Assembly (NCBI GenBank): GCA_951406725.2 | Contig: OX597826.1 | Coordinates: forward strand, 20,212,001 to 20,276,000 | DNA from: Octopus vulgaris | Taxonomy: Eukaryota | DNA: 64,000 bases | Reading direction: 5' to 3' | Shown here: piece after piece, positions 1 to 64,000 of the stretch | Layout of the letters: every line of letters starts with the position of its first letter | How positions within the stretch are numbered: the first letter of the stretch is position 1 | Notes under the pieces: generated by a model | The model's database searches: none | What the model was told of the DNA's origin: nothing | Seen by the model: only the letters and a program-made list of their open reading frames with translations | Translations under genes and position numbers: made by a program

Positions 1-3000
1 ATAAATGGTGCATATATAATGAAAGTGACTTTGAAGTCATCTAAAATGGGAAATCAAAGTAAAAAAAAAAAAAGCATCTTTGCTTATATCAAATATGAAA
101 AGTGATTTTTTTTCTTTTTCATCAAGGACATGATCACATCGCAGTTCAACTGTAACAACAATACTTTAGTATTTCTGCTATGTTGCAGTCCATTGTGCAG
201 TATGTTAACATTATGTGCAGCAGAAGGCTGGTGCACATTGCTGACAAATGATCTTAACAAGAGCAGGTTTGCAGAGGAATTATACTTTTTAGTGTAAAAT
301 GGGTGAATGTGTATTTTCTCAGAGGAAGTTGTCCTGTTACTAGTTATTGGAGAGTTTAGAACAAGGAGTATTCCATGTGGAGTATCATCTCATCAGAGTC
401 TCCATTAATAACAAAATGGACAAAGGCTTTTTAGAATATATCTTCTTTAACTTCATCAAATGGAGTGTTCTTGTTGCTTGTTACTGGAGAGTTTGGAACA
501 AGGAATGCTCCATGCAGAGAACTCATCCATCAGAGTTTCCAGTCATTTTTTAAAAAACAATATTCCTGAGTGTAAGTTTCTTACACATGGAGATTTACAC
601 AAGTTGAATAACAACGAAGATTTTGGTGAGACATTCTCTGAAAAGAGAGTCTTTGAATAGGAGAAGTGGGTGATGCTAAGAAATGGCTATCAAACTCAAA
701 CTACAAGAAAGAACTGGATTAATGGCACTATATATTGAGTCTTAACTGGTAAATAAACGAGAATAGTTGATTGCATATTGAGAGATCTAGGCGTGAGCCT
801 AGCTTGTATTCCTTGTTTTTACCTTTTTAGTAAAGAATACTCCAAATGGCAGTGAGATTTATATTGAAAATATTCACCGATATTTACTGCTAGAAATATA
901 TTCCTCCTCCTCTTATCATGAAGGCCCCTACCTTTGTTCAAAATAGTTGTACCAACCTTCTTTTCCACATAGTAATAATTTCTGTTTGTCTTGTCTCTCA
1001 ACTCTATAAATTATGTTAAACGGTAACCAATGGCAAACACTTTAATGAATGACTACCCATTGTTGCTTTTGTGGTTATTGTAATCAAACTCCAAATACTT
1101 TAGCATGTCCCACACATCAAGAACATACAATACAACTTAGAATATATTTAGTTTCCCAACAAAGAATACTGAAATTATATTTTATATTAAATTGGAGGAG
1201 GACAAAACAAATATAAAAAAGGCAAAACCCCTGAAATTTTTACTTTAATTTTAAATAACATTTATTTTAGATAAATAATTGTATAAACTTCGAAGATTAA
1301 AATAAAATGAATATTTAAAAGTTTGCTGTAAGTTCAGTCACAACTTCTTTATAACAAAATTTTAGCAGATTTTAAGTTTGTGTAACGTTATTTATGTGGC
1401 TCTTTGTAATTAAAATTGGTTGGATGTTTATAAGTTGGGGCTCTTACTAAGCAGCAGCTTGTTATGGAAGTTTAAACCCTAGAAAATAAAGTGAGAGGCT
1501 GATATATGTATATAATATAGTGAATAAATATTGTGTAATCCATTAAAACTACATCTTATAGATGAAAAGGAAAATCATTAGTGTTAATGATAATTCATGT
1601 CAAGGAAAGTAAGGGAGACAAATCTCAAATCTAAATTGATTAAAAATTAAATGTGGACATGCAGTGGTGAGTGAATCTGATCTTTTGTACATGAAAAGAG
1701 ATAACGTCAAACATATTTCTGTTTTATTAGTCCTCCTCAGTAAAACATTTTCAATCTTCCTTACCAGACTTTAGAATGACTGTGACAATGATAAGTTTTT
1801 CACTGAAAAAAATGTTCATTAATTTAGTAGTGAACAAAAAATGATGGAAAATTTGCTAGAAATGTCTTCTGTGAGAAGACTACATAGTTAACTGGTAACT
1901 AATGTTTTTAATTTGGTGAGCCTAAAACACAGAATGTGGTTAGGTGGTGTTTATTACTATCAAAGCAGTTTCCAAAAATTTCTCTCTCTCTCTCTCTCTT
2001 TATATATGAAGTGCCTGTCCCTGTGCATACACACTGCACACAGTGCGCATAATAAAGTGCACACACCTGTTTATGATCATGCGGACACTGACTTTATTAA
2101 TCATTCGTTCTGTTAATTATTGGTCACCGCTTCGGTTCTGTTTATTACTGGAATGTTTTGTAGCAGTGTTTATTTTTTCAGGAATAAAATATACTTTCTG
2201 GTTTTGCTTTATTGATTGAGAAAAAAAAACAAACAAACAACACACACACACATGCACACACACACACAGGGGCAAGATGGAGGGAGTGGTTGCCCTGTAG
2301 ACTTCTGTTGTATTGTTTTTATTTTTCTAATTTCTTTATTAAACTCTAAAGAAATGTCGATTATTTATTATCAATAAAAATGAATGAACAAGCCATTTTT
2401 AATGTTCTTTGTTGTTGGTGATGTTTGATTATTTAACAAAATTTTATTTCTGTAAATATTGTTTTGTAACTTGTATGTTTGACTTTTATAATTGCCGTGT
2501 ATTTATTAAAACTTTCAAAATTATATTCTTGATGTTCAATTGCATTAGATTTTCTCCACCAAATTCTTACTGTTTCCTTCTTTGGCATTTGTCTGTCTTT
2601 GGGACACATTAGGCAATCGGGACCAGAGCCAGAGTGGGGACACCTCCCGGGTTTTTATTACTGATTTTCATAGTGCCACAGAAATGACATTTCCAGGGCA
2701 CAAATCTAGGTTGGGTATATGGTGACCCTAGGCTTTCCATTCACTAGAATCTTGCATCAGCTTTACAGGTGTGGTTCAAAGGAATACATAACAATATGGT
2801 TGGCACGAGTTTGATTGCACAAGTTGTTGAAACAGAGTTGAACCAGACTATCTGTGAGGTTCTGCTCTAGATTAAGAATTAGGTCGATTCTCTAACATTT
2901 GTCTTCCCAAGAAGCGAGTCCATTAGCCATACCTGGGGACTTGTAACATTGGACAGGGGCCAATATGAGGCACTGTTAGTAGAAGCCAACTGAACACTGG

Positions 3001-3969
3001 ACTTATGTCAGACAGGATAGTCACACTTTGAAGTTGTAGGTAGTTAGGATTGCTACCCACATCATTGTCATCATCATCACAATCATCATTTAACGTCTGT
3101 TTTCCATGCTGGCACTATAGTGCTCCAGCTGACTGCTTTGGCATGCTTTCTACAGCTGGATGCCCTTCCTAATGCTGACCATTTTACAGAGTGTACAGTT
3201 GCTTTTTTGCAAGGCACCAGCACCAGTGCTTCATATGTAGCACTAGCATGAGTGCATTTTATGTGGTACCAATGTGGGTACTTTTACCATGGCACCAGCA
3301 CCTGTGAGCTGGCAAGACAAGGATCTCTCAGCTGAGAGAATGGGGAGAGGGAGTGGAACTGAGAGGTGAAAGCATGATAGAGGGACAGAGGTTACTATTG
3401 AGGAGATATTTGGCTACCTCAGTAGGACAAGAAAGGTGAGCAATAGAGAAAGAGAGAGTTTGTTATTAAGGAGTGAAGAGATAAGGACTTTCCTTATGTT
3501 TTGTCAGGAGAGAGAGAGAACGTGTCTGGTGCTAGCAAATGAACAGAGATAACAAAGGGCTGAGAGGAATATATAGTGTTTCTGGGAACAAAACAATATT
3601 ACCAGTCCTGGTGTCATGATATAAATATATCCAGCAATCAGGTGATAAGATGGGCATCCAGCTGTAGAAACTGCTGGAAATGAAATGAAATGTGTAAGCA
3701 AAACAGGGTCTTTGGCCCATCTCGAAGGGCAGTAAATCTGAATAAGAATTGAATTGGTCTTTGACAGCTTATCCAATCCATGTTGATATGGAAATGTTGG
3801 AGTAAAATTATGGTAATGATGACGATGATTCTGGATTGTAAAGTTTATAGATTTATAGATGACAATTCTTCTGTTGCTTCTGATATCATCATCTTCATCA
3901 TCCTGTTGAACTGTCTAACCCATACCAGCATGCAAAAACAGATGTTAAACAATGATGATGATGCTATGT

Positions 3970-4017
<48 letters not shown>

Positions 4018-5788
4018 CTTATCATTTTAATGTCCTCTTTTCCATGCCTGCTTAGGTCAGATGGTGTAATTTGTTTGAGACAGTTTTTATAGTCGGATGC
4101 CCTTCCTGTCACCAACTCTCACCTGTCTCCAAATAAGGTAATATTTCTTCCCCCCCTCCATGATCAGACATGTTTCTCATGGAAAATTGGAAATGTAGGA
4201 CATTGCTTATATGATGGTTACATTTGTTTACAACTATCATGTGATGTCAACGCAAGGTGACAGTAACACACACAAAACAACATATATATGTATCACAGGC
4301 TTCTTTTCAGTTTCCATCTATGAATTCCACTCACAAGGCTTTTGCCAGCCCAGGGCTATAGTAGAAGACACTTGTCCTCGGTACCATGGAGTGGATTGGA
4401 ACCTGAAATCATGTGGTTGGAAACAAATTTCTTACCACACAGCCAAGATATATATATCTCTGTTATCTTTTATTTATCTCAGCCATTAGATTATGGCCAT
4501 GCTAGGGCATTACACTGAAGAATTTTAATTGAATTAATTCATCCATGTGCTTAGTTTTAAGCCCTGTCAAACCTCTAAGTTACAGGAATGTAAACACACC
4601 AGCACAAATTATCAGGTAGTGATGGGGGACAAACACAGACACAAAGACACACAGACATAGATATATATGATGGGTTTCTTTCAGTTTCTGTCTACCAAAT
4701 CCATTCACAAGGCTTTAGTTGGCCCAAGGCTGTAGTAGAAGACATTTGCCTAAATTGCTATCTAGTGGGATTGAACCCAGAAACGTGTTTGGGAAGCAAC
4801 CTTCTTACCGCACATCCATACCTGCACGTGTGTGTGTGTGTGCACGCATGTGTGTATATATATATATATATATATCCAAGAATGGAAATGGTAAATAAAG
4901 ACTATGACTGTTTCATAGCTAAAACAATGTTTGTAACATAACTTGTAACCCATATAAAATCTGTTTGACCAATCTTCAGGTCCTGTTGTGTTCAAGTTGT
5001 TTGCTTGGAGATTAGCCACAGCACAAATGACAATTTAAAAAAAAAAAAAAATGAAAATCAGAAGACCACCATTGAGATTAACTGCTAGGTAATCCACCCT
5101 AATAAGAAACAGGGTGGGGATATTAGGTAGAGGCATATGAAATGTTCACATGCTCACATCCATAAAATGTCAACCTGACTAACTGAGACAGCTTCACTCA
5201 CCATCACACAACTGTCCCCATTTTCACCCCACCACCTGTCCCTCAAGTGCTGTTAGTTGAGTTCATTCTAGTTTGAGGATCACTTTCTTCCACTCATGTG
5301 AGTATTAAAGGCTCTGAGTGTGGGTATGAGTACAACTCTTCTTCCGCTGACAAAACTCAAACTCCTCTACACAAATCTGCTTTGTCCTCTCCTTGTCACT
5401 TCAACTGTTACTACAATGGTCTCTGCTCTTCTGAACTAACATGGTTCTGGATAAATAAATAAAAAAATATATATCCAATAATCTCCTCCTTACAGTCTCT
5501 CCCCTTTCCCCCTAAACACTATCCCTAAATGTTGTTCCTAACTGCAACCCTCAAGAACTAATTAACAAGTTCTACATGCTGCACTGCTGTCATCGTCATC
5601 ATCATCATCATCATCATTTAATGTCTATATTCTATGCTGTCATGAATTGGATGGTTTCACAGGATCTAATGTGTCTCTAAGGGCTGCATTGAGCCCTGTC
5701 TCCCTTGGCATGGTTTTTACTGCTGGGTGCCTTCCCTAATACCAACAACCTTACAGCATGACCTGCATTGTTTATACTTACATATATA

Positions 5789-5833
<45 letters not shown>

Positions 5834-6108
5834 GTAAAGATTCAGAGATCAAGGAATAGGAAGACAGTTAGCTTCAAGCAATCTGTAATAAATATATTCT
5901 GACTGAACCTTCTGGGCATCGACATGTACCTCCTTGCGACAATGTAACATTTCATCTAATCAGGATGTCTTTGACCTGAAGAGTGGCCTGCATTATACAC
6001 CCCTCTTGGATATTTACCAATTCTGAAGTTCCACTTGCTATGAAACATATGTAGCCCAGATTTTATCTACTCCATTCTATAACTTTTGTGTGTGTGTGTG
6101 TATATATA

Positions 6109-6146
<38 letters not shown>

Positions 6147-6230
6147 TTATCAACTTGTGTTGCAAGATTCCTGATATGAAATGGTGCATTGAAACAGACA
6201 TTGTTGTACTTTGGGATGGTCATTTTCTTT

Positions 6231-6590
6231 AGGCATAGGAGTGGCTTACTTACTAACCACATGGTTCCGGGTTCAGTCCCACTGCGTGGCACCTTGGGCA
6301 AGTGTCTTCTACTATAGCCTCGGGCCAACCAAACCGTTGTGAGTGGATTTGGTAGACGGAAATTGAAAGAAGCCCGTCGTGTATATGTATATATATGTTC
6401 CCCCAACATCGCTTGACAACCGATGCTGGTGTGTTTACGTCCTCGTAACTTGGTTCAGCAAAAGAGACCGATAGAATAAGTACTAGGCTTACAAAGAATA
6501 AGTCCTGGGGGCGATTTGTTCAACTAAAGGTGGTGCTCCGGCATGGCCACAGTCAAATGACTGAAACAACTAAAAGAGTAAAAGAGAGTA
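6231..6590 (+). mobile_element. tRNA-derived SINE, family 1 (octopus-type), near full length
   Basis: Head GGAGTGGC...GGTTCCGGGTTCAGTCCCACTGCGTGGCACCTTGGGCAAGTGTCTTCTACTATAGCC, internal TA/TG microsatellite, tail GACTGAAACAA..AAAAGAG. Related copies at about 4480-4825(-), 23315-23690(-), 27180-27425(-), 38021-38390(+), 46510-46885(+), 53963-54330(+). Confidence 0.85.
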
Positions 6591-6703
6591 CTATATATTT
6601 GTTCCTCACTTGTTCATTACTGTTCTTAACTCATGTCCATTGGCCAGAAATCTTTCGTCACACATCTGTATTTATTTAGCCAAAAAAAAAAAAATGACCA
6701 TCC

Positions 6704-6738
<35 letters not shown>

Positions 6739-7409
6739 AGGCTTCTTTTAGTTTCTCTCTGCTAAATCCACTCACAAGGCTATGTTAGGCCCGAGGCTAT
6801 AATAGAAAACACTTGCCCAAGGTGCCATGCAGCAAAATTGAACTCAAAGCCATGCTGTTAGGAAGCAAGCTTCTTGCCACACAGCTATGCCTGCACCTGT
6901 AATAACTATCAGTAAATTTAAAAAATAAAATTTCATTATACAATTTGAAATTATTGCTATTACTGCAATCTTCACTCTCCCCACCTCCACCATCATCACC
7001 ATCTTTATTCCTCTCCATCCTTTCTCATCGCCGTTTCTCCCAAATCAAACGCTGAGTGTCCAACTGTGTTTGTGTCTTGTGAAGTATCCTGAACGCCCTC
7101 CCCATCTTCCACCTTCTCTTTGCTCTTGTACAAATATTTATTTCACTTAAACTTCCTCTGGCAAAAGCGGTAATGCTTTAGACGAATAACCAATAGCAAG
7201 ACTTTTAGATGAAAGGTTTGTAACATTTTCACCTCCAAAAACAAATTCATTCTGATTGGATGTCATTTCTGAGAAGCCCAAGCCTACCACTGGTCAGTAT
7301 TTTCAGTTACAAACAGGTGCTGAGATTTATGAATGATGACTTTGAATGATGACTATGAATGATGACTTTGAGACAGTTAATTCAGATCTAGTTGGGTAGA
7401 ATGAAAGAT

Positions 7410-7641
7410 TTAACCCTTTAGCATTCAAATCAGCCATGCCATGCCCAAATATTCTACCTGTTCTATGTTCAAAATGACCAGATCAGGCCTTTCACTCCTA
7501 CCCTACAATGTTATTCTAAAAATAAAACAATCACATCATTGAAATCTTGAAGTTATTATAAGATATTGAATGCTGAATTCAAAGCAATGTGGATGAATAA
7601 GCTTTACATTTGACAGAGTCATCTGAATGCCAACCGGTCAA
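7410..7641. mobile_element. piggyBac-like MITE (degenerate)
   Basis: Begins TTAACCCTTTAGCATTCA and ends TGAATGCCAACCGGTCAA, a degenerate inverted end with TTAA-like flanks. Confidence 0.5.
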
Positions 7642-9449
7642 CAAAACCATAACCCTTGTCTCAGATACTGACCAATGGTGCAGTGGTCAGTGTGAAGTGG
7701 ACTACTTGTCTTACATTATGAACTTATGGAAATGGAAGAAGATATCAGAGAAGAAGAATGTGTTCTAAACAAGTTTCCCTTTCTCTCCCCAAATGTCTGC
7801 GTTGGCTTCATGATGGCCATGGGTCCTGCTGATGTCAGGCACAGTTAATGATGATAATAATTCTTCCTAATTTTTTACCCAAGACCAGCAGTTTTGAGGG
7901 GAGGGGGAATTATGTCAAACCCAGTGTTTGATTATTTATTTTATTGACCCTGAAAGAACGAAAGGTAAAGTTGACTTTGTCACAATTTGATCTTTGAGTG
8001 TAAAGGGCTAGAAGAGATGCTGCTAAGCATTTTGCAAGGAGAGGGTAAGTCGATTACATCAACCCCAGTGTGTAACTGGTACTTATTTAATCAACCCCAA
8101 AAGATGAAAGGCAAAGCTGACCTTGGCGGAATTTTAACTCAGAATGTAGCAGCAAACAAAATACCGCCAAGCATTTTGTTTGGTGTGCTAATGGTTCTAC
8201 CAGCTCACCACCTTCCTACATATCAATAATGATTCTGCTGGCTTGCCACCTTAAATGATAATAATAATGTTTTGTGATTTAAGTTCAAATTACAAAGCCA
8301 ACAATTTTCAAGGGATAGTGGTGGTGGTGGTGGTGGTGGTAAGGGATGGGGAGTAGTCTGTTCCATTGACTCTCAGTACTTGACTGGTGCTATATTTTAT
8401 TGACTCTCAAAATGATGAAAGGCAAAGCCAACCTTGGTAGGATTTGAACTCAGAACATAGAGAACTGGAACAAATAGCACATGGCAGTTTGTTTAACAAT
8501 TCTGCCAGCTCACTGCCATTATCAGTATTGATAATAAGTAGTAATATTGATTGATTACTGAAGGACTGTGACACTTGTTGAGGAGAAAGAACAGCAATTT
8601 GTTGAATTAAACACCAGTATATTACAGGTATTGATTGGATCAATACACAGCCAACTGGGGAGATTCCATGTAGCCACTTAACCTTACGGAAAATCACACC
8701 CTGCCATCTTAAAATAGGAAGGCTACATTGGATGGTCATACTTGGAATGCTTTTGGTCATAGGTCTGCTGGATCAAAGCTGAACTTTGTCTGAACAACAG
8801 CGATGAAGGACAGCATCATCATCATCATCATTGCTTAATGTCTGCTTTCCATGCTGGCATGGGTTGGATGGTTTGACTGAAAACTGGTAAGCCAAGGAAC
8901 TGCACCCGGTTCCAATCTGAAACATTGGAGGATACAATCCTAAATATACTGTGTTTGAATAAGCGACAGGATAGTCATGGTTGGAACATCTTTGACCATA
9001 ATTCTGCTGGATTAGAGGTGACCTGGGGCTATACAATAATAATGTCTATAGCCATGGGAGAAAAAAAAAGAACATTTGAGATGTGGATTGTTTGCAGATT
9101 GAGCAGCATCAGCTAGAAAGACAGGATAACAAATCAAGCATGGCTTGGAAAACCGAAAGTCCAAAGACAGCCGTTGTTGAGAATCAAGTTCACAAAGCTT
9201 TCATGTTTTGGACATAAGCTCATGTAATCTTAGCTTCTTTATTTCTGATGGATTGGTCACTGTTGGAATACTTTTCACTACATGCAACTGGATCATAACT
9301 GTCTTAGAACAACACTGACAAGATGGAAGGACACATTAGATAATATACTCCTAGATACACTGTGAAATAGTCACAACTGGAGCACTTGGCTATAGGTCTG
9401 CTGGATCCAACAACAACAGGATTTATTCCATATTAATAAACCTCACATC

Positions 9450-10690
9450 TGTCTCAATGAATAAAGTTTCTTCTTCTTTTGGTCAATCAGTAGCACGAAC
9501 CACATTTACGAGGATTTGTGTCGAAAGTGATGCACAAATGGCTATAACTTTGGCTTTAACTCACAAAGTTTGTTCGAATTGCATGAGTTGGTTGGGTGAT
9601 TCTTCCTCTTTTGTAATTCTTCCTTTTGTTGTTCTTCATTGCAGGTAAATAATGGGTTCCAAGCAGAAGCAACATAGAAACCTTCAAAGAATTCTTGATG
9701 AAGGAAGTGCACTGGCTCTGTGGCATCCAGAGAGGGCAACAGGTTGTTTCAAGAGAGGGCACCACTGAAAAGAACAATGTGCACAGATGGATGAAGTTTG
9801 AAGAAGGAGAAAACCAACATTGAGGACAAAACACACACTAGGGGACCATCAATTGTGAGTCTGACATGAATCACCAGTGATTGTCTGAACTGATCCATGC
9901 AGACCGATGAGGCACCATCTGTGAAATTTCTGCACAACTGGACTGTGGTCACAATGCATTTCAGAAGATGGTAGAAGACTTTGGGTATTGGAAATTGTGT
10001 ACCAATGGTTGCCTCAGCAGCTGGAGTGAAAGATGAAAGTCTGTTCTGATCTGCTGGATGTGTTTAAAGCCAATGAAGACTTTTTTTCTTCTCTGGCGAT
10101 GGAAAATAAAATGTAGAAACAAAGGCTAATCTTCCAAGTCCTAAGAAATTCAAGAGCCAGTGACTTTTTGGGAATGACAGGGCATCATTTTCCTCAATTT
10201 TCAGGATATGGCTGTACCTCAAACAGTGAGCATTGAGACACTCAGAAATTTTAGAGAATCCATTTGGAAGAAGCGGTCACCTGAAAATCTGAAAAACAAA
10301 CCCAGTCCATGTTGACAATTCATGACCACACAGATCTTTGCAACTGATCAGGGAATCAGGAAACTGAACTGGTTTCCATCCATTGAACAGCCTAAATCTG
10401 GTGCCCTCTCATCATCTGTTGGTTTGGTCCAAGAAAGAACAGTGTATGTGGACAAAGATTTGATTGATACTGATGAAGGGAAAGAATTTTTGAAGAAATG
10501 AGTAGAACAGGGCTCACCTGAACTTTTTGGTTCAAGAGTTGGAGTCAGTAATAGCACAAGCACATCAGCTGTGATAGAGACCTTTGTATAATGGAAGAAT
10601 CAATCAATCAACCCCTGTAATTTGAATGCCTTGTGTCAGTTAATAAAAAAAATTATGCCTATTTTTGCATTACTTTTGGTTGAACAATTG
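9450..10690 (+). mobile_element. Mariner-family transposon relic (disrupted transposase)
   Basis: Frameshifted fragments: LGYWKLC (cf. LGYRKVCARWVP), PSPKKFK, FW.xQGII, IETLRNFRESIWKKR, HVDNS*PHT (cf. HDNARPH). Confidence 0.7.
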
Positions 10691-10899
10691 TACAGTGGAA
10701 CTTGGTAAGTATTTCTCTGGCACTTGGACCCTTCATATTCAAGCAGATTCAATTTCTTCAAGGCTTCTGCTTACCTAATATAATCCAAGACTGTGGTGGA
10801 AGGCTCTTGGCCAATGTGTCCAGATCAAACCCTTGGGATTGAAAATCAAAGTCCTTAAACACCATACTCTATATTACATATGATGAAAAGCAGCAAAGA

Positions 10900-11300
10900 T
10901 CCTTCCTAAATCCTTAGTTATTTCAACATCAGACACCCTCACCAAGGTGACCCAACTGGTGTTGATTGATCCCTAGCTTGTGTCCACTTAGCACTGCCCC
11001 CCTGGTAGCACTGCTGTTTTCAGGGATCACACCTGATCCACAACCACTTTGGAGTGACTCCTGCTGCTTTCACAACCATTGCAATGGCCTTCTGCCTACT
11101 GGCCCCTGTGATGCCAAGCATGGTGTAAACTTTGCTGAAGGAGTGACCTGCAAACCCTCTGCATCCCACCTCAGTGTTATCACATCTTGCTTGCCACTCA
11201 TTGCTTTGCCATAACTACACAAGCTCATCATATTTCTTCCTCGTACTCTCAGTAGTCTCCTCAATGTCATTCTCCCAGGGAACAGAGAGTTCTAACAGAA
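10900..11300 (-). mobile_element. 3' end of an RLE-type non-LTR retrotransposon (HERO/NeSL-like)
   Basis: Minus-strand translation ELSVPWENDIEETTESTRKKYDELV*..ARCDNTEVGCRGFAGHSFSKVYTMLGITGASRQKAI..KWLWIR matches the ELTVPWE..K..KY..EVGCRGF..WLW restriction-like endonuclease C-terminus. Confidence 0.8.
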
Positions 11301-12249
11301 CCAGATACACACACAGATGTTAAGAAAACCATCATTTTGAAATTATTTGTTTGTTCATTTTGCATGTGTTGTTCTTCACTGGATTAAGTTAAACAAATTC
11401 ATTATCAAAACAGTGTCTAAATGGCCAGACACCCTCCCTGACACTCTTACTTGTTTACAAGTAAGGGATCTCTTTCTTCACATGTCTTCATATGTGCAAA
11501 GTCAGTGGAAGGTTTGGTGTTAGGACAAATGATAACAACAACATGAGTTTTAGAGAAGCACCAGTTTAAATGCATACACACACACACATATTTATATGAC
11601 AGGCTTCTTTCAGTCTCCATGTACCAAACCCACTCAGCGCTTTTGTTGGCTTGTGGCTCTAGTACAAGTCACTAAGCTAAGTGGTTGCACCCTAGCATTG
11701 AGCCCAAAACCATGTGCTTAGGAAGTGAATTTCTTAACCACACAGCCAGGCTGATATATATATATATATATATATGTATTCTTTATTTATGGGTTAACAA
11801 GGGAACCAATGGTTTCGTGTGACGCAATCTTCACAATTGTTCAAGTGTGCCACATGGAAGTGTTGATATTTGTCTCCATTTTGGGATGGGTATTGCTATC
11901 CAATGTGTGTGTGTGTCTGTTTGTAGGTGGGTGTCTGTATAGATAGATAGATTCATAGATTCATAGATAGATACACACACAGACATTATATATGTGCATA
12001 TATATCCTCATTATTGTTTGATGTCTGTTTTCCATGCTGGTATGGGTTGACTAGAGCTGGCAAGCAGAACAGGCACACTGGGTTCCAGTTGTCTGCTTTG
12101 GCAGGGTTTCTACAGCTGGATGTCCTTCCTGATGCCAACCACTTTACAGAGTGTGCTTTTTATATGCAACCAGCATGGGTGCATTTACATAACACTGATA
12201 TAAGTGCATTTTACATGACACCAGCACCTGCAAGACAATGATCTCTTGA

Positions 12250-13035
12250 CTCGGAGAGTAAGTGGGGCGTGGCCATAAAGAACATACCTGTATGCATGGA
12301 TGATTGCAATTTTACTTTGCTTGAGGTATCCTCTCAGGTACAGCAAATTGCTGGAGATTTTGCTTCTTTGTCATCTTCTCAGTGAGGCCCAGCCTCTGAA
12401 GATCCTTTCTCACCACCTCATCCTGTGTCTTCCTGGGTCTACTCCTTCCATAGTTAGAGATTGGCACTTCTTCACGCAGCTGTACTCATCCATATGCATC
12501 ACATGACCATACCAGTCTAGTCTTCTTTCTTGAACACATCTGATGCCTCTTATACTCCTTAAGTCATTTACACTCTGCCGTACATGCACGCTGACCTTAC
12601 CACTCCACTGGAGCATACTAGCTTCATTTCTCTTAAGCTTTTGCATGTCCTCTCTAGTCATAGCTCATGTTTCACTGCCATGTAGCATTGCTCTACATAC
12701 ACAGGTATCATACAATCTGCCTTTCACTTTGAGGGAGAGGCTCTTTGTTACTAAGAAAGGTAGTAGTTCTCTAAACTTTGCCCAACCCATTCTTATTCAT
12801 GCAACTATACTTTCAGAACCTTCTCTTCCACTGCTAAATTGATCACTTAGATACCAAAAGCTGTCGACTACTTCTAAGGATCCCTGCCAAGCATTTGAGG
12901 AAGTCTATTCTCTGCACATTCTTAGTGTTTATTGTAACCCCACATCTTCCACACACAAAGGCTATTTTCTTGGTTAACCTTCCTGTGATGCCGCTACACC
13001 CCTCTTATGTGTCCAAATCTTGCTTTGGGTGCAAC
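12250..13035 (-). mobile_element. RTE-clade LINE 3' fragment
   Basis: EDMQKLKRNEASMLQW..IRCVQERRLDWYGHVMHMDEYSCVKKCQSL is the typical RTE RT C-terminus; stops and frameshifts upstream. Confidence 0.85.
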
Positions 13036-13037
13036 GT

Positions 13038-13829
13038 ATTTTGATACAATATAAAGGACATAATGGAAATTAATATGTACAGGTCAAATTTTGCAACACC
13101 ACTACATCACATATGAAAAATCACATTGCTTCAATGGCAACCATTTTCGGTTTTGCATGCCTGTGCTCTTTCCAAAACTTGTACCATAACACCCTCAAGA
13201 GTTTCAGACCCCACTTCTCTGATTTCTCTATTAATGTTCTCCTTCAGTTGTATCAGGGTCTCCAGTTTGTTGACATAAACATTCTCTTTCAGTTATCCTC
13301 ACAAGAAAAAATCCAGGCTAGTCAAGTCTGGAGAACATGAAGGCCATTCACAGTAGACCTCACACATGGTTCCAGCAAGATGGGGCAACTGCTCATACTG
13401 CAAGAGAAACAATGCAGTTGCTATGGAAGTGCTTTGGAGAGAATAGTCTCCTGCTACGGTGATGTCAACTGGTCTTCACGTTCCCCCAGACTTGACTAGC
13501 CTGGATTTTTTTCTTGTGGAAATACCTGAAAGAGAGACTTTATGTCAACAAACCGGAGACCCTGGTGCAAATGAAGGGGAACATCAATAGAGAAATCAGA
13601 GAAGTGGGGTCTGAAACTCTTAAGGGTGTTATGGTGCAAGTTTTGGAAAGTGCACAGGTGTGGGAGGCCGAAAATGGCTGCCATTGAAGCAATATCATTT
13701 TTCATATGTCCCGTGTGCATATTAATTTCCATTATGTCCCTTATGTTGTTTCAAAATTTCATGCATTTATTTGTGAAGTTAAGGAAATTAAAAACTGAAA
13801 CCCATCAGTGACTTTTGGAGCACCCTGTA
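13038..13829. mobile_element. Tc1/mariner-superfamily 3' end duplicated as an inverted repeat (foldback)
   Basis: Arms 13038-13346 and 13471-13758 are reverse complements. The + arm encodes SRSPDLTSLDFFLW.YLK..YVNKPETL (cf. WPPRSPDLTPLDFFLWGYLK). The right terminus GCACCCTG-TA lies at about 13820-13829. Confidence 0.8.
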
Positions 13830-13849
13830 AACACACACACACACAGACT

Positions 13850-14570
13850 CAGTCTCAACTCTTGGCTCTCCACTTCATCCTACATGGATATCCCCTCACC
13901 ACTATCCACACCGCCCTTGCCAGAGCACGTTCCGTGGACCGTGCATCTGCTCTCTCCCCTCGAATCTGCCCTGCAGTCTCCCGCCTCCCTTTTCCCCTCA
14001 CCTGCCATCCCACCACCCTACCTCTCCAACGCACCATTCTCCGAGCTTTCCGGCATCTCCAGTCCGACCCGTCCACTTCACACATCTTCCCTAACCAACC
14101 CCTCCCCTCCTTCAAACGAGCTCACAACCTACGAGACCTCTTGGTCCACAGGTTCTTCCCCAACCCTACCTCCCAACCTGGCTCGTTCCCCTGCTCCCGC
14201 CCACGCTGCCGCACTTGCTCTTACCTCTCCAACACCACCCTCCTCACCGGCACCCATCATCGACTCCTTCACCTGCACCTCCAGCAATATCATCTATTGC
14301 ATCTCCTGCTCTCTCTGCCATTCCCTGTACATCGGACAAACGGGACGCCGCTTGGCTAACCAGTTCGCGGAACACCTCCGAAACATCCACCTCAGCAATG
14401 ACACCCCAGTCTCACGCCATTTCTGCTCCACCGGTCACTCCTTGCAACACCTGTCTGTGTCCTTGCACAGAGACCATCCGGACTCCCGTTTGTGCTGTGG
14501 ACAGGGATTAATCTTCTCTCTTCACTCTTTTACACCATTTGGGCTCAACTCTCCTCCCCTCTTCATCTAA
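13850..14570 (+). mobile_element. Penelope-like element 3' ORF fragment with GIY-YIG endonuclease
   Basis: PSFKRAHNLRDLLV, CSRPRCRTC, then after a frameshift FTCTSSNIIYCISCSLCHSLYIGQTGRRLANQFAEH..VSRHF..PFGLN. Confidence 0.9.
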
Positions 14571-15230
14571 CCTCCTCCCCAACTCCTACTTCTCTTCACT
14601 CCTACATCTTTTCACCCCTACTCTCTTTCCCTCTTCTCCCTTACTCTCTTCTCTCTTTCTCTCTGCTCCCTCATTCTCCTCTCTCCCCCCTCCCTCCTCT
14701 TTCTTCCCACCCAACTCCTCTCTTGCCTCGACTCCTACTTCTCTTCACTGCTACTCCTCTTCACTCCTACTCTCTTTCCCTCTTCTCTCCCCTCCTTCCC
14801 TCTTACTCTCTTTCTCTCTTCTCTCCTCCTCTCTCTCCTCACATACCCACCTTCTCCTCCTCCCATAAACCCACCCACCCCTACACATCCCTACTCCACC
14901 TTCCCATCCCCCCAATCCTCTCCAACACCCCTCCCCCACATACCCCACCTCTACCCCCACTCTGCCTATCCACAAACCCCGACTCTACCCCAACCCCCAG
15001 CCGAACCCACACCCCACCCATGTTTTCCCCACTCTCGCCTCCCCCACCTCCCAACAACATCACACCACACCACACTACACCATACAACATTACACACCAC
15101 CCACACACCCATCCCCACATCTTCACACCTACACATACATACACGCACACATCCAGACACCAGCCCTCTTTCACATGCACATACATACTCTCTTATACAC
15201 ACATGCACCTTTGTGTTGGGGGTCATCTTT
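14571..15230. repeat. Low-complexity CT-rich then CA-rich tract
   Basis: Almost G-free pyrimidine and CA-rich sequence directly 3' of the Penelope ORF. Confidence 0.9.
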
Positions 15231-15348
15231 ACCTTGTTATCTCCCCTACTTTCCCTCTCATGTTTGACCCTTCTGTCTGGCACTAGTCGGCATGATAGAT
15301 CGTTAGCCACTACACACATTTTTTTCTCTCCTTGTTTTTTCTGTGTCC

Positions 15349-15384
15349 CTTTCTGTAGAAGAGCGTAGGCTCGAAACATAAAAG
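15349..15384 (+). ncRNA. Minimal type I hammerhead-ribozyme-like motif in the Penelope 3' terminal repeat (variant core)
   Basis: CTTT-CTGTAGA-A-GAGC(GTAG)GCTC-GAAAC-ATA-AAAG: stem I CTTT/AAAG, perfect stem II, GAAA. The core has T in place of A in CUGANGA. Confidence 0.5.
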
Positions 15385-15471
15385 ACTTTTTCTATTCTTG
15401 TGCGTTATACTAATACATCTGTTTGTTTTGTACACCACCTGTCTTCGTCTTTTGCTTTTTTCGTAAACTCT

Positions 15472-15520
<49 letters not shown>

Positions 15521-15852
15521 TATGTATGTATATATCAAAGTATGCAGTATTGTGGCTCAATTTCAGCCGATCTTATCAATCAGTTTCACACTGGATGTTA
15601 GATAATGGGCAGTTATCTAATCCACATGCTCTTCAGGGATGGCAGGTATGGAAAAGAAAAATATGGGAACCACCCTTAAGGGTCACAGTTTAAGCACCAT
15701 TTTCTGTGGCACTGTAAAAAGTCAAATTTTGTTTCTCTTTTTTTCATCCTTTTTCTATTGATGTTGATCCAGTAATCAGTGACATTTTCACTATATAATG
15801 GAATTTTCCCTAATCTATCATAAATAATTCATTGATATTTGTTATTTTTCAG

Positions 15853-16062
15853 GCTGTGGCAATCCACTGTGCCCATGGAAAAGGAAGAACTGGTACCATG
15901 ATTGCTTGTTATCTGATTAAGTATCACAATCAGACAGCCAGTGAAGCATTAAGAAACATCCGGGAATCAAGACCTGGCTCAGTGGAAACATTTCAACAAG
16001 AAGAATTAATTTATATGTTCGAAAACCAACACAACCAGACAAAAATGCAAAAAGGAAACTGA
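15853..16062 (+). CDS. DUSP23: Dual-specificity phosphatase 23-like, terminal exon (catalytic loop)
   Basis: Acceptor ttatttttcag, then AVAIHCAHGKGRTGTMIACYLIK..EALRNIRESRPGSVETFQQE..TGA. The HCx5R motif and RPGSxET match DUSP23. Upstream exons were not identified in the window. Confidence 0.85.
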   Translation, partial: AVAIHCAHGKGRTGTMIACYLIKYHNQTASEALRNIRESRPGSVETFQQEELIYMFENQHNQTKMQKGN

Positions 16063-16814
16063 AGAATCTCGTTAGAAATGACACCATTAGAAACTAATTA
16101 ACAAGGTCTAGAAACATCTTTTAGTTCTTCTTGTAACCAGTTTTAGAAGAAGGCAGGTTATATTTTCATCTTCCAACTTTTGATTTTTTTTTATCATTTT
16201 GTTATTTATTCATTTTGTATAATTTTCATTTGAAGTATTTTTGCTCATGTAATTTCAACTGCACACCATTTATATCTTGGCAGTTATTCTACTTTTGATT
16301 TTCTTTTATTCTATTTTGCTTAATTCTTTGACCTTACTAATAACAATTTATCATTAAGTTAACACATTCCGATTGTAACCTTGTAAATTTCCATCTTTCA
16401 CAAAATTCTTCAATTTTATGTAAAAATGACATTTAAAAAAATATTTCTCATCATTTGAAGCTGTTTTTGAACTTATCATACAGCATTTATTGGTCTCACT
16501 AGTCTTGGAGAGCCGACAATGGCTATGAGTCAGCCTTTTTGTCCAGATCAAAATATTGAAAGAATAAGTTAGAATAATTTCGCAATTGATCTTAAGTATT
16601 TCAGAAGTGATATTTTTGGTTCACTATCTTCTTCAACTCTAAACTTGGATGTGAATTGTGTTCTAGAACTGATTCACATGAACACCAAGTCAACAAGTTA
16701 CGTAGAAGCATGGCACATATTTCGAATTCCCAAGTTTTTGTAAATTTTAAAATGTTTAATTCTTATATTTTTTAATGAATTACAAAAAACCTGGCTATTA
16801 TTATGATTAGTTCG

Positions 16815-17155
16815 TCTGTCATTGTTGACGATGATCAAGGACATCAGATGGGAGAGGAAGATGGGGCATGGTATGTCTGGCTGTGGTCAGTCGGTCTGAT
16901 GCATGCTTGGAAGGCTCTGCCGCAAGTTGAGCACTAGTGGTCAGTCGGGACTGAAGGCAAGGAGTTGGCCCTGAACTTGTGTAGTTAGCATTGTCCTTGT
17001 GTCCCTGCCATTCTCTTCTGTTTGTAAGAGGGTACCACCTCTGTCGGTGCAGCTTTGCCAAGCAGAGCAGTCTTGTGCTTGCATTTCCTCGGTGTCAGGG
17101 TTGATCTCAAAACTCTTTGGTGAGGCTTTGACTGTATCCTTGAAGCACTTTTTCT
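16815..17155 (-). mobile_element. RTE-clade LINE extreme 3' end
   Basis: QKKCFKDTVKASPKSFEINPDTEEMQAQDCSAWQS..CSTCGRAF (cf. QKKRFKDTLK..AQDRSAWR..C2H2 tail). Confidence 0.8.
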
Positions 17156-17350
17156 GGTTAGGATAAGTATTAGAGATCTGGCTAGGAGACTAGTTACAGT
17201 TCTGGCTAAGAGAATTACAAAAGATCTAGCTAGGAGAATTGTTAGAGATCTGGCTGGGAGAATTACTACAGATTTGGTTACGAGAATTGCAAGAGATTTG
17301 GCTGGGTGAATTGTTACAGATTTAGCTCGGTGAATTGTTTCTGTTACAAA
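17156..17350. repeat. 24-bp minisatellite, about 8 diverged units
   Basis: Repeating unit like GAGAATTGTTAGAGATCTGGCTAG. Confidence 0.85.
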
Positions 17351-20300
17351 TATTTTGTTGTATTTAAACAAGAATAATTGAGGTTTTCTGTTGAATTATA
17401 TTGTTAAAAATGAATGCTATGATTTGAAATCATCCCAGTGAATATTTTTTTTAAATGTTGATCAAAAATCCTTTCCATTGGAATTATTTGTAAACTCCAG
17501 TTGAAACTTCTCTTTCAAATGAATGAAATATATTTCAAACAGAAATCACTTGTTAAATTGAGAAACTGATAAAGAATCTATAAATGTTTTAATCGATGAT
17601 GATAAAGAATATGTTTCAGAAATGAAAAGAAGCATGAGAAATAATTACAGTAGGGTTAATTGTGGGGATTAGGGAAAACATTCAAGGCTAATTAGCATCA
17701 GTTGCAACTAATTTCTCAAACATTGACAAAGTAAAACTCTGTTGCTCTTCTTTAATTTTCCTCCAATCAACTTTATCCTGAAGAAGGATTCTATCCAGAA
17801 GATTGGATACTCCATTCCCCACCCCATGGCAATTTCACTGAACTCTGCCGATTCAATTAACATTGGTTGGAAGTGATGGGGTGAGGGGGGGTGGGGATGG
17901 GAGTAAGAGAAACAAGGGAGACAACTCCAAAGGTTTGTTTTTATCATCAACCGAAGCATTAACTTTGCCATAATTTACACTAGTAAATAACATATACATA
18001 TATATATATATATATATATGAGAATAGGAAAAAAGCATTACGGATTGTTTAATTTTGCTTTTTGGTCACATAATAATAATAACAGAAGATAAAAGAATCA
18101 TTAGAGTGTTGGAAAAAATACCTTGTAGTATTTGGTTGTGGTGCTTCATGCTCGAAGTTCAAATCCTGCCAAAATCAACTTTACCTTTCATCCATCCAAG
18201 GTTAGTAAACTGAAGTTCCAATCAATCTGATATAAACACTGTAAGTTATTTTTTTTTAGTTAATTAACCTGCAACTTTCACAACTTGATTTCTTTTCCTT
18301 TCATAATTTTTTCTTCTCAAATTTATCCCAGCCTATTCTTCTATCAATTCTTTAAACAAGTCAAGTCATTTGGTTGGAATTAATTTAAGAGACAAAAGTA
18401 TTTCCTTGATGGGAATCTAATAGTCTTGATATGTACTCTTTGATTTGTTATGTTACTGATATATATATATAGCTTGAACTAAAGTTTCTGTAATGAAAAC
18501 AAGGAGTTTTGGAGTATTTTTGTCACTGTATATACTCAGGTACTCCAATACACCCTATGGCTTTCTTGTGATTTCATCTGATCAAAGATTCCAAAGTCAT
18601 CCATTTGAAAGAGTTGTAAGTAAACTTGGAGTAGTAAATGTATTTGTTGAATTTATCAAAATGAAATTTATGTTTGCTCTACTGACTCTGTATTGTTGAA
18701 TCTTAGCATTGAGTACTTTTATTGTATATATGTACATACAAACATATATTAACAAACATACACATATGTGCATGCACACACATGTATGTTTATACACATA
18801 CACACACACAGACACTTGTTAAATATATCACTTCACCTAAATGGTGTGGATTTACATGGCTATTTAAAGAAACTTAAATATTCCAAGTGAGAGATAAATG
18901 AAATCTTGTCTTCCTTCTTTCCATAGTCCTAATCTGTTATCCAGTTTGGCACCCCTAACACATCCTTGGGTATCTTCAACAGAATCCATTTTGTTGCAAG
19001 CATTCACATCAGATCTCTAGTCTGTGGATAACATCCTGTTACCATTCTTAGAGACTCTGATGAAGGTCTTGGACATTGCCTTTCCTACTTTGGTAGAAAT
19101 ATAGACGGTCAGTTAACACTGGTTGCCTGAACCATTTTGGCAGACATCTCTTGAGAATCATCACTTATTGATGATGATGTTGTGGCTTAGTTTCACGTCA
19201 GCCTTCATATGACTTTCTCAGGCATAGCATATCTAAGACTACATTATCTATTGTGTCACCTCCCTTTTTTTAAGATGTTATTTTACTGGTTTCACTCAGT
19301 GGACTCTGGCCATGCTGGGGCACAACCTTTGATTGGTTTTTAATTCATTGTATTGATCCCAGTACTGATTTTAGTTGGGTTGGTGTCTATTTTATCAGTC
19401 TCTATTTATCAAATCACTAAGTTACCCTTTTAACATAAAGGGACACAACTTGACATTGGTTTTACACCAGTAAATACACACACACACATTTATATACTTG
19501 CATTCACATTAAGGTTTCCTACACCATTTCCATCTCCCAAATTCTGTTGACAAGGCATTGGCCAACCCAAGGCGCTGCTGTCAGACATTTGCCCAAGGTG
19601 CCATATTGAGGGTTTGAACTCAGGACCATGTGGTTGTGAAGTGAACTTTTTAATCAAACAATGCAGCTATGCCTGAAGATGTAATTTGAGGGAGATTTGG
19701 TTGCTATTTCTAGCATGTATGACTACTATATAAACAAGTTCATTTCAGTCCTGTTTCTTGTTTATGTTTGTCACAACTCTCTTTGTCTTGCCAATATTTC
19801 TTCACTTTTGTTGTGAATTATTAAAGTAAACCACACCCACTTCATTAGCAATGCATTAATTAGTTGCTTTTTAAATGGTCCCCTTTCTTGGTTTGTTGTT
19901 AATTCCAGTATGATGGTAATAATGGAAAAGTTAGTTTAGATTGTCAATTCTTTGAGCTTGTTGTATGCAACATGAGGTAATGTTAGTTGGTGAGATTAGA
20001 TGTAGGTAGAATGAGTTCAAATAGAAGCTATGGTAGTTATTAATTAGTATCAATAAAAGCTGGTAACATGGTCTAGTGGTAAGGGTGTTGTTGCACTCAT
20101 GATCGCATAATCACAGGTTCAATTCTTGAAACAGATGTGCATTATGTTTTTGAGCAAAACACTTCATTTTACATCGCTCCAGTCCATTCAGTTGTAAATG
20201 GGTTCCCCCCTGGCATCCTGTTCTGGAAGAATGTTGGCCTGACCATCTACCCAAGGGGGTAGCATCATTCAGAAGCTACAATAATGCAAGGAAGTGTATT

Positions 20301-23300
20301 GTAACTAGTGGTGTGTAACAACATCTGATAGTCTTGCCAATCCAGTGATACAGTTATGTAGTCATCATAGTTCCATGTATCTATCTCTCTCTAGTGTTAC
20401 TATAGTTTCATAGAGTTACTCTCTCTCTAAATTTGATTTTTAAATGTTATTCAAAAAAAAAAAATGTACCATATCTTTACGAAATTAGAAAATATAGATT
20501 GAGTTGCACTTTACTGAAAGTTTCCAAGGACCAAATTGTGTCTGATAATTCTTCAGAAATCCATGTCATTAGCATTGTTGGAATTACTTCTTCATTACAT
20601 ACTTTGCACCAGAAAATAGTTTTAATCTCAATCATTCATATGGAATAATGTCTCCCTGTGAAAAATGGTTTGGCCTTTGCAGTTTGTCTTGAAACAAAGT
20701 CTTTTCCTTGACTTGTGATTCTTGCCCTTTTGGACAAAATGCTGTCCAGTATTTAGTCAGATCAGTTTCAGCTCTGAGTTCAAATCATGCCAAAGTCGAC
20801 TGTACCAATCATTCTTCAGGGGTTGATTAAAATAAAGTTCCAATTAAGTTTTAGGGGTCAAGCTAATTAATTAATTAATTAATTATATACAATCGATTAT
20901 ATCCGTCCCCAAAATATGTGGCCTTGTGCCTCCCTTAGAAATCAATAACTATGTTGCTTGCCCCCGCCTCCCACCATAAATCCTTTCTGCTCAATTATAA
21001 TAAGGCAGAAGAAAGATAATCAATAATAAATTAATAAATTAATACTAATTAATAAATTAATACTAATTAATAAATTAATACTAATTATTCATTGATTTCA
21101 AGAGAAGAAATGGTGAAGCTAATAAAAGGTGGGGTTTGATTATAAATTAGTGGATAGTGGAGTCTTGGTTGATTTACTCCAATCTAAGTAATCTGCAGTG
21201 GTGGCCACTGAGAACATATCGATGTATCTGTGATAACAATACAGTGTTCAAAAACACTGAGTCTCTGGGTTACAATAATTGTTGTTGTTGTTGTTTAACC
21301 CCCCCCCTCCAGGTCAGACCTTATGATGAAAGACATTCAAGTTGCAGTGATCTTATCTTAAGGTATAATGCATCCAAAGCTACAGCATCCTGGATGGATG
21401 GGCTTCTTTCATAATTTTAAAGACAATATGAGGTGTTTTGCCTGTTATTTCTAGCAAGTCTAGTGAGCAAGTAACGTCTTACCCCTGCCTCTTCAGTTCA
21501 TGGTTTACAATCTAAGAACTTCTTTGGGTGGAAAAGATCAATGAACAATGTGTTGAGATAGTTAGGATGGATGGTCATGTTTAGAACGTTATAGTTTGAG
21601 TCCTGCCATGGGTTGTAGACATGCTAGAGCAGTACTGGCTGAATTTAATAACAGATCTGTTGCAATCCTAATTCCACTAAGCTGCCAATACTGCATTTGT
21701 TAATCTAGCTTCTGTAGCCACAGAATGTTTAGTGAAATAGTTTGGTAAATCTTATATGACACGACTTGGAACTACTTGTAGTAACTTCTGGAAACAACCG
21801 AATGAACTAATTGACATGCTAACTTACTATGCAGCACTCTTGAAATAAAGCAATTGAGTTGAGTTAAATTTAAATTAACATTAATTTTTCTCAGCTTTTT
21901 ATCCTGCCATAAAATGTCTAAAATTCTAAAATGTTTGTTGTTTAAAAAAACAAAATCAGACATGAAATATTTTGTTTTGTACCTTTTTAGTATAAAAATT
22001 GTATTTGATTGAATATTTATAACAATTTTCCTTTTGGTAAAAAAAACAAAACAATTTAGGTTTTCTCAGAGAAGTTATTTGTCTTGCACTTGATTCCAAA
22101 GCCTTCAATATTCCAAAATATTGGCTTCTTTTAACAAATGAATCAATACAAAGGTCATATTTCTGCTTTATCTGACATTTCTATTTAACAGAACGTCATA
22201 TTCTTCAATATAATTATGTTTTGAAATAGAATTAAATTCTTGCATATTTTAGCAGGATTGCACTTTTTTTCTTTTTAAATTTTTTTTTTTTTCAGTAGAA
22301 TTATTTTATATTTAGGAGTTGTTGATTTTGGGGGTTGTTTTTATATTCAAGTATTTATAGAAAATTTATTTTGGCTAGAATTACATTTAACCCTAAACTT
22401 GACCATTGTTTTATATGGCACACGCTGTCTCATCATTGTAGAATTGACACTTTATTGGTTTAATCAGTTTTGGAGAAATATTTGTATATTATATCATTCG
22501 ATACAATTCTTGGTCACAATAATGGCAGCAGGTGGTGAACTAATGGTGGTCTGTTAGAGATAAGACAACTTTTAGTTCTGTTTGTTGCCAAATATGAGAC
22601 CAACAGAGATTTCTCAAATGACACATCTCTGTTGGTACAAGAACCTTGGTTGGAAATATTTTGTTTTCTCTCTTTGATTGAGGCCAGATTTTAAATCTTG
22701 CTCACCAGTAATATAAATGGTCTTCTGAGCAAGAACTAGAAAATCAGGAAGAGAGAAAAACATTCCTACCATAATGTCATTTATTAGAATATCTTTTTGT
22801 CCCTCCATGTTCTAAGGGAATGGCCACAGCACATGGGGGCGATAATGAATTGAAGCTTTCGGCTGCAACTGCTGAAATATATTACAGAACAAAAAAATTG
22901 TCTGCCATCTGCAGACAAAGTGGGATAATATATCATATTTCTCCTGGTCAAAGAAAAATAAAAAAAGAAATCATTTGATTTTGTTTAAGTTTCTATGACT
23001 TTTTATTTTCTTCACAAATAATTCTTTTTCTCTGTAATATTTTGAGAAAGTTGTTATAAACTCCATTCTCTTTTTACATCAAAGTAAGACAATCTTCCAA
23101 ATGTCTCAGTTAGAAATAATTACCATGGCTTGTCTTAATCTTTCTCTGTTTTCCCAATGAACTGTTTCACGTGTACACTATTCTTTTGTAAGTTCATTTA
23201 TTAAAAATTGGTTGGATTCTTTATAACACAACTATTTTTATAAATAAAAAAATTCATTCTTTACAAATGTTCTTTGCTTTGTTTTGTGAATTTTATTGTT

Positions 23301-24829
23301 TTGAAATTTTTCATTTGTTTCAGTCATTAGACTGTGGCCATGCTGGGGCACCTCCTTGAAGAGTTTTTAGTCAAATGAATCAACCCCAGTACTTGTTTGT
23401 TAAGCTTGGTACTTATTCTATCAGTCTCTTTTGCTGAACCAGTAAGTCATGGGGATGTAAACAAACCAACACTGGTTGTCAAGTAGTGGTAGGGGATAAA
23501 CACACACACATACAATATATATATATATACGATGGGCTTCTTTCAGTTTCTGTCTTCCAAATCTGCTTCTGAAGGTTTTGGTTGGTCCAAGGCTATAGTA
23601 GAAGACACTTGCCCAAGGTGTCACATAGTGGGACTGAACCCAGAACCATGTGGTTGTGAAACAAACTTCTTACCACCCAGTCAAGCCTGCATCAATATGA
23701 AACTAGAGCTTTTCTATTTTGATAACTCTTTCAACCTTGGAGGGATTAAACAAATCCAACACCAGCAGGCATGGCTATTTAGTTAAGAAGTTCACCTTGG
23801 AGTTATGTAGCTTCAGGTTCAAACTTACTGAATGGTACTTTGTATAAGAGTCTTCTGATCATGGCATCACGTCAGCCAAACCGTTGTAACTGAAATTTGA
23901 TTGGGAGAAATATTTTGATCGAAGACTCCTGTAATATTTGCTCTGTATTGTGTAAATGAAACTCCCTTCTATCCACTCATTGCCAAAAATACAATTACCC
24001 ATTTGTTCATTGGGAAACTGTAACAAGCAGACTGTGTTTTGATAATTGGGTTTTAAAATCTGTTTCAAAATCTCTCAGAAGTGGGGGATTGATTGATTTA
24101 CATTTTGATAATTAAATCAGTTGTGGTTATGTGATTGTGAAGTTGGCTGCTGGACTGTGTGGTTCCAAGTTCAGTCCCACTGCATGGCACCATGGGCAAG
24201 TGCTGCCTCCTACTAGAATCCCAGGCCAACTAATGCTTTATAAGGGAATTTGATATAGGTGGGAACCAAAAGAAGCTCACCATGTATGTGTGTGCATGTA
24301 CATGTGTCTATGTGTGTATGCCTGTGTGTGTGTGTGTATGCCTCTGTGTGTGTGTATGCATGCCTCTGTGTGTGTGTATGTGTTTTCCCTAACTCATCTG
24401 TAGGCCTTATAATGAACCACATGAAAACAAATGTCACATGGTCCAGAGATGTAGCACAAGATCGAATAGAAGTGAGAAGCCAATAAATGAAAGGGGTAAA
24501 GGAGTGGGTCTACCTAGGACACACAGTGAATATGTGCTGAGATATGGCTAAGTTCAAGTTCCACTCAGCTGCACATGTTGCAAAGTCCACAGACAACAGG
24601 TGGACTGGTGCAGTTGCTGAGTGGCAAAAGATTGGAAAAGCCACTTGGAAAGGCCTCCGTTATGAGGGGAAGACTATTTAGTTAAGAGATTTGCAACAAT
24701 TGGAAAAGATTAGCACAATCCAGCAAGAACCGGAAGTGCATTATGACTCCCAACAATATTTAATGGTCTTGGTCGATTCAGTGATTTAGGGATTTAGGAT
24801 TTCTGGTCAGCACTAGTTTCCTCTAGGAC

Positions 24830-25086
24830 AGTGATTCTCAACCATTTTCCCCCCAACGGACCCCTTAGATGTCTATTTTTCATGGGAGTTGGGGTGGGGG
24901 TCCTCATAGTCACTTGATGTTTAAAAAATTGTATTATAATTAAATATTATAAGGAATTGTATAAAAATATAGTTAACATATTTTGTTTATTGTAGAAGTA
25001 TAACAAGTTTATGGCAGATAAACTTTAACGACAAAACTTTATATTGACTCCTAAAGGTCATATGAGCCCTGGTTTAGAACCTCTGC
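24830..25086. mobile_element. hAT-like MITE
   Basis: Ends CAGTGATTCTCAACC and GGTTTAGAACCTCTG; a related truncated copy lies at about 47085-47290. Confidence 0.6.
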
Positions 25087-25129
25087 TCTCAGTCTACTGT
25101 TTTCTTTAAATAACTTTTTTCCATAGAAT

Positions 25130-25358
25130 TATAATTACGCCTTCAGAGAGATTAGTTAAGGAGAGATACGAGACTATGTTCTCAATTTATTATAATTTAT
25201 TCGTTACACGCACCTTACCGATAATTAAAGCGGTATAAAATATCCGGAACAATTTAAAAGGCGGAATGTTTATAGATTTACACCGTTGTCTTGATGTCAA
25301 TGAATAATCATGTGTTTAGGTCTGAGTTGAGTAAAATCAACTTTTGTGAAACAACTAA
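25130..25358 (+). promoter_or_regulatory. Probable MOCS1 promoter/5'UTR
   Basis: Local CpG retention and ETS-like CCGGAA/GCGGAA motifs immediately upstream of the first ATG. Confidence 0.4.
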
Positions 25359-25457
25359 ATGTTGCAGCATCTGTATAATGGGAAGAATATGATATGCATA
25401 TTTCGGAGAGCCTTCTGGCCTACTGCGCGGAATTATGTTTTATTGCGACATTTACAG
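25359..25457 (+). CDS. MOCS1: MOCS1A exon 1 (putative mitochondrial transit peptide)
   Basis: ATG preceded by in-frame TAA; MLQHLYNGKNMICIFRRAFWPTARNYVLLRHLQ is Arg-rich with no acidic residues; strong donor CAG|gtaagt, phase 0, matching exon 2. Confidence 0.7.
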
Positions 25458-25830
25458 GTAAGTACAGTTTAATAATGAGTCTGTTGTAAAATTTAATGCT
25501 GAATGTTTTAAGTTTCAACTTTTCTCTGTTTGCAATGTTAGAACTTGACCGAATTCTTGAAATGAAGACTGAAAGAGTAATCTTCTGAAATTAAGAAATT
25601 AATATTTTGTTAACTATTTATTTAAAAAACACTTCCGATTTGTTTCTTTGACAGAACATCTTTGTCGTTTGTAATTATATAATTTTCAAGGTGGAAGGTG
25701 TTATTAGGCACTAAACTGCGACACTAATTAATTTAGTTTTAAGCTTCGAATCAAGACAATTACGAAAAGAGCAAGTGTCAACTGCTTGCGTACTTCATTA
25801 ATAGAATTCCTTATAAATGTGTCTGATGCG

Positions 25831-26053
25831 AATGCAGTTTCGCACCTCTCCTTGAAAATGCAGGGGTTTTTTTGTTTTTTTTTTAAATTGGGGGTAGAAA
25901 GGGCCGAGTAAAATTAAAAAAATTTTTTTTTTTGTATATTCGTAATCTTCGACACCTAAAACAAAGGTTTCTGAAAATGGTTAACCATTTTGGAGAGCCT
26001 TCTGGCCTTCTGCGCGAAATTTTTTAAGGAAAGGTGCGAAACTGCATTAACCC
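25831..26053. mobile_element. MITE in MOCS1 intron 1
   Basis: TIRs AATGCAGTTTCGCACCT / AGGTGCGAAACTGCATT; same family as 49259-49656, in opposite orientation. Confidence 0.8.
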
Positions 26054-26211
26054 CTTGACTCTTTATTCTGAAAAGATTCTAGAAACAATTTGGGATTTTT
26101 TCATTCCTCTTTTATAAACTTACTCGCGTCTAGGGTACTTTTATACGGACTGTCGCTAAGTCCCTGCAACCCCTGCGGTCGCAGGGGGCCTCCGCGGTTG
26201 AGAGGTCCCAT

Positions 26212-26260
26212 GTTAAGACCAAGGTACATAGATTAGCCATCTATGTACTTTGGTTAAGAC
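26212..26260. mobile_element. 33-bp inverted-repeat insert between 8-bp direct repeats (probable DNA-transposon excision footprint, P-element-like)
   Basis: GTTAAGAC + CAAGGTACATAGAT TAGCC ATCTATGTACTTTG + GTTAAGAC. Confidence 0.65.
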
Positions 26261-27421
26261 GTTAACTGAAAATTTCAAACCAGACGAGTAAAAAAAATAC
26301 GGGGGTGTACCGTAATGAAAGAAATCCAAAACAATGAAAATAAGCACAACTTCAACAGAAAGACAAAAAGAAAGGAAGCAATGGTGATGAAAGGTGGGGA
26401 TGTATACATACATGCAAAGATACACACGCAGGCATACGTACATACACACTCACACACACGACTGGCTTTTTTCTGTTTCCGTCTACCAAATCCATTCACA
26501 AGGCTTTGGCCAGCCCGGGTTGATAGATAGATAGATTGACGTGTGCCAAACATACATACATCTCTTAGTCTCTCTGTCTCCCCCCCCTCTCTCTCTCTCT
26601 ATATATATATATAACGTTGTTGAACAGCTGCTGGTCACTTTGTACCCAGAACAGTGTTCTTTGACCTCCTAAGGCAATAAAAACTGGAGACAAAATTTTT
26701 TCTGTACCAAAAACAAGGCTCACGCGCGTGCACACACACACACAAGTTTGTGTTTTTGTATGTATCTATCTATGTACATATAAAGATGTTCTTTTCTACT
26801 CTAGGCACAAAGCCCGAAATGTTGGGGGAGGTGGGGGCAGTTGATTAGATCGACTCCAGTATGCAACTGCTACTTAATATATTGACCCCAAAAGAATGAA
26901 AGGCAAAGTCGACCTCGGCTGAATTTGAACTCAGTATGTAGACACGAAATACCGCTAAGCATTTTTATAGGAATACAGATATTGTTTGCTCACTGTCACC
27001 AAGCATCTCAACTATTGTAACTATTTTGTGATCGAGGTATTTTATTTTGATTGAACATCAAGTGAAGAAAAGATCGGACCAGTGAGATGGTGGAGAGGCC
27101 ACTAAGCATTTTGGGACACTCATATTCTCTCATGAGTCCAGATTTGTTGTATTTCCTGACAGTGGTTGAGTGTGGGTTTCTTTAGCCGAACTGCTAAGTT
27201 ACAAGGACATAAACACACCATCAGTTGTCAAGTGATGTTGGGGGGACAAACACACACACACACACATATGACAAGCTTATTTCAGTGTCTGTCTACCAAA
27301 TCCACTCACAAGGCTTTGATCAGTCCGAGGCTATAGTAGAAGACACTTGCCCAAGGTGCCATGCAGTGGGACTGAACCCAGAACCATGTGGTTCATAAGC
27401 AAACTACTTACCACACAGCCA

Positions 27422-27463
<42 letters not shown>

Positions 27464-27859
27464 AAACTCTAATTAGTGTTACACTTATGCCTTGACAACC
27501 GATCAGGGCTGAAGTATTTCCTGACCCTGAAAGGGGTAATATATGACCAATGACCCATTCTGTTTCTATCAGAGAATGGTAAAACATGTTTGTGAAAGAA
27601 GAATTTGTGTGCTTAAACATAAAGAAAAGAAAAAAACATGATGGGCACGTGCTGTAATTTGTCTCCTTTATTCCACTCTACCAATATTCAAATGAGGTTT
27701 GCTTTGGAGTTTGTTTAATATCAAAAATCAAAATGAACCTCTTAACCCTCACCCTGACAGAAGAGTTTATTTCATTGAATTTCTTTAAAAAGGTTTTTTT
27801 TTTTTTTTTCAGTTTCTGTTTGAATTTAATTTCATTAATTTAGTTGAATTTTCTTGCAG

Positions 27860-27989
27860 ACAGTTCCATTGAAAACAGGGAATTATTTTGATAACAATGT
27901 TCTGCCTTTCTCTGCTTTTCTCACTGATAACTATGGCAGACAACACACATATCTACGGATATCTTTAACTGAAAGATGTAATTTTCGAT
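27860..27989 (+). CDS. MOCS1: MOCS1A exon 2
   Basis: ttcttgcag| [34 protein letters not shown](C) |gtaagt; start of the radical-SAM CxxxCxxC motif. Confidence 0.95.
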
Positions 27990-29458
27990 GTAAGTTCACA
28001 CTTTAAAATATTCCACATTGTTTTGTGATTAAAATGTGTAATTAAGCAGTTTTTTTTATGTTTCATTTATGATTCATTTATTCGTTAAGGTCATGACTAA
28101 CAGACCATCACCTTAGAGACAACTGCTGTCAGCTCTTCCTTTGTGAACTTAAATATACTTCAGAGTAATATGTTGATTGTATCATCTCACCAATGTGCTG
28201 GTGGCTCATAAAAAGCTCCCACTACACTCTTGGAGTGGTTGGCATTAGGAAGGGCATTGAGCCATAGAAAACTTTCCATATCAGACTGGAGCCTGGTGCA
28301 GGTGACCAGTTTTCAGTCAGCACCATGGAAAGCGAACATTAAACGATGATGATGACAATGTGTGAAAACAGTTGTAGTTATGGGAAATAATGTCATTCAA
28401 TCTGTTTTCTCTTATCAGTTTCTTTATATACACACATACACACACATATATAGCACTCCCTGACTGGCTCCCGTGCTGGTGGCACGTAAAAAGCATTATC
28501 CAAACATGATCGATGCCAGGCCTGCTTGACTGGCACCTGTGCCAGTGACATGTAAAAAGCACCCACTACACTCTGAGTGGTTGGCGTTAGGAAGGGCATC
28601 CAGCTGTAGAAACTCTGCCAGATCAGATTGAAGCCTGGTGCAGCCGCTGGCTCTCCAGACCTCAGTCAAACCGTCCAACCCATGCCAGCATGGAAAACAG
28701 ACGTTAAACGATGATGATGAGTAAAGCTAGAAATATTCCTCTGTAAAGTTGATTAGTTTGTATGTTTTGTGGTATTTTCTTTGGTAATCTTTGCTCAGCA
28801 ATTGTCAACATAAGCTCCCTTTTATAATTTATTCTGGGTATTTATTGAGAGAAATAACATGTAAAGTTGTGGATATGCCTAAGCTGAAACTCTCCTCTGT
28901 TTGTCAGGCCTACATGTTTTTTGTAGGAATAATGTAACAGAGGGGGAGGAGGAGGGCTGCACCGTCACTCAGGCTCATTATGCTCATTATGGCTGAGCAG
29001 ACTGGAGCCATGTGCAACGAAGTGCAACACTCAACCACACAGTGTGCACTGCTTGGTCCATGATGACAACCGATGATTTTACGATCATGAGATGAACATC
29101 CTAATCTCCTAATCACTGGACCACACACACACACGTGTTGGGGCCACATAAAAAGTGTAGTGCCACATAAAAAGCACTTGGCACACTCTGTAAAGTGGTT
29201 GGCGTTGCGAAGGGCATCCAGCTGTAGAAACCAATCCAAAACAGACAATGGGACCAGGTGCAGTTCCTGTCAAACCATCCAACCCATGTCAGCATGGAAA
29301 ACAGACGTTAAATGATGATGATGATGGTGATGCACATATAGCAATACACATGCAACACATACTCACACACACACACACACAGAGTTATATATAAAAGTGA
29401 GATTAAGATGTGAACTGATTGATTTTCAATTGATTTAGTGAAACTTTGTATTTTGCAG

Positions 29459-29626
29459 GTCAATACTGCATGCCTGAATCTGGTGTGGAGCTGACCCCGA
29501 ATAAAAATCTTTTAACGACTGCAGAACTGATCCAAATCACTTCCCTGTTTGTTAATCAGGGCATTAAAAAAGTTCGTTTAACTGGAGGAGAGCCATTGAT
29601 TAGAAAAGATTTAATTAAAATTGTTG
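29459..29626 (+). CDS. MOCS1: MOCS1A exon 3
   Basis: ttttgcag| (C)[33 protein letters not shown] |gtgagt. Confidence 0.97.
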
Positions 29627-31181
29627 GTGAGTTTCTCTCTGTTATTGTTATTTAACCCTAGGACAGGCCTGATCCAACAGACATACAATCAAATGTTCTA
29701 TAACAGTTTGTTTTTTTTTTCTTTGCTGGCATAATGTACCTAGAAATGCATTATCTGATGTGTCCATCTCATTATTAAGACTCTAAGGTATGATAAGAGG
29801 ACAATTTGGTTGCTATTTCTAGCAAGTTGAGAAACCAAGTAGAGGTTTCTTTGTTAGTTTAAGGAACATGTTTTTTTTTTTTGCTTAAGATTGTTATTAA
29901 AAACCTTATCTGAATCCTGATATTTCTGAACACAATTCTGTTGTGGTTTTTGTAGTGCCAAGCCAGCTCTGATCCAGTAATTCTCTGGCTTAGGGATAGT
30001 CAACTGAATGACCAGGTGGGACCCACAAATCTGTTGCTTAAAATATATTTTGCTTTTATCTACCTGAGAACCATGCTAGACACATCAACACAATGAAAAA
30101 AAATGGTGGTGATGTTCTTTCTACTGTCTGTCCAGTATAGTTGTAGATTTTGGTGGTGGTCACAGTGGAGGTGGACATGCTAGACTTGGCCTGAATGCAA
30201 GAACATTTCTATATGGTCATTCAGCCAAGTTAGATTTACCTGTAAAATTTCAAAATATATTAAATAAATGTTAGGTATGGCAGGAAATGCAATTTGATGG
30301 TCATGGCTGGAATGTCTGTTGACTGATTTAAGTCTAATACGAACAGATGTATATACAGTCTTGTCATGTGTCACAGTACTTTTATATTTTGATAGGAGAG
30401 TACTCCTGTAATCAGAGAGCATGGTACTCTTCTATTCCAGCAATCAGTGCTATATGCACAATCTGTAAATGATTATTTCAGCTTATCCGGAAGGACTATA
30501 ATTATTATCATCATTATATGTGGCAAGCAGGCAGAATCATCGTTAGCATGTGTAGTGGCATTCCTTACAGGTTTACATTCTGAGTTCAAATTTTGATGAG
30601 GATGACTTTCATTCTTTCAGGGTCGATTAAATAAGTACCAGTTGAGCACTAGGGTCAATGTGATTGGCTAGCCCTCTCCCTCAAAATTCAGGCCTTGTGC
30701 CTATAGTAGAAAGGATTATTATTATTCAAAATTAGTGACACTGATTGTGAGGTTAAAGTGTTGGCTTTATGACCATAGAGTCATAAGTTCAAATCTTATG
30801 AGCATTTTGTTGTAACCTTGAGCAAGGTACCTGACTCTACTTGCTCCAGTTCACCTAACTGAACACAAAATAAATCAATTGATTGATTAACACATAGGAT
30901 GCACATTAGTTTGTACAAATAATAATAATTTCTCCAAAATATAAACCAGCCTCCACAAATATGGCAACACGAATAATGTAAGGTAACAATAAATATGACA
31001 AATAAACCTGTGACCATATTAGTGTGAATTTATTTACCAAAAATAGTTTGGAAATTGAGTTTGTGGTAAGAAACTGGTTTATTACTATATTCTATGTTTT
31101 ATTGGAATAAAGAAATGATTTTGAAAGAGTTTTTAATTCCTCAGGAATTTGATGTTTTTTTGTAATTCTTAAATATTTCAG

Positions 31182-31414
31182 AAGAACTTCATCTCCTGAA
31201 ACAATATGGTTTGGAATTTATTACTATGACAACCAATGGTGTGATTCTTCATCGAGTTGTGGAGAAGTTAAAAGAAGCTGGCTTAGATTCCCTGAATGTC
31301 AGTCTTGATAGTTTAATGCCACATAAGTTTGCTTTCATTACCAGAAGGAATTGTTTAGATAAAGTCTTAAAGAATATAGAGGGTGCTTTGGCAGCAGGAT
31401 TTTCTCCGTTAAAG
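31182..31414 (+). CDS. MOCS1: MOCS1A exon 4
   Basis: atttcag| EELHLLKQYGLEFITMTTNG..AGLDSLNVSLDSL..GFSPLK |gtaagg. Confidence 0.97.
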
Positions 31415-31924
31415 GTAAGGAAATGTCAATGCAGAATGTTTGAAATTTTTTCTTCCAAATTTAAAAAACAAATGTTTATGGCTTAGTAATAGCAGGAATG
31501 ACCATTTTAGTGATGGGGGCTCCTAGGCTGGCGGGGCAGTTTAATTCCAGTATTTGTGACAGAGTAGATTCTGCTAGAGACAGGTTGTGGCATTAAACTG
31601 GGCCAAAGATTTGGTTTGCTACCAAAGAATAGGTACAGGCCATATGATAAGCTTCAGCATAGTTTTCTTCTATTACAGTTCACTTGCAAGGCTTGTCTCA
31701 CCATGAGCTTATGATAACATGCACATAGTTAAACTGTTACACACACTAGAATTGAACCTGGTACCAAATGTTTGCCAAAGAACTTGCCCAACCATGCTTA
31801 AATTCATTATCACTTTAATTCCTCTATAAACTTAATTTATTAAAATAGTTCAGAGGGAAGCTTCTGTAGATACAGTGCTCGTAAACATATGAAATCTGTG
31901 AAATTTGTAGAGTTGTTACTTACC

Positions 31925-32381
31925 TTATTTACATTCGACAGATATTTGTCCTCATCTTTTTTGTTGTTAACACAATGTTTTGGCTGATATACCCTCCAGC
32001 CTTCATCAGGTGACTTGGGGAAATTTCAAACCTGGGTTCTCATTCCTAAGGTATTTTTTGATGTTATTATTATTATTCAGGTCACAACCTGGAATCGAAC
32101 TCGGAATCTTGGAGTTAGTAGCCCACGCTCTTAACCACTACGCCATATGCCTGTGGGCATAGTGGTTAAGAACGTGGGCTACTAACCTTAAGATTCCGAG
32201 TTCAATTCCAGGCAGTGACCTGAATAATAATAATATCAACAACATCGAAAAATACCTTAGGAATGAGAAGCCAAGTTTGAAATTTCCCCAAGACACCTGA
32301 AGAAGCCTGGAGGGTATATCAGCCAAAACATTGTGTTAACAACAAACAAGATGAGGACAAATATCTGTCAAATGTAAATAA
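31925..32381. mobile_element. Head-to-head inverted pair of tRNA-headed elements with Penelope-like tails (457-bp palindrome)
   Basis: Arms 31925-32144 and 32156-32381 are reverse complements with an 11-nt spacer. Each has A-box GGCRTAGTGG, B-box GTTC(G/A)ATTCC, a (TAA)n tract and CTGA(T/A)GAAG..CAGCC.AAAC. A further fragment lies at about 43780-43885. Confidence 0.9.
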
Positions 32382-33238
32382 TGTGAATAATGTACATAAT
32401 TCCTCATCTCTTAGATATAGAACTATATTGTTAGAGTTATGAGAGAGAGAGAGAGTTCACTTGATGCTCCACCAATTCTGTCAATCCACCACCCTGGATG
32501 AACGTATACCATGTCTGCCATTGGTGGATGGTAGTAGAGGAAGAAACGGGAAGTGAAGTTGGGTCTAAAAAGTATTGAGTTTCAAAAACAAGGTGAAAGT
32601 GGAATGGTAAGATGCCATGATATCAGACTTGTTCCATTCTGGTCACAATTGAACTCTAAGAATAAAGGATTATAGATAACTTATTTTCTTAGTGGCTTTG
32701 ATCCCTAGCCTGTGGCCATCCTTTGATCCCTAGTCTGTGGCCATCCTGGGGCACCATTTTGAAGAGTTTTTAGTCAATCATATCAACCTTAATATTTTAT
32801 CAATCTCGTTAATTGTAAACCATTAAGTTATAGGAAAGCCTGCATGTGGTGGCTTGACTTTCTCGAAACAGCAGCCAAATCCCCTTCCTCAAATCGTATC
32901 CTACAATTTAAAAAAAATATTTTGAGTAATGTAGTCATTGATACACTTTCTGAAAAGATGGGATGGCCAAGATTGGCTTGGAGTTAAACCCATCACTACA
33001 ATAACGAGTTTTAAGAATTGTAAACACAAGCACTGATGCTAAAACACACACACACACACACACATTCACTTCTGCACAGTTTCCATCTGCCAAATGGCAC
33101 TGACAAGGTAATGGTCAAACCCTAGGCCACAATAGAAGACGCATGGTGGGATTGAACCGATAATCATGTCATTGTGAAACAAACTTCTTCACCGCATGGC
33201 TGTAACCGATTTGATTTTTCTGTTCTAAATCTTTGCAG

Positions 33239-33310
33239 ATCAATTGTGTTGTTATGAAGGACCTCAATGATGATGAAATCTGTAATTTTGTGCAGTTAAC
33301 AGAGAAAATG
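33239..33310 (+). CDS. MOCS1: MOCS1A exon 5
   Basis: ctttgcag| INCVVMKDLNDDEICNFVQLTEKM |gtgagt. Confidence 0.95.
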
Positions 33311-33659
33311 GTGAGTTGATTTTCATTTGTGTTTATGATGATGATGGCAGTAATGATAATGAATGTTATGATGACAGTGGTGATGATGATATTTTCTCAG
33401 AATTCTATCTACATTCACTCTCTTGTTGCCGTGCCTCTGTTGAAATATGCTGCCGTTCTTTCAATTAATTTTGAAAATAATGGATAACTTTCCAAATTAA
33501 CTTATGTCGTTATTAACATGAAATTTTAATGAAGTAGTTTAATTCAAATCACTTTAGAACAAGAAGTTTGTCTCCTTAGAATCGGGACAAACTCTGTCAG
33601 CTTTGATCCAAAAGGGTTAACTGACCATAGGAGACATTTGGTTTGGTTTTAGTCTCTAC

Positions 33660-35180
33660 ACAAATGTGGTAAATTGACCGAGTTCTGAGTTCAAGTCTTG
33701 CTGAGGTTAATGTACCCTTTCTTCCTTCTAGGTTTGATAAAATACCAGTCAAATACTGGGGTTGGTTTACTCACCCAACACCCTTCTCCTTACAAATCTC
33801 TGGCTTTGTGTCTAAGTTAAGAATCATTTGTAAGGAGTGCTGTTTCAACAGAGTTATTACAGCAATGATAAACTGCCTTGTAGTATTTAAACCAGCTCTT
33901 TAAGCTTTGAGTTCAAATCCTGCCAAGATCAACTTTGGCTTTCGTCCTTCCAGGGATCAAGAAAAAAGTATCAGTCAAGTATTAAGATTGACATAAACAT
34001 ATCCAACCCACATAATTAGGGCTTTGTGCTTGTCTTTTAAAATTATTATTATTATTAAGGTGGGAAATGCTCAGGATTGTTAGTGTGTTGGACAAAATAT
34101 TTAGCAGTAATTCTTCTGGTTGTGTACATTCTGAGTTCAAATCCTGCCTAGGCCAGTTTTTCCTTTCATCAACTGGGGTTGATGCTATTAACTAACACCT
34201 TTCCCTTTAAAATTGTTGACTTTCTACTGAAATTAGAAATTATTATTATTATAAAGGCAGTGAACTGACAGAATCGTTAGCACGCTGGACTGAATGCTCA
34301 GAGGTATTTCGCCCGTCACTATGTTCTGAGTTCAAATTCTGCCAAGGTCAAATTTGCCTTTCATTCTTTTGAGGTCGATTAAATAAGTACCAGTTACGCA
34401 CTGATAATCCCTTCCCCCAAATTTGAGGCCTTGTACTTCCAGTAGAAAGGATTCTTATTACTAAGGCAGTGAGCTGACAGAATCGTTAGCATGCTGGATG
34501 GAATGCTTAGTGGTATTTTGCTTGTCACTGTTCTGAGTTCAAATTCCACCAAGGTCAACTTTGCTTTTCATCCCTTTCAGGGTTGATAAATTAAGTACCA
34601 GTTGCGTACTGGGGTTGATCTACTCAACTAGCCCCCTCCCACAAAATTTCAGGCCTTGTGCCTGTAGTAGAGAGGATTAGTATTGTTGCAATTAGCTGGC
34701 AGAATTGTTAGCACACTGAACAACGGCATTTCTTTTAGCTTTATGTTCCTAGTTCAAATTCCACTGATTTGCCTTTCATCCTTCCGAGGTCAATAAGATA
34801 AGGACCAGTTGAGCACTGGCGTCAATATAATCTATTTCTCCCTCCCCTAAAAGTTGCTGGTTCTGTGTCAAAAATGATCAAAAATTGTTATCATTAAGGT
34901 GTCGTGAAGGCAGCGAGCTGGCAGAATCATTAACCCACCTGGCAGCATTTTATCCGTCTTTATGTTCTGAGTTCAAATTCTGTCAAGGTCTTCTTTGCCT
35001 TTCATCCTTTCAGGGTCGATAAAATAAGCATCAGTTGAACATTGGGGTCAATATAATCAACTTAACCCACCCACTCCACCCAAATTGCTGGCCTTGCACC
35101 AAAACTCAAAAACCATTATTAGGAAGTCATGTTGGCAGCAATTTTTCTGGCACGATGGACGAAATTCTTAGCAGCATTGT
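33660..35180 (+). mobile_element. Tandem cluster of about 7-8 family-2 tRNA-derived SINEs
   Basis: Repeated GGCAGTGAGCTGGCAGAATCGTTAGC..TTCTGAGTTCAAAT..CCTTTCATCC..AAGTACCAGTT..GGCCTTGTGCC units separated by (ATT)n. Confidence 0.85.
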
Positions 35181-35246
35181 GTCTTGCCCCTCCTCCAACT
35201 TTTAAGCCTTGAATTATTATCGAAAAATCATTGTTTCTGCTTTCAG

Positions 35247-35399
35247 AATTTAGACGTACGATTTATAGAGTACATGCCTTTTCAAGACAACAAATGGAAT
35301 TTGAAGAAAATGGTTCCTTACAAAGACATGTTGGAAATTATTAAAAGAAAATGGCCAAACATATCAAAAATTAAAGATAAACCTAATGATACATCAAAG
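35247..35399 (+). CDS. MOCS1: MOCS1A exon 6
   Basis: tttcag| NLDVRFIEYMPFQDNKWNLKKMVPYKDML..NDTSK |gtatgt. Confidence 0.97.
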
Positions 35400-36364
35400 G
35401 TATGTTGAAAACCTATTCCTGGATTTTGATGTCTTTTACAATCAGGAGAATTTGGTTCTCAGTTATGTTGGTATTTTTGTAAAAGTTTACCATATTTTGT
35501 TTTTATTTTATATCAGAATTGGTGAACAATGGTTCCATTGGTTCCAAGTTTTCAATAGACTGATCATTGGTTCACTATTTATGATAGTGTGAAAGGGGAG
35601 TTTCTGTAACTCAGTGCAGACCAAACATTTCCAGGAACTTACTTAAAAAGCAACAGTTTTTCAGTTTCTCATTGATGTTCCGTCAATATAATCAATATAG
35701 ATCCTTGAAAGATATATGTGCACAGACGCACACACACACACCTGTGTTGTATGGCCCTAATAACTAGGCCATGTATGATCATAAAGTTGTAGGTTTGATA
35801 CCTGAACTGGATGGTGCCTTTTATCCTTGAGGAAGGCAATTCATTTCTTATTACTCCAGTCTACTCAACTAACAATGGGTACCAACCAAGTTGCTGGTAC
35901 AGCTCTGTTCCTCCTGCAAAATTTTGGATGTTCTGTAGGGTCAAAGAACAGCCAAAAAGATGTCTTCTCTTGACTCCACAGGCACCTAAAACTATTAGCA
36001 AAAGCATGGAACCATACTTGGGAGACACATACATGGTTTATACACACACACACAATGGGCTTCCACATAGTTTCCCTCCACTAGACCCCTTCATGACCAC
36101 ATAGTCATGTTGGCATCTATGTCTTTGTTTATTTTATTATTATTTTTAATTTTTAGAGATAATTTTACTGGTTTTACATTAAAAATTAGTTCACTTTTTT
36201 TCATTGCCTGCTTACATAGTTTATTGTTAGTTGTTGTAGTATGTTCACAACTTATTGGACTTTTAAATTCATTTTCCTATTATTTAAAAAAGAAACGTAT
36301 GTTACAAAGAAAATAATTTTTCCCCGTAAAATGTTAAGACTATTGTTTTCTTTTTTCTTTTAAG

Positions 36365-36475
36365 GCCTTCAAAATTCCTGGATTTGAAGGTCAAATAGGT
36401 TTTATTACTTCCATGTCTAACCATTTCTGTGGCTCCTGTAATCGTTTAAGACTTACGGCCAATGGAAACCTCAAG
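36365..36475 (+). CDS. MOCS1: MOCS1A exon 7
   Basis: tttaag| [37 protein letters not shown] |gtatc; CxxC of the C-terminal [4Fe-4S] cluster. Confidence 0.97.
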
Positions 36476-37215
36476 GTATCAACTTTATTTCTTTTATTCC
36501 TTCTTTTTATTCCGCCAGCTCGTGGCCATGCTGGGGCATCATTTTGAAGGGTTTTAGTCAATTACAATACTTAACTCATTTTATCCATTCCTATTTATCG
36601 AACGGATAGGTTTGTCTATTGAATTACGTCACCTAAGAGTTACCTCCCCTGAAAAAGTAAATCTGACAACAAACGTTCTTTTCTATTTTTAGGGACTTTA
36701 AGGAATAATTAACTTTATTTTGTCTGTTTTATTCAATTTTTCAACACTGGGATAGTTGTTGTTTCTATATATATATATATACATGTGTTTTGTGTCTCCT
36801 TACCTTGACATTGTGTGTGATAATTATAAAATGATTGTCACTATCATTCGGTTCCAATATTCTTCGAGAACGTCTAGCCACGAGGAAATGTTACTTTGCT
36901 TGGAAACAAGGAATGGTCTCTGATGGCTAATAAAACCAGTGAGAAATGGTGACCTGTTGCATGAAGGGTTGCTATAGAACCACTTTCTAGATTGTTGGGA
37001 AAATGGTGAGGCAGCAAAACCTAAGATAAGAGGGAATGTCACAGATAGTAATTTGACCAAAGAATCAACAGATGTCTGCCCAAGATGCAAATGAGGTCTG
37101 GATGGTATGAACATGATTGTAAAAGTGAGGTCTGCATCTTTGAGTTAAATTAGGTGATGTTTTGCATGAAATATGTTTAAATAAAAATTGTTGTTAACCT
37201 ATTTCTAACATTCAG

Positions 37216-37336
37216 GTTTGTCTTTTTGGAAATGAAGAAATATCTTTGAAAGACATGATTCGAAAAAATGCTTCTGATGAAGAAATCCTAAAGCATATAG
37301 AATTTGCTGTGAAACGGAAGCATAAACAACATGCTG
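37216..37336 (+). CDS. MOCS1: MOCS1A exon 8
   Basis: ttcag| VCLFGNEEISLKDMIRKNASDEEILKHIEFAVKRKHKQHA |gtgagt. Confidence 0.97.
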
Positions 37337-37959
37337 GTGAGTATTTAAGCTGTATTTGCTCAGATTAGTTAAGACTTCTCTCACATTTATCCTAAGACAT
37401 GTCTCAAAGTTGTCCTAAGACTGAACTGTTGCTGTGACTTGGCACATCTTTCATAATCTTGATCTGTTTGAACTTTTAGGTGGTTGCTTGACCTGTTAGA
37501 AACAGTAACTAAACCATCCTTATATCACACACTATCATCTTAAAAAGAATGAAAGAACACTCTTGATAATAGTCCTAGATTCATAATGCTTGGAACTTGT
37601 CAAAACAGTGATGGTCATATCTGGAATGTCTTGGATTATACTGAATGTCTGTCAAATCAGAGCTGAATCTTATGGTTTTTTCCCTCAGGTTTCTCAGCTT
37701 CTTTCATATCTTCGTTTTAACATTAATTAGTATTAATATTGTAATATTAATTTCCGCCGAGGTGCACTTTGCTTTTCATCCTTGTTAACTGTAGTTTGCC
37801 CATTGCTCTGTTCTGAGTTCAAATGCCACCGAGGTCGACTTTGCTTTTCGTCCTTTTGGGGGTCAATGGAATAAGTACCAGTTGAGTACTGGGGTCGATG
37901 TAATCAACTATCTCCCCCCTCCACCAAATTTCAGGCCTTCTGCCTATAGTAGAATGGAG

Positions 37960-38010
37960 GTATCCCCGCCTGTCACACAGGAGACCAGGGTTTGATTCCC
38001 CACTGGGGAG
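37960..38010 (+). pseudogene. tRNA-Asp(GTC) pseudogene, 5'-truncated
   Basis: GTATCCCCGCCTGTCACACAGGAGACCAGGGTTTGATTCCCCACTGGGGAG versus canonical GTATCCCCGCCTGTCACGCGGGAGACCGGGGTTCGATTCCCCGACGGGGAG; most differences are CpG transitions. Confidence 0.85.
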
Positions 38011-38698
38011 GCATTGTTCATAGGTGCAAGAGTGGCTGTGTGGTAAGTAGCTTGCTTATCAACCACATGGTTCCGGGTTCAATCCCACTGTGTGGCACCT
38101 TGGGTAAGTGCTTCTACTATAGCTTAAGGCTGAAGCCTTGTGAGTGGATTTGGTAGACAGAAACTGAAAGAAGCCCATCATGTATATATATGTGAGTGTG
38201 TGTTTGTCCCCTCACCATCACTTGACAACTGATGTTAGTGTGTTTACTTCCCTGTAACTTAGCAGTTTGGCAAAAGAGACCAATAGAATAAGTACTAGGC
38301 TTACAAAGAATAAGACCCAGGGTCGATTTTTTTTCCAACTAAAGGTAGTGCTCCAGCATGGCTGCAGTCAAATGACTGAAACAAATATAAGAATAGAGAA
38401 AGGTGGTGAGCTGGCAGAATCGTTAGTGCACTTGACAAAATGCTCAGCTGTAGTTTGCTCATTGCTATGTTCTGAGTTCAAATGCTGCTTAGGTTGACTT
38501 TGCCTTTCATCATTTCGGTGTCGATGGAATAAATATCAGTTGAGTACTAGAGTCACTGTAATTGACTTTCCCCCTCCACTAAATTTCAGGCCATGTGTCT
38601 ATAGTAGAACGGATTATTACTTTATTATTAAGGTGGTGAGCTGGTAGAATCGTTAGCATGCTGGATGAAATGTTTAGCGGCATTTTGTCTGTCTTCAC

Positions 38699-38780
38699 AC
38701 TCTTCCATATTTGATCCACCTAAATGGTACACACATACACATATGTGTGTACCATTTGGGTAGATCAAATATGGAAGAGT
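38699..38780. repeat. Near-perfect 39-bp-arm hairpin
   Basis: ACTCTTCCATATTTGATCCACCTAAATGGTACACACATA-caca-TATGTGTGTACCATTTGGGTAGATCAAATATGGAAGAGT, two mismatches. Confidence 0.9.
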
Positions 38781-39253
38781 ATGATAAAGTATCGATTGGT
38801 TGACGTTAGGAAGGGCATCTAGCCGTAGAAACACTGCCAGATCAGACTGGGCCTGATGCAGCCTTCTAGCTTCACAGACCCCAGTTGAACCGTCCAACCC
38901 ATGCTAGCATGGAAAGCGGACGCTAAATGATGATGATGATGATGATTTTAGGCTTTTGGTAATTTAGTTTAAAGCATTGGCTCATTGTCAATGCTTAGCA
39001 TCTTTGAAATGACTGTTTCTGTTTATTAAATTCTTCCAACCACAGAAGACACTGAGACTCATGTTACTAATCAGAGATTGAAGATGAAACCATGTGATTG
39101 TGAAGTGAACTTCTCTGCTGCTGTAATTATTTCAAAATCCAGCTGTGTTGCACACCTGGAAAGGTCGTCTTCAACAAACCAAATCTGTATTCCACTTCAA
39201 ATAATGCCTGATTATTTTCAGGAAGAATACATCAAACTGTTTTCTCTCAACAG

Positions 39254-39309
39254 GTGTTCATAATATAAAGAATATGAAAAACCGTCCTATGGTTCTAATT
39301 GGTGGTTGA
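39254..39309 (+). CDS. MOCS1: MOCS1A exon 9 (last coding exon, C-terminal GG motif)
   Basis: ctcaacag| (G)VHNIKNMKNRPMVLIGG-TGA. The nine exons sum to 1143 nt = 380 aa plus stop. Confidence 0.97.
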
Positions 39310-39401
39310 GTGATATTGAATTAATATTAAAGGTAATTATTTTCTATATCTGTTTATATATACACACATACACACTCACTCTGCCCTTTATATTCTTGCA
39401 G

Positions 39402-39490
39402 ATACCAATTTAAGAATGGTTCTAAAATCATTTGAAATTTTAGGATTTTTTTTTGTAAGAATAAATTATAATTTCTGATGAAAATAGTTA
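39402..39490 (+). other. MOCS1: Probable non-coding terminal exon of MOCS1 with polyadenylation signal
   Basis: Donor AAG|gtaatt at 39332/39333, acceptor tattcttgcag| at 39401, AATAAA at 39460-39465. Confidence 0.5.
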
Positions 39491-41114
39491 AAAATGGGGG
39501 AAATTTTTTTATTAATTCATTATTAAAATACAACAGAAATTTAATACTTATGTTTAAATTATTTCATTCCACTCTGATGGATGAAGGCTTCAGCATGTTG
39601 TTGCTGTGTTGGTTGTAGATTCATCAGATGCTCTTTTAGTGGTGAGCATCAGAGGAATGGGGAGAGGTAAGGTTTTGTAGGTAAGAATTTTTTTTTGTAA
39701 CAGTGCAGTTCTGAGTTCCATCCCTAGCACAGTACAACACCCAGAACAAATATCTTTTACAGGGGGAATTTGGCCAATGAAGACTGTGCAGAAGCCTGTT
39801 GTGTGTGTGTATTACACATATGCATATATTGCAAAGCATCTCATCCAAGCCTCTCTGCCAGTCCACCACCCAGGCAATGGAGGGTGTAGCTAAATATACA
39901 GACTCCAATACTTGACTGCTATTTTATGTCATCAACTTTCAGAGGAAGGAAAAGTTAATCTTGCCTGGAACTGTTTAAAATATTGACATGTTGTGCCATA
40001 GACTAAATCAATTTTGATGGACAGCAGTAATCTTTGCAGAAATTCCAGCCTTTATCTTAAGGCATTAAGAGGATAATTAAGTCAACTTATTCAGTTCCCT
40101 TCTTCAAACTCCTCCATCAATAACATTGATGTTGTTCAGTGGTCTTTGTCTTCTGTTTTGAAGCAGAAGTCTCCAAAATATAACATCTAATATTGCCTGC
40201 TCTTCAGCGCAATAGCTGTGGCCAGTGAAGTTTATCTTGTGTTGAGCAACGATAGCTGAGAGGACGGTCTCCATAAAGTTCATCTTTGGTCTTGGGTTCT
40301 CACCATGAGCAATTTTGAGTCCTCATAACATGCATAGTTATGAGGGCTCAAAGGGGATTTTTGAAGGGCCTTCTTCATTCATAGTCCACTTCAAAACTTG
40401 AACTGGACCTGTTACAGAGCTAGTGGTATTATACAAGATGATAATGTAAAGCTGGGGGCTTTTATAAATAAGGCAGTAATTTATAAGGCTGTGGGGGATA
40501 ATGAGTTTCATTAAATTGTTTGTTAGAGCATTGACTTTTTACAAACATTGTGATAAATGTTTTTAACAATCTATAATTTAGAAATCCAACATATTCACTA
40601 ATAGCCTCAACATGGTCGCTAGAAATAACAGCTAAACCTCCCTCAAACCCCATTTTTAAAACAGAATGTAGTCTAGACTACATTATGCCAGTGATGGGAG
40701 TGGCCATGGGTAGAATACCTTTGATTATAGATCTTCTCAACTGGGGCTGACTTGGGGCTAAACAACAGCCAAAAATGAATTCTTCAAGACAAAAACTAGA
40801 TCCATCTAACTATAAAATAACTAAATTCAGTGAAAACTTCAGTTTCCACTCAGTTACAAAGCATTATTAGTTGTTTCATATCTGAAGACTTGGTACATGA
40901 ATTTATTTATGCCTGTTGATTCTCCTCCAGGTCTTCCTTTAACTGTAGTTAGGTTTCATAGAGGACAAAAAAAACAGATTTCTTTCAAAAGAAACCAACC
41001 AGCCAGCCATGTGTCACAATCTGCTTTTATGGAAAACCCTGTGTTTATGTAAAACAGTTTATTTTTATTAAAATTGAAACAAGCTATGGAAACTTTAGGA
41101 AATTTACAAATTGG

Positions 41115-41299
41115 TCATAATATCACAGTTCCTTGTGATCTTGATCTTGATGCCAAACTACTGGTTGGCATAAAGTCTCGGATACTGCAGTTTCTCTGCT
41201 TCTTCCGACTACACAGAACATAGAGGCTGAAGCTGACTGAAACCAGGGTTATTAGCACCAATAATCCCAGAATTGAGTAGACAATTGTCAGGTCCATTT
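41115..41299 (-). CDS. Uncharacterised type I membrane protein, last exon (TM helix + cytoplasmic tail)
   Basis: Acceptor ttttttgtctcatttcag|, phase 1, matching the donor at 49855; (E)MDLTIVYSILGLLVLITLVSVSFSLYVLCSRKKQR..QGTVIL-TGA; minus-strand AATAAA at about 41058-41069. Confidence 0.8.
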
Positions 41300-41429
41300 C
41301 TGAAATGAGACAAAAAAAATTTGAGATTTCATCTGAAGAGATTAATTGGTATGTACTGGAGTCAGGTTTGGTAAATGAAGACAGTTCTAACAAATGCAGT
41401 AATATTTTATCAAAATAAGATTAGGCAAA

Positions 41430-42682
41430 GTTCAGATAGCTCTGACCCCTGCTGGCAACAAAGGGCCTCTCTCTCAGAGTGAAAGACAAATCTGTGTGCG
41501 AACAGCTATGTTGCATGGCAGTGAAACATGGGCTATGGTAGCTGAAGGCATGCATAAGCTTGAAAGAAATGAGGCCATACATGTCTCTACGTGTCATATT
41601 GTAAATTTCAGCTTTCCACTAATATTCGTTTGTCTTTTACAGCTGCTGAAGTGGACTAAGCTGTTATAATGGAGACAGGTGAATGCAGATCAGGGACCAG
41701 GTTCTTATACCTGAAAGGCCATACACCAAAAGAGACTTTCGATGAGATGAAAGCAGTCATCTCATGAAAGCACCATCATACGATGTAGTCAAGCACTGGC
41801 ATCACCATTTCAAATGTGGTCGGACATCGGTGGAAACTGCACCTATTCCTGGATGACTACATTCCACCATTGATGACACCACTATCCCACAAGTGGAAAT
41901 TGCCATTTGGGAGGATCGCTGCATAACTATTTGGCAACTAGCCCAAGAAGTGAAGATAAGTGTAGGGTCCATGAAAAAAAATCATTCACGACCATTTACA
42001 CATGCGAAAGTTGTCTGCACGATGGAGTCCCTGGATGCTCACACCATTTCAGAAGCAGGAACAAGTCAATTGCTCTTTTATAAACGAGGACTTTTTTGGC
42101 AGACTTATCTCACAGGATGAAACCTATGTCCATCACTTTGATCCTGAAACAGTCAAAGCAAGGTAACTCACCACCTCCAAAGAAGGCTTGTGTCCAACCC
42201 TCAGCAGGCAAGGTGATGTTCAGTCTTTTGGGACCAGTGCAGAGTAGTGATGATGGATTTTCTGGCAAAGGGCACCACAATTAACAGGGCATATTATGCT
42301 TCTCTGCTGCAGAAATTGCAGGAAACCATCAAAGCAGAGAGACAACACCCCAGTGCGCGTGTTGCCCAGATGAAAGCACACTCCTGCGGCTATGAAATCC
42401 TTCCTCGTCCCCATTATCTCCCGACCTCACACCATCTGACTTCCACCTCTTTCCAACCATGAAGGGGGGGGCACTTTTCGGATGACGAACTTATTTCCGA
42501 GGTAAAGTATTGGCTCCAGATGCAACTAGAGATGAGGTCTTCACAGCTGCATAAGACAATGGGAGAAGTGTGTCACCATTGGTGGTGGCCAGGTAGAGAA
42601 GGACTAATAATTATGCCAAGTTTCAGTTATCTCAGTCCTTGGCAACTGGGTTAGAGGAAATCTTTAAAGAACACCCTTCATA
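41430..42682 (+). mobile_element. Mariner transposon relic (disrupted transposase) inside the membrane-protein intron
   Basis: EDRCITIWQLAQEVKISVGS, PPPKKACVQPSAGKVM, DFLAKGTTINRAYYASLLQKL, GYEILP..SPDLTPSDFHLF, WEKCV; right end ..AACACCCTTCATA. Confidence 0.9.
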
Positions 42683-45600
42683 GATTGTTATTTCAAATTG
42701 CTAAAATCTGAAATATCCTTATATAGCCAGTGTCTAAGCTGCTTTACCCAAATTTATTATTACATATGAAAGCATTGTTTAACAAATCAATTAAAACCAG
42801 AAGACTATGGAGACTCTTTCAAAGAAACCTTTAGTCAGAGGAATGGGTTTGTTTTGTTTTTTACCTCCAGCACTTACCTCATCTCTTTCAAGTGCTCGGT
42901 TTACTTGACATCTCTCGTCACAAATGACATATATGCATGTGTGTGCACATGTATGTAGTTGTGTGTGTGTATGTGTAAGAGTGTGTCATCCTTTGTTAAT
43001 ATTTCAAAAAATCTTTCTTAGATTCCCATCGTATATCCAAATGACTTTTTTTATCTTCAAACTTCAAGGTCAGGTATTTGTGAGGGGAAGAAAAGGTGAA
43101 TAATATATTAAACTGTAACTAAGGGCTAGAGAGGAAGAGGGCCAGCAATAATAGTATTGTTTTTAAGGAGGTGGGCGGGGGGTGAGTTTGGCTGAGAAAC
43201 TGTCTGGAGTGAGTCAAGAAAGGTTAAGTGGGTTTAATGGAAACTAAATTTAGTAAAAAAAAAAAACACAATGAAACACTAGAAATATTGAAGTTGCTCT
43301 TGTGAAACCGTTAAGTGGTATCAACTCCTGACTCACGACAATTCCTTGTTACCATTGCTGGTGGAATTGGTAGCATGCCAGGCAAACTGCTTGGCAGCAT
43401 TTCACCTGTCTTTACATTCTAGGTTCAAATTCCACCGAGGTCAACTTTGGCTTTCATTCTCCTGGGGCATGATAAAATAGGTGCCAGTTGAGCACTGGGG
43501 TCGACATAATTGATTTCCCTTTACCCCTGAAATTGCTGGCCTTGTGCCAAAATTTGAAACCATTATTAGGAGATGGAAATGTGATGCCAGGAATGATATG
43601 ATACTTGATTAAATGTCAAATAAGTTTTATCTCTCCAGGTTCTGAGTTCAAATCCTGCTGGAGCTGTCAATATTATACAGACATTCAAAAGGTGGAATAA
43701 TTCACTCCTCTCAACAAATCTACTCTATAGAATTCATTTTTTTTATCTGTAAACTTTTTATGAATTAACTTTTAACTTCATTGGGGAAATTTCAAACCTG
43801 GGTTCTCATTCCTAAGGTATTTTTCGATATTATTATTCAGGTCACTGCCCTGAATTGAACTCTGAATCTTGGGGTTAGTAGCCCTGTACATTCTGAACTG
43901 AGCTGTAAAATACTTATTCTAATACAGAACCAATACTGGGGATAAACACAAAGGCCCACATACATATGACAAGCTTCCACACAGTTTCCACATACCAGAT
44001 TCCCTCACAAGGCATTGGTTGGCCTGGACATTATAGTAAAAGACATTTACTCAAAGTGCAGTCGAATGTAGAATATATTTTACAATATAGTCTTAACAGA
44101 TTTATCCATTTTGGAGTTTATCATAGAATACTTTTAGTTTTGTTTGACATATATTGAGGCAGAGATACAATTTCGATAGAATCAATTATATTTAACTGAT
44201 TTTTATTTTGTTCACTCTGGAAATATTAAAAAAAGAAAAATGGTTGGAATGAGATTTGGGTGGGGGTAAAGACAATGGACTACACTCCCTTTGGGATGGT
44301 TTTTTTTTTTTTTTTTTCTCTTTCTTCTTTCTCACAGGAACCTACCATATTGAGTACGAAGATTCTGAATCTAATTAATCCTCATTTATTTTATATTTTT
44401 AGGTAATTTAACAGATTTAATTAATGAAACAGATTTGATGATAAGTCAATCAAGAAGATTCTTAGCAGGATTAACAGAAAAGCTCCTATGGAGATTGATA
44501 TGAATTCTTTATAATTAAAATTTACAAAAACTGATTACAATTAAAATATAGTTTTACACAAATATTACCTGATTTTTATTTTTCAATTAAAAAAATTTTT
44601 ATTTTTACCAGTTTTGTTTTAATTTTTTTACTTTTGAAAATAAACTAAAGTGACTTTTGTTTGAGAGACTAAAGCCTAAAGGCAATTCTTGGTGCCTTAC
44701 ACAAGATATATTCTTTGAGAAGAATTCTCACAAACGGTTTCCTGTTCCTCTCTCCCACTTTTAGAAGCGTCTTGACATCAACCCTATGAAATCAGAGGTT
44801 GCTGGGTCAGTGAGTCAGCAGATGTTATTTCGGCCTTGGACCCACTTCAGTGTGGGGGACACAAATCTGTAGGCATTTGGCCGTTAGCCAACACACTAAA
44901 CGCATCATAATTTCAGTTCTATATAATTAATATTGGAGAGATAATCATGACTAATCTCTGCTAATTAAAGCTAAACTATATAAGATTGTGGCCATGCTGG
45001 GGCTTTGAAGAATTTTTAGTTAAATGAATTGACATCAGGACTCTTAAGCCTAATACTTATTCTATCAGTTTCTTTTGCCGAACCACTAAGTTATAGGGAC
45101 ATAAATAAACCAACACTGTGGAGTGGTGGGGGACAAAGAGACCCACACACACACAGCAGGTTTCTTACCATTTCTGTTCACCAAATCACTTGCTCAAGGT
45201 GCCATGCAGTGGGACTGAACCTGGAACCATGTGTTTGGAAAGCAAGCCTATAACCCTGAAGATATTTTGTTTTTGTGAATATAATGCTTTCTTTCAATTA
45301 ACTCTGAAAATGAGGAAGGATTTAGCAACAGTAATTAACTTCTTCATTAATAAAATGAAACTTGGAATATTTAATTATTCTCTAAAATTATAGGGTAACA
45401 ATTTAGATATGAACTTTCCCATATAAATTCCATTAATGACGGGTTTTATAGTCTTGGAATCATGGTCTGTCCCTGGTGGATTAGCAGTAAAAGATTTAGT
45501 TTTTAGGGAAAACCTGCTGTTTTTATGAATTGAAACTTATAAACTTCACCTGTCGTCAATGAGGTGTGGAACATTAAATGTCTGAAATTTCTGATTGGTC

Positions 45601-47949
45601 ATTTCTAAGGATCAATATTTGACACCTTGTAGTTGAGAAGCTTACTTCCTAAATGTAATTTTAGGTTCAATCCCATTGCTTGGCACCTTGGACGAATGTC
45701 TTTTACTCTAGCTCCAGGTTGTCCAAAGACTTCTCATTCGATTCAATAGAAGAAAACTGAAAGAAGGCCATATTATATATTTCTAAGTATGGGTTACCTC
45801 TAACCTCTCATCAACTGGCGCAAAGCTCACCAGTTCCTGTCAAACCATCCAACCAATGCCAACCAGGAAAATGGTCATCAAATGATGATGTGTATGCTTG
45901 TCTTGCCATCAGGGGATGGTTAGAAATAAGTGTCAGTGTCATACAAGCAATGAGATTCTTTTCCAGCCTTCCATGGAAAACCTGTTTGGCCAAAGGGAAA
46001 ATATTAGCTTACTTAGAAACAGGTGAGGCTTAGTGACAGGAGAGGCAAGTCAATTATATTGACCACAGAGTATGACTGGTACTTATTGAGTAATATGGGA
46101 GATTCTACATAGTCATCCTGCTAGAAATAGTCAATTCTCCCTCAAACCTCACCATCTTAATGTAATCCCAGGTTTCCTATTCATAAGAAAAAGAGGTGGT
46201 CATGGTTGGAATGGATCATAGGCCTTCTACTTAATCAGTGTCGACCAGAGGCTAATTAGGAAGGGCATCATCATCCTCTCACATCCGTTTTCTATGCTAG
46301 CATAGGTTGGACAGTTTGACCTGGAGCTGGCCAGCTGCCCACTCTTCAATTGTCTGTTGTGGCATGGTTTCTATGACTGGGTGCCCTTCCTAATGCCAAC
46401 CACTTTACAGTGTGTGCTGGGTGCCTTTTATGTGCCTCTGGCATGGGTGCATTTATGCAGCACTGGCACCTGCAAGGAACAAGCCTGTATGTGTGGAAGA
46501 CAGCAGTTTTACTTGGCTCAACACATCTTATCCAGCCACATGGTTCCGAGTTCAGTCCCACTTGCATGGCACCTTGGGCTTATTCTTCTACTAAAGCCTC
46601 AGGCGAACCAAAGCCTTGTGAGTGGATTTGGTAGATGGAAACTGAAAGAAGCCTGTCACATATATATATATATATGTTTGTGTGTGTGTTTGTTCCCCCA
46701 ACATCGCTTGACAACCAATGCTGGTGTGTTTACGTCCCCATAACTTAGCAGTTTGGCAAAAGGAACCGATAGAATAAGCACTAGGCTCACAAAGAATAAG
46801 TCCTGGGGTCGATTTGCTCGACTAAAGTTGGTGCTCCAGCTTGGCCACAGTCAAATGACTGAAACAAGAGTAAAAGAATAAGAGTACAGTAAATCACCCC
46901 CATTTCCTGGTCCCTTTTTGGCCCAGCATCCAAAGATCCTTTCTCACCACTTCATCAATGGACCATGAAGTGTAGAGACACTGGGGCCCTAGGTGCACTG
47001 AGGCAGAACATAAGACTGAATTGACAGTCGTTAGAGCATGAAACAGTAAACAACACTGATGAGCAAACAAGGAGCCCTCTATATCAGTGGTTTCTCAACC
47101 AGGGCCCAGACGACCCTTGGGGGTTCACATAAGGTCTTGTTAAAATTTATCTACAATAACTTGGTTATAATTCTACAACACGCAAAAGACTTTAATTTTT
47201 TTTAATAAAATGATTATAAAAAGACAGCAGGATTTTATTTATATATGTATATATATATATTTTGAATGGCTATGAAGGTCTAGGAGAATCAAAGGGTTTC
47301 ATCACTATCATCGTTTAGCATCCGCCTTCCATGCTGGCATGGATGGGACATTTTGACAAGAGCTAGCCTGCGCCAGATTTCTAAAACTGTTTTGGCAAGG
47401 TTTTTACTGCTAGATGCCCTTCCTAACACCAACCACTCAGCAGAGTTGACTTAGTGCTTTTTATATGGCACAAACACAAGTGAGATCAGTTTTGGCAAGG
47501 TTTTTACAGCTGGATGCCCTTCCTAACACCAACCACTTTACAGCGTGGACTGGATGCTTTTAAGTGGCACCTACACTGACAAGGTCACCAAGTATCTTGC
47601 AAGACAAAAAAAATCTTTCGAGGGAGGGCATTGGAGGATGAAAGGCTACAGTGAGACAGAGAGACAAAAACAGGTGTCTTGCTGTAGAGGTACAAGGTTA
47701 CCCAGCTGGAGAGAGAGATCAGAAATGAAGACAGAAACAGATGCGTTGCCATAAAGGAAATACATGGTTACCAAACCTGAGGGAAGAGCAGGAGAAGGAG
47801 AGAGAGAGAGTGGGAGACAGCAGGATAGAGATGGTGGCAAAATGCCAGGCATACACTCACAAGAGACAGGAACCAGAATATAAATTGGATGGTTGAGTAA
47901 AGGAAGAGAGAGATATAGATAGTGGCAGGTGCCAGGGCACACCCTTGAT

Positions 47950-48310
47950 GTTCAAACGCTAAAATATAAGTGGCAGGATATTGCGAGAGTGTGAAGGATG
48001 GGGCGAAAACCTGGGTGTATATATAAAATGGGGGAGGGCTACTGGATAGCAATGATACAGAGGAACAGGGCCGTGAGGACAGGATTGGGGAGTGGGAGGT
48101 AGGCATAATGTATGAAGGAGGAAAGGTGAGGAAGAGAAGTAGATTGGTTTGTTGGGGTAAGGTGTGTGAAAAGTTTTCTTGTTGTGTGTGGGTGGAGCAC
48201 ACAGGTTGGGGGCTAGCAGACAGCAACAATACAGTGGGACACAAAAATGGTTAAGAATCATGCAGAGTCTACATGGTTGCTGGACCAGCAAAAAAGTGTA
48301 GCCAAACATT
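47950..48310 (-). mobile_element. Possible degenerate CR1/Jockey-like LINE 3' fragment
   Basis: Weak resemblance only (e.g. YPATYILAF); heavily degraded. Confidence 0.3.
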
Positions 48311-48784
48311 TCTTCAATATCCTTTTGTCTTTAAAATGGTTAAACATTCTGCAGAATGAATTCTAAACATTCTTACAGTCATCTTTTATCCCTTTGGGAG
48401 GTGTGTGGGGGTGGGGACGTCAGTGAATTAAGGACCTGATGGTAAATTTGCCTCTTCAGTTCTCCAGAATTACATTTGGGAAAAGAGTCATACACATCAA
48501 TATCCATGTTTAAGATATCAGAAAGATTAGAGGTGAATCAAAAATTTTAAGTATCTAGGTCAAATGAAAGAGACTTGTGGAAAAATGGCACATAATATGA
48601 AATTACTGAAACTTGACTAAATCTAAAAACTCAACATAAAATCTTCTCTACAACTTCTTCATGATCTGTTAGAATGGTTCTCTTCCTGACATATTTATGC
48701 ATTGTGCAGTTAAAAAGTAATTATTGGAATTAGTTATTACTCATTTTGCCCCACTTTTAGACAATTTTTGAAAACTGGAAAATT

Positions 48785-49146
48785 AAGTGAAAATTAACAA
48801 GTAAAAAATACAAAGATCTGGAAATAGAGGTAACTCGAGTGTGGAGTCTGAAAACAGAAACAATCTCTATCATAATAGGTGCATTAGGTATAATAAAAAA
48901 ACATTCAGACAAATACATAACAAAAACATCAGGACTAACAAGGATATATATATAACATATAACTATGTTATATATATAACATACAGAAAATAGCACCACA
49001 AGGCACCACACACATCCTACACTTTCAATACAGTGAAAGTAAGAGCATCACAACAAACCACAGCACATACCCCAAGGCACATAGAGCTGCACGCGGTAGA
49101 GCAATGGAAAGCATGTGATAAAAAATAAGACTACTGAATAATAATA
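48785..49146 (+). mobile_element. Dong/R4-like non-LTR retrotransposon 3' end
   Basis: KYKDLEIEVTRVWSLKTETISIIIGALGIIKK..IQKIAPQGTTHIL matches an RLE C-terminus; followed by a 3'UTR and (TAA)n tail. Confidence 0.8.
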
Positions 49147-49258
49147 ACATACAGGGTGGGCACGACTGGAGTATCTTTGACAATATGCATCAAAACTGAC
49201 GAAGAGGCTAACGAGCCAATGTGGTCGCTTAACCTGCTAAAGATAATAGCCAAATTTC

Positions 49259-49656
49259 GGGCTAATGAAGTTTTGCACCTCACTTTGAAAAATGCAATTT
49301 TTTGAAAACATTTTCCGGATTCCTACGTTTTAGGTGTCGGAGATTACGAATAGGCAAAAAAAAATTTAATTTCACCCCCACCCAATTTAAATTTTGAATT
49401 TTGTTTACTTTAACGGCATCGTAGGGAATTGACGAACATGTGCAAAAATATTAAAGTGAAAAGAATTTGCGTTTTACTTTTGTTTGCCTTAAATAATCGT
49501 AAATATAATTTTTTTTTTTCGGATTCCTACGTTTTTGATGTCGGAGATTACGAATATGCCAAAAAAAATTTTTTGCATATTCTAAAACATAGCAATCCGA
49601 AAATTTTTTTTCAAAAAAATACATTTTTCAAGGCAGGTGCGAATCTGCATTAGCCC
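49259..49656. mobile_element. MITE
   Basis: TIRs GGGCTAATGAAGTTTTGCACCT / AGGTGCGAATCTGCATTAGCCC; internal direct repeat CGGATTCCTACGTTTT..TGTCGGAGATTACGAATA. Confidence 0.8.
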
Positions 49657-49854
49657 CCACCCCAACCCCCGTCCCCAAGTTATACCCAAATCCCTGCTTA
49701 CCATTCTAATAAAACAACGACACGTTGGATAATGTAAATTCTGAGAGTGTCTATTGAAATAAAGGAAACTGTTGTGAATGAGAATGGGAACTCAGTTGCA
49801 AACTGGAAAACAAGAAATTAGGTTTGTTTCCAGAAAATAAAGTCTTTCACTTAC

Positions 49855-50548
49855 CTACAGGTATAAGAATACCGGTTCCAGTTCCTGCTGGATGAGGAAC
49901 AGCGACGGCTTTGTCGTAATTTATTTTTATTTCCGTAGAAATACTAATGCTGTTTCTGTTTGATTTACTTTCGACACCGTTCACTTGTATTTCGTGTCTT
50001 ATGATGTTGTAAGCTGACTTCGTGTCGTTCTTGCTTTGAATCCCTGATGTAACATCGACATTTAAAGGTTCTTCAGACTGGAACTGCTCAGAATGGTTCA
50101 GGTTGATCAACGCAGCAGGGCTAGACATCGCCTCTTCGTGATTGCCTTTCGTATTTCGGTCGTAGTTGGACAAGGTTTGTAATTTTCGGCAGCAAATTGA
50201 GTTTAAACACGTCCGTTGGTCGACAATTATGCGCTCCACGATCTCCAAAATTCTTAAATTAATTTTTCGACAGTTGAGTTTAGTTCTTCGTGCATCAATG
50301 ATTTCTAGATCAGGTAAATGGCTTATATTAAAGTCTAATTGTTTCAAAGGTGTTTCTTTTATCGACAATGTCGCATACCCCGGGTGGCTCCTACGAAACT
50401 GTAAACTTTGAAATGATTTCTTATCACAGTCAATGAGTTTTGACTGCTCTCTCCAAATGCACTCATCTTCAATAAATATCGTCGTTCCATGGACACACGT
50501 ATGGAATAAAATCGTTAAGAAGAACAAACTGAGATATTCATTAATCAT
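49855..50548 (-). CDS. Uncharacterised type I membrane protein, first coding exon (signal peptide, LRR-like domain, stalk)
   Basis: Long ORF in otherwise closed DNA. MINEYLSLFFLTILFHTCVHG resembles a signal peptide; C-x9-IDC cap and LxxLDF/LPDLEIIDARRTKLNC LRR-like strands; donor GTAG|gtaagt phase 1; acceptor ttttcacag 20 nt upstream of the ATG. Confidence 0.8.
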
Positions 50549-53029
50549 GATAGAATTAGTAAAAATAACTGTGAAAACGAAGGAAGTGAATTGCAAAATT
50601 CCTCTCCAAAACGATGTTGACCGTTTCTTTTTAAAGTTATTGTGCAGAATGAAGAATATAATACAAATGGTAAGAGGGGGGAAAAAAGTCATATTTTCGA
50701 CTGGAATCAGAGAATAAATCTTACACATTGTGATGAGTAATAGTTCCTGTTTTAAGAGTCAGTTTCCGAGTGGAATAACCCAGTAACACATAAAAAGACC
50801 ACAGAAGGCCATTTAAAAGACAGGAATGACGAATTAAAAGATTACAAACCGAATACTTGATAAATTATTTTTCTTTTATGTCAGTAAAACCAGTGGAACA
50901 AATGTATTTCAGTTATTTATGGCCTGTTTAGTGTTTTTTAAGGGACAAAGTTCTTATCATGTCATAGTCCTGAAGAGGATTTCATGCTGGGAAATGAATG
51001 AACACCACACATTCCATTCTCATTTCCCTTAAACTATCCGTCCTTTGTGTCTATACAAGAAAGAAAAAAAAAGGATTTAACCAACTTAACCTCACCAAGC
51101 AGAGGTTTGAGAAGTTCTTTACTTTCTATGAAGGAAAAAAAAATAGAAGAGGCGCAGTTATCGTCACGTGGTTAAAAAGTTTGTTTCGTGTCCACGTAGT
51201 TCCGAGTTCGAATCTCCTGCACGGTAACCGCGCAAGTGTCTCCTACTGTATCTTTTGGTTGGCTAATACTTTAAGAATGTAATTTAGAAGACAGAGACTG
51301 TGTAGGAGATGATCTCGTGTGTATGTGTGTACGGATGGGGGATTATATATTTAATTAAATAAATAGAAGGTTGACTAAAACCTTTGAATACTCTGACCTC
51401 AGCATGGCTTCCGTTTAAAAACTGAAACTAGTAACTAAACTCCACAATTATATCAAATATATTTCAAGTATGGTAACACTTTATTTTATCTAATATAGTT
51501 TTTACAACAAAAGCCGGCGAGCTGGCATTCATCTGTCTTTACGTTCTCAGTTCAAATTCTTCCGAAAATTCACTTTGCCTTTCATCCTTTCGGGGTCGAT
51601 AAATTAAGTACCAGTTGCATACTGATACGCCCAACATGAATTATCTTTTTCTTTTACTTGTTTCAGTCATTAGACTGCAGCCAAGCTGGGGTACCACTTT
51701 GAAGAATTTTTAATCGAATGAATCAACTCCAGAACTATTTTTTAAAGCCTGATTATTCTATCTGTCCCCTTTGCCAAACCGCTATGTTACAAGGACGTAA
51801 ATAAATCATCACCGACTGACAAGCGGTGGTCTCACGCGCGCGCACATATATAGATATATATATATATATATGCCCGTAATAAAATTTCCTCTGTATTAAC
51901 ATCTTAGGTTTCTTAGTGTCTTGCCCCTTTAACTGGTAATTAAAATCATGATTTAAAGACTTCCTCTACCCTGCCTCTTTTTATAGACAGTTACTTATAT
52001 CCAAAAGACTTCTCCCAATGTCTTATTTCCTCCCTGGAGGAAAAGGATACATATGATAATATTTATGGCCATACCCCTAGCCATGAGCTGTCAACTCACT
52101 CTTGTCTCAGATTTAGTCATTGATAAAGGGATGAATGAATTACAACTCTTATAACCCTATGACCCCACTATGCTCCATGCGATTCTTAGAAAGAGTAATC
52201 TATTCTTAGTCAAAATGGCGACAACATGAATTTCTTCCATCTTCTTACCCTGTTAAAATATTTAAGAAAAATTATATTAATGTGTCCTACTTGCTAAAAT
52301 TCCATTTATTTGTGCAGTTGAAGATAGCCTTGCATTTAAATTGATGTAATGATTGCATTGTTCAATTAAATGGGGTCGCTTGAAACGGTCGTACTGCATC
52401 ACTACTTGATATCTGTTGCTTATTTTGATTACACACATACACACAATGGGCTTCTTTTAGTTTCTGCCAACCAAGTCATCTACGGCTGAACCGGGAACCT
52501 TGAGGCTGAGAAGCAAACATCCTACCACACAACCAAACCTGCCTCTATTAAGACATTGTCACAATTTACCATTTGCCCCACATTAAAATCTGATACCGAG
52601 AAAAAAAATCTCGGTTGTCTTTCGTTCCCTTCGTATTTCGTACGTGTTTAATATTTAATTGGGGTTTGGTGAAGTTGATACAAGGTAATATGCCAAATTG
52701 AGGGCGTTTCCAACAGAGGTAGCATATTAGTTTCCTGTCATAGAAGTATTATATATCCCTGCAGTTGTGATAAATATGCAGTTATGCACATGGAGAAACA
52801 TATCATTCTAAAGTTCAAATTGCATTTAGAGTAATCTGGAATCTTTTGTACAGTAAATGGTCCACCAACGAAATGAAATTCCTCGATAGTTGATTTGAAA
52901 AAGCCTCCTCGACTGTCCAAGGTTAACTTAGCCATCACTCATATGTGAATAGGACCTGGTCGCTGATGTAGATACTCTCTTGGCACTCCCACATTTCTTC
53001 CAGAACATTGACTCTTGCATCATCTTCAC

Positions 53030-53155
53030 CTGAGTAGATTGGTGAAATGAAGAACCTTGCTCAAGGACACAACGCACCGCCCAGTTCCAGAATAGAACTT
53101 ACGTTATTACGATCGTGAAGCAAACGCCCCTAACCACTCCGCTACGCCCTTTCAC
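53030..53155 (-). mobile_element. Short tRNA-derived SINE head
   Basis: GGCGTAGCGGAGTGGTTAGG..CACGATCG..GGGCGGTGCGTTGTGTCCTTGAGCAAG; related to the copy at about 20060-20330. Confidence 0.7.
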
Positions 53156-54394
53156 CCTTGTAAAAACTAACTCTTCTTTTTTCCAAGTTGAGATTCGAAA
53201 CCGAATCTAAGGACTCTCGCTCGTCTGATCCACTACGGGCCAAACAGGCGCGAAAATAATTTCTTTGTTCCGTCAGAAAGTGATGGACGGATTTCTCTTC
53301 GACCTCCGATCTGAGCTGGGTCATTGATAGTTCAAGTGGACACGAGGCGACCTACATAGGGGATGACCATTCTAAATACAGTGTGACACACGACAGATAA
53401 GCAGACAGCCAGCAAGAGGCAAACGGTCGACAGACAGCAGTTAACTTGTGCCAGTCAAGCAGCCAACACAGAACTACGTATTCAGCATGAACAACACAAC
53501 ACAGTCGCAGAACATAAACAGACACGACCGAATGACCAACACACACACACCCACACAAAACACTCCGGTTCTACCTCATCACATCAACACAGTATTTCTC
53601 CTGTTTATTTTTTACTTCGCCAACTTGAAGCAAGTTGGTAATGTTATGTAGCGGATTTCCTTGTGTATACGACACGTAAATGCAAGTGTCGATTAAATAA
53701 ATTATCTAAGCCACAATCCGATGCCTTCCCATTGTTTTACTTTAACGTCGTCCACATGTCTATTTCATCCGCTCCCTCACCAACATCTTTTGCTACACGT
53801 CTCGCTACAACTTTATTGAATAATATATCAAGTCACTAAAATAGATAATGACATATTGTAATATCGAAATATAGTTTGTAATTGTGTGAAGAGTCCCGAG
53901 GCAGAAGACGATTAATTCAGAAACCATGTTTTTCGTTTCAAATTAAAATAAAATCAACAGATGTGCAGGTGTGACTGTGTGATAAGAAGCTTGCTTCTCA
54001 ACCACAAGTTCCGAACTCAGTCCCACACCGTGGCATCTTGAGCAGGTATCTTCTACTATAGCCTCAGGCCGACCAAAGCCTTGTGAGTGGATTTGGAAGA
54101 TAGAAACGGAAAGGAGCCCGTCGTGTATGCATATATAGATATATATATATATATATATTGACAACCGGTAATGGTGTGTTTGCATCCCTACATTAGCGGT
54201 TCGGCAAAGGAATCCGATAGGACGTGTCAGGCTTAAAAACAATGCACTGGGATCGATTCATTCGACTAAACTCCTTCAAGGCGGTGCCCCAGCATGGCCG
54301 CAGTCTAATGACTAAAACAAGTAAAAGCATGAAAGATGTATCGAGGTTAATTTTAAACAAGAACAAACCCTGAGAAAATCTAATTTCAGAAGAA

Positions 54395-54911
54395 ACTTTG
54401 GCTTCTGACCTACAACTTGGAGGGCGATTACTTTCGGTTAGTTTCTAGTTTCTTTACCTTGCAAAACTCGCGCTTATTTTAATTATTGTATTAGTTATTC
54501 TTGGTTTCTTATTACTATTTTCTAAGACATAACTGAAACATGGTATTAAATAGAAACATTATCATTTCTAAATCTCTCAACGAGAGACATTCAGTAAAGT
54601 AAAGATTATTTGCCAACATGATGTGACAGTCCCAGTTGAGACGAATGTTACTGTTCTTTTAGCCCCAGGAAACATCGTCTCCATACAACACACAGATAGT
54701 GCCACATTATTTTGGCAAATAAACATGGTTTTATCATTATTATTAAAATAGTAAGAATTTTGAAAAAATATATTTACAATGCCAAGTTTTACAAAAGAAT
54801 TTACTATGAAAAATCTTCAGCCAACATCTTAAGGGTTTTTAAAAATTAAAACGTAAACTAAAAAATGACCTAAAGTAATCGCCCTTTAAGTCGTAGATCA
54901 CACGCCAAAGT
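54395..54911. mobile_element. MITE with about 45-bp imperfect TIRs
   Basis: ACTTTGGCTTCTGACCTACAACTTGGAGGGCGATTACTTT versus AAAGTAATCGCCCTTTAAGTCGTAGATCACACGCCAAAGT. Confidence 0.7.
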
Positions 54912-55388
54912 AGCTCCGATATTACTTTGGAAAAACTCTTTCTCGTCGTCGAAGATTTCCATCGTGTGTCTGATAAATATAATGTGGAATGAAATGCTTC
55001 ACATATCGACCTTCAGATGAAGTCAACAAACAGAACCAAACTAAATGTAGTGACGAAAGTAGGGACTCCTGGGTGTGGAGCCGAATGCGAAAAGACTCTG
55101 AAATATTAATTGTTGGTGAATCATAGTTGTTTAGTTTGTAGAATTTGAGACGTTCAGAAGAGTTTGTCCGCAGACAAAAGAGTTTTAGTCATTGTTAGTG
55201 CCTCGTTGGGTAACGTTAGAGAGGGTGCCAGTCTTTTCCAGCACCACAGTCTCGCAATCGCCTGCAGTAGTGCTGTGTGTCATTTTAAACACGGTAGAGG
55301 TAAATACCAATAATTTTAGTAGTAATAACTGAGGAAGTATATTTTTCGTTTTATTTTTCATATTGTCCATATTAGCTTATACTAAATG

Positions 55389-55539
55389 ACCGTATTTTAA
55401 CGTGTATCAGGAACAATATTTTGTCAAAAATTAGGTTTAAAAAATATGGGAGTTTCTTATACATGGATAGTATTATAATCCCTTACAAAACCTTTTTTTT
55501 TCCAAATTAGGTGGTTCCTTTTACACGTTAAAATACGGT
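55389..55539. mobile_element. Small MITE (pogo/Tigger-like ends)
   Basis: Perfect 18-bp TIR ACCGTATTTTAACGTGTA / TACACGTTAAAATACGGT. Confidence 0.75.
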
Positions 55540-55679
55540 GTGTTACCAATCAATAAACCGTGTTTATGTCTGTTTAACAATAATTTTCCTCTCGCCTTGT
55601 AAATTAATTTTTCTTAAATTATCTCTTCTAATATTTGAGAGTCACTAACATTTATCCGTAATTTTTTTTTTTCATCAAT

Positions 55680-56014
55680 TACGAGTAAAATTCCGCCCTT
55701 CATCACTTTGATCACCTTGAGTTGTTTCCCTTAGGTAATTCCACAATTACCTCCCTTCGTTACTAAGCTTCCCAATGTAAACAAACATTCAACTCGCTTG
55801 GATTCCCAAATTGATTCTTCACTACATTCCAATGAGTTTTACGTAATCTCTATTAAAGTGATGGTTTTTGTTTCAGAAAAAACTCTGAGGGCATTTCTAG
55901 GAATTTTCAGCATTTGTCCAGCAAATTTCTATTCCAAGCGGCAATCTATTCTAATTGCTAGAGGCATTTGCTATCAAACGAGGAACAACAGACGAGTGAA
56001 CTCTTGGGCTGACA
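55680..56014 (+). promoter_or_regulatory. Possible CCDC24 promoter and non-coding first exon
   Basis: CpG-retaining unique sequence ending in a strong donor ACA|gtaagt (56014/56015); the CCDC24 ATG exon begins with an acceptor (ctgtttcag), implying an upstream UTR exon. Confidence 0.4.
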
Positions 56015-56949
56015 GTAAGTGGCAACGTAGAGACGTCATTTACTTCACTTATTTTTACATTTTGACTCTTTGATTCTGAAAGTTTGAGAATATGGTTCGG
56101 AGAGAACTATCAGTGTATCGATTGCTAGAATTCCCATGTATTAAGCAAATACACCTTCATGTTGTTGTTTGGTACCAGATTGGTTCTGATTGAGCAGATC
56201 GATGGTCAGAATTATTCTAGCCAGGAACAATTCGAGTGTGATAGTAACTACATTGTCTTCAGTAGATCGTGTGAAGGCGGTCACTCACGGACTACTGTTT
56301 CTGGTGGGATATTATCCTAGAACACTAGATTGACAGAATCGTTGGAGCACTGGATAAAATCTCTTTTATATTACGAGTTCAAATCCTGCAGAGGCCAGCT
56401 TTGCCTTTCATCGCTCTGGGGTGAAAGGCAAAGTTGGCTGCAATAATTGAACAACCCCTCTCTCCTCAAAATTACAGTCTTGTGCCAAATTCGGCAATTA
56501 TTATTATTATTATTATTGTTTTACTTCTCAGAAAGTTCGGTCTTGTTTGTTCTGGTAGATTCTGTGAGAATGGACAGCAGCCTGCCGTCAGAGGTCTCAT
56601 TCTGCACATTATAAGCTATGATACTTGGTTGTTAATTATCATGGGTGACATTCAACATCCGAGTACCAAACTCAACTTCATTAAGGTGTTGATCCAGTGG
56701 GATCATTAGAGCAAAAATGTGCAGTGGCAATTCTTTTGATTTGTTACATTCTGAGTTCAATTTCTGCTTGAGTCAACTTTGCCTTTCATCCCTCCAGGAT
56801 GAATAAAATACAGGGGTCAGAACCCCAGTACTTGACTGGAACTGAACAAACATTGGCAACATGAATAATATATTTTTCTTAATCCTATGTAAGTGCGTTT
56901 GTTAATTAATTCAAGTTGCCAATCACTTGCAGTACTGCTATTTAAATTT

Positions 56950-57680
56950 GAAGAGACCAATTTAGTTCCATCCTAATTTATGTTGATACAAGCTCTGGCT
57001 ATAAGATACCAGTCTCTCTGTGGCCAAGAAAATGAGCTACTGATCTCCGATGAAGTGGTAACAATCAGCCAAATTTGGTTCCGTCTGCCAATTTGTTTCA
57101 ATAGCGGAATATAAATCAAAGAGGTTAGTGACTTCAAGTAACTTGAGCCCTACATTGCTCACAAAGATATCCTTACATACAAGGGACTAGCTTAGAGCAC
57201 CTTTAACAAGCTGTAAAACATTTGACAATCAAGTATTTTATCAAAGTCAACAAGGCTGGTCTTTTTCATGGCATGTGTAGAAACAATTCTTCTCTATGGA
57301 ACCAAAACCTGGTCTGTGAAGGAGTTTCAAGATCACCTTAATGGTACATAGACTAGACTTCTGAAGGGGATGGGGGGGGGCACGAAATAGCTCAAAGCAT
57401 GAACACAAGACAAAGAAAGGACACATTGCTCTCATCTCTACAATTACTGCTTGGTTTAGGATAGGCTTTTCTGGTCACTGCTATCAAACTGAACAGAAGG
57501 CTATGACGGATGTTATATTTGGGAGACTTCTGGACCTTATTAAAAGAAGAAAACCACTCAAATACATTGGTGTTATTGGTAGAGATCACACAGAACATGG
57601 AATTGAGGATCTACCAAAGCAATGGTGGACAGAAGTTCTTGGAACAACAGTGTGAGATGCAGCTTGATTGTGGCTGTTTG
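56950..57680 (+). mobile_element. RTE-clade LINE 3' relic
   Basis: VSDFK*L, FFMACVETILLYGTKTWSV, FSGHCY, LPKAMVDRSSW motifs across frameshifts. Confidence 0.75.
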
Positions 57681-57717
57681 AAGAAGAATCACAGGAAATA
57701 GTCCAGCTGATCTCTCT

Positions 57718-57950
57718 TATTTCTTTATTGCCCACAAGGGGCTAAACATAGAATGGACAAACAAGAACAGACAATGGGATTAAGTTGATTACATCGACCC
57801 CAGTGCGTAACTGGTACTTAATTTATCGACCCTGAAAGGATGAAAAGCAAAGTTGATCTCGGCGGAATTTGAACTCAGAATGTAACAGCAGACGAAATAC
57901 TACTAAGTATTTCGCCCTGTGTGCTAACGTTTCTGCCAGTTCGTCGCCTT
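57718..57950 (-). mobile_element. Family-2 tRNA-derived SINE, young full-length copy with TSD
   Basis: Minus strand GGCGACGAACTGGCAGAAACGTTAGC..GAGTTCAAATTCCGCCGAG..GGGCAATAAAGAATAAG; flanked by direct repeats TGATCTCTCTT. Confidence 0.85.
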
Positions 57951-58185
57951 TGATCTCTCTTCTTGGTCACAAAAGGAAAACTGTCTGATTTAAACACAGA
58001 ATCTACTTTTTCACATCAAGGTCATAACTGTGTGTTTTATAAAAAAAAAAGAAAAAACATTTCCTTTACTTATTTTTACTAATGTCATATAATTAATTCT
58101 ATTAATACATAGCATACACATTTGCATGTGTGTGTGTGTCTATCTAATGTATGTCAATATCTGTTTCAGGTTCTTCTATTGAAAC

Positions 58186-58365
58186 ATGACTGAAAACACC
58201 ACAGAAGCAGCATGTCTACCTCGTCCTCTTTATTCACATCTTTATAGAATTCCATTATCGGTGTGGAAGCTGATAGAACAGACAGTCCCAGATTCTGAGA
58301 GACAAGAAATCAAGAATATTTTAGGTGTTGGTTTGGTTGAAGAAAGTATCCAGCTCCAGAATGAG
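58186..58365 (+). CDS. CCDC24: Coiled-coil domain-containing protein 24-like, coding exon 1
   Basis: MTENTT..PLSVWKLIEQTVPDSERQEIKNILGVGLVEESIQLQNE |gtgagt; resembles CCDC24 [30 protein letters not shown]. Confidence 0.85.
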
Positions 58366-59233
58366 GTGAGTATATACCCCAGTTACTTGTGTATAAACAT
58401 GAGGAATATCTATATAGTTGCTGGAGAAAAAAACTGCTTTTCCACCTTCTTTCTGTTTCTTTACAGTTTGGTTCCAAATGCTGCCAAAGTCAACTCCAGC
58501 TCCAGAAATGGCAAAAATAAAGTGCTAGTATTGGAGTAGATGGTACCAACTAACCCCCACCTTTAAATTACTAGCTTGTACCTCAATTAAAAACCATTAT
58601 TATTATTATTACTACTGTTGTCCGCTGAGGCCCCTGCACTGGTGGCAAATAAATTATCATCATCATCGTTATTATTATTATTATGGCAATGTGCTGGTGG
58701 AATCATTATGGCACTGGACAAAATGCTTAGCAGCATTTCTTCTGGCTTTATGTTCTGAGTTCAACTTTGCCTTTCATCCCTTTTAGGGGGTCAATAAAAT
58801 AAGTACCAGTTGAGCACTGGGGTCCCTGAAACTGCTGGCCTTGTGCCAAAACTTGAAAGTATTATTATTATTGGGGTGGTAAGCTGGCAGAATCGTTGGC
58901 ATGCTGGACGAGATGGTTAGCAGCATGTCGTCTGTTGTTATGTGCTGAGTTCAAATGTCACTGGGGCATAAATAAATACCAGTTGAGCATTGGAGTTGGT
59001 GTAATCAACTCATCCTCTCCCCTAAACTTGCTGGCCTTGTGCCAAAATTTGAAGGCATCATTATTATTATTATCATTATTTCATCATCATCACCAACACA
59101 AAACTGGGAATAAATCAGTTTCAGATTTAGTGAGTTTAAATCCAGTTGAAATTTAAGAGTTCAGGCTTGTATTATAAACAAATGTTCTGTTTTTGCATAA
59201 TATTGTTATTTTTGGAAACAGACTTTATATTTC

Positions 59234-59267
<34 letters not shown>

Positions 59268-59270
59268 TAG

Positions 59271-59428
59271 CTTGAAACTTTGCAAGAGATTTTCACAGAA
59301 TATCATGAAGGGAATCGGTCCCAAGTCGCACCCAGAATTCCTGAACCTCCAACAGCAAGAGAGACTTTAATTAAGGAAATTTCTTTTCTGATCTCGAGTA
59401 TCAAAGAGAAGGCAGAGTATAATGGATT
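59271..59428 (+). CDS. CCDC24: CCDC24-like coding exon 2
   Basis: ttttgtag| LETLQEIFTEY..IPEPPTARETLIKEISFLISSIKEKAEYNG(L) |gtaagt; phase 0 to 2. Confidence 0.85.
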
Positions 59429-60221
59429 GTAAGTAATTACTTTACTAATTACTGTTTTAATTTCTTTAATTAACTGAATTGTTATACATCTTTGTATTTA
59501 TTCAGATATCAGGTGTTTGAAAGTAGATTTTGTTTTTTACTTTTCTTTTGCTTTACTAAACAACAATAATTTGTGGTTAATCCTGAAGTCAAACACAGAA
59601 TTCTTGCATAACACTCAATGTCTTTGTAGACTGTTGAAGGTTTCTATTTCTTTCGTATTTAGTGTATGAAAAGAAAGGCAGAGGGCACCGTTCTCCAGAC
59701 AAAATAATTGCAGGAAAATGACTTGACTTGACTTAGAATCAAATGTTTTATTGCAGATCTGACTTGTTCAGCCATAACTGTTCATCTAGCACACACACAC
59801 ACATTGTTATACACAAATGTCATCGTCGTTTAATGCCTGTTTTCCAAGCTGGCATGGGTCAGAATATGATTACTTTGTAAAATTTTAACTTTAAAAAAAT
59901 ATTTTACCTTTTTGAAGTGTACCAATAATTTTTTTTTTATCTTCAGGGCATCACAAAGTCAAAAGATTTCAGAAACATAGCCATAGTTAAATATCAATCA
60001 AACATTTATAAAATAAGCCTGTTGTATATATATAAATGTCACATAAAACAAGACGACAAATGCCACAATAGCTGTGATACAGGATTGATATATAACTACA
60101 TATCTTAAGTATTTTAATTGTCCTAATTATCCAATATCTAGTTAATTTCATTGCTCAAAAATCTATGTTAATCCAAGACTAAGACATTAAACTAATTCTA
60201 CATCATATTGGTCTACTTTAG

Positions 60222-60286
60222 GGATTCCAGTCAAGTACTATTGAAATTTAACAAAGAAATCCGTGACTATGTTTCACAACAGCAAG
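60222..60286 (+). CDS. CCDC24: CCDC24-like coding exon 3
   Basis: ctactttag| DSSQVLLKFNKEIRDYVSQQQ |gtaatc; phase 2 to 1. Confidence 0.75.
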
Positions 60287-60633
60287 GTAATCTCTGCTTT
60301 GCTTACTTCCATGTTGTTTTCTAACAGTGTTACTCTAGCAGTACCAGCTTAGACTAGGCTCCACTGATGAGGTCTGATAATACTGAAACACATCCAGAGT
60401 TATCACCCTTCTGCCAAAGATCAGAATTGCTCCATTATATTGTTTGTAATTTTAATTTCCAGAATTGTCTCCCTTGCTTGTCTTATTTGATTAAAATATT
60501 TAGGCTCTCTATATCAATTAGGTCAATACCAAGTTTATCATTATTGTTCCATGTTTGTCTTGTAATACCAAATCCATCAACCTCAATACCAAGTTTTGAA
60601 TATATCTTGAAGTATGAAAACATTGTCTTGTAG

Positions 60634-60715
60634 AAATTTACCAAGAAACAAAGCAATATGATTCCAGTTCATCTGTGATGAGTAAAAACCAATCAATATC
60701 TTCAAATATCAATCA
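60634..60715 (+). CDS. CCDC24: CCDC24-like coding exon 4
   Basis: tcttgtag| EIYQETKQYDSSSSVMSKNQSISSNIN |gtgagt; the best-supported open exon bridging phase 1 to phase 2. Confidence 0.7.
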
Positions 60716-61338
60716 GTGAGTAGAAATATTTTTTCATAGAAATTCTAGGGAAAAAAATTCCAGTAAATGTTAGACTTTTGTTTATAGATAAACCATTCTT
60801 TCATCATTGGTGCTGCTAAGTTTTATATTAAAATCTATCAACAGAACACAGCAGAAGATTTCATCCTTGATAGAATAAGTCTGCTGGGACCAATTTCTGA
60901 GATAGACAAAAGCTTCAACTGAGTAGATTAATAATATACTTGACCTAATCAATCTTCAGTAAAGCAGTAGAACCAGCTGCCATTACTGCCATTGCCAATA
61001 CCATTATGGAGAGAGATGACAAAGGGACATTGGGTTGCAGGTGGAAGAGGTGGAAAGACAAGATGGGATGTAGTTTGGTTCACTGGGGTGGTAGAGATGA
61101 ATTAATGTAATGTGTGGGAAGCACATAATACACAGCACTTCTGGACCTCAATATCACTGAGGTGGGTGGGTATTGCCAGATACCATGGTTGATTGTCATC
61201 TCCTCTGTTAAGCTCAATATCCTGAGATCAGATCTCACTACTTCATCCCAAGTCTTCTTGGGTCTCCCAATTCTGCAGGTTCTCTCCGTTTAAAGTGATT
61301 GGCACTGCTCTCTAATGTCTTCATGTTTTCCATTGCAG

Positions 61339-61425
61339 ATGTTCGAATTCAATGAAAGATGAAATCCAAGCCATGATACATTCCTTGAATTACTTAAAGA
61401 TTGATGATGTTGCTCAAGATTTAAG
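61339..61425 (+). CDS. CCDC24: CCDC24-like coding exon 5
   Basis: cattgcag| CSNSMKDEIQAMIHSLNYLKIDDVAQDL(R) |gtcagt; cf. LNVSNIDQVARHLR. Confidence 0.85.
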
Positions 61426-62339
61426 GTCAGTTTTTTAATCAATTTTCTGAAATACATGTTATTGTGGTTATTGAACTCAGCAGAGTAGTGTTGATGCTTT
61501 ATCTCTTGTAACTTAGCAGTTTGGCAAACAGAAATCAATTAAACAAAATCTGGGTTGGTATGATTGAGTAAACTCTTGCAGTCAGTGCCCTGGCATGGCT
61601 GCAGTCTGGCACCTGAAACACACTCATCCAGAGTGCCACAAAGTGTTCATCTTCTGGATTTCATTCCCAAGATTTTTAGGTCTGTTTCCAACACATAACT
61701 TTAATAGAAAACAGTTACCAAAAGATACTGAGCAATGGCATTGAACTTAGCTCTGTGTAGTTGCAAATGAAGCAAACTTTTAAAAGTGGCCCCATCTGCA
61801 CTCTAAATCAGATTTTTACAATTTTAACGAATTGTTTGAAATAATTGTTTCAGTTTAGTAAAATAGAGAAAATTATGAAGAAATATGTTGTGATTTGTAG
61901 GAGTTGTGTTAAGAAATGTAGGTTTTTAAAAGCCAAATTCAGGACATTAGCTGTGAATGAAACAATCCAATTCCAGGAGTTCAGTTTTGTTAGATTTAAT
62001 AGAAAAAATATTGGTGGTGAGGTTAAGAAGTTTGCTTCCCAACCACATCGTTTCAGGTTCAATCTCATAGCACACTACTTTGGATCAAATGTCTTCCACT
62101 ATAGCTCTGGGCAGATGTAACCCTTATGATGCCTTATTTCAATTACTTTGATATTCCTCACAAAAATTGTCTTTATTTGATTACGAATATTTGGAAAGAG
62201 ATATTAATGGAATTAGTATTTTAAGAATCTTCAAATGAAGCCATTGAATGTAATTAGCATAAGAAACATGATTAAAATTTATTATTTCAGCTGTATTTTG
62301 AATTATTTTTGACTCCTAGTTTGTGACTTTCTTCTGTAG

Positions 62340-62470
62340 ATCAAGACTAGAAGATGAAATAAGACAGCTTCTTAGAAATATTGAGCTTCTACAGAATAAT
62401 TTAGATATCACAGAACAATCAGTGTCCGAAACCGTTTCCACTTCCAAGAAAGTAATTCCTACAATCTCAG
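62340..62470 (+). CDS. CCDC24: CCDC24-like coding exon 6
   Basis: cttctgtag| SRLEDEIRQLLRNIELLQNNLD..VIPTIS |gtaaga; coiled coil. Confidence 0.85.
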
Positions 62471-62939
62471 GTAAGATATTTCTGGGTTGATTTCTTCATT
62501 TTTCACACCAATTTTCTGACAAGTTTTGTATTTATGTACTTGGTTAGAGGTTAATCATAATAACGATGATTTAGTAGAGAGGTCAAGATAGAGGCAGGTG
62601 TAGACATGTCGAGAAATACACTTTGAAACCACATAGCTCTGAGTTTAATTCCACTGTATGGCACAATTGGGTTTTGGGTACATGTCACCCACATTAACGT
62701 CAGATTGAGGCTGCAGTGCAGGGAAATTGGCCGAGGAAATCTCTTTGGAAATACATCAAATATATATATATACTCTGCTGAGTGGTTGGTGTCAGGAAGA
62801 GCATCCAGCTGTAAAAATCCTGCCAAAACAGCCACAGAAGTCTGGTGTAGGCTTCTGCCTGGCCAGCTATTGACAAACTGTCCCATCCATGCCAGCATGG
62901 AAGGCGGACGTTAAACGATGATGATGATATATGATGATA

Positions 62940-63160
62940 TATGAGGTGTGCTGAAAATTCCAGGCTTTAAAGGGTATTGTGAAAGGCCTGGTTGGAGGTC
63001 CAACCTTCTGAGTTCTTTTACAAGGCTTAGAAAAACTGAAGGACTGCTGCAGTAAGTGTGTGAATCTGAGAGGGGAAGATGTTGAATAAAATCATAATTA
63101 ACTGATCCTCCTGTATTTTCTTTTACCCAAACCCAGCAACTTTTCAGCCTGATCCCCTTG
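62940..63160 (+). mobile_element. Mariner-derived MITE
   Basis: Ends TATGAGGTGTGCTGAAAATTCCAGG and CCAGCAACTTTTCAGC; the interior retains the transposase end (GLEKLKDCCSKCVNLRGEDVE*). Confidence 0.75.
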
Positions 63161-63468
63161 TGTATATAAGCAAAAACTGGACGATGATGATGACATGCAC
63201 ACACACATATAGATTAGTTCATCTCCTGTGAGAGATTCTGTAAACTTCTGCCTGAGATGTGTGCATTAATGTCATATTGCAATGTGTTGAGTTACCTCTC
63301 TTTAAGCTCAAACAAAATTACAGAATTTGACCTTTGACATAAGTCCTATCAATATTTATGATGTCATAGGTTTATATCATAAACACTGTCAGATATTTAG
63401 GACATAGTAGTAGTATATTTATTTTGTGTGACTATTTTTTATGTAATTTGTTTTTTTTTTTTTTTCAG

Positions 63469-63571
63469 AGTTACGTCTTGAAAGAAAACTTTTAGAGGAG
63501 GAATTACTGAAAGAATCAACCAGCAGGAAATCCACACCATCACCCAGCTCTGCAGTCAAGCTACCAGCCAA
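63469..63571 (+). CDS. CCDC24: CCDC24-like coding exon 7 (gene continues beyond the window)
   Basis: poly-T cag| ELRLERKLLEEELLKESTSRKSTPSPSSAVKLPA |gtaagt. Confidence 0.8.
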
Positions 63572-64000
63572 GTAAGTATAGCTTCCCAACCACATGGTTT
63601 CAGGTTCAGTCCCACTGTGTGGCACCTTAGGCAAGCGTCTTAAGCCTTGTGAGTGGATTTGGTAGAGGGAAACTGAAAGCAGCCTGTCATACGTATGTAT
63701 TGCTGTTTCTTTGTCTTGATAGTCGTAAATGAGCATCACCAGCATCTATGCAGTGTCTTTCATTTCCAATCTTCTGTGAAAACATGTCTGGCCATGGGGA
63801 AAAATATCATTTTACTTGAAAACAGGTGAAGTTTGGTAACAAGAAGGGCATCAAACCATAGAAAATCTATGCAACCCATGCAAGCATAAAAAAAAATGGA
63901 CATTAAAACAAGGATGATATTGGCAACCCAGACACTTATTTTGTTTCACTGAGACCGAGCAGTAGTATGTCTCTTTATCATCAATCAGTTAATTGTAAGC

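Follow-up and report, generated by a model that had tools for sequence, protein, structure and literature searches.

The palindrome at positions 31916-32426 of the window, the 64-kb stretch of Octopus vulgaris DNA analyzed here, is one insertion of paired copies from an abundant short element. We consider it probable that this element is a SINE that joins a tRNA-like head to a hammerhead motif of the Penelope-like element (PLE) type, and that its head-to-head insertion was made by PLE reverse transcriptase and GIY-YIG nuclease. The single copy in the window is ordinary and dead, and we would class the element as a novel combination of known parts.

The palindrome and its place in a gene

An inverted-repeat search across the 64-kb window returned two pairs that together make up arms 31916-32144 and 32156-32390. 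The outer pair (31916-32077/32229-32390) spans 162 nt and is 91% complementary, and the inner pair (32058-32144/32156-32242) spans 87 nt and is 89% complementary, with 11 nt separating the inner arms. The palindrome consists of two copies of ~230 nt arranged head to head, as the initial annotation had described it, 11-nt spacer included. The limits given there (31925 to 32381) were too narrow, however: the whole insertion unit runs from ~31916 to ~32426, with the right arm ending at ~32424-32426, and it includes a one-sided tail and an outer duplication. The tail, ~30 nt long (32395-32424), is present on the right arm and missing from the left. Outside the whole unit, a 12-nt direct repeat (31903-31914 and 32427-32438), identical at 10/12 positions, can be read directly from the sequence.

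From the center outward, each arm has its tRNA-like head first, followed by the (TAA)n tract, the body, which contains a hammerhead-like stretch, and copies of a 9-base A/T-rich unit. Both the (TAA)n tract and the two hammerhead-like stretches, at 32292-32337 on the plus strand and 31969-32014 on the minus strand, are found on reading the sequence as they had been reported. The features of the unit are as follows.

31903-31914, no strand: left copy of the target-site duplication, 10/12 identical to 32427-32438.
31916-32155, minus strand: left arm, a full-length SINE copy with a short 3' end lacking the tail, 89% identical to the right arm over unit positions 1-235.
31969-32014, minus strand: minimal hammerhead of the left arm, decayed; the 3-9 box is intact, and A replaces G at both 12 and 16.2 (31981 and 31976; T on the plus strand).
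32078-32144, minus strand: tRNA-like head of the left arm, from the 36-copy alignment, with A-box-like and B-box-like stretches by reading.
32145-32155, minus strand: 11-nt 5' leader, counted within the left arm, from the copy alignment.
32156-32220, plus strand: tRNA-like head of the right arm, with a B-box-like stretch at 32199-32209, from the sequence and the 36-copy alignment.
32221-32243, plus strand: (TAA)n-type microsatellite between head and body, of differing length among copies.
32292-32337, plus strand: minimal hammerhead of the right arm, decayed; G10.2 is changed (32306), and G12 (32325) and G16.2 (32330) are both A.
32338-32394, plus strand: segment 3' of the predicted cleavage site, ending in 9-base A/T-rich units; short-tailed arms stop here.
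32395-32426, plus strand: one-sided ~30-nt 3' tail, on the right arm only; the tail is common to many copies in the alignment.
32427-32438, no strand: right copy of the target-site duplication, pairing with 31903-31914.

The right-hand limit and the three changed hammerhead positions can also be seen in Logan contigs from four runs, which we guessed to be RNA and which were placed at 90% likeness. Contigs of other family copies leave the window sequence at 32424 in 4/4 runs, and they show the majority letter at 32306, 32325 and 32330. We rejected editing as the source of the differences between contigs and window over the repeat: the contigs derive from other family copies, and the differences are family letters.

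The pair is flanked by exons of a molybdenum cofactor gene type on the plus strand. Radical_SAM matches lie at 29434-29652 and 31166-31483, and Mob_synth_C matches at 35253-35399, 36362-36475 and 37207-37335; the pair is placed between the Radical_SAM exon at 31166-31483 and the first Mob_synth_C exon at 35253-35399. These flanking exons agree with the earlier assignment to a MOCS1 intron, and by their domain matches the palindrome is intronic in a plus-strand MoaA/MOCS1A-type gene. When folded as RNA, 31916-32426 is predicted to form one near-continuous hairpin of -340.5 kcal/mol, against a mean of -109.7 for 100 shuffles, none of which was as stable (0/100, z -33). The prediction fits the long double-stranded RNA that had been expected of the two copies; the pair would only matter as a ~230-bp hairpin in MoaA/MOCS1A-type pre-mRNA.

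The heads-in pair as insertion unit of an abundant family

We searched the 2.8-Gb assembly for relatives of the pair. With the right arm as query, the 40 candidates scored among 3381 first-look ones were all near full length, at 87-92% identity. A 28-base word from the body gave 5229 exact matches, 2564 on the forward and 2665 on the reverse strand; the same word reversed as a control gave 0. Because this word is found 18 times per 41 copies in the similarity-ranked loci and 5229 times genome-wide, the family, of at least 5229 copies, comprises roughly 12,000.

A 23-base word from the head has 756 exact matches genome-wide, and the same ~190-nt body directly follows the (TAA)n tract in 28/30 head-anchored loci; one of the other two has an insertion in the tract, and the last is a head alone. 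Since the body sits directly behind the head in 28/30 of these loci, head and body are one element, not two. The order is constant in the family: head, (TAA)n, body with the hammerhead motif, 9-base repeats and tail. The family has a defined 5' end, at the tRNA-like start or a few bases upstream, and its unit is ~270 nt long, non-coding and dispersed. It is thus a SINE in its short length, its lack of coding sequence, its high copy number and its target duplications. The tail is devoid of poly-A, and the only simple repeat is the 9-base unit just upstream of it. In other family copies, the (TAA)n tract holds secondary insertions, and LINE-like fragments lie inside the tract of some copies.

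Pairing was scored in three samples: 28 similarity-ranked loci, the first 30 body-word places (26 distinct) and the first 30 head-word places (29 distinct). A dimer was called where a minus piece and a plus piece lay at most 1.6 kb apart and both reached unit position 200. By this fixed rule, 39/55 loci of the similarity-ranked and body-anchored samples, window included, are heads-in dimers. Taken by anchor, dimers occupy 20/26 body-anchored and 21/29 head-anchored places, and solo arms the remaining 6/26 and 8/29. Among the first 100 body-word matches listed, close pairs were minus/plus in 12 cases, plus/minus in 0 and same-strand in 1. The partner arm starts at unit positions 25, 35, 105, 125, 167, 180, 187 and 201, among others, with the 3' ends outward in every case. 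The tail is confined to one arm in 34/39 dimers, present on both arms in 1/39 and absent from both in 4/39.

The duplications surround the pairs as wholes. Direct repeats scoring at least 9 flank 23/39 dimers against 6/195 mismatched controls, in which the left flank of one locus was paired with the right flank of another (n=195); at a score of at least 11, the counts are 16/39 against 1/195. The 16 dimers without a clear duplication include old decayed copies and ends that BLAST set imprecisely. The 39 dimer flanks showed no preference for microsatellites as targets. Partial tandems are rare (1 same-strand among the 13 close pairs in the first 100 listed matches, plus the odd loci L076 and L087), and head-to-tail tandem arrays of hammerhead units were not found in the sampled loci or listed matches. 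The inverted dimer is the normal insertion unit and is bounded by one target duplication. The initial annotation had proposed insertion in this form and suggested counting palindromic against solo insertions; the count bears the proposal out, with pairs in the majority in both positional samples and under the fixed rule, and a single duplication around the whole pair.

A 475-bp near-perfect inverted repeat with flanking duplications is also what one would expect of a DNA transposon of the fold-back or MITE type, whose long terminal inverted repeats would form a palindrome moved by cut-and-paste. DNA transposon families leave a target duplication of fixed length. Here, by contrast, its length varies from ~10 to 14 bp, the two ends are unequal with the tail on one side, the central truncation of one arm is frequent and widely different in amount, and solo arms are common. 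We regard a DNA transposon as very improbable.

The divergence of the arms was compared with that of the family. Outside CpG sites, the two arms of one pair differ by 5.15%, copies of different loci by 5.50%, and a copy from the majority by 2.85%; a mean as low as the within-pair mean occurred in 351/2000 random sets of unrelated pairs. Because the family history is star-like, an arm-to-arm comparison cannot show common origin, and the divergence fits two arms that were identical at insertion and decayed independently later. That the arms resemble each other no more than unrelated copies do would likewise suit two independent SINE insertions that landed side by side. This coincidence has next to no chance of being the explanation, however: a single duplication encloses the whole pair and none belongs to each arm, the orientation is heads-in by 12 to 0 among the first 100 listed matches, and at about one copy per 200 kb, chance neighbors a few bases apart are impossible in 39/55 loci.

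The head, the hammerhead motif and the search for a partner

Full copies begin at the equivalent of tRNA position 1, often with a 7-base leader, as read from the alignment of 36 copies. The A-box-like and T-arm stretches are, by comparison with the box consensus, presumably collinear with a tRNA, and the D stem still pairs in one subfamily. ARAGORN reported no tRNA in the window, and the Rfam tRNA model gave no match in the window (E up to 10), in 20 loci (E up to 1) or in an intact copy (E up to 10). The head thus looks like the Pol III tRNA-like head of the initial annotation by reading alone, from its A-box-like and B-box-like stretches, and neither ARAGORN nor the Rfam model calls it. We infer that the head is probably a tRNA-derived polymerase III promoter.

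Upon aligning 83 copies of the hammerhead motif, we found the box of positions 3-9 kept in 80-83/83 copies per column, with position 7 free. In the majority sequence, helix I has 5 bp and helix II 6 bp, G10.1-C11.1 closes helix II, whose loop is 8 bases long, and a single extra base follows position 9. The 12-14 box is present, positions 15.1-16.1 form a self-complementary stretch of four bases, and helix III is absent; the base at position 17 is a cleavable one, and the predicted cut falls directly behind it. G12 is kept in 47/83 copies (A in 33) and G16.2 in 41/83 (A in 32), and both positions are CpG sites. The two CpG positions that had earlier been restored on paper are thus G in the family majority. 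The motif is fully intact in 7/83 copies. In the window both copies read A at position 12, as expected from the inactivity already ascribed to them, and because both lost G12, both would be dead as ribozymes.

These features are close to those of the minimal hammerheads of PLEs. As described in the relevant sections of Cervera and de la Pena 2014 (PMC4209133), four features of the PLE motifs emerged that the search descriptor used there had not asked for, namely an additional base separating 9 from 10.1, pairing of G10.1 with C11.1, a palindromic 15.2-16.2 stretch and covariation across families; helix I has 4-5 bp, and helix II is large. The octopus family has three of these four emergent traits, covariation not being seen, as well as the helix sizes: its helix II of 6 bp is as long as that of D. 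virilis, whereas those of the S. mansoni families have 7-8 bp, as given in those sections of PMC4209133. The same sections report paired minimal hammerheads 100-700 bp apart on opposite strands, and many single copies. What sets the octopus motif apart from the PLE motifs so described is that it follows a tRNA-like head and a (TAA)n tract and that no coding partner was found for it. The earlier claim of a minimal type I hammerhead of the Penelope kind agrees with the core boxes and PLE-type traits of the 83-copy majority.

Within the family, changes outside CpG sites number 12/815 in the core, 132/4720 in the flanks and 58/1713 in the helices, so that the core is slightly better kept, in small numbers. 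Only 2/881 helix cells are changed on both sides, 39 are broken, and 26/881 are changed on one side yet still pair. Since copies of one master decay neutrally, covariation within the family says little either way. The initial annotation had looked to the consensus for both the restored core and stem covariation; G12 and the 12-14 box are indeed in the majority, whereas covariation is not seen.

The motif escapes standard models. Of 52 matches to a relaxed hammerhead descriptor in the fetched loci (529,910 bases), 49 fall in the family; the 64-kb window and 20 window shuffles gave 0. Rfam hammerhead models gave no match in the window (E up to 10) or in 20 loci (E up to 1), nor even to an intact family copy (E up to 10). 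The Rfam hammerhead model includes a helix III hairpin, and the family motif has none; the type I model, RF00163, matches six other sites in the genome. A second, Rfam-found hammerhead family (L168, L169, L172) was considered as a relative and rejected: beyond the core, its local scores of 20-21 equal the shuffled means.

The initial annotation had made the hammerhead a self-cleaving 3' end, and this does not hold. The predicted cleavage site lies ~55 nt (left window arm) to ~90 nt (right window arm) inside the inserted copy. Because all copies keep the part downstream of this site, the motif is not a 3' end as judged from their sequence, and the inserted template was not cut there.

We searched the genome for an autonomous partner that shares this 3' end. 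The genome is rich in endonuclease-bearing PLEs. Among 6136 first-look GIY-YIG candidates there were 148 scored matches, and one PLE family has open frames of 781 aa that read as a reverse transcriptase with a GIY-YIG domain at its C terminus. Its 456-bp terminal repeats (locus L091) are 99.3% alike and set in (TA)n, and the relaxed descriptor finds no hammerhead in them. Thirty GIY-YIG loci and two full PLE copies of 9.9 kb were then compared with the family by blastn (word 7) and by nhmmer with a 36-copy profile. Neither body nor tail gave a blastn or nhmmer match among these 32 PLE loci (of the 6136 candidates); nhmmer returned weak matches to the head and microsatellite part only (E 0.017 to 5.6), against 78 matches in the family's own loci as the profile control. 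By descriptor, no hammerhead was found in the PLE loci save one doubtful relaxed match (L042).

Genome-wide, family words preceded by non-family letters matched 35 times (hammerhead), 17 times (body), 21 times (segment behind the hammerhead) and 6 times (tail), and these matches look, from their sequence, mostly like deletion variants or pair junctions. A looser hammerhead pattern had 373 matches; 100/100 of those listed are the family motif, and the first 30 loci mapped are all family. No 3' end common to an autonomous partner was found in the 32 PLE loci or by the five genome-wide patterns, so the match between the tail and a Penelope element that had been anticipated did not materialize. 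An extinct partner could be the reason for the missing match. The unit itself is non-coding and holds no reverse transcriptase or GIY-YIG frame; such frames exist elsewhere in the genome.

These searches bear on a reading in which the unit is the terminal repeat (pLTR) of a protein-coding PLE, the pairs are truncated back-to-back remnants, and the tRNA-like stretch is the element's own promoter. In line with it, most single minimal hammerheads are probably truncated PLEs according to the corresponding part of PMC4209133, and the partner search covered 32 of 6136 first-look GIY-YIG candidates. But the same ~190-nt body directly follows the (TAA)n in nearly all head-anchored loci (the 28/30 above), and body or tail is joined to a coding region in 0/55 sampled loci. 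Likewise, the 6 to 35 matches in other contexts stand against 5229 for the family word, and same-strand pairs ~3 kb apart, as a pLTR-ORF-pLTR arrangement would give, were unseen among the first 100 listed places. We hold a terminal-repeat origin to be quite unlikely.

Relatives, mechanism and meaning

The preferred reading, a SINE inserted by PLE enzymes, draws on how PLEs themselves are found in genomes. As described in the parts of Craig et al. 2021 (PMC8557442) that deal with insertions, an inverted, 5'-truncated copy adjoins the 5' end of a PLE so that inverted repeats flank the unit, and a 30-40-bp tail is often at one end only. The octopus family shares the inverted 5'-truncated copy (39/55 loci) and the one-sided tail (34/39); it differs from the PLE unit of that account in having no reverse transcriptase/GIY-YIG frame, in the rarity of pLTR partial tandems and in showing no microsatellite target bias. 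In the same parts of PMC8557442, non-autonomous relatives are given for the Chlamys algal group only, where they have no tRNA head, and PLE groups without hammerheads are said to insert inverted as well. Because hammerhead-free groups do so too, the hammerhead is not needed for pairing.

Two other kinds of hammerhead repeat come close. In S. mansoni, 2342/2368 tRNA-Gln-like predictions were classed as SINEs similar to Sm-alpha, and Sm-alpha and Sj-alpha are cited as hammerhead-bearing SINE-like elements (PMC2770079, in the sections on tRNA predictions). Compared by description, these Schistosoma elements are, like the octopus family, high-copy, short and non-coding, with a hammerhead and a tRNA-derived (in the octopus, tRNA-like) part. 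Their hammerhead is of the canonical type I that Rfam-type searches detect, however, whereas the octopus motif is without helix III and is missed by Rfam, and those sections of PMC2770079 describe no heads-in pair or one-sided tail. Animal non-LTR retrozymes, proposed as non-autonomous PLE derivatives in the portions of a preprint that concern their origin (Li, Clavereau and Pollet 2026, 10.64898/2026.07.22.740005), are likewise short non-coding hammerhead repeats and proposed users of PLE enzymes. As characterized there, retrozymes form tandem arrays and follow a putative circular RNA route; the octopus family, by contrast, is dispersed and heads-in (12 inverted against 1 same-strand pair in the first 100 listed matches). 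The octopus family also has a tRNA-like head, whereas the word tRNA is absent from the text of 10.64898/2026.07.22.740005.

For Octopus vulgaris itself, the repeat sections of a 2026 annotation (PMC13282606) put SINEs at 11.6% of the genome, mostly unclassified, and leave hammerheads unmentioned. Among the papers listed by our full-text searches, we found no title or abstract that speaks of a tRNA-headed SINE with a PLE-type insertion signature.

An ordinary LINE-dependent tRNA SINE would be another account, with a hammerhead that is fossil or coincidental and with inverted pairs made by an accident of reverse transcription resembling twin priming. It would suit the want of a PLE partner, an Rfam match and covariation, as well as the LINE-like fragments within the (TAA)n of some copies. 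Twin priming inverts a stretch inside a single copy and does not leave two copies with separate 3' ends. Moreover, the tail lacks poly-A, and the motif has four PLE-specific traits that no chance motif needs, namely the extra base after 9, the G10.1-C11.1 pair, the self-complementary stretch without helix III and the 5-bp helix I. The one-sided ~35-nt tail (34/39) and the heads-in rule (12 to 0) are both described for PLEs in the insertion sections of PMC8557442. Dependence on a LINE thus strikes us as unlikely.

Returning to PLE-mediated insertion, we note that a Penelope partnership is supported by the insertion scars and the type of motif, and not by a shared tail. The initial annotation holds for the most part, and the SINE-like parasite of Penelope machinery that it envisaged survives in part: the dimer and the PLE-type motif speak for it, whereas the autonomous partner with a shared tail is missing.

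The pairs could arise as follows. RNA polymerase III would transcribe the unit from its head, and a PLE nuclease would cut the target with staggered nicks. The long-tailed arm may then stem from one 3' OH that primes at the extreme end of the RNA, and the short-tailed arm from the 3' OH of the other strand, which may prime on a second template at the 9-base repeats, ~35 nt inward of that end. The two cDNAs would grow toward each other and be joined at the heads. If priming takes place from both 3' OH ends, the heads-in order, which the paired copies invariably show, is predicted by geometry alone. The hammerhead, in this scheme, was probably inherited from the terminal repeat of a PLE.

We suggest further, as a tentative proposal that may well prove too strong, that the family represents an undescribed SINE class in which a Pol III tRNA head is fused to a ribozyme-bearing 3' module of a PLE and is copied by PLE reverse transcriptase and GIY-YIG nuclease through two-sided priming, with the heads-in pair as the usual product; it would be the first SINE/PLE partnership, numbering about ten thousand copies.

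By the textbook, SINEs parasitize LINEs. If the reading is true, use of Penelope-type enzymes by a SINE would be a second kind of SINE partnership, and it would link tRNA-headed hammerhead repeats such as Sm-alpha, the minimal hammerheads of PLEs and the retrozymes, which until now have been described separately. The thousands of copies, each recording two priming sites, a tail and a target duplication, would offer a short and very abundant substrate for studying the integration of PLEs, which are still poorly understood. Such pairs are easily misannotated as MITEs or as two SINEs, and elements of this kind could, if the reading holds, explain part of the 'unclassified SINE' fraction of the octopus. 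Each intronic pair is predicted to form a ~230-bp hairpin, on which RNA editing or RNA interference would be likely to act, and the family, if it is what we take it to be, would seed introns with long hairpins.

Leader and possible internal deletion in SINE copies

Many copies of the SINE, solo copies included, carry a 7-base leader that precedes the tRNA-like start in the copy alignment and reads as the opening bases of the unit in reverse complement. Examples are the genomic loci L009, L017 and L024, none of which has a visible inverted partner. Such a leader would follow if the SINE's master copy were itself a heads-in pair whose transcripts began within the partner arm, a few bases from its edge. 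In the window, a repeat search returned a 25-nt unit in two tandem copies that are 96% alike (32696-32745), about 270 nt downstream of the SINE insertion.

In a genome-wide pattern search for the SINE hammerhead preceded by non-family sequence, 8 of the 35 matches have one identical junction directly 5' of the hammerhead's 3-9 box. This shared junction suggests that one SINE subfamily has lost the 5' strand of helix I through an internal deletion.

Hammerheads outside the SINE and a Penelope-like family

Hammerhead motifs and terminal repeats at loci elsewhere in the genome
L168, L169 and L172, about 1501-1608 in each: hammerhead of a second family (Rfam RF00163)
L112 94-136, + strand: compact type I hammerhead-like motif (relaxed descriptor only)
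L091 1430-1885 and 6217-6672: terminal repeats (locus G000:C16:20833500-20843400)

The second hammerhead family scores 34.2-35.6 bits against RF00163 and has no similarity to the SINE outside the hammerhead core. Its helix II holds an insert of ~70 nt, its loop 3 is a six-base self-complementary sequence, and in L168 an inverted piece of the motif lies immediately upstream of the motif itself. Loop 3 is also self-complementary in the L112 motif, which was matched by the relaxed pattern written for this analysis and is unrelated to the SINE. In the Penelope-like element at L091, our own descriptor found no hammerhead. This family looks young from its sequences, because many genomic copies keep the 781-aa frame open.

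Secondary insertions in the (TAA)n tract

In other SINE copies, at six loci, the (TAA)n tract that separates the head from the body contains secondary inserts of 234 to 1421 nt:
L062 1556-2016
L063 1096-1329
L068 1556-2043
L075 1556-2976
L080 2454-2989
L085 1556-2129

Two insert families recur: the inserts of L063 and L075 are 91% identical over 198 nt, and those of L080 and L085 are 96.5% identical over 430 nt. Stop-free stretches of 146 residues in the L068 insert and 263 residues in the L075 insert look, by eye, like the ends of LINE ORF2. The SINE's own microsatellite seems to be a landing pad for other retroelements.

Follow-up and report, generated by a model that had tools for sequence, protein, structure and literature searches.

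The window analysed here is a 64-kb stretch of the 2.8-Gb Octopus vulgaris genome (C13:20212001-20276000), with zero N, that carries MOCS1A on its forward strand. The spliced model consists of nine coding exons (25359-39309) encoding a 380-aa MoaA protein with the C-terminus NRPMVLIGG, and is the same sequence as Octopus vulgaris record P0314. Exon 1 (25074-25457, +) includes a 5' UTR from approximately 25074, where a contig of run X1 starts, with the ATG at 25359 (the runs used were guessed to be RNA-type on the basis of the spliced join described below). The CpG o/e around this start is ~1.0 at 25000-26000 as compared to 0.05-0.2 in flanking bins. About 30 nt of exon 1 (25404-25432) recur in intron 1 (25987-26017). 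Exons 2-8 (27860-27989, 29459-29626, 31182-31414, 33239-33310, 35247-35399, 36365-36475 and 37216-37336, +) cover the radical-SAM and Mob_synth_C regions. All introns between coding exons are GT-AG and leave a single open frame, and spliced pieces were also present among the RNA-type contigs. Specifically, the protein matched the radical-SAM family PF04055 (E 1.4e-33), with the CxxxCxxC motif (CNFRCQYC) spanning intron 2, and the C-terminal auxiliary cluster domain PF06463 (E 5.7e-41), and it retains the Gly-Gly terminus (LIGG). By these domains and motifs MOCS1A is predicted to be a GTP 3',8-cyclase. The first 30 aa contain five K/R and no D/E, a basic, acid-free composition consistent with a predicted mitochondrial presequence.

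The last coding exon, exon 9 (39254-39332, +), is 79 nt long, which is not a multiple of three, and ends the frame in GG-TGA (GGTGGTTGA, positions 39301-39309; TGA at 39307-39309), with a donor 23 nt further on (AAG/GTAATT at 39332/39333). This donor opens a candidate post-stop intron of 69 nt (39333-39401, +; GTAATT...TTCTTGCAG), followed by a putative non-coding terminal exon (39402-39585, +) with polyA signals at 39460 (AATAAA) and 39522 (ATTAAA). The three frames entered from 39402 close after 3, 10 and 25 codons, and if exon 9 is skipped the MOCS1A frame closes 25 codons on. An earlier sequence-only reading had described the GG-TGA, the donor, the 69-nt intron and the AATAAA at these positions, with the exon beyond closed in all frames within about 25 codons, and all of this was reproduced; its exclusion of readthrough was likewise borne out by further in-frame stops after the TGA (GG-stop-VILN-stop-Y-stop). 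By a crude estimate, the chance of a donor this good within 50 nt of the stop together with an acceptor 50-120 nt beyond is ~0.007. The sizes of the RNA-type contigs are compatible with the post-stop intron being either spliced or retained. A 1634-nt contig of run X1 fits a spliced form ending at 39585, an end obtained by arithmetic from this one contig, and the adjoining contig starts at 39587, while a contig of run X3 fits the retained intron and ends at the microsatellite at 39360. The 184-nt piece predicted for the X1 spliced form was not among the matches listed; the runs were compared with 18 kb of the window, and SINE matches swamped the joint table around this intron. Under the 50-nt rule for NMD, an intron 23 nt from the stop would be too near to elicit decay.

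No MOCS1B ORF follows the MOCS1A stop, so that the locus is not bicistronic. MoaC motifs were absent from all six frames of the window, a tblastn search of the window with the genome's own MoaC gave a best E of 0.53, and an animal MoaC profile run over the window and its two 10-kb flanks gave a best E of 8.9 (3.5e-68 for the C4 positive control introduced below). The agreement of these searches extends to the flanks the earlier claim, made for the remaining downstream sequence, that MoaC is missing from the MOCS1A locus, and no missed or distant MoaC exon near MOCS1A was found by motif, tblastn, profile or nhmmer. Beyond MOCS1A lies a convergent neighbour whose last exon and 3' UTR occupy 40539-41301 (-). 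It had been said to end at 41115; the stop codon does lie there, but an RNA-type contig of run X1 runs on to 40539. The coding part of this exon (41115-41301, -) has a hydrophobic, transmembrane-like stretch, and a 303-aa open frame at 49847-50758 (-) has a signal-like hydrophobic stretch and cysteines, neither matching a Pfam family; from their sequence features the two are likely to belong to one membrane-protein gene. Degraded transposase sequence, which we take to be mariner-like, lies inside the intron of the convergent gene (41650-42560). An exon at 58183-58539 (+) with a weak CCDC24 match (E 0.027, below the cut-off) is probably part of the other plus-strand gene that the earlier reading mentioned, and a strongly C-skewed 252-aa open frame at 13799-14570 (+), with no Pfam match, resembles a retroelement remnant, presumably of reverse transcriptase/GIY-YIG type.

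A genome search with PF01967 returned a single match, stop-free and on another contig, at C4:39051779-39052186(-) (E 1.9e-49). The corresponding search with the MoaA C-terminal family also gave a single match, inside the window; both searches score best candidates only, so that faint relics could escape them. C4 is a chromosome-sized contig of 176.7 Mb. Its MoaC ORF, the one intact MOCS1B found, is a single coding exon of 257 aa with its own ATG, in which a 93-residue extension precedes a full PF01967 domain (profile positions 1-136 of 136, 176 bits). A splice acceptor lies 16 nt 5' of the ATG, and an in-frame TAG stands between the two, 15 nt before the ATG, which precludes an in-frame A-B fusion through that acceptor. 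MoaC residues H77, E112, E114 and K147, which we assume to be active-site residues as well, have the counterparts H169, E204, E206 and K239 in octopus MOCS1B. In an alignment to 4pyd_A, the E. coli MoaC active-site residues K51, D128 and K131, as given in the accessible text of PMC9026282, align to octopus K143, D220 and K223. At residue 145 (L001 1456-2226, -), octopods have KKGS where most relatives and the sister clade described below have KKGD, that is, Ser for Asp after K51-G52. In each of the five coleoid-type proteins that were scored, the first 60 aa are basic (7-10 K/R as compared to 1-2 D/E), and from this composition MOCS1B is predicted to have its own mitochondrial targeting peptide; both octopus proteins have N-termini that are basic, acid-poor and amphipathic in composition. 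A search of the ESM Atlas with MoaC returned generic eukaryotic MoaC clusters only. A second MOCS1A beside the C4 gene was ruled out by the genome search and by a search of 90 kb around the gene, where no MoaA relic was found (best E 5.5).

The C4 gene decides between the two outcomes proposed from the window alone, fission or relocation of MOCS1B on the one hand and loss of cPMP synthase on the other. Loss, with cPMP or Moco obtained from the diet as in some nematodes, has a precedent in losses reported for parasitic nematodes in the available part of PMC7619442, but MoaC is intact and spliced in octopus, and its domain is better conserved than its leader (80% as compared to 34% identity between octopus and Argonauta). 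Loss of MOCS1B is thus refuted, the chance that cPMP synthase has gone is negligible, and fission or relocation stands.

Transcription of the C4 gene was examined in four runs (four study codes, two species labels). In each, one contig spans most or all of the MOCS1B ORF, halts at the acceptor and then carries the same 29-30 letters, which map to C4:39057819 beside a GTGAGT donor and have one match in the 90 kb examined and none in the window. MOCS1B therefore has a non-coding 5' exon on the same contig, located 5.3 kb upstream and joined across a GT-AG 5' UTR intron of 5,297 nt. Two of the contigs hold 515 and 529 extra letters, which, if contiguous, would place the transcript start at approximately 39058333-39058346. 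The CpG o/e at this putative 5' end is 1.28, the same signature as at the start of MOCS1A, as compared to 0-0.31 across the MoaC exon and at the end of ZW10 further upstream. The leader, as far as its letters were seen, has two upstream ATGs. The one at -35 stands in a less favourable context than the main ATG and begins an out-of-frame uORF of 41 codons; this uORF overlaps the main start and, judging by this layout, could damp MOCS1B translation.

Transposon-like pieces flank the 5' exon within C4:39056350-39059740 (L006 4350-5010 and 7100-7740): the 5' UTR intron holds a multicopy inverted-repeat element, and upstream lies a 214-aa transposase-like ORF with no Pfam name, which we take to be of the IS1595/Merlin type. 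A transposon origin of the 5' exon itself was rejected, since 485 nt of it occur nowhere else in the genome and the one multicopy part is a 55-bp repeat at the far end. This 55-bp sequence (C4:39058299-39058355), at the putative start of MOCS1B, has more than 500 candidate copies in the genome. At other sites it forms the 3' terminus of a longer repeat, and here it may supply part of the MOCS1B promoter. The exons of the kinetochore gene ZW10 (C4:39065370-39076521) lie on the same strand and end ~7 kb upstream of the 5' exon. With the MOCS1B contig read up to but not including its far 5' end, read-through from ZW10 into MOCS1B was not supported, as the CpG profile speaks against it and ZW10 has polyA signals of its own (AATAAA). 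The public 372-aa O. vulgaris MoaC model (P0121, C4:39059668-39051734) joins the upstream transposase-like ORF to an internal acceptor, with the real N-terminus lost; none of the four runs showed a loose end at this internal acceptor, and the model is therefore probably a mis-annotation.

These data bear on whether trans-splicing rebuilds a fused product or, alternatively, whether the split is an assembly error, both of which together are considered highly improbable. No splice form bypassing the stop to fuse A to B was found, in contigs from which rare splice forms drop out and could thus escape, and no octopus AB isoform was present among the eight members of the MOCS1A cluster. The in-frame TAG past the C4 acceptor and the local cis splice of MOCS1B in all four runs also count against trans-splicing. 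The same two-contig layout was found in three further octopods, with A and B records on contigs of 72.3 and 164.8 Mb in O. sinensis, 65.1 and 147.8 Mb in O. bimaculoides, and 47.9 and 138.1 Mb in Argonauta hians, each species' pair being taken as one assembly. This argues against misassembly, the second way, besides an overlooked downstream MoaC exon, in which the fission reading could have failed.

In most animals, the two halves are joined in one gene. Among the best 120 of 611 long MoaC relatives, 116 were A+B fusions and none was named as a cephalopod. The fusions listed, all database models, include gastropods (Haliotis, two Patella, Babylonia), a chiton (Liolophura) and annelids (Owenia, Helobdella), and the clams Ruditapes and Mercenaria also have A+B fusion records. 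A-only or B-only entries also exist for Lottia, Mactra and oysters, so that a stand-alone entry by itself proves nothing. In a 49-row tree, three clusters of MoaC proteins of 251-257 aa were sister to the octopod proteins (support 97/93). These have a similar N-terminus, MF(W/R)R, and no fused form of them was among the best 120 of 611 long matches; judging by their position in the tree, they are probably from squid or cuttlefish. A word-limited search recovered no decapodiform MOCS1A among 34 matches. According to the accessible text of PMC9068888, octopuses and decapodiforms split ~275 Mya, and the coleoid stem underwent intense interchromosomal rearrangement from which Nautilus was spared. 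We lean, with some reserve, towards the MOCS1 fusion having been undone once in the coleoid stem, before ~275 Mya, amid this genome-wide rearrangement, which offers a setting for the split and not a proof of it. If this is correct, cPMP synthesis in all squids, cuttlefish and octopuses would depend on two genes under independent regulation, and no AB precursor would be made.

The C4 gene is likely to have descended vertically at a fast rate, as judged from sequence comparisons. In free trees from 160-column alignments, coleoid-type MoaC fell outside other animals and not inside molluscs, while placement with animal MOCS1B was not rejected in three AU tests (p-AU 0.50, 0.11 and 0.87). A bacterial moaC gained horizontally could have replaced the native MOCS1B and then acquired a presequence and promoter. 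In keeping with this, Bacteroidota-type proteins share up to 59% identity with the coleoid type, equal to Lottia, and one quick tree put the two together (SH-aLRT 90, unstarred), a grouping that an AU test on a 27-row set left standing (p 0.387); animal and bacterial profiles score coleoid-type proteins alike, with diagnostic columns splitting about evenly. However, the Bacteroidota rows were picked as best matches to the query, and other molluscs are as near to that bacterial clade (mean identity 56.2% for Arion, 55.6% for Babylonia and 54.5% for Haliotis as compared to 50.6-55.2% for the coleoid type). The C-terminal GG motif is missing from the Bacteroidota-type clade, which also carries a deletion of 2 residues, whereas coleoids keep both the GG and the full loop, and in a 71-row set holding coleoids with animals gave a log-likelihood 23 above that of the free quick tree (p-AU 0.868). 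The single coding exon on another chromosome would also suit a bacterial gene, but the ancestral MOCS1B was already single-exon. Horizontal gain is therefore disfavoured as very unlikely.

Taken together, the results point, with a probability of roughly 0.86, to an ancestral bicistronic MOCS1 that has split into two unlinked, intact and separately spliced genes, whose proteins are predicted to be imported separately into mitochondria and likely make cPMP there. In the available text of bioRxiv 10.1101/429183, human exon 10 is described as coding for the whole of MOCS1B, preceded by 95 non-conserved residues that suffice for mitochondrial import, and A and B as acting as separate matrix proteins; with all of MOCS1B and its import residues encoded, exon 10 is nearly a self-contained gene, short only of a promoter and of a start codon in use. 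In the proposed route, the ancestral terminal exon 10, holding all of MOCS1B and the ~95-residue targeting linker, would have arrived on C4 together with its acceptor, whether by a move, by duplication and later loss, or as a retrocopy. There it would have gained a new promoter and 5' exon, and translation from an ATG where the linker begins would have given the presequence. The original exon 10 would then have decayed into 3' UTR, leaving MOCS1A with a post-stop intron. MOCS1A would form 3',8-cH2GTP from GTP, and from this product MOCS1B would make cPMP, as in other species, and the A:B ratio would be set by two promoters, and possibly by the uORF over the MOCS1B start, instead of by splicing round the stop.

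The post-stop intron plausibly, if so far only suggestively, descends from ancestral intron 9. Over its first 30-60 nt, the exon at 39402 weakly resembles the start of the MOCS1B exon (C4:39052520), with an ATG 14 nt past the acceptor in the window and 16 nt past it on C4. In anchored alignments at five lengths, 1-6 of 800 other acceptor-like sites and 4-26 of 2000 shuffles did as well or better. The resemblance is suggestive only, since it was seen by eye before the test, the sequence is rich in A and T, and such a relic would hardly be expected to last 275 My. An acceptor, a similar beginning and a nearby ATG at both loci would be expected if both derive from one exon 10, as they also would if the whole fused gene had been duplicated and each copy had then lost one half, a route to the same end state. 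That route is somewhat unlikely: exon 10 copied with its acceptor would give the same resemblance, MoaA relics were found neither in the 90 kb round the C4 gene nor among the best candidates elsewhere in the genome, and few unlinked duplicates are reported in coleoids in the accessible text of PMC9068888.

MOCS1 is a textbook pair of enzymes tied together by splicing round a stop, with MOCS1B held never to be translated alone. A free B gene in an animal lineage would mean that animals can do without the fusion, the AB precursor and its cleavage, and the octopus split could be used to test why the coupling is retained in most animals and fungi (ratio control, import order). Octopus MOCS1B may also serve import studies as a natural single ORF with a presequence. 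If it extends to all coleoids, the split would be a trace, in a single gene, of the reshuffling of coleoid chromosomes, and cephalopod phylogeny would gain a rare genomic character; the cPMP chemistry itself is ordinary. Public databases already annotate the octopus A and B proteins separately, and no published report of a cephalopod MOCS1 split was found in the literature searched, most subscription papers being outside it.

The fused MOCS1 layout was reportedly noted in fly and nematode by Gray and Nicholls in 2000, and C. elegans moc-5 is itself a fused A/B gene. Two cPMP-synthesis loci, moc-5 and F49H6.5, are described in this one animal in the accessible texts of PMC7619442 and PMC13653925, a possible partial precedent for the octopus, although the two are there called paralogs and share peptides. 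Human and other animal MOCS1 resembles the octopus in gene structure: the MOCS1A GG-stop lies in the ninth coding exon with a junction shortly beyond, and MOCS1B is one exon with a ~95-aa extension ahead of MoaC. In human MOCS1 (splice types I-III), however, B is described as arising only via the AB fusion, which is then cleaved (Mayr et al., bioRxiv 10.1101/429183, available part), whereas the octopus B gene sits on a different chromosome from A, with a separate ATG and 5' exon, and its acceptor permits no fusion. Neurospora nit-7, as described in the accessible text of PMC7232280, has as its functional end state separate A and B domains in mitochondria, as predicted for octopus, but is one gene, and its B has no import signal of its own and depends on the fusion. 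Plant Cnx2/Cnx3 and bacterial moaA/moaC are two separate genes, as in octopus. The plant pair, in which each protein is described as having its own N-terminal mitochondrial signal (10.1101/429183, available part), a feature predicted by composition in octopus, is by analogy the best working model for the octopus arrangement, where two unlinked, separately transcribed genes are likewise found. The fusion, which the same source traces to the base of unikonts, arose in a lineage that does not include plants, and the two-gene state of octopus would thus have come about by secondary reversal, from a molluscan ancestor whose gene was fused.
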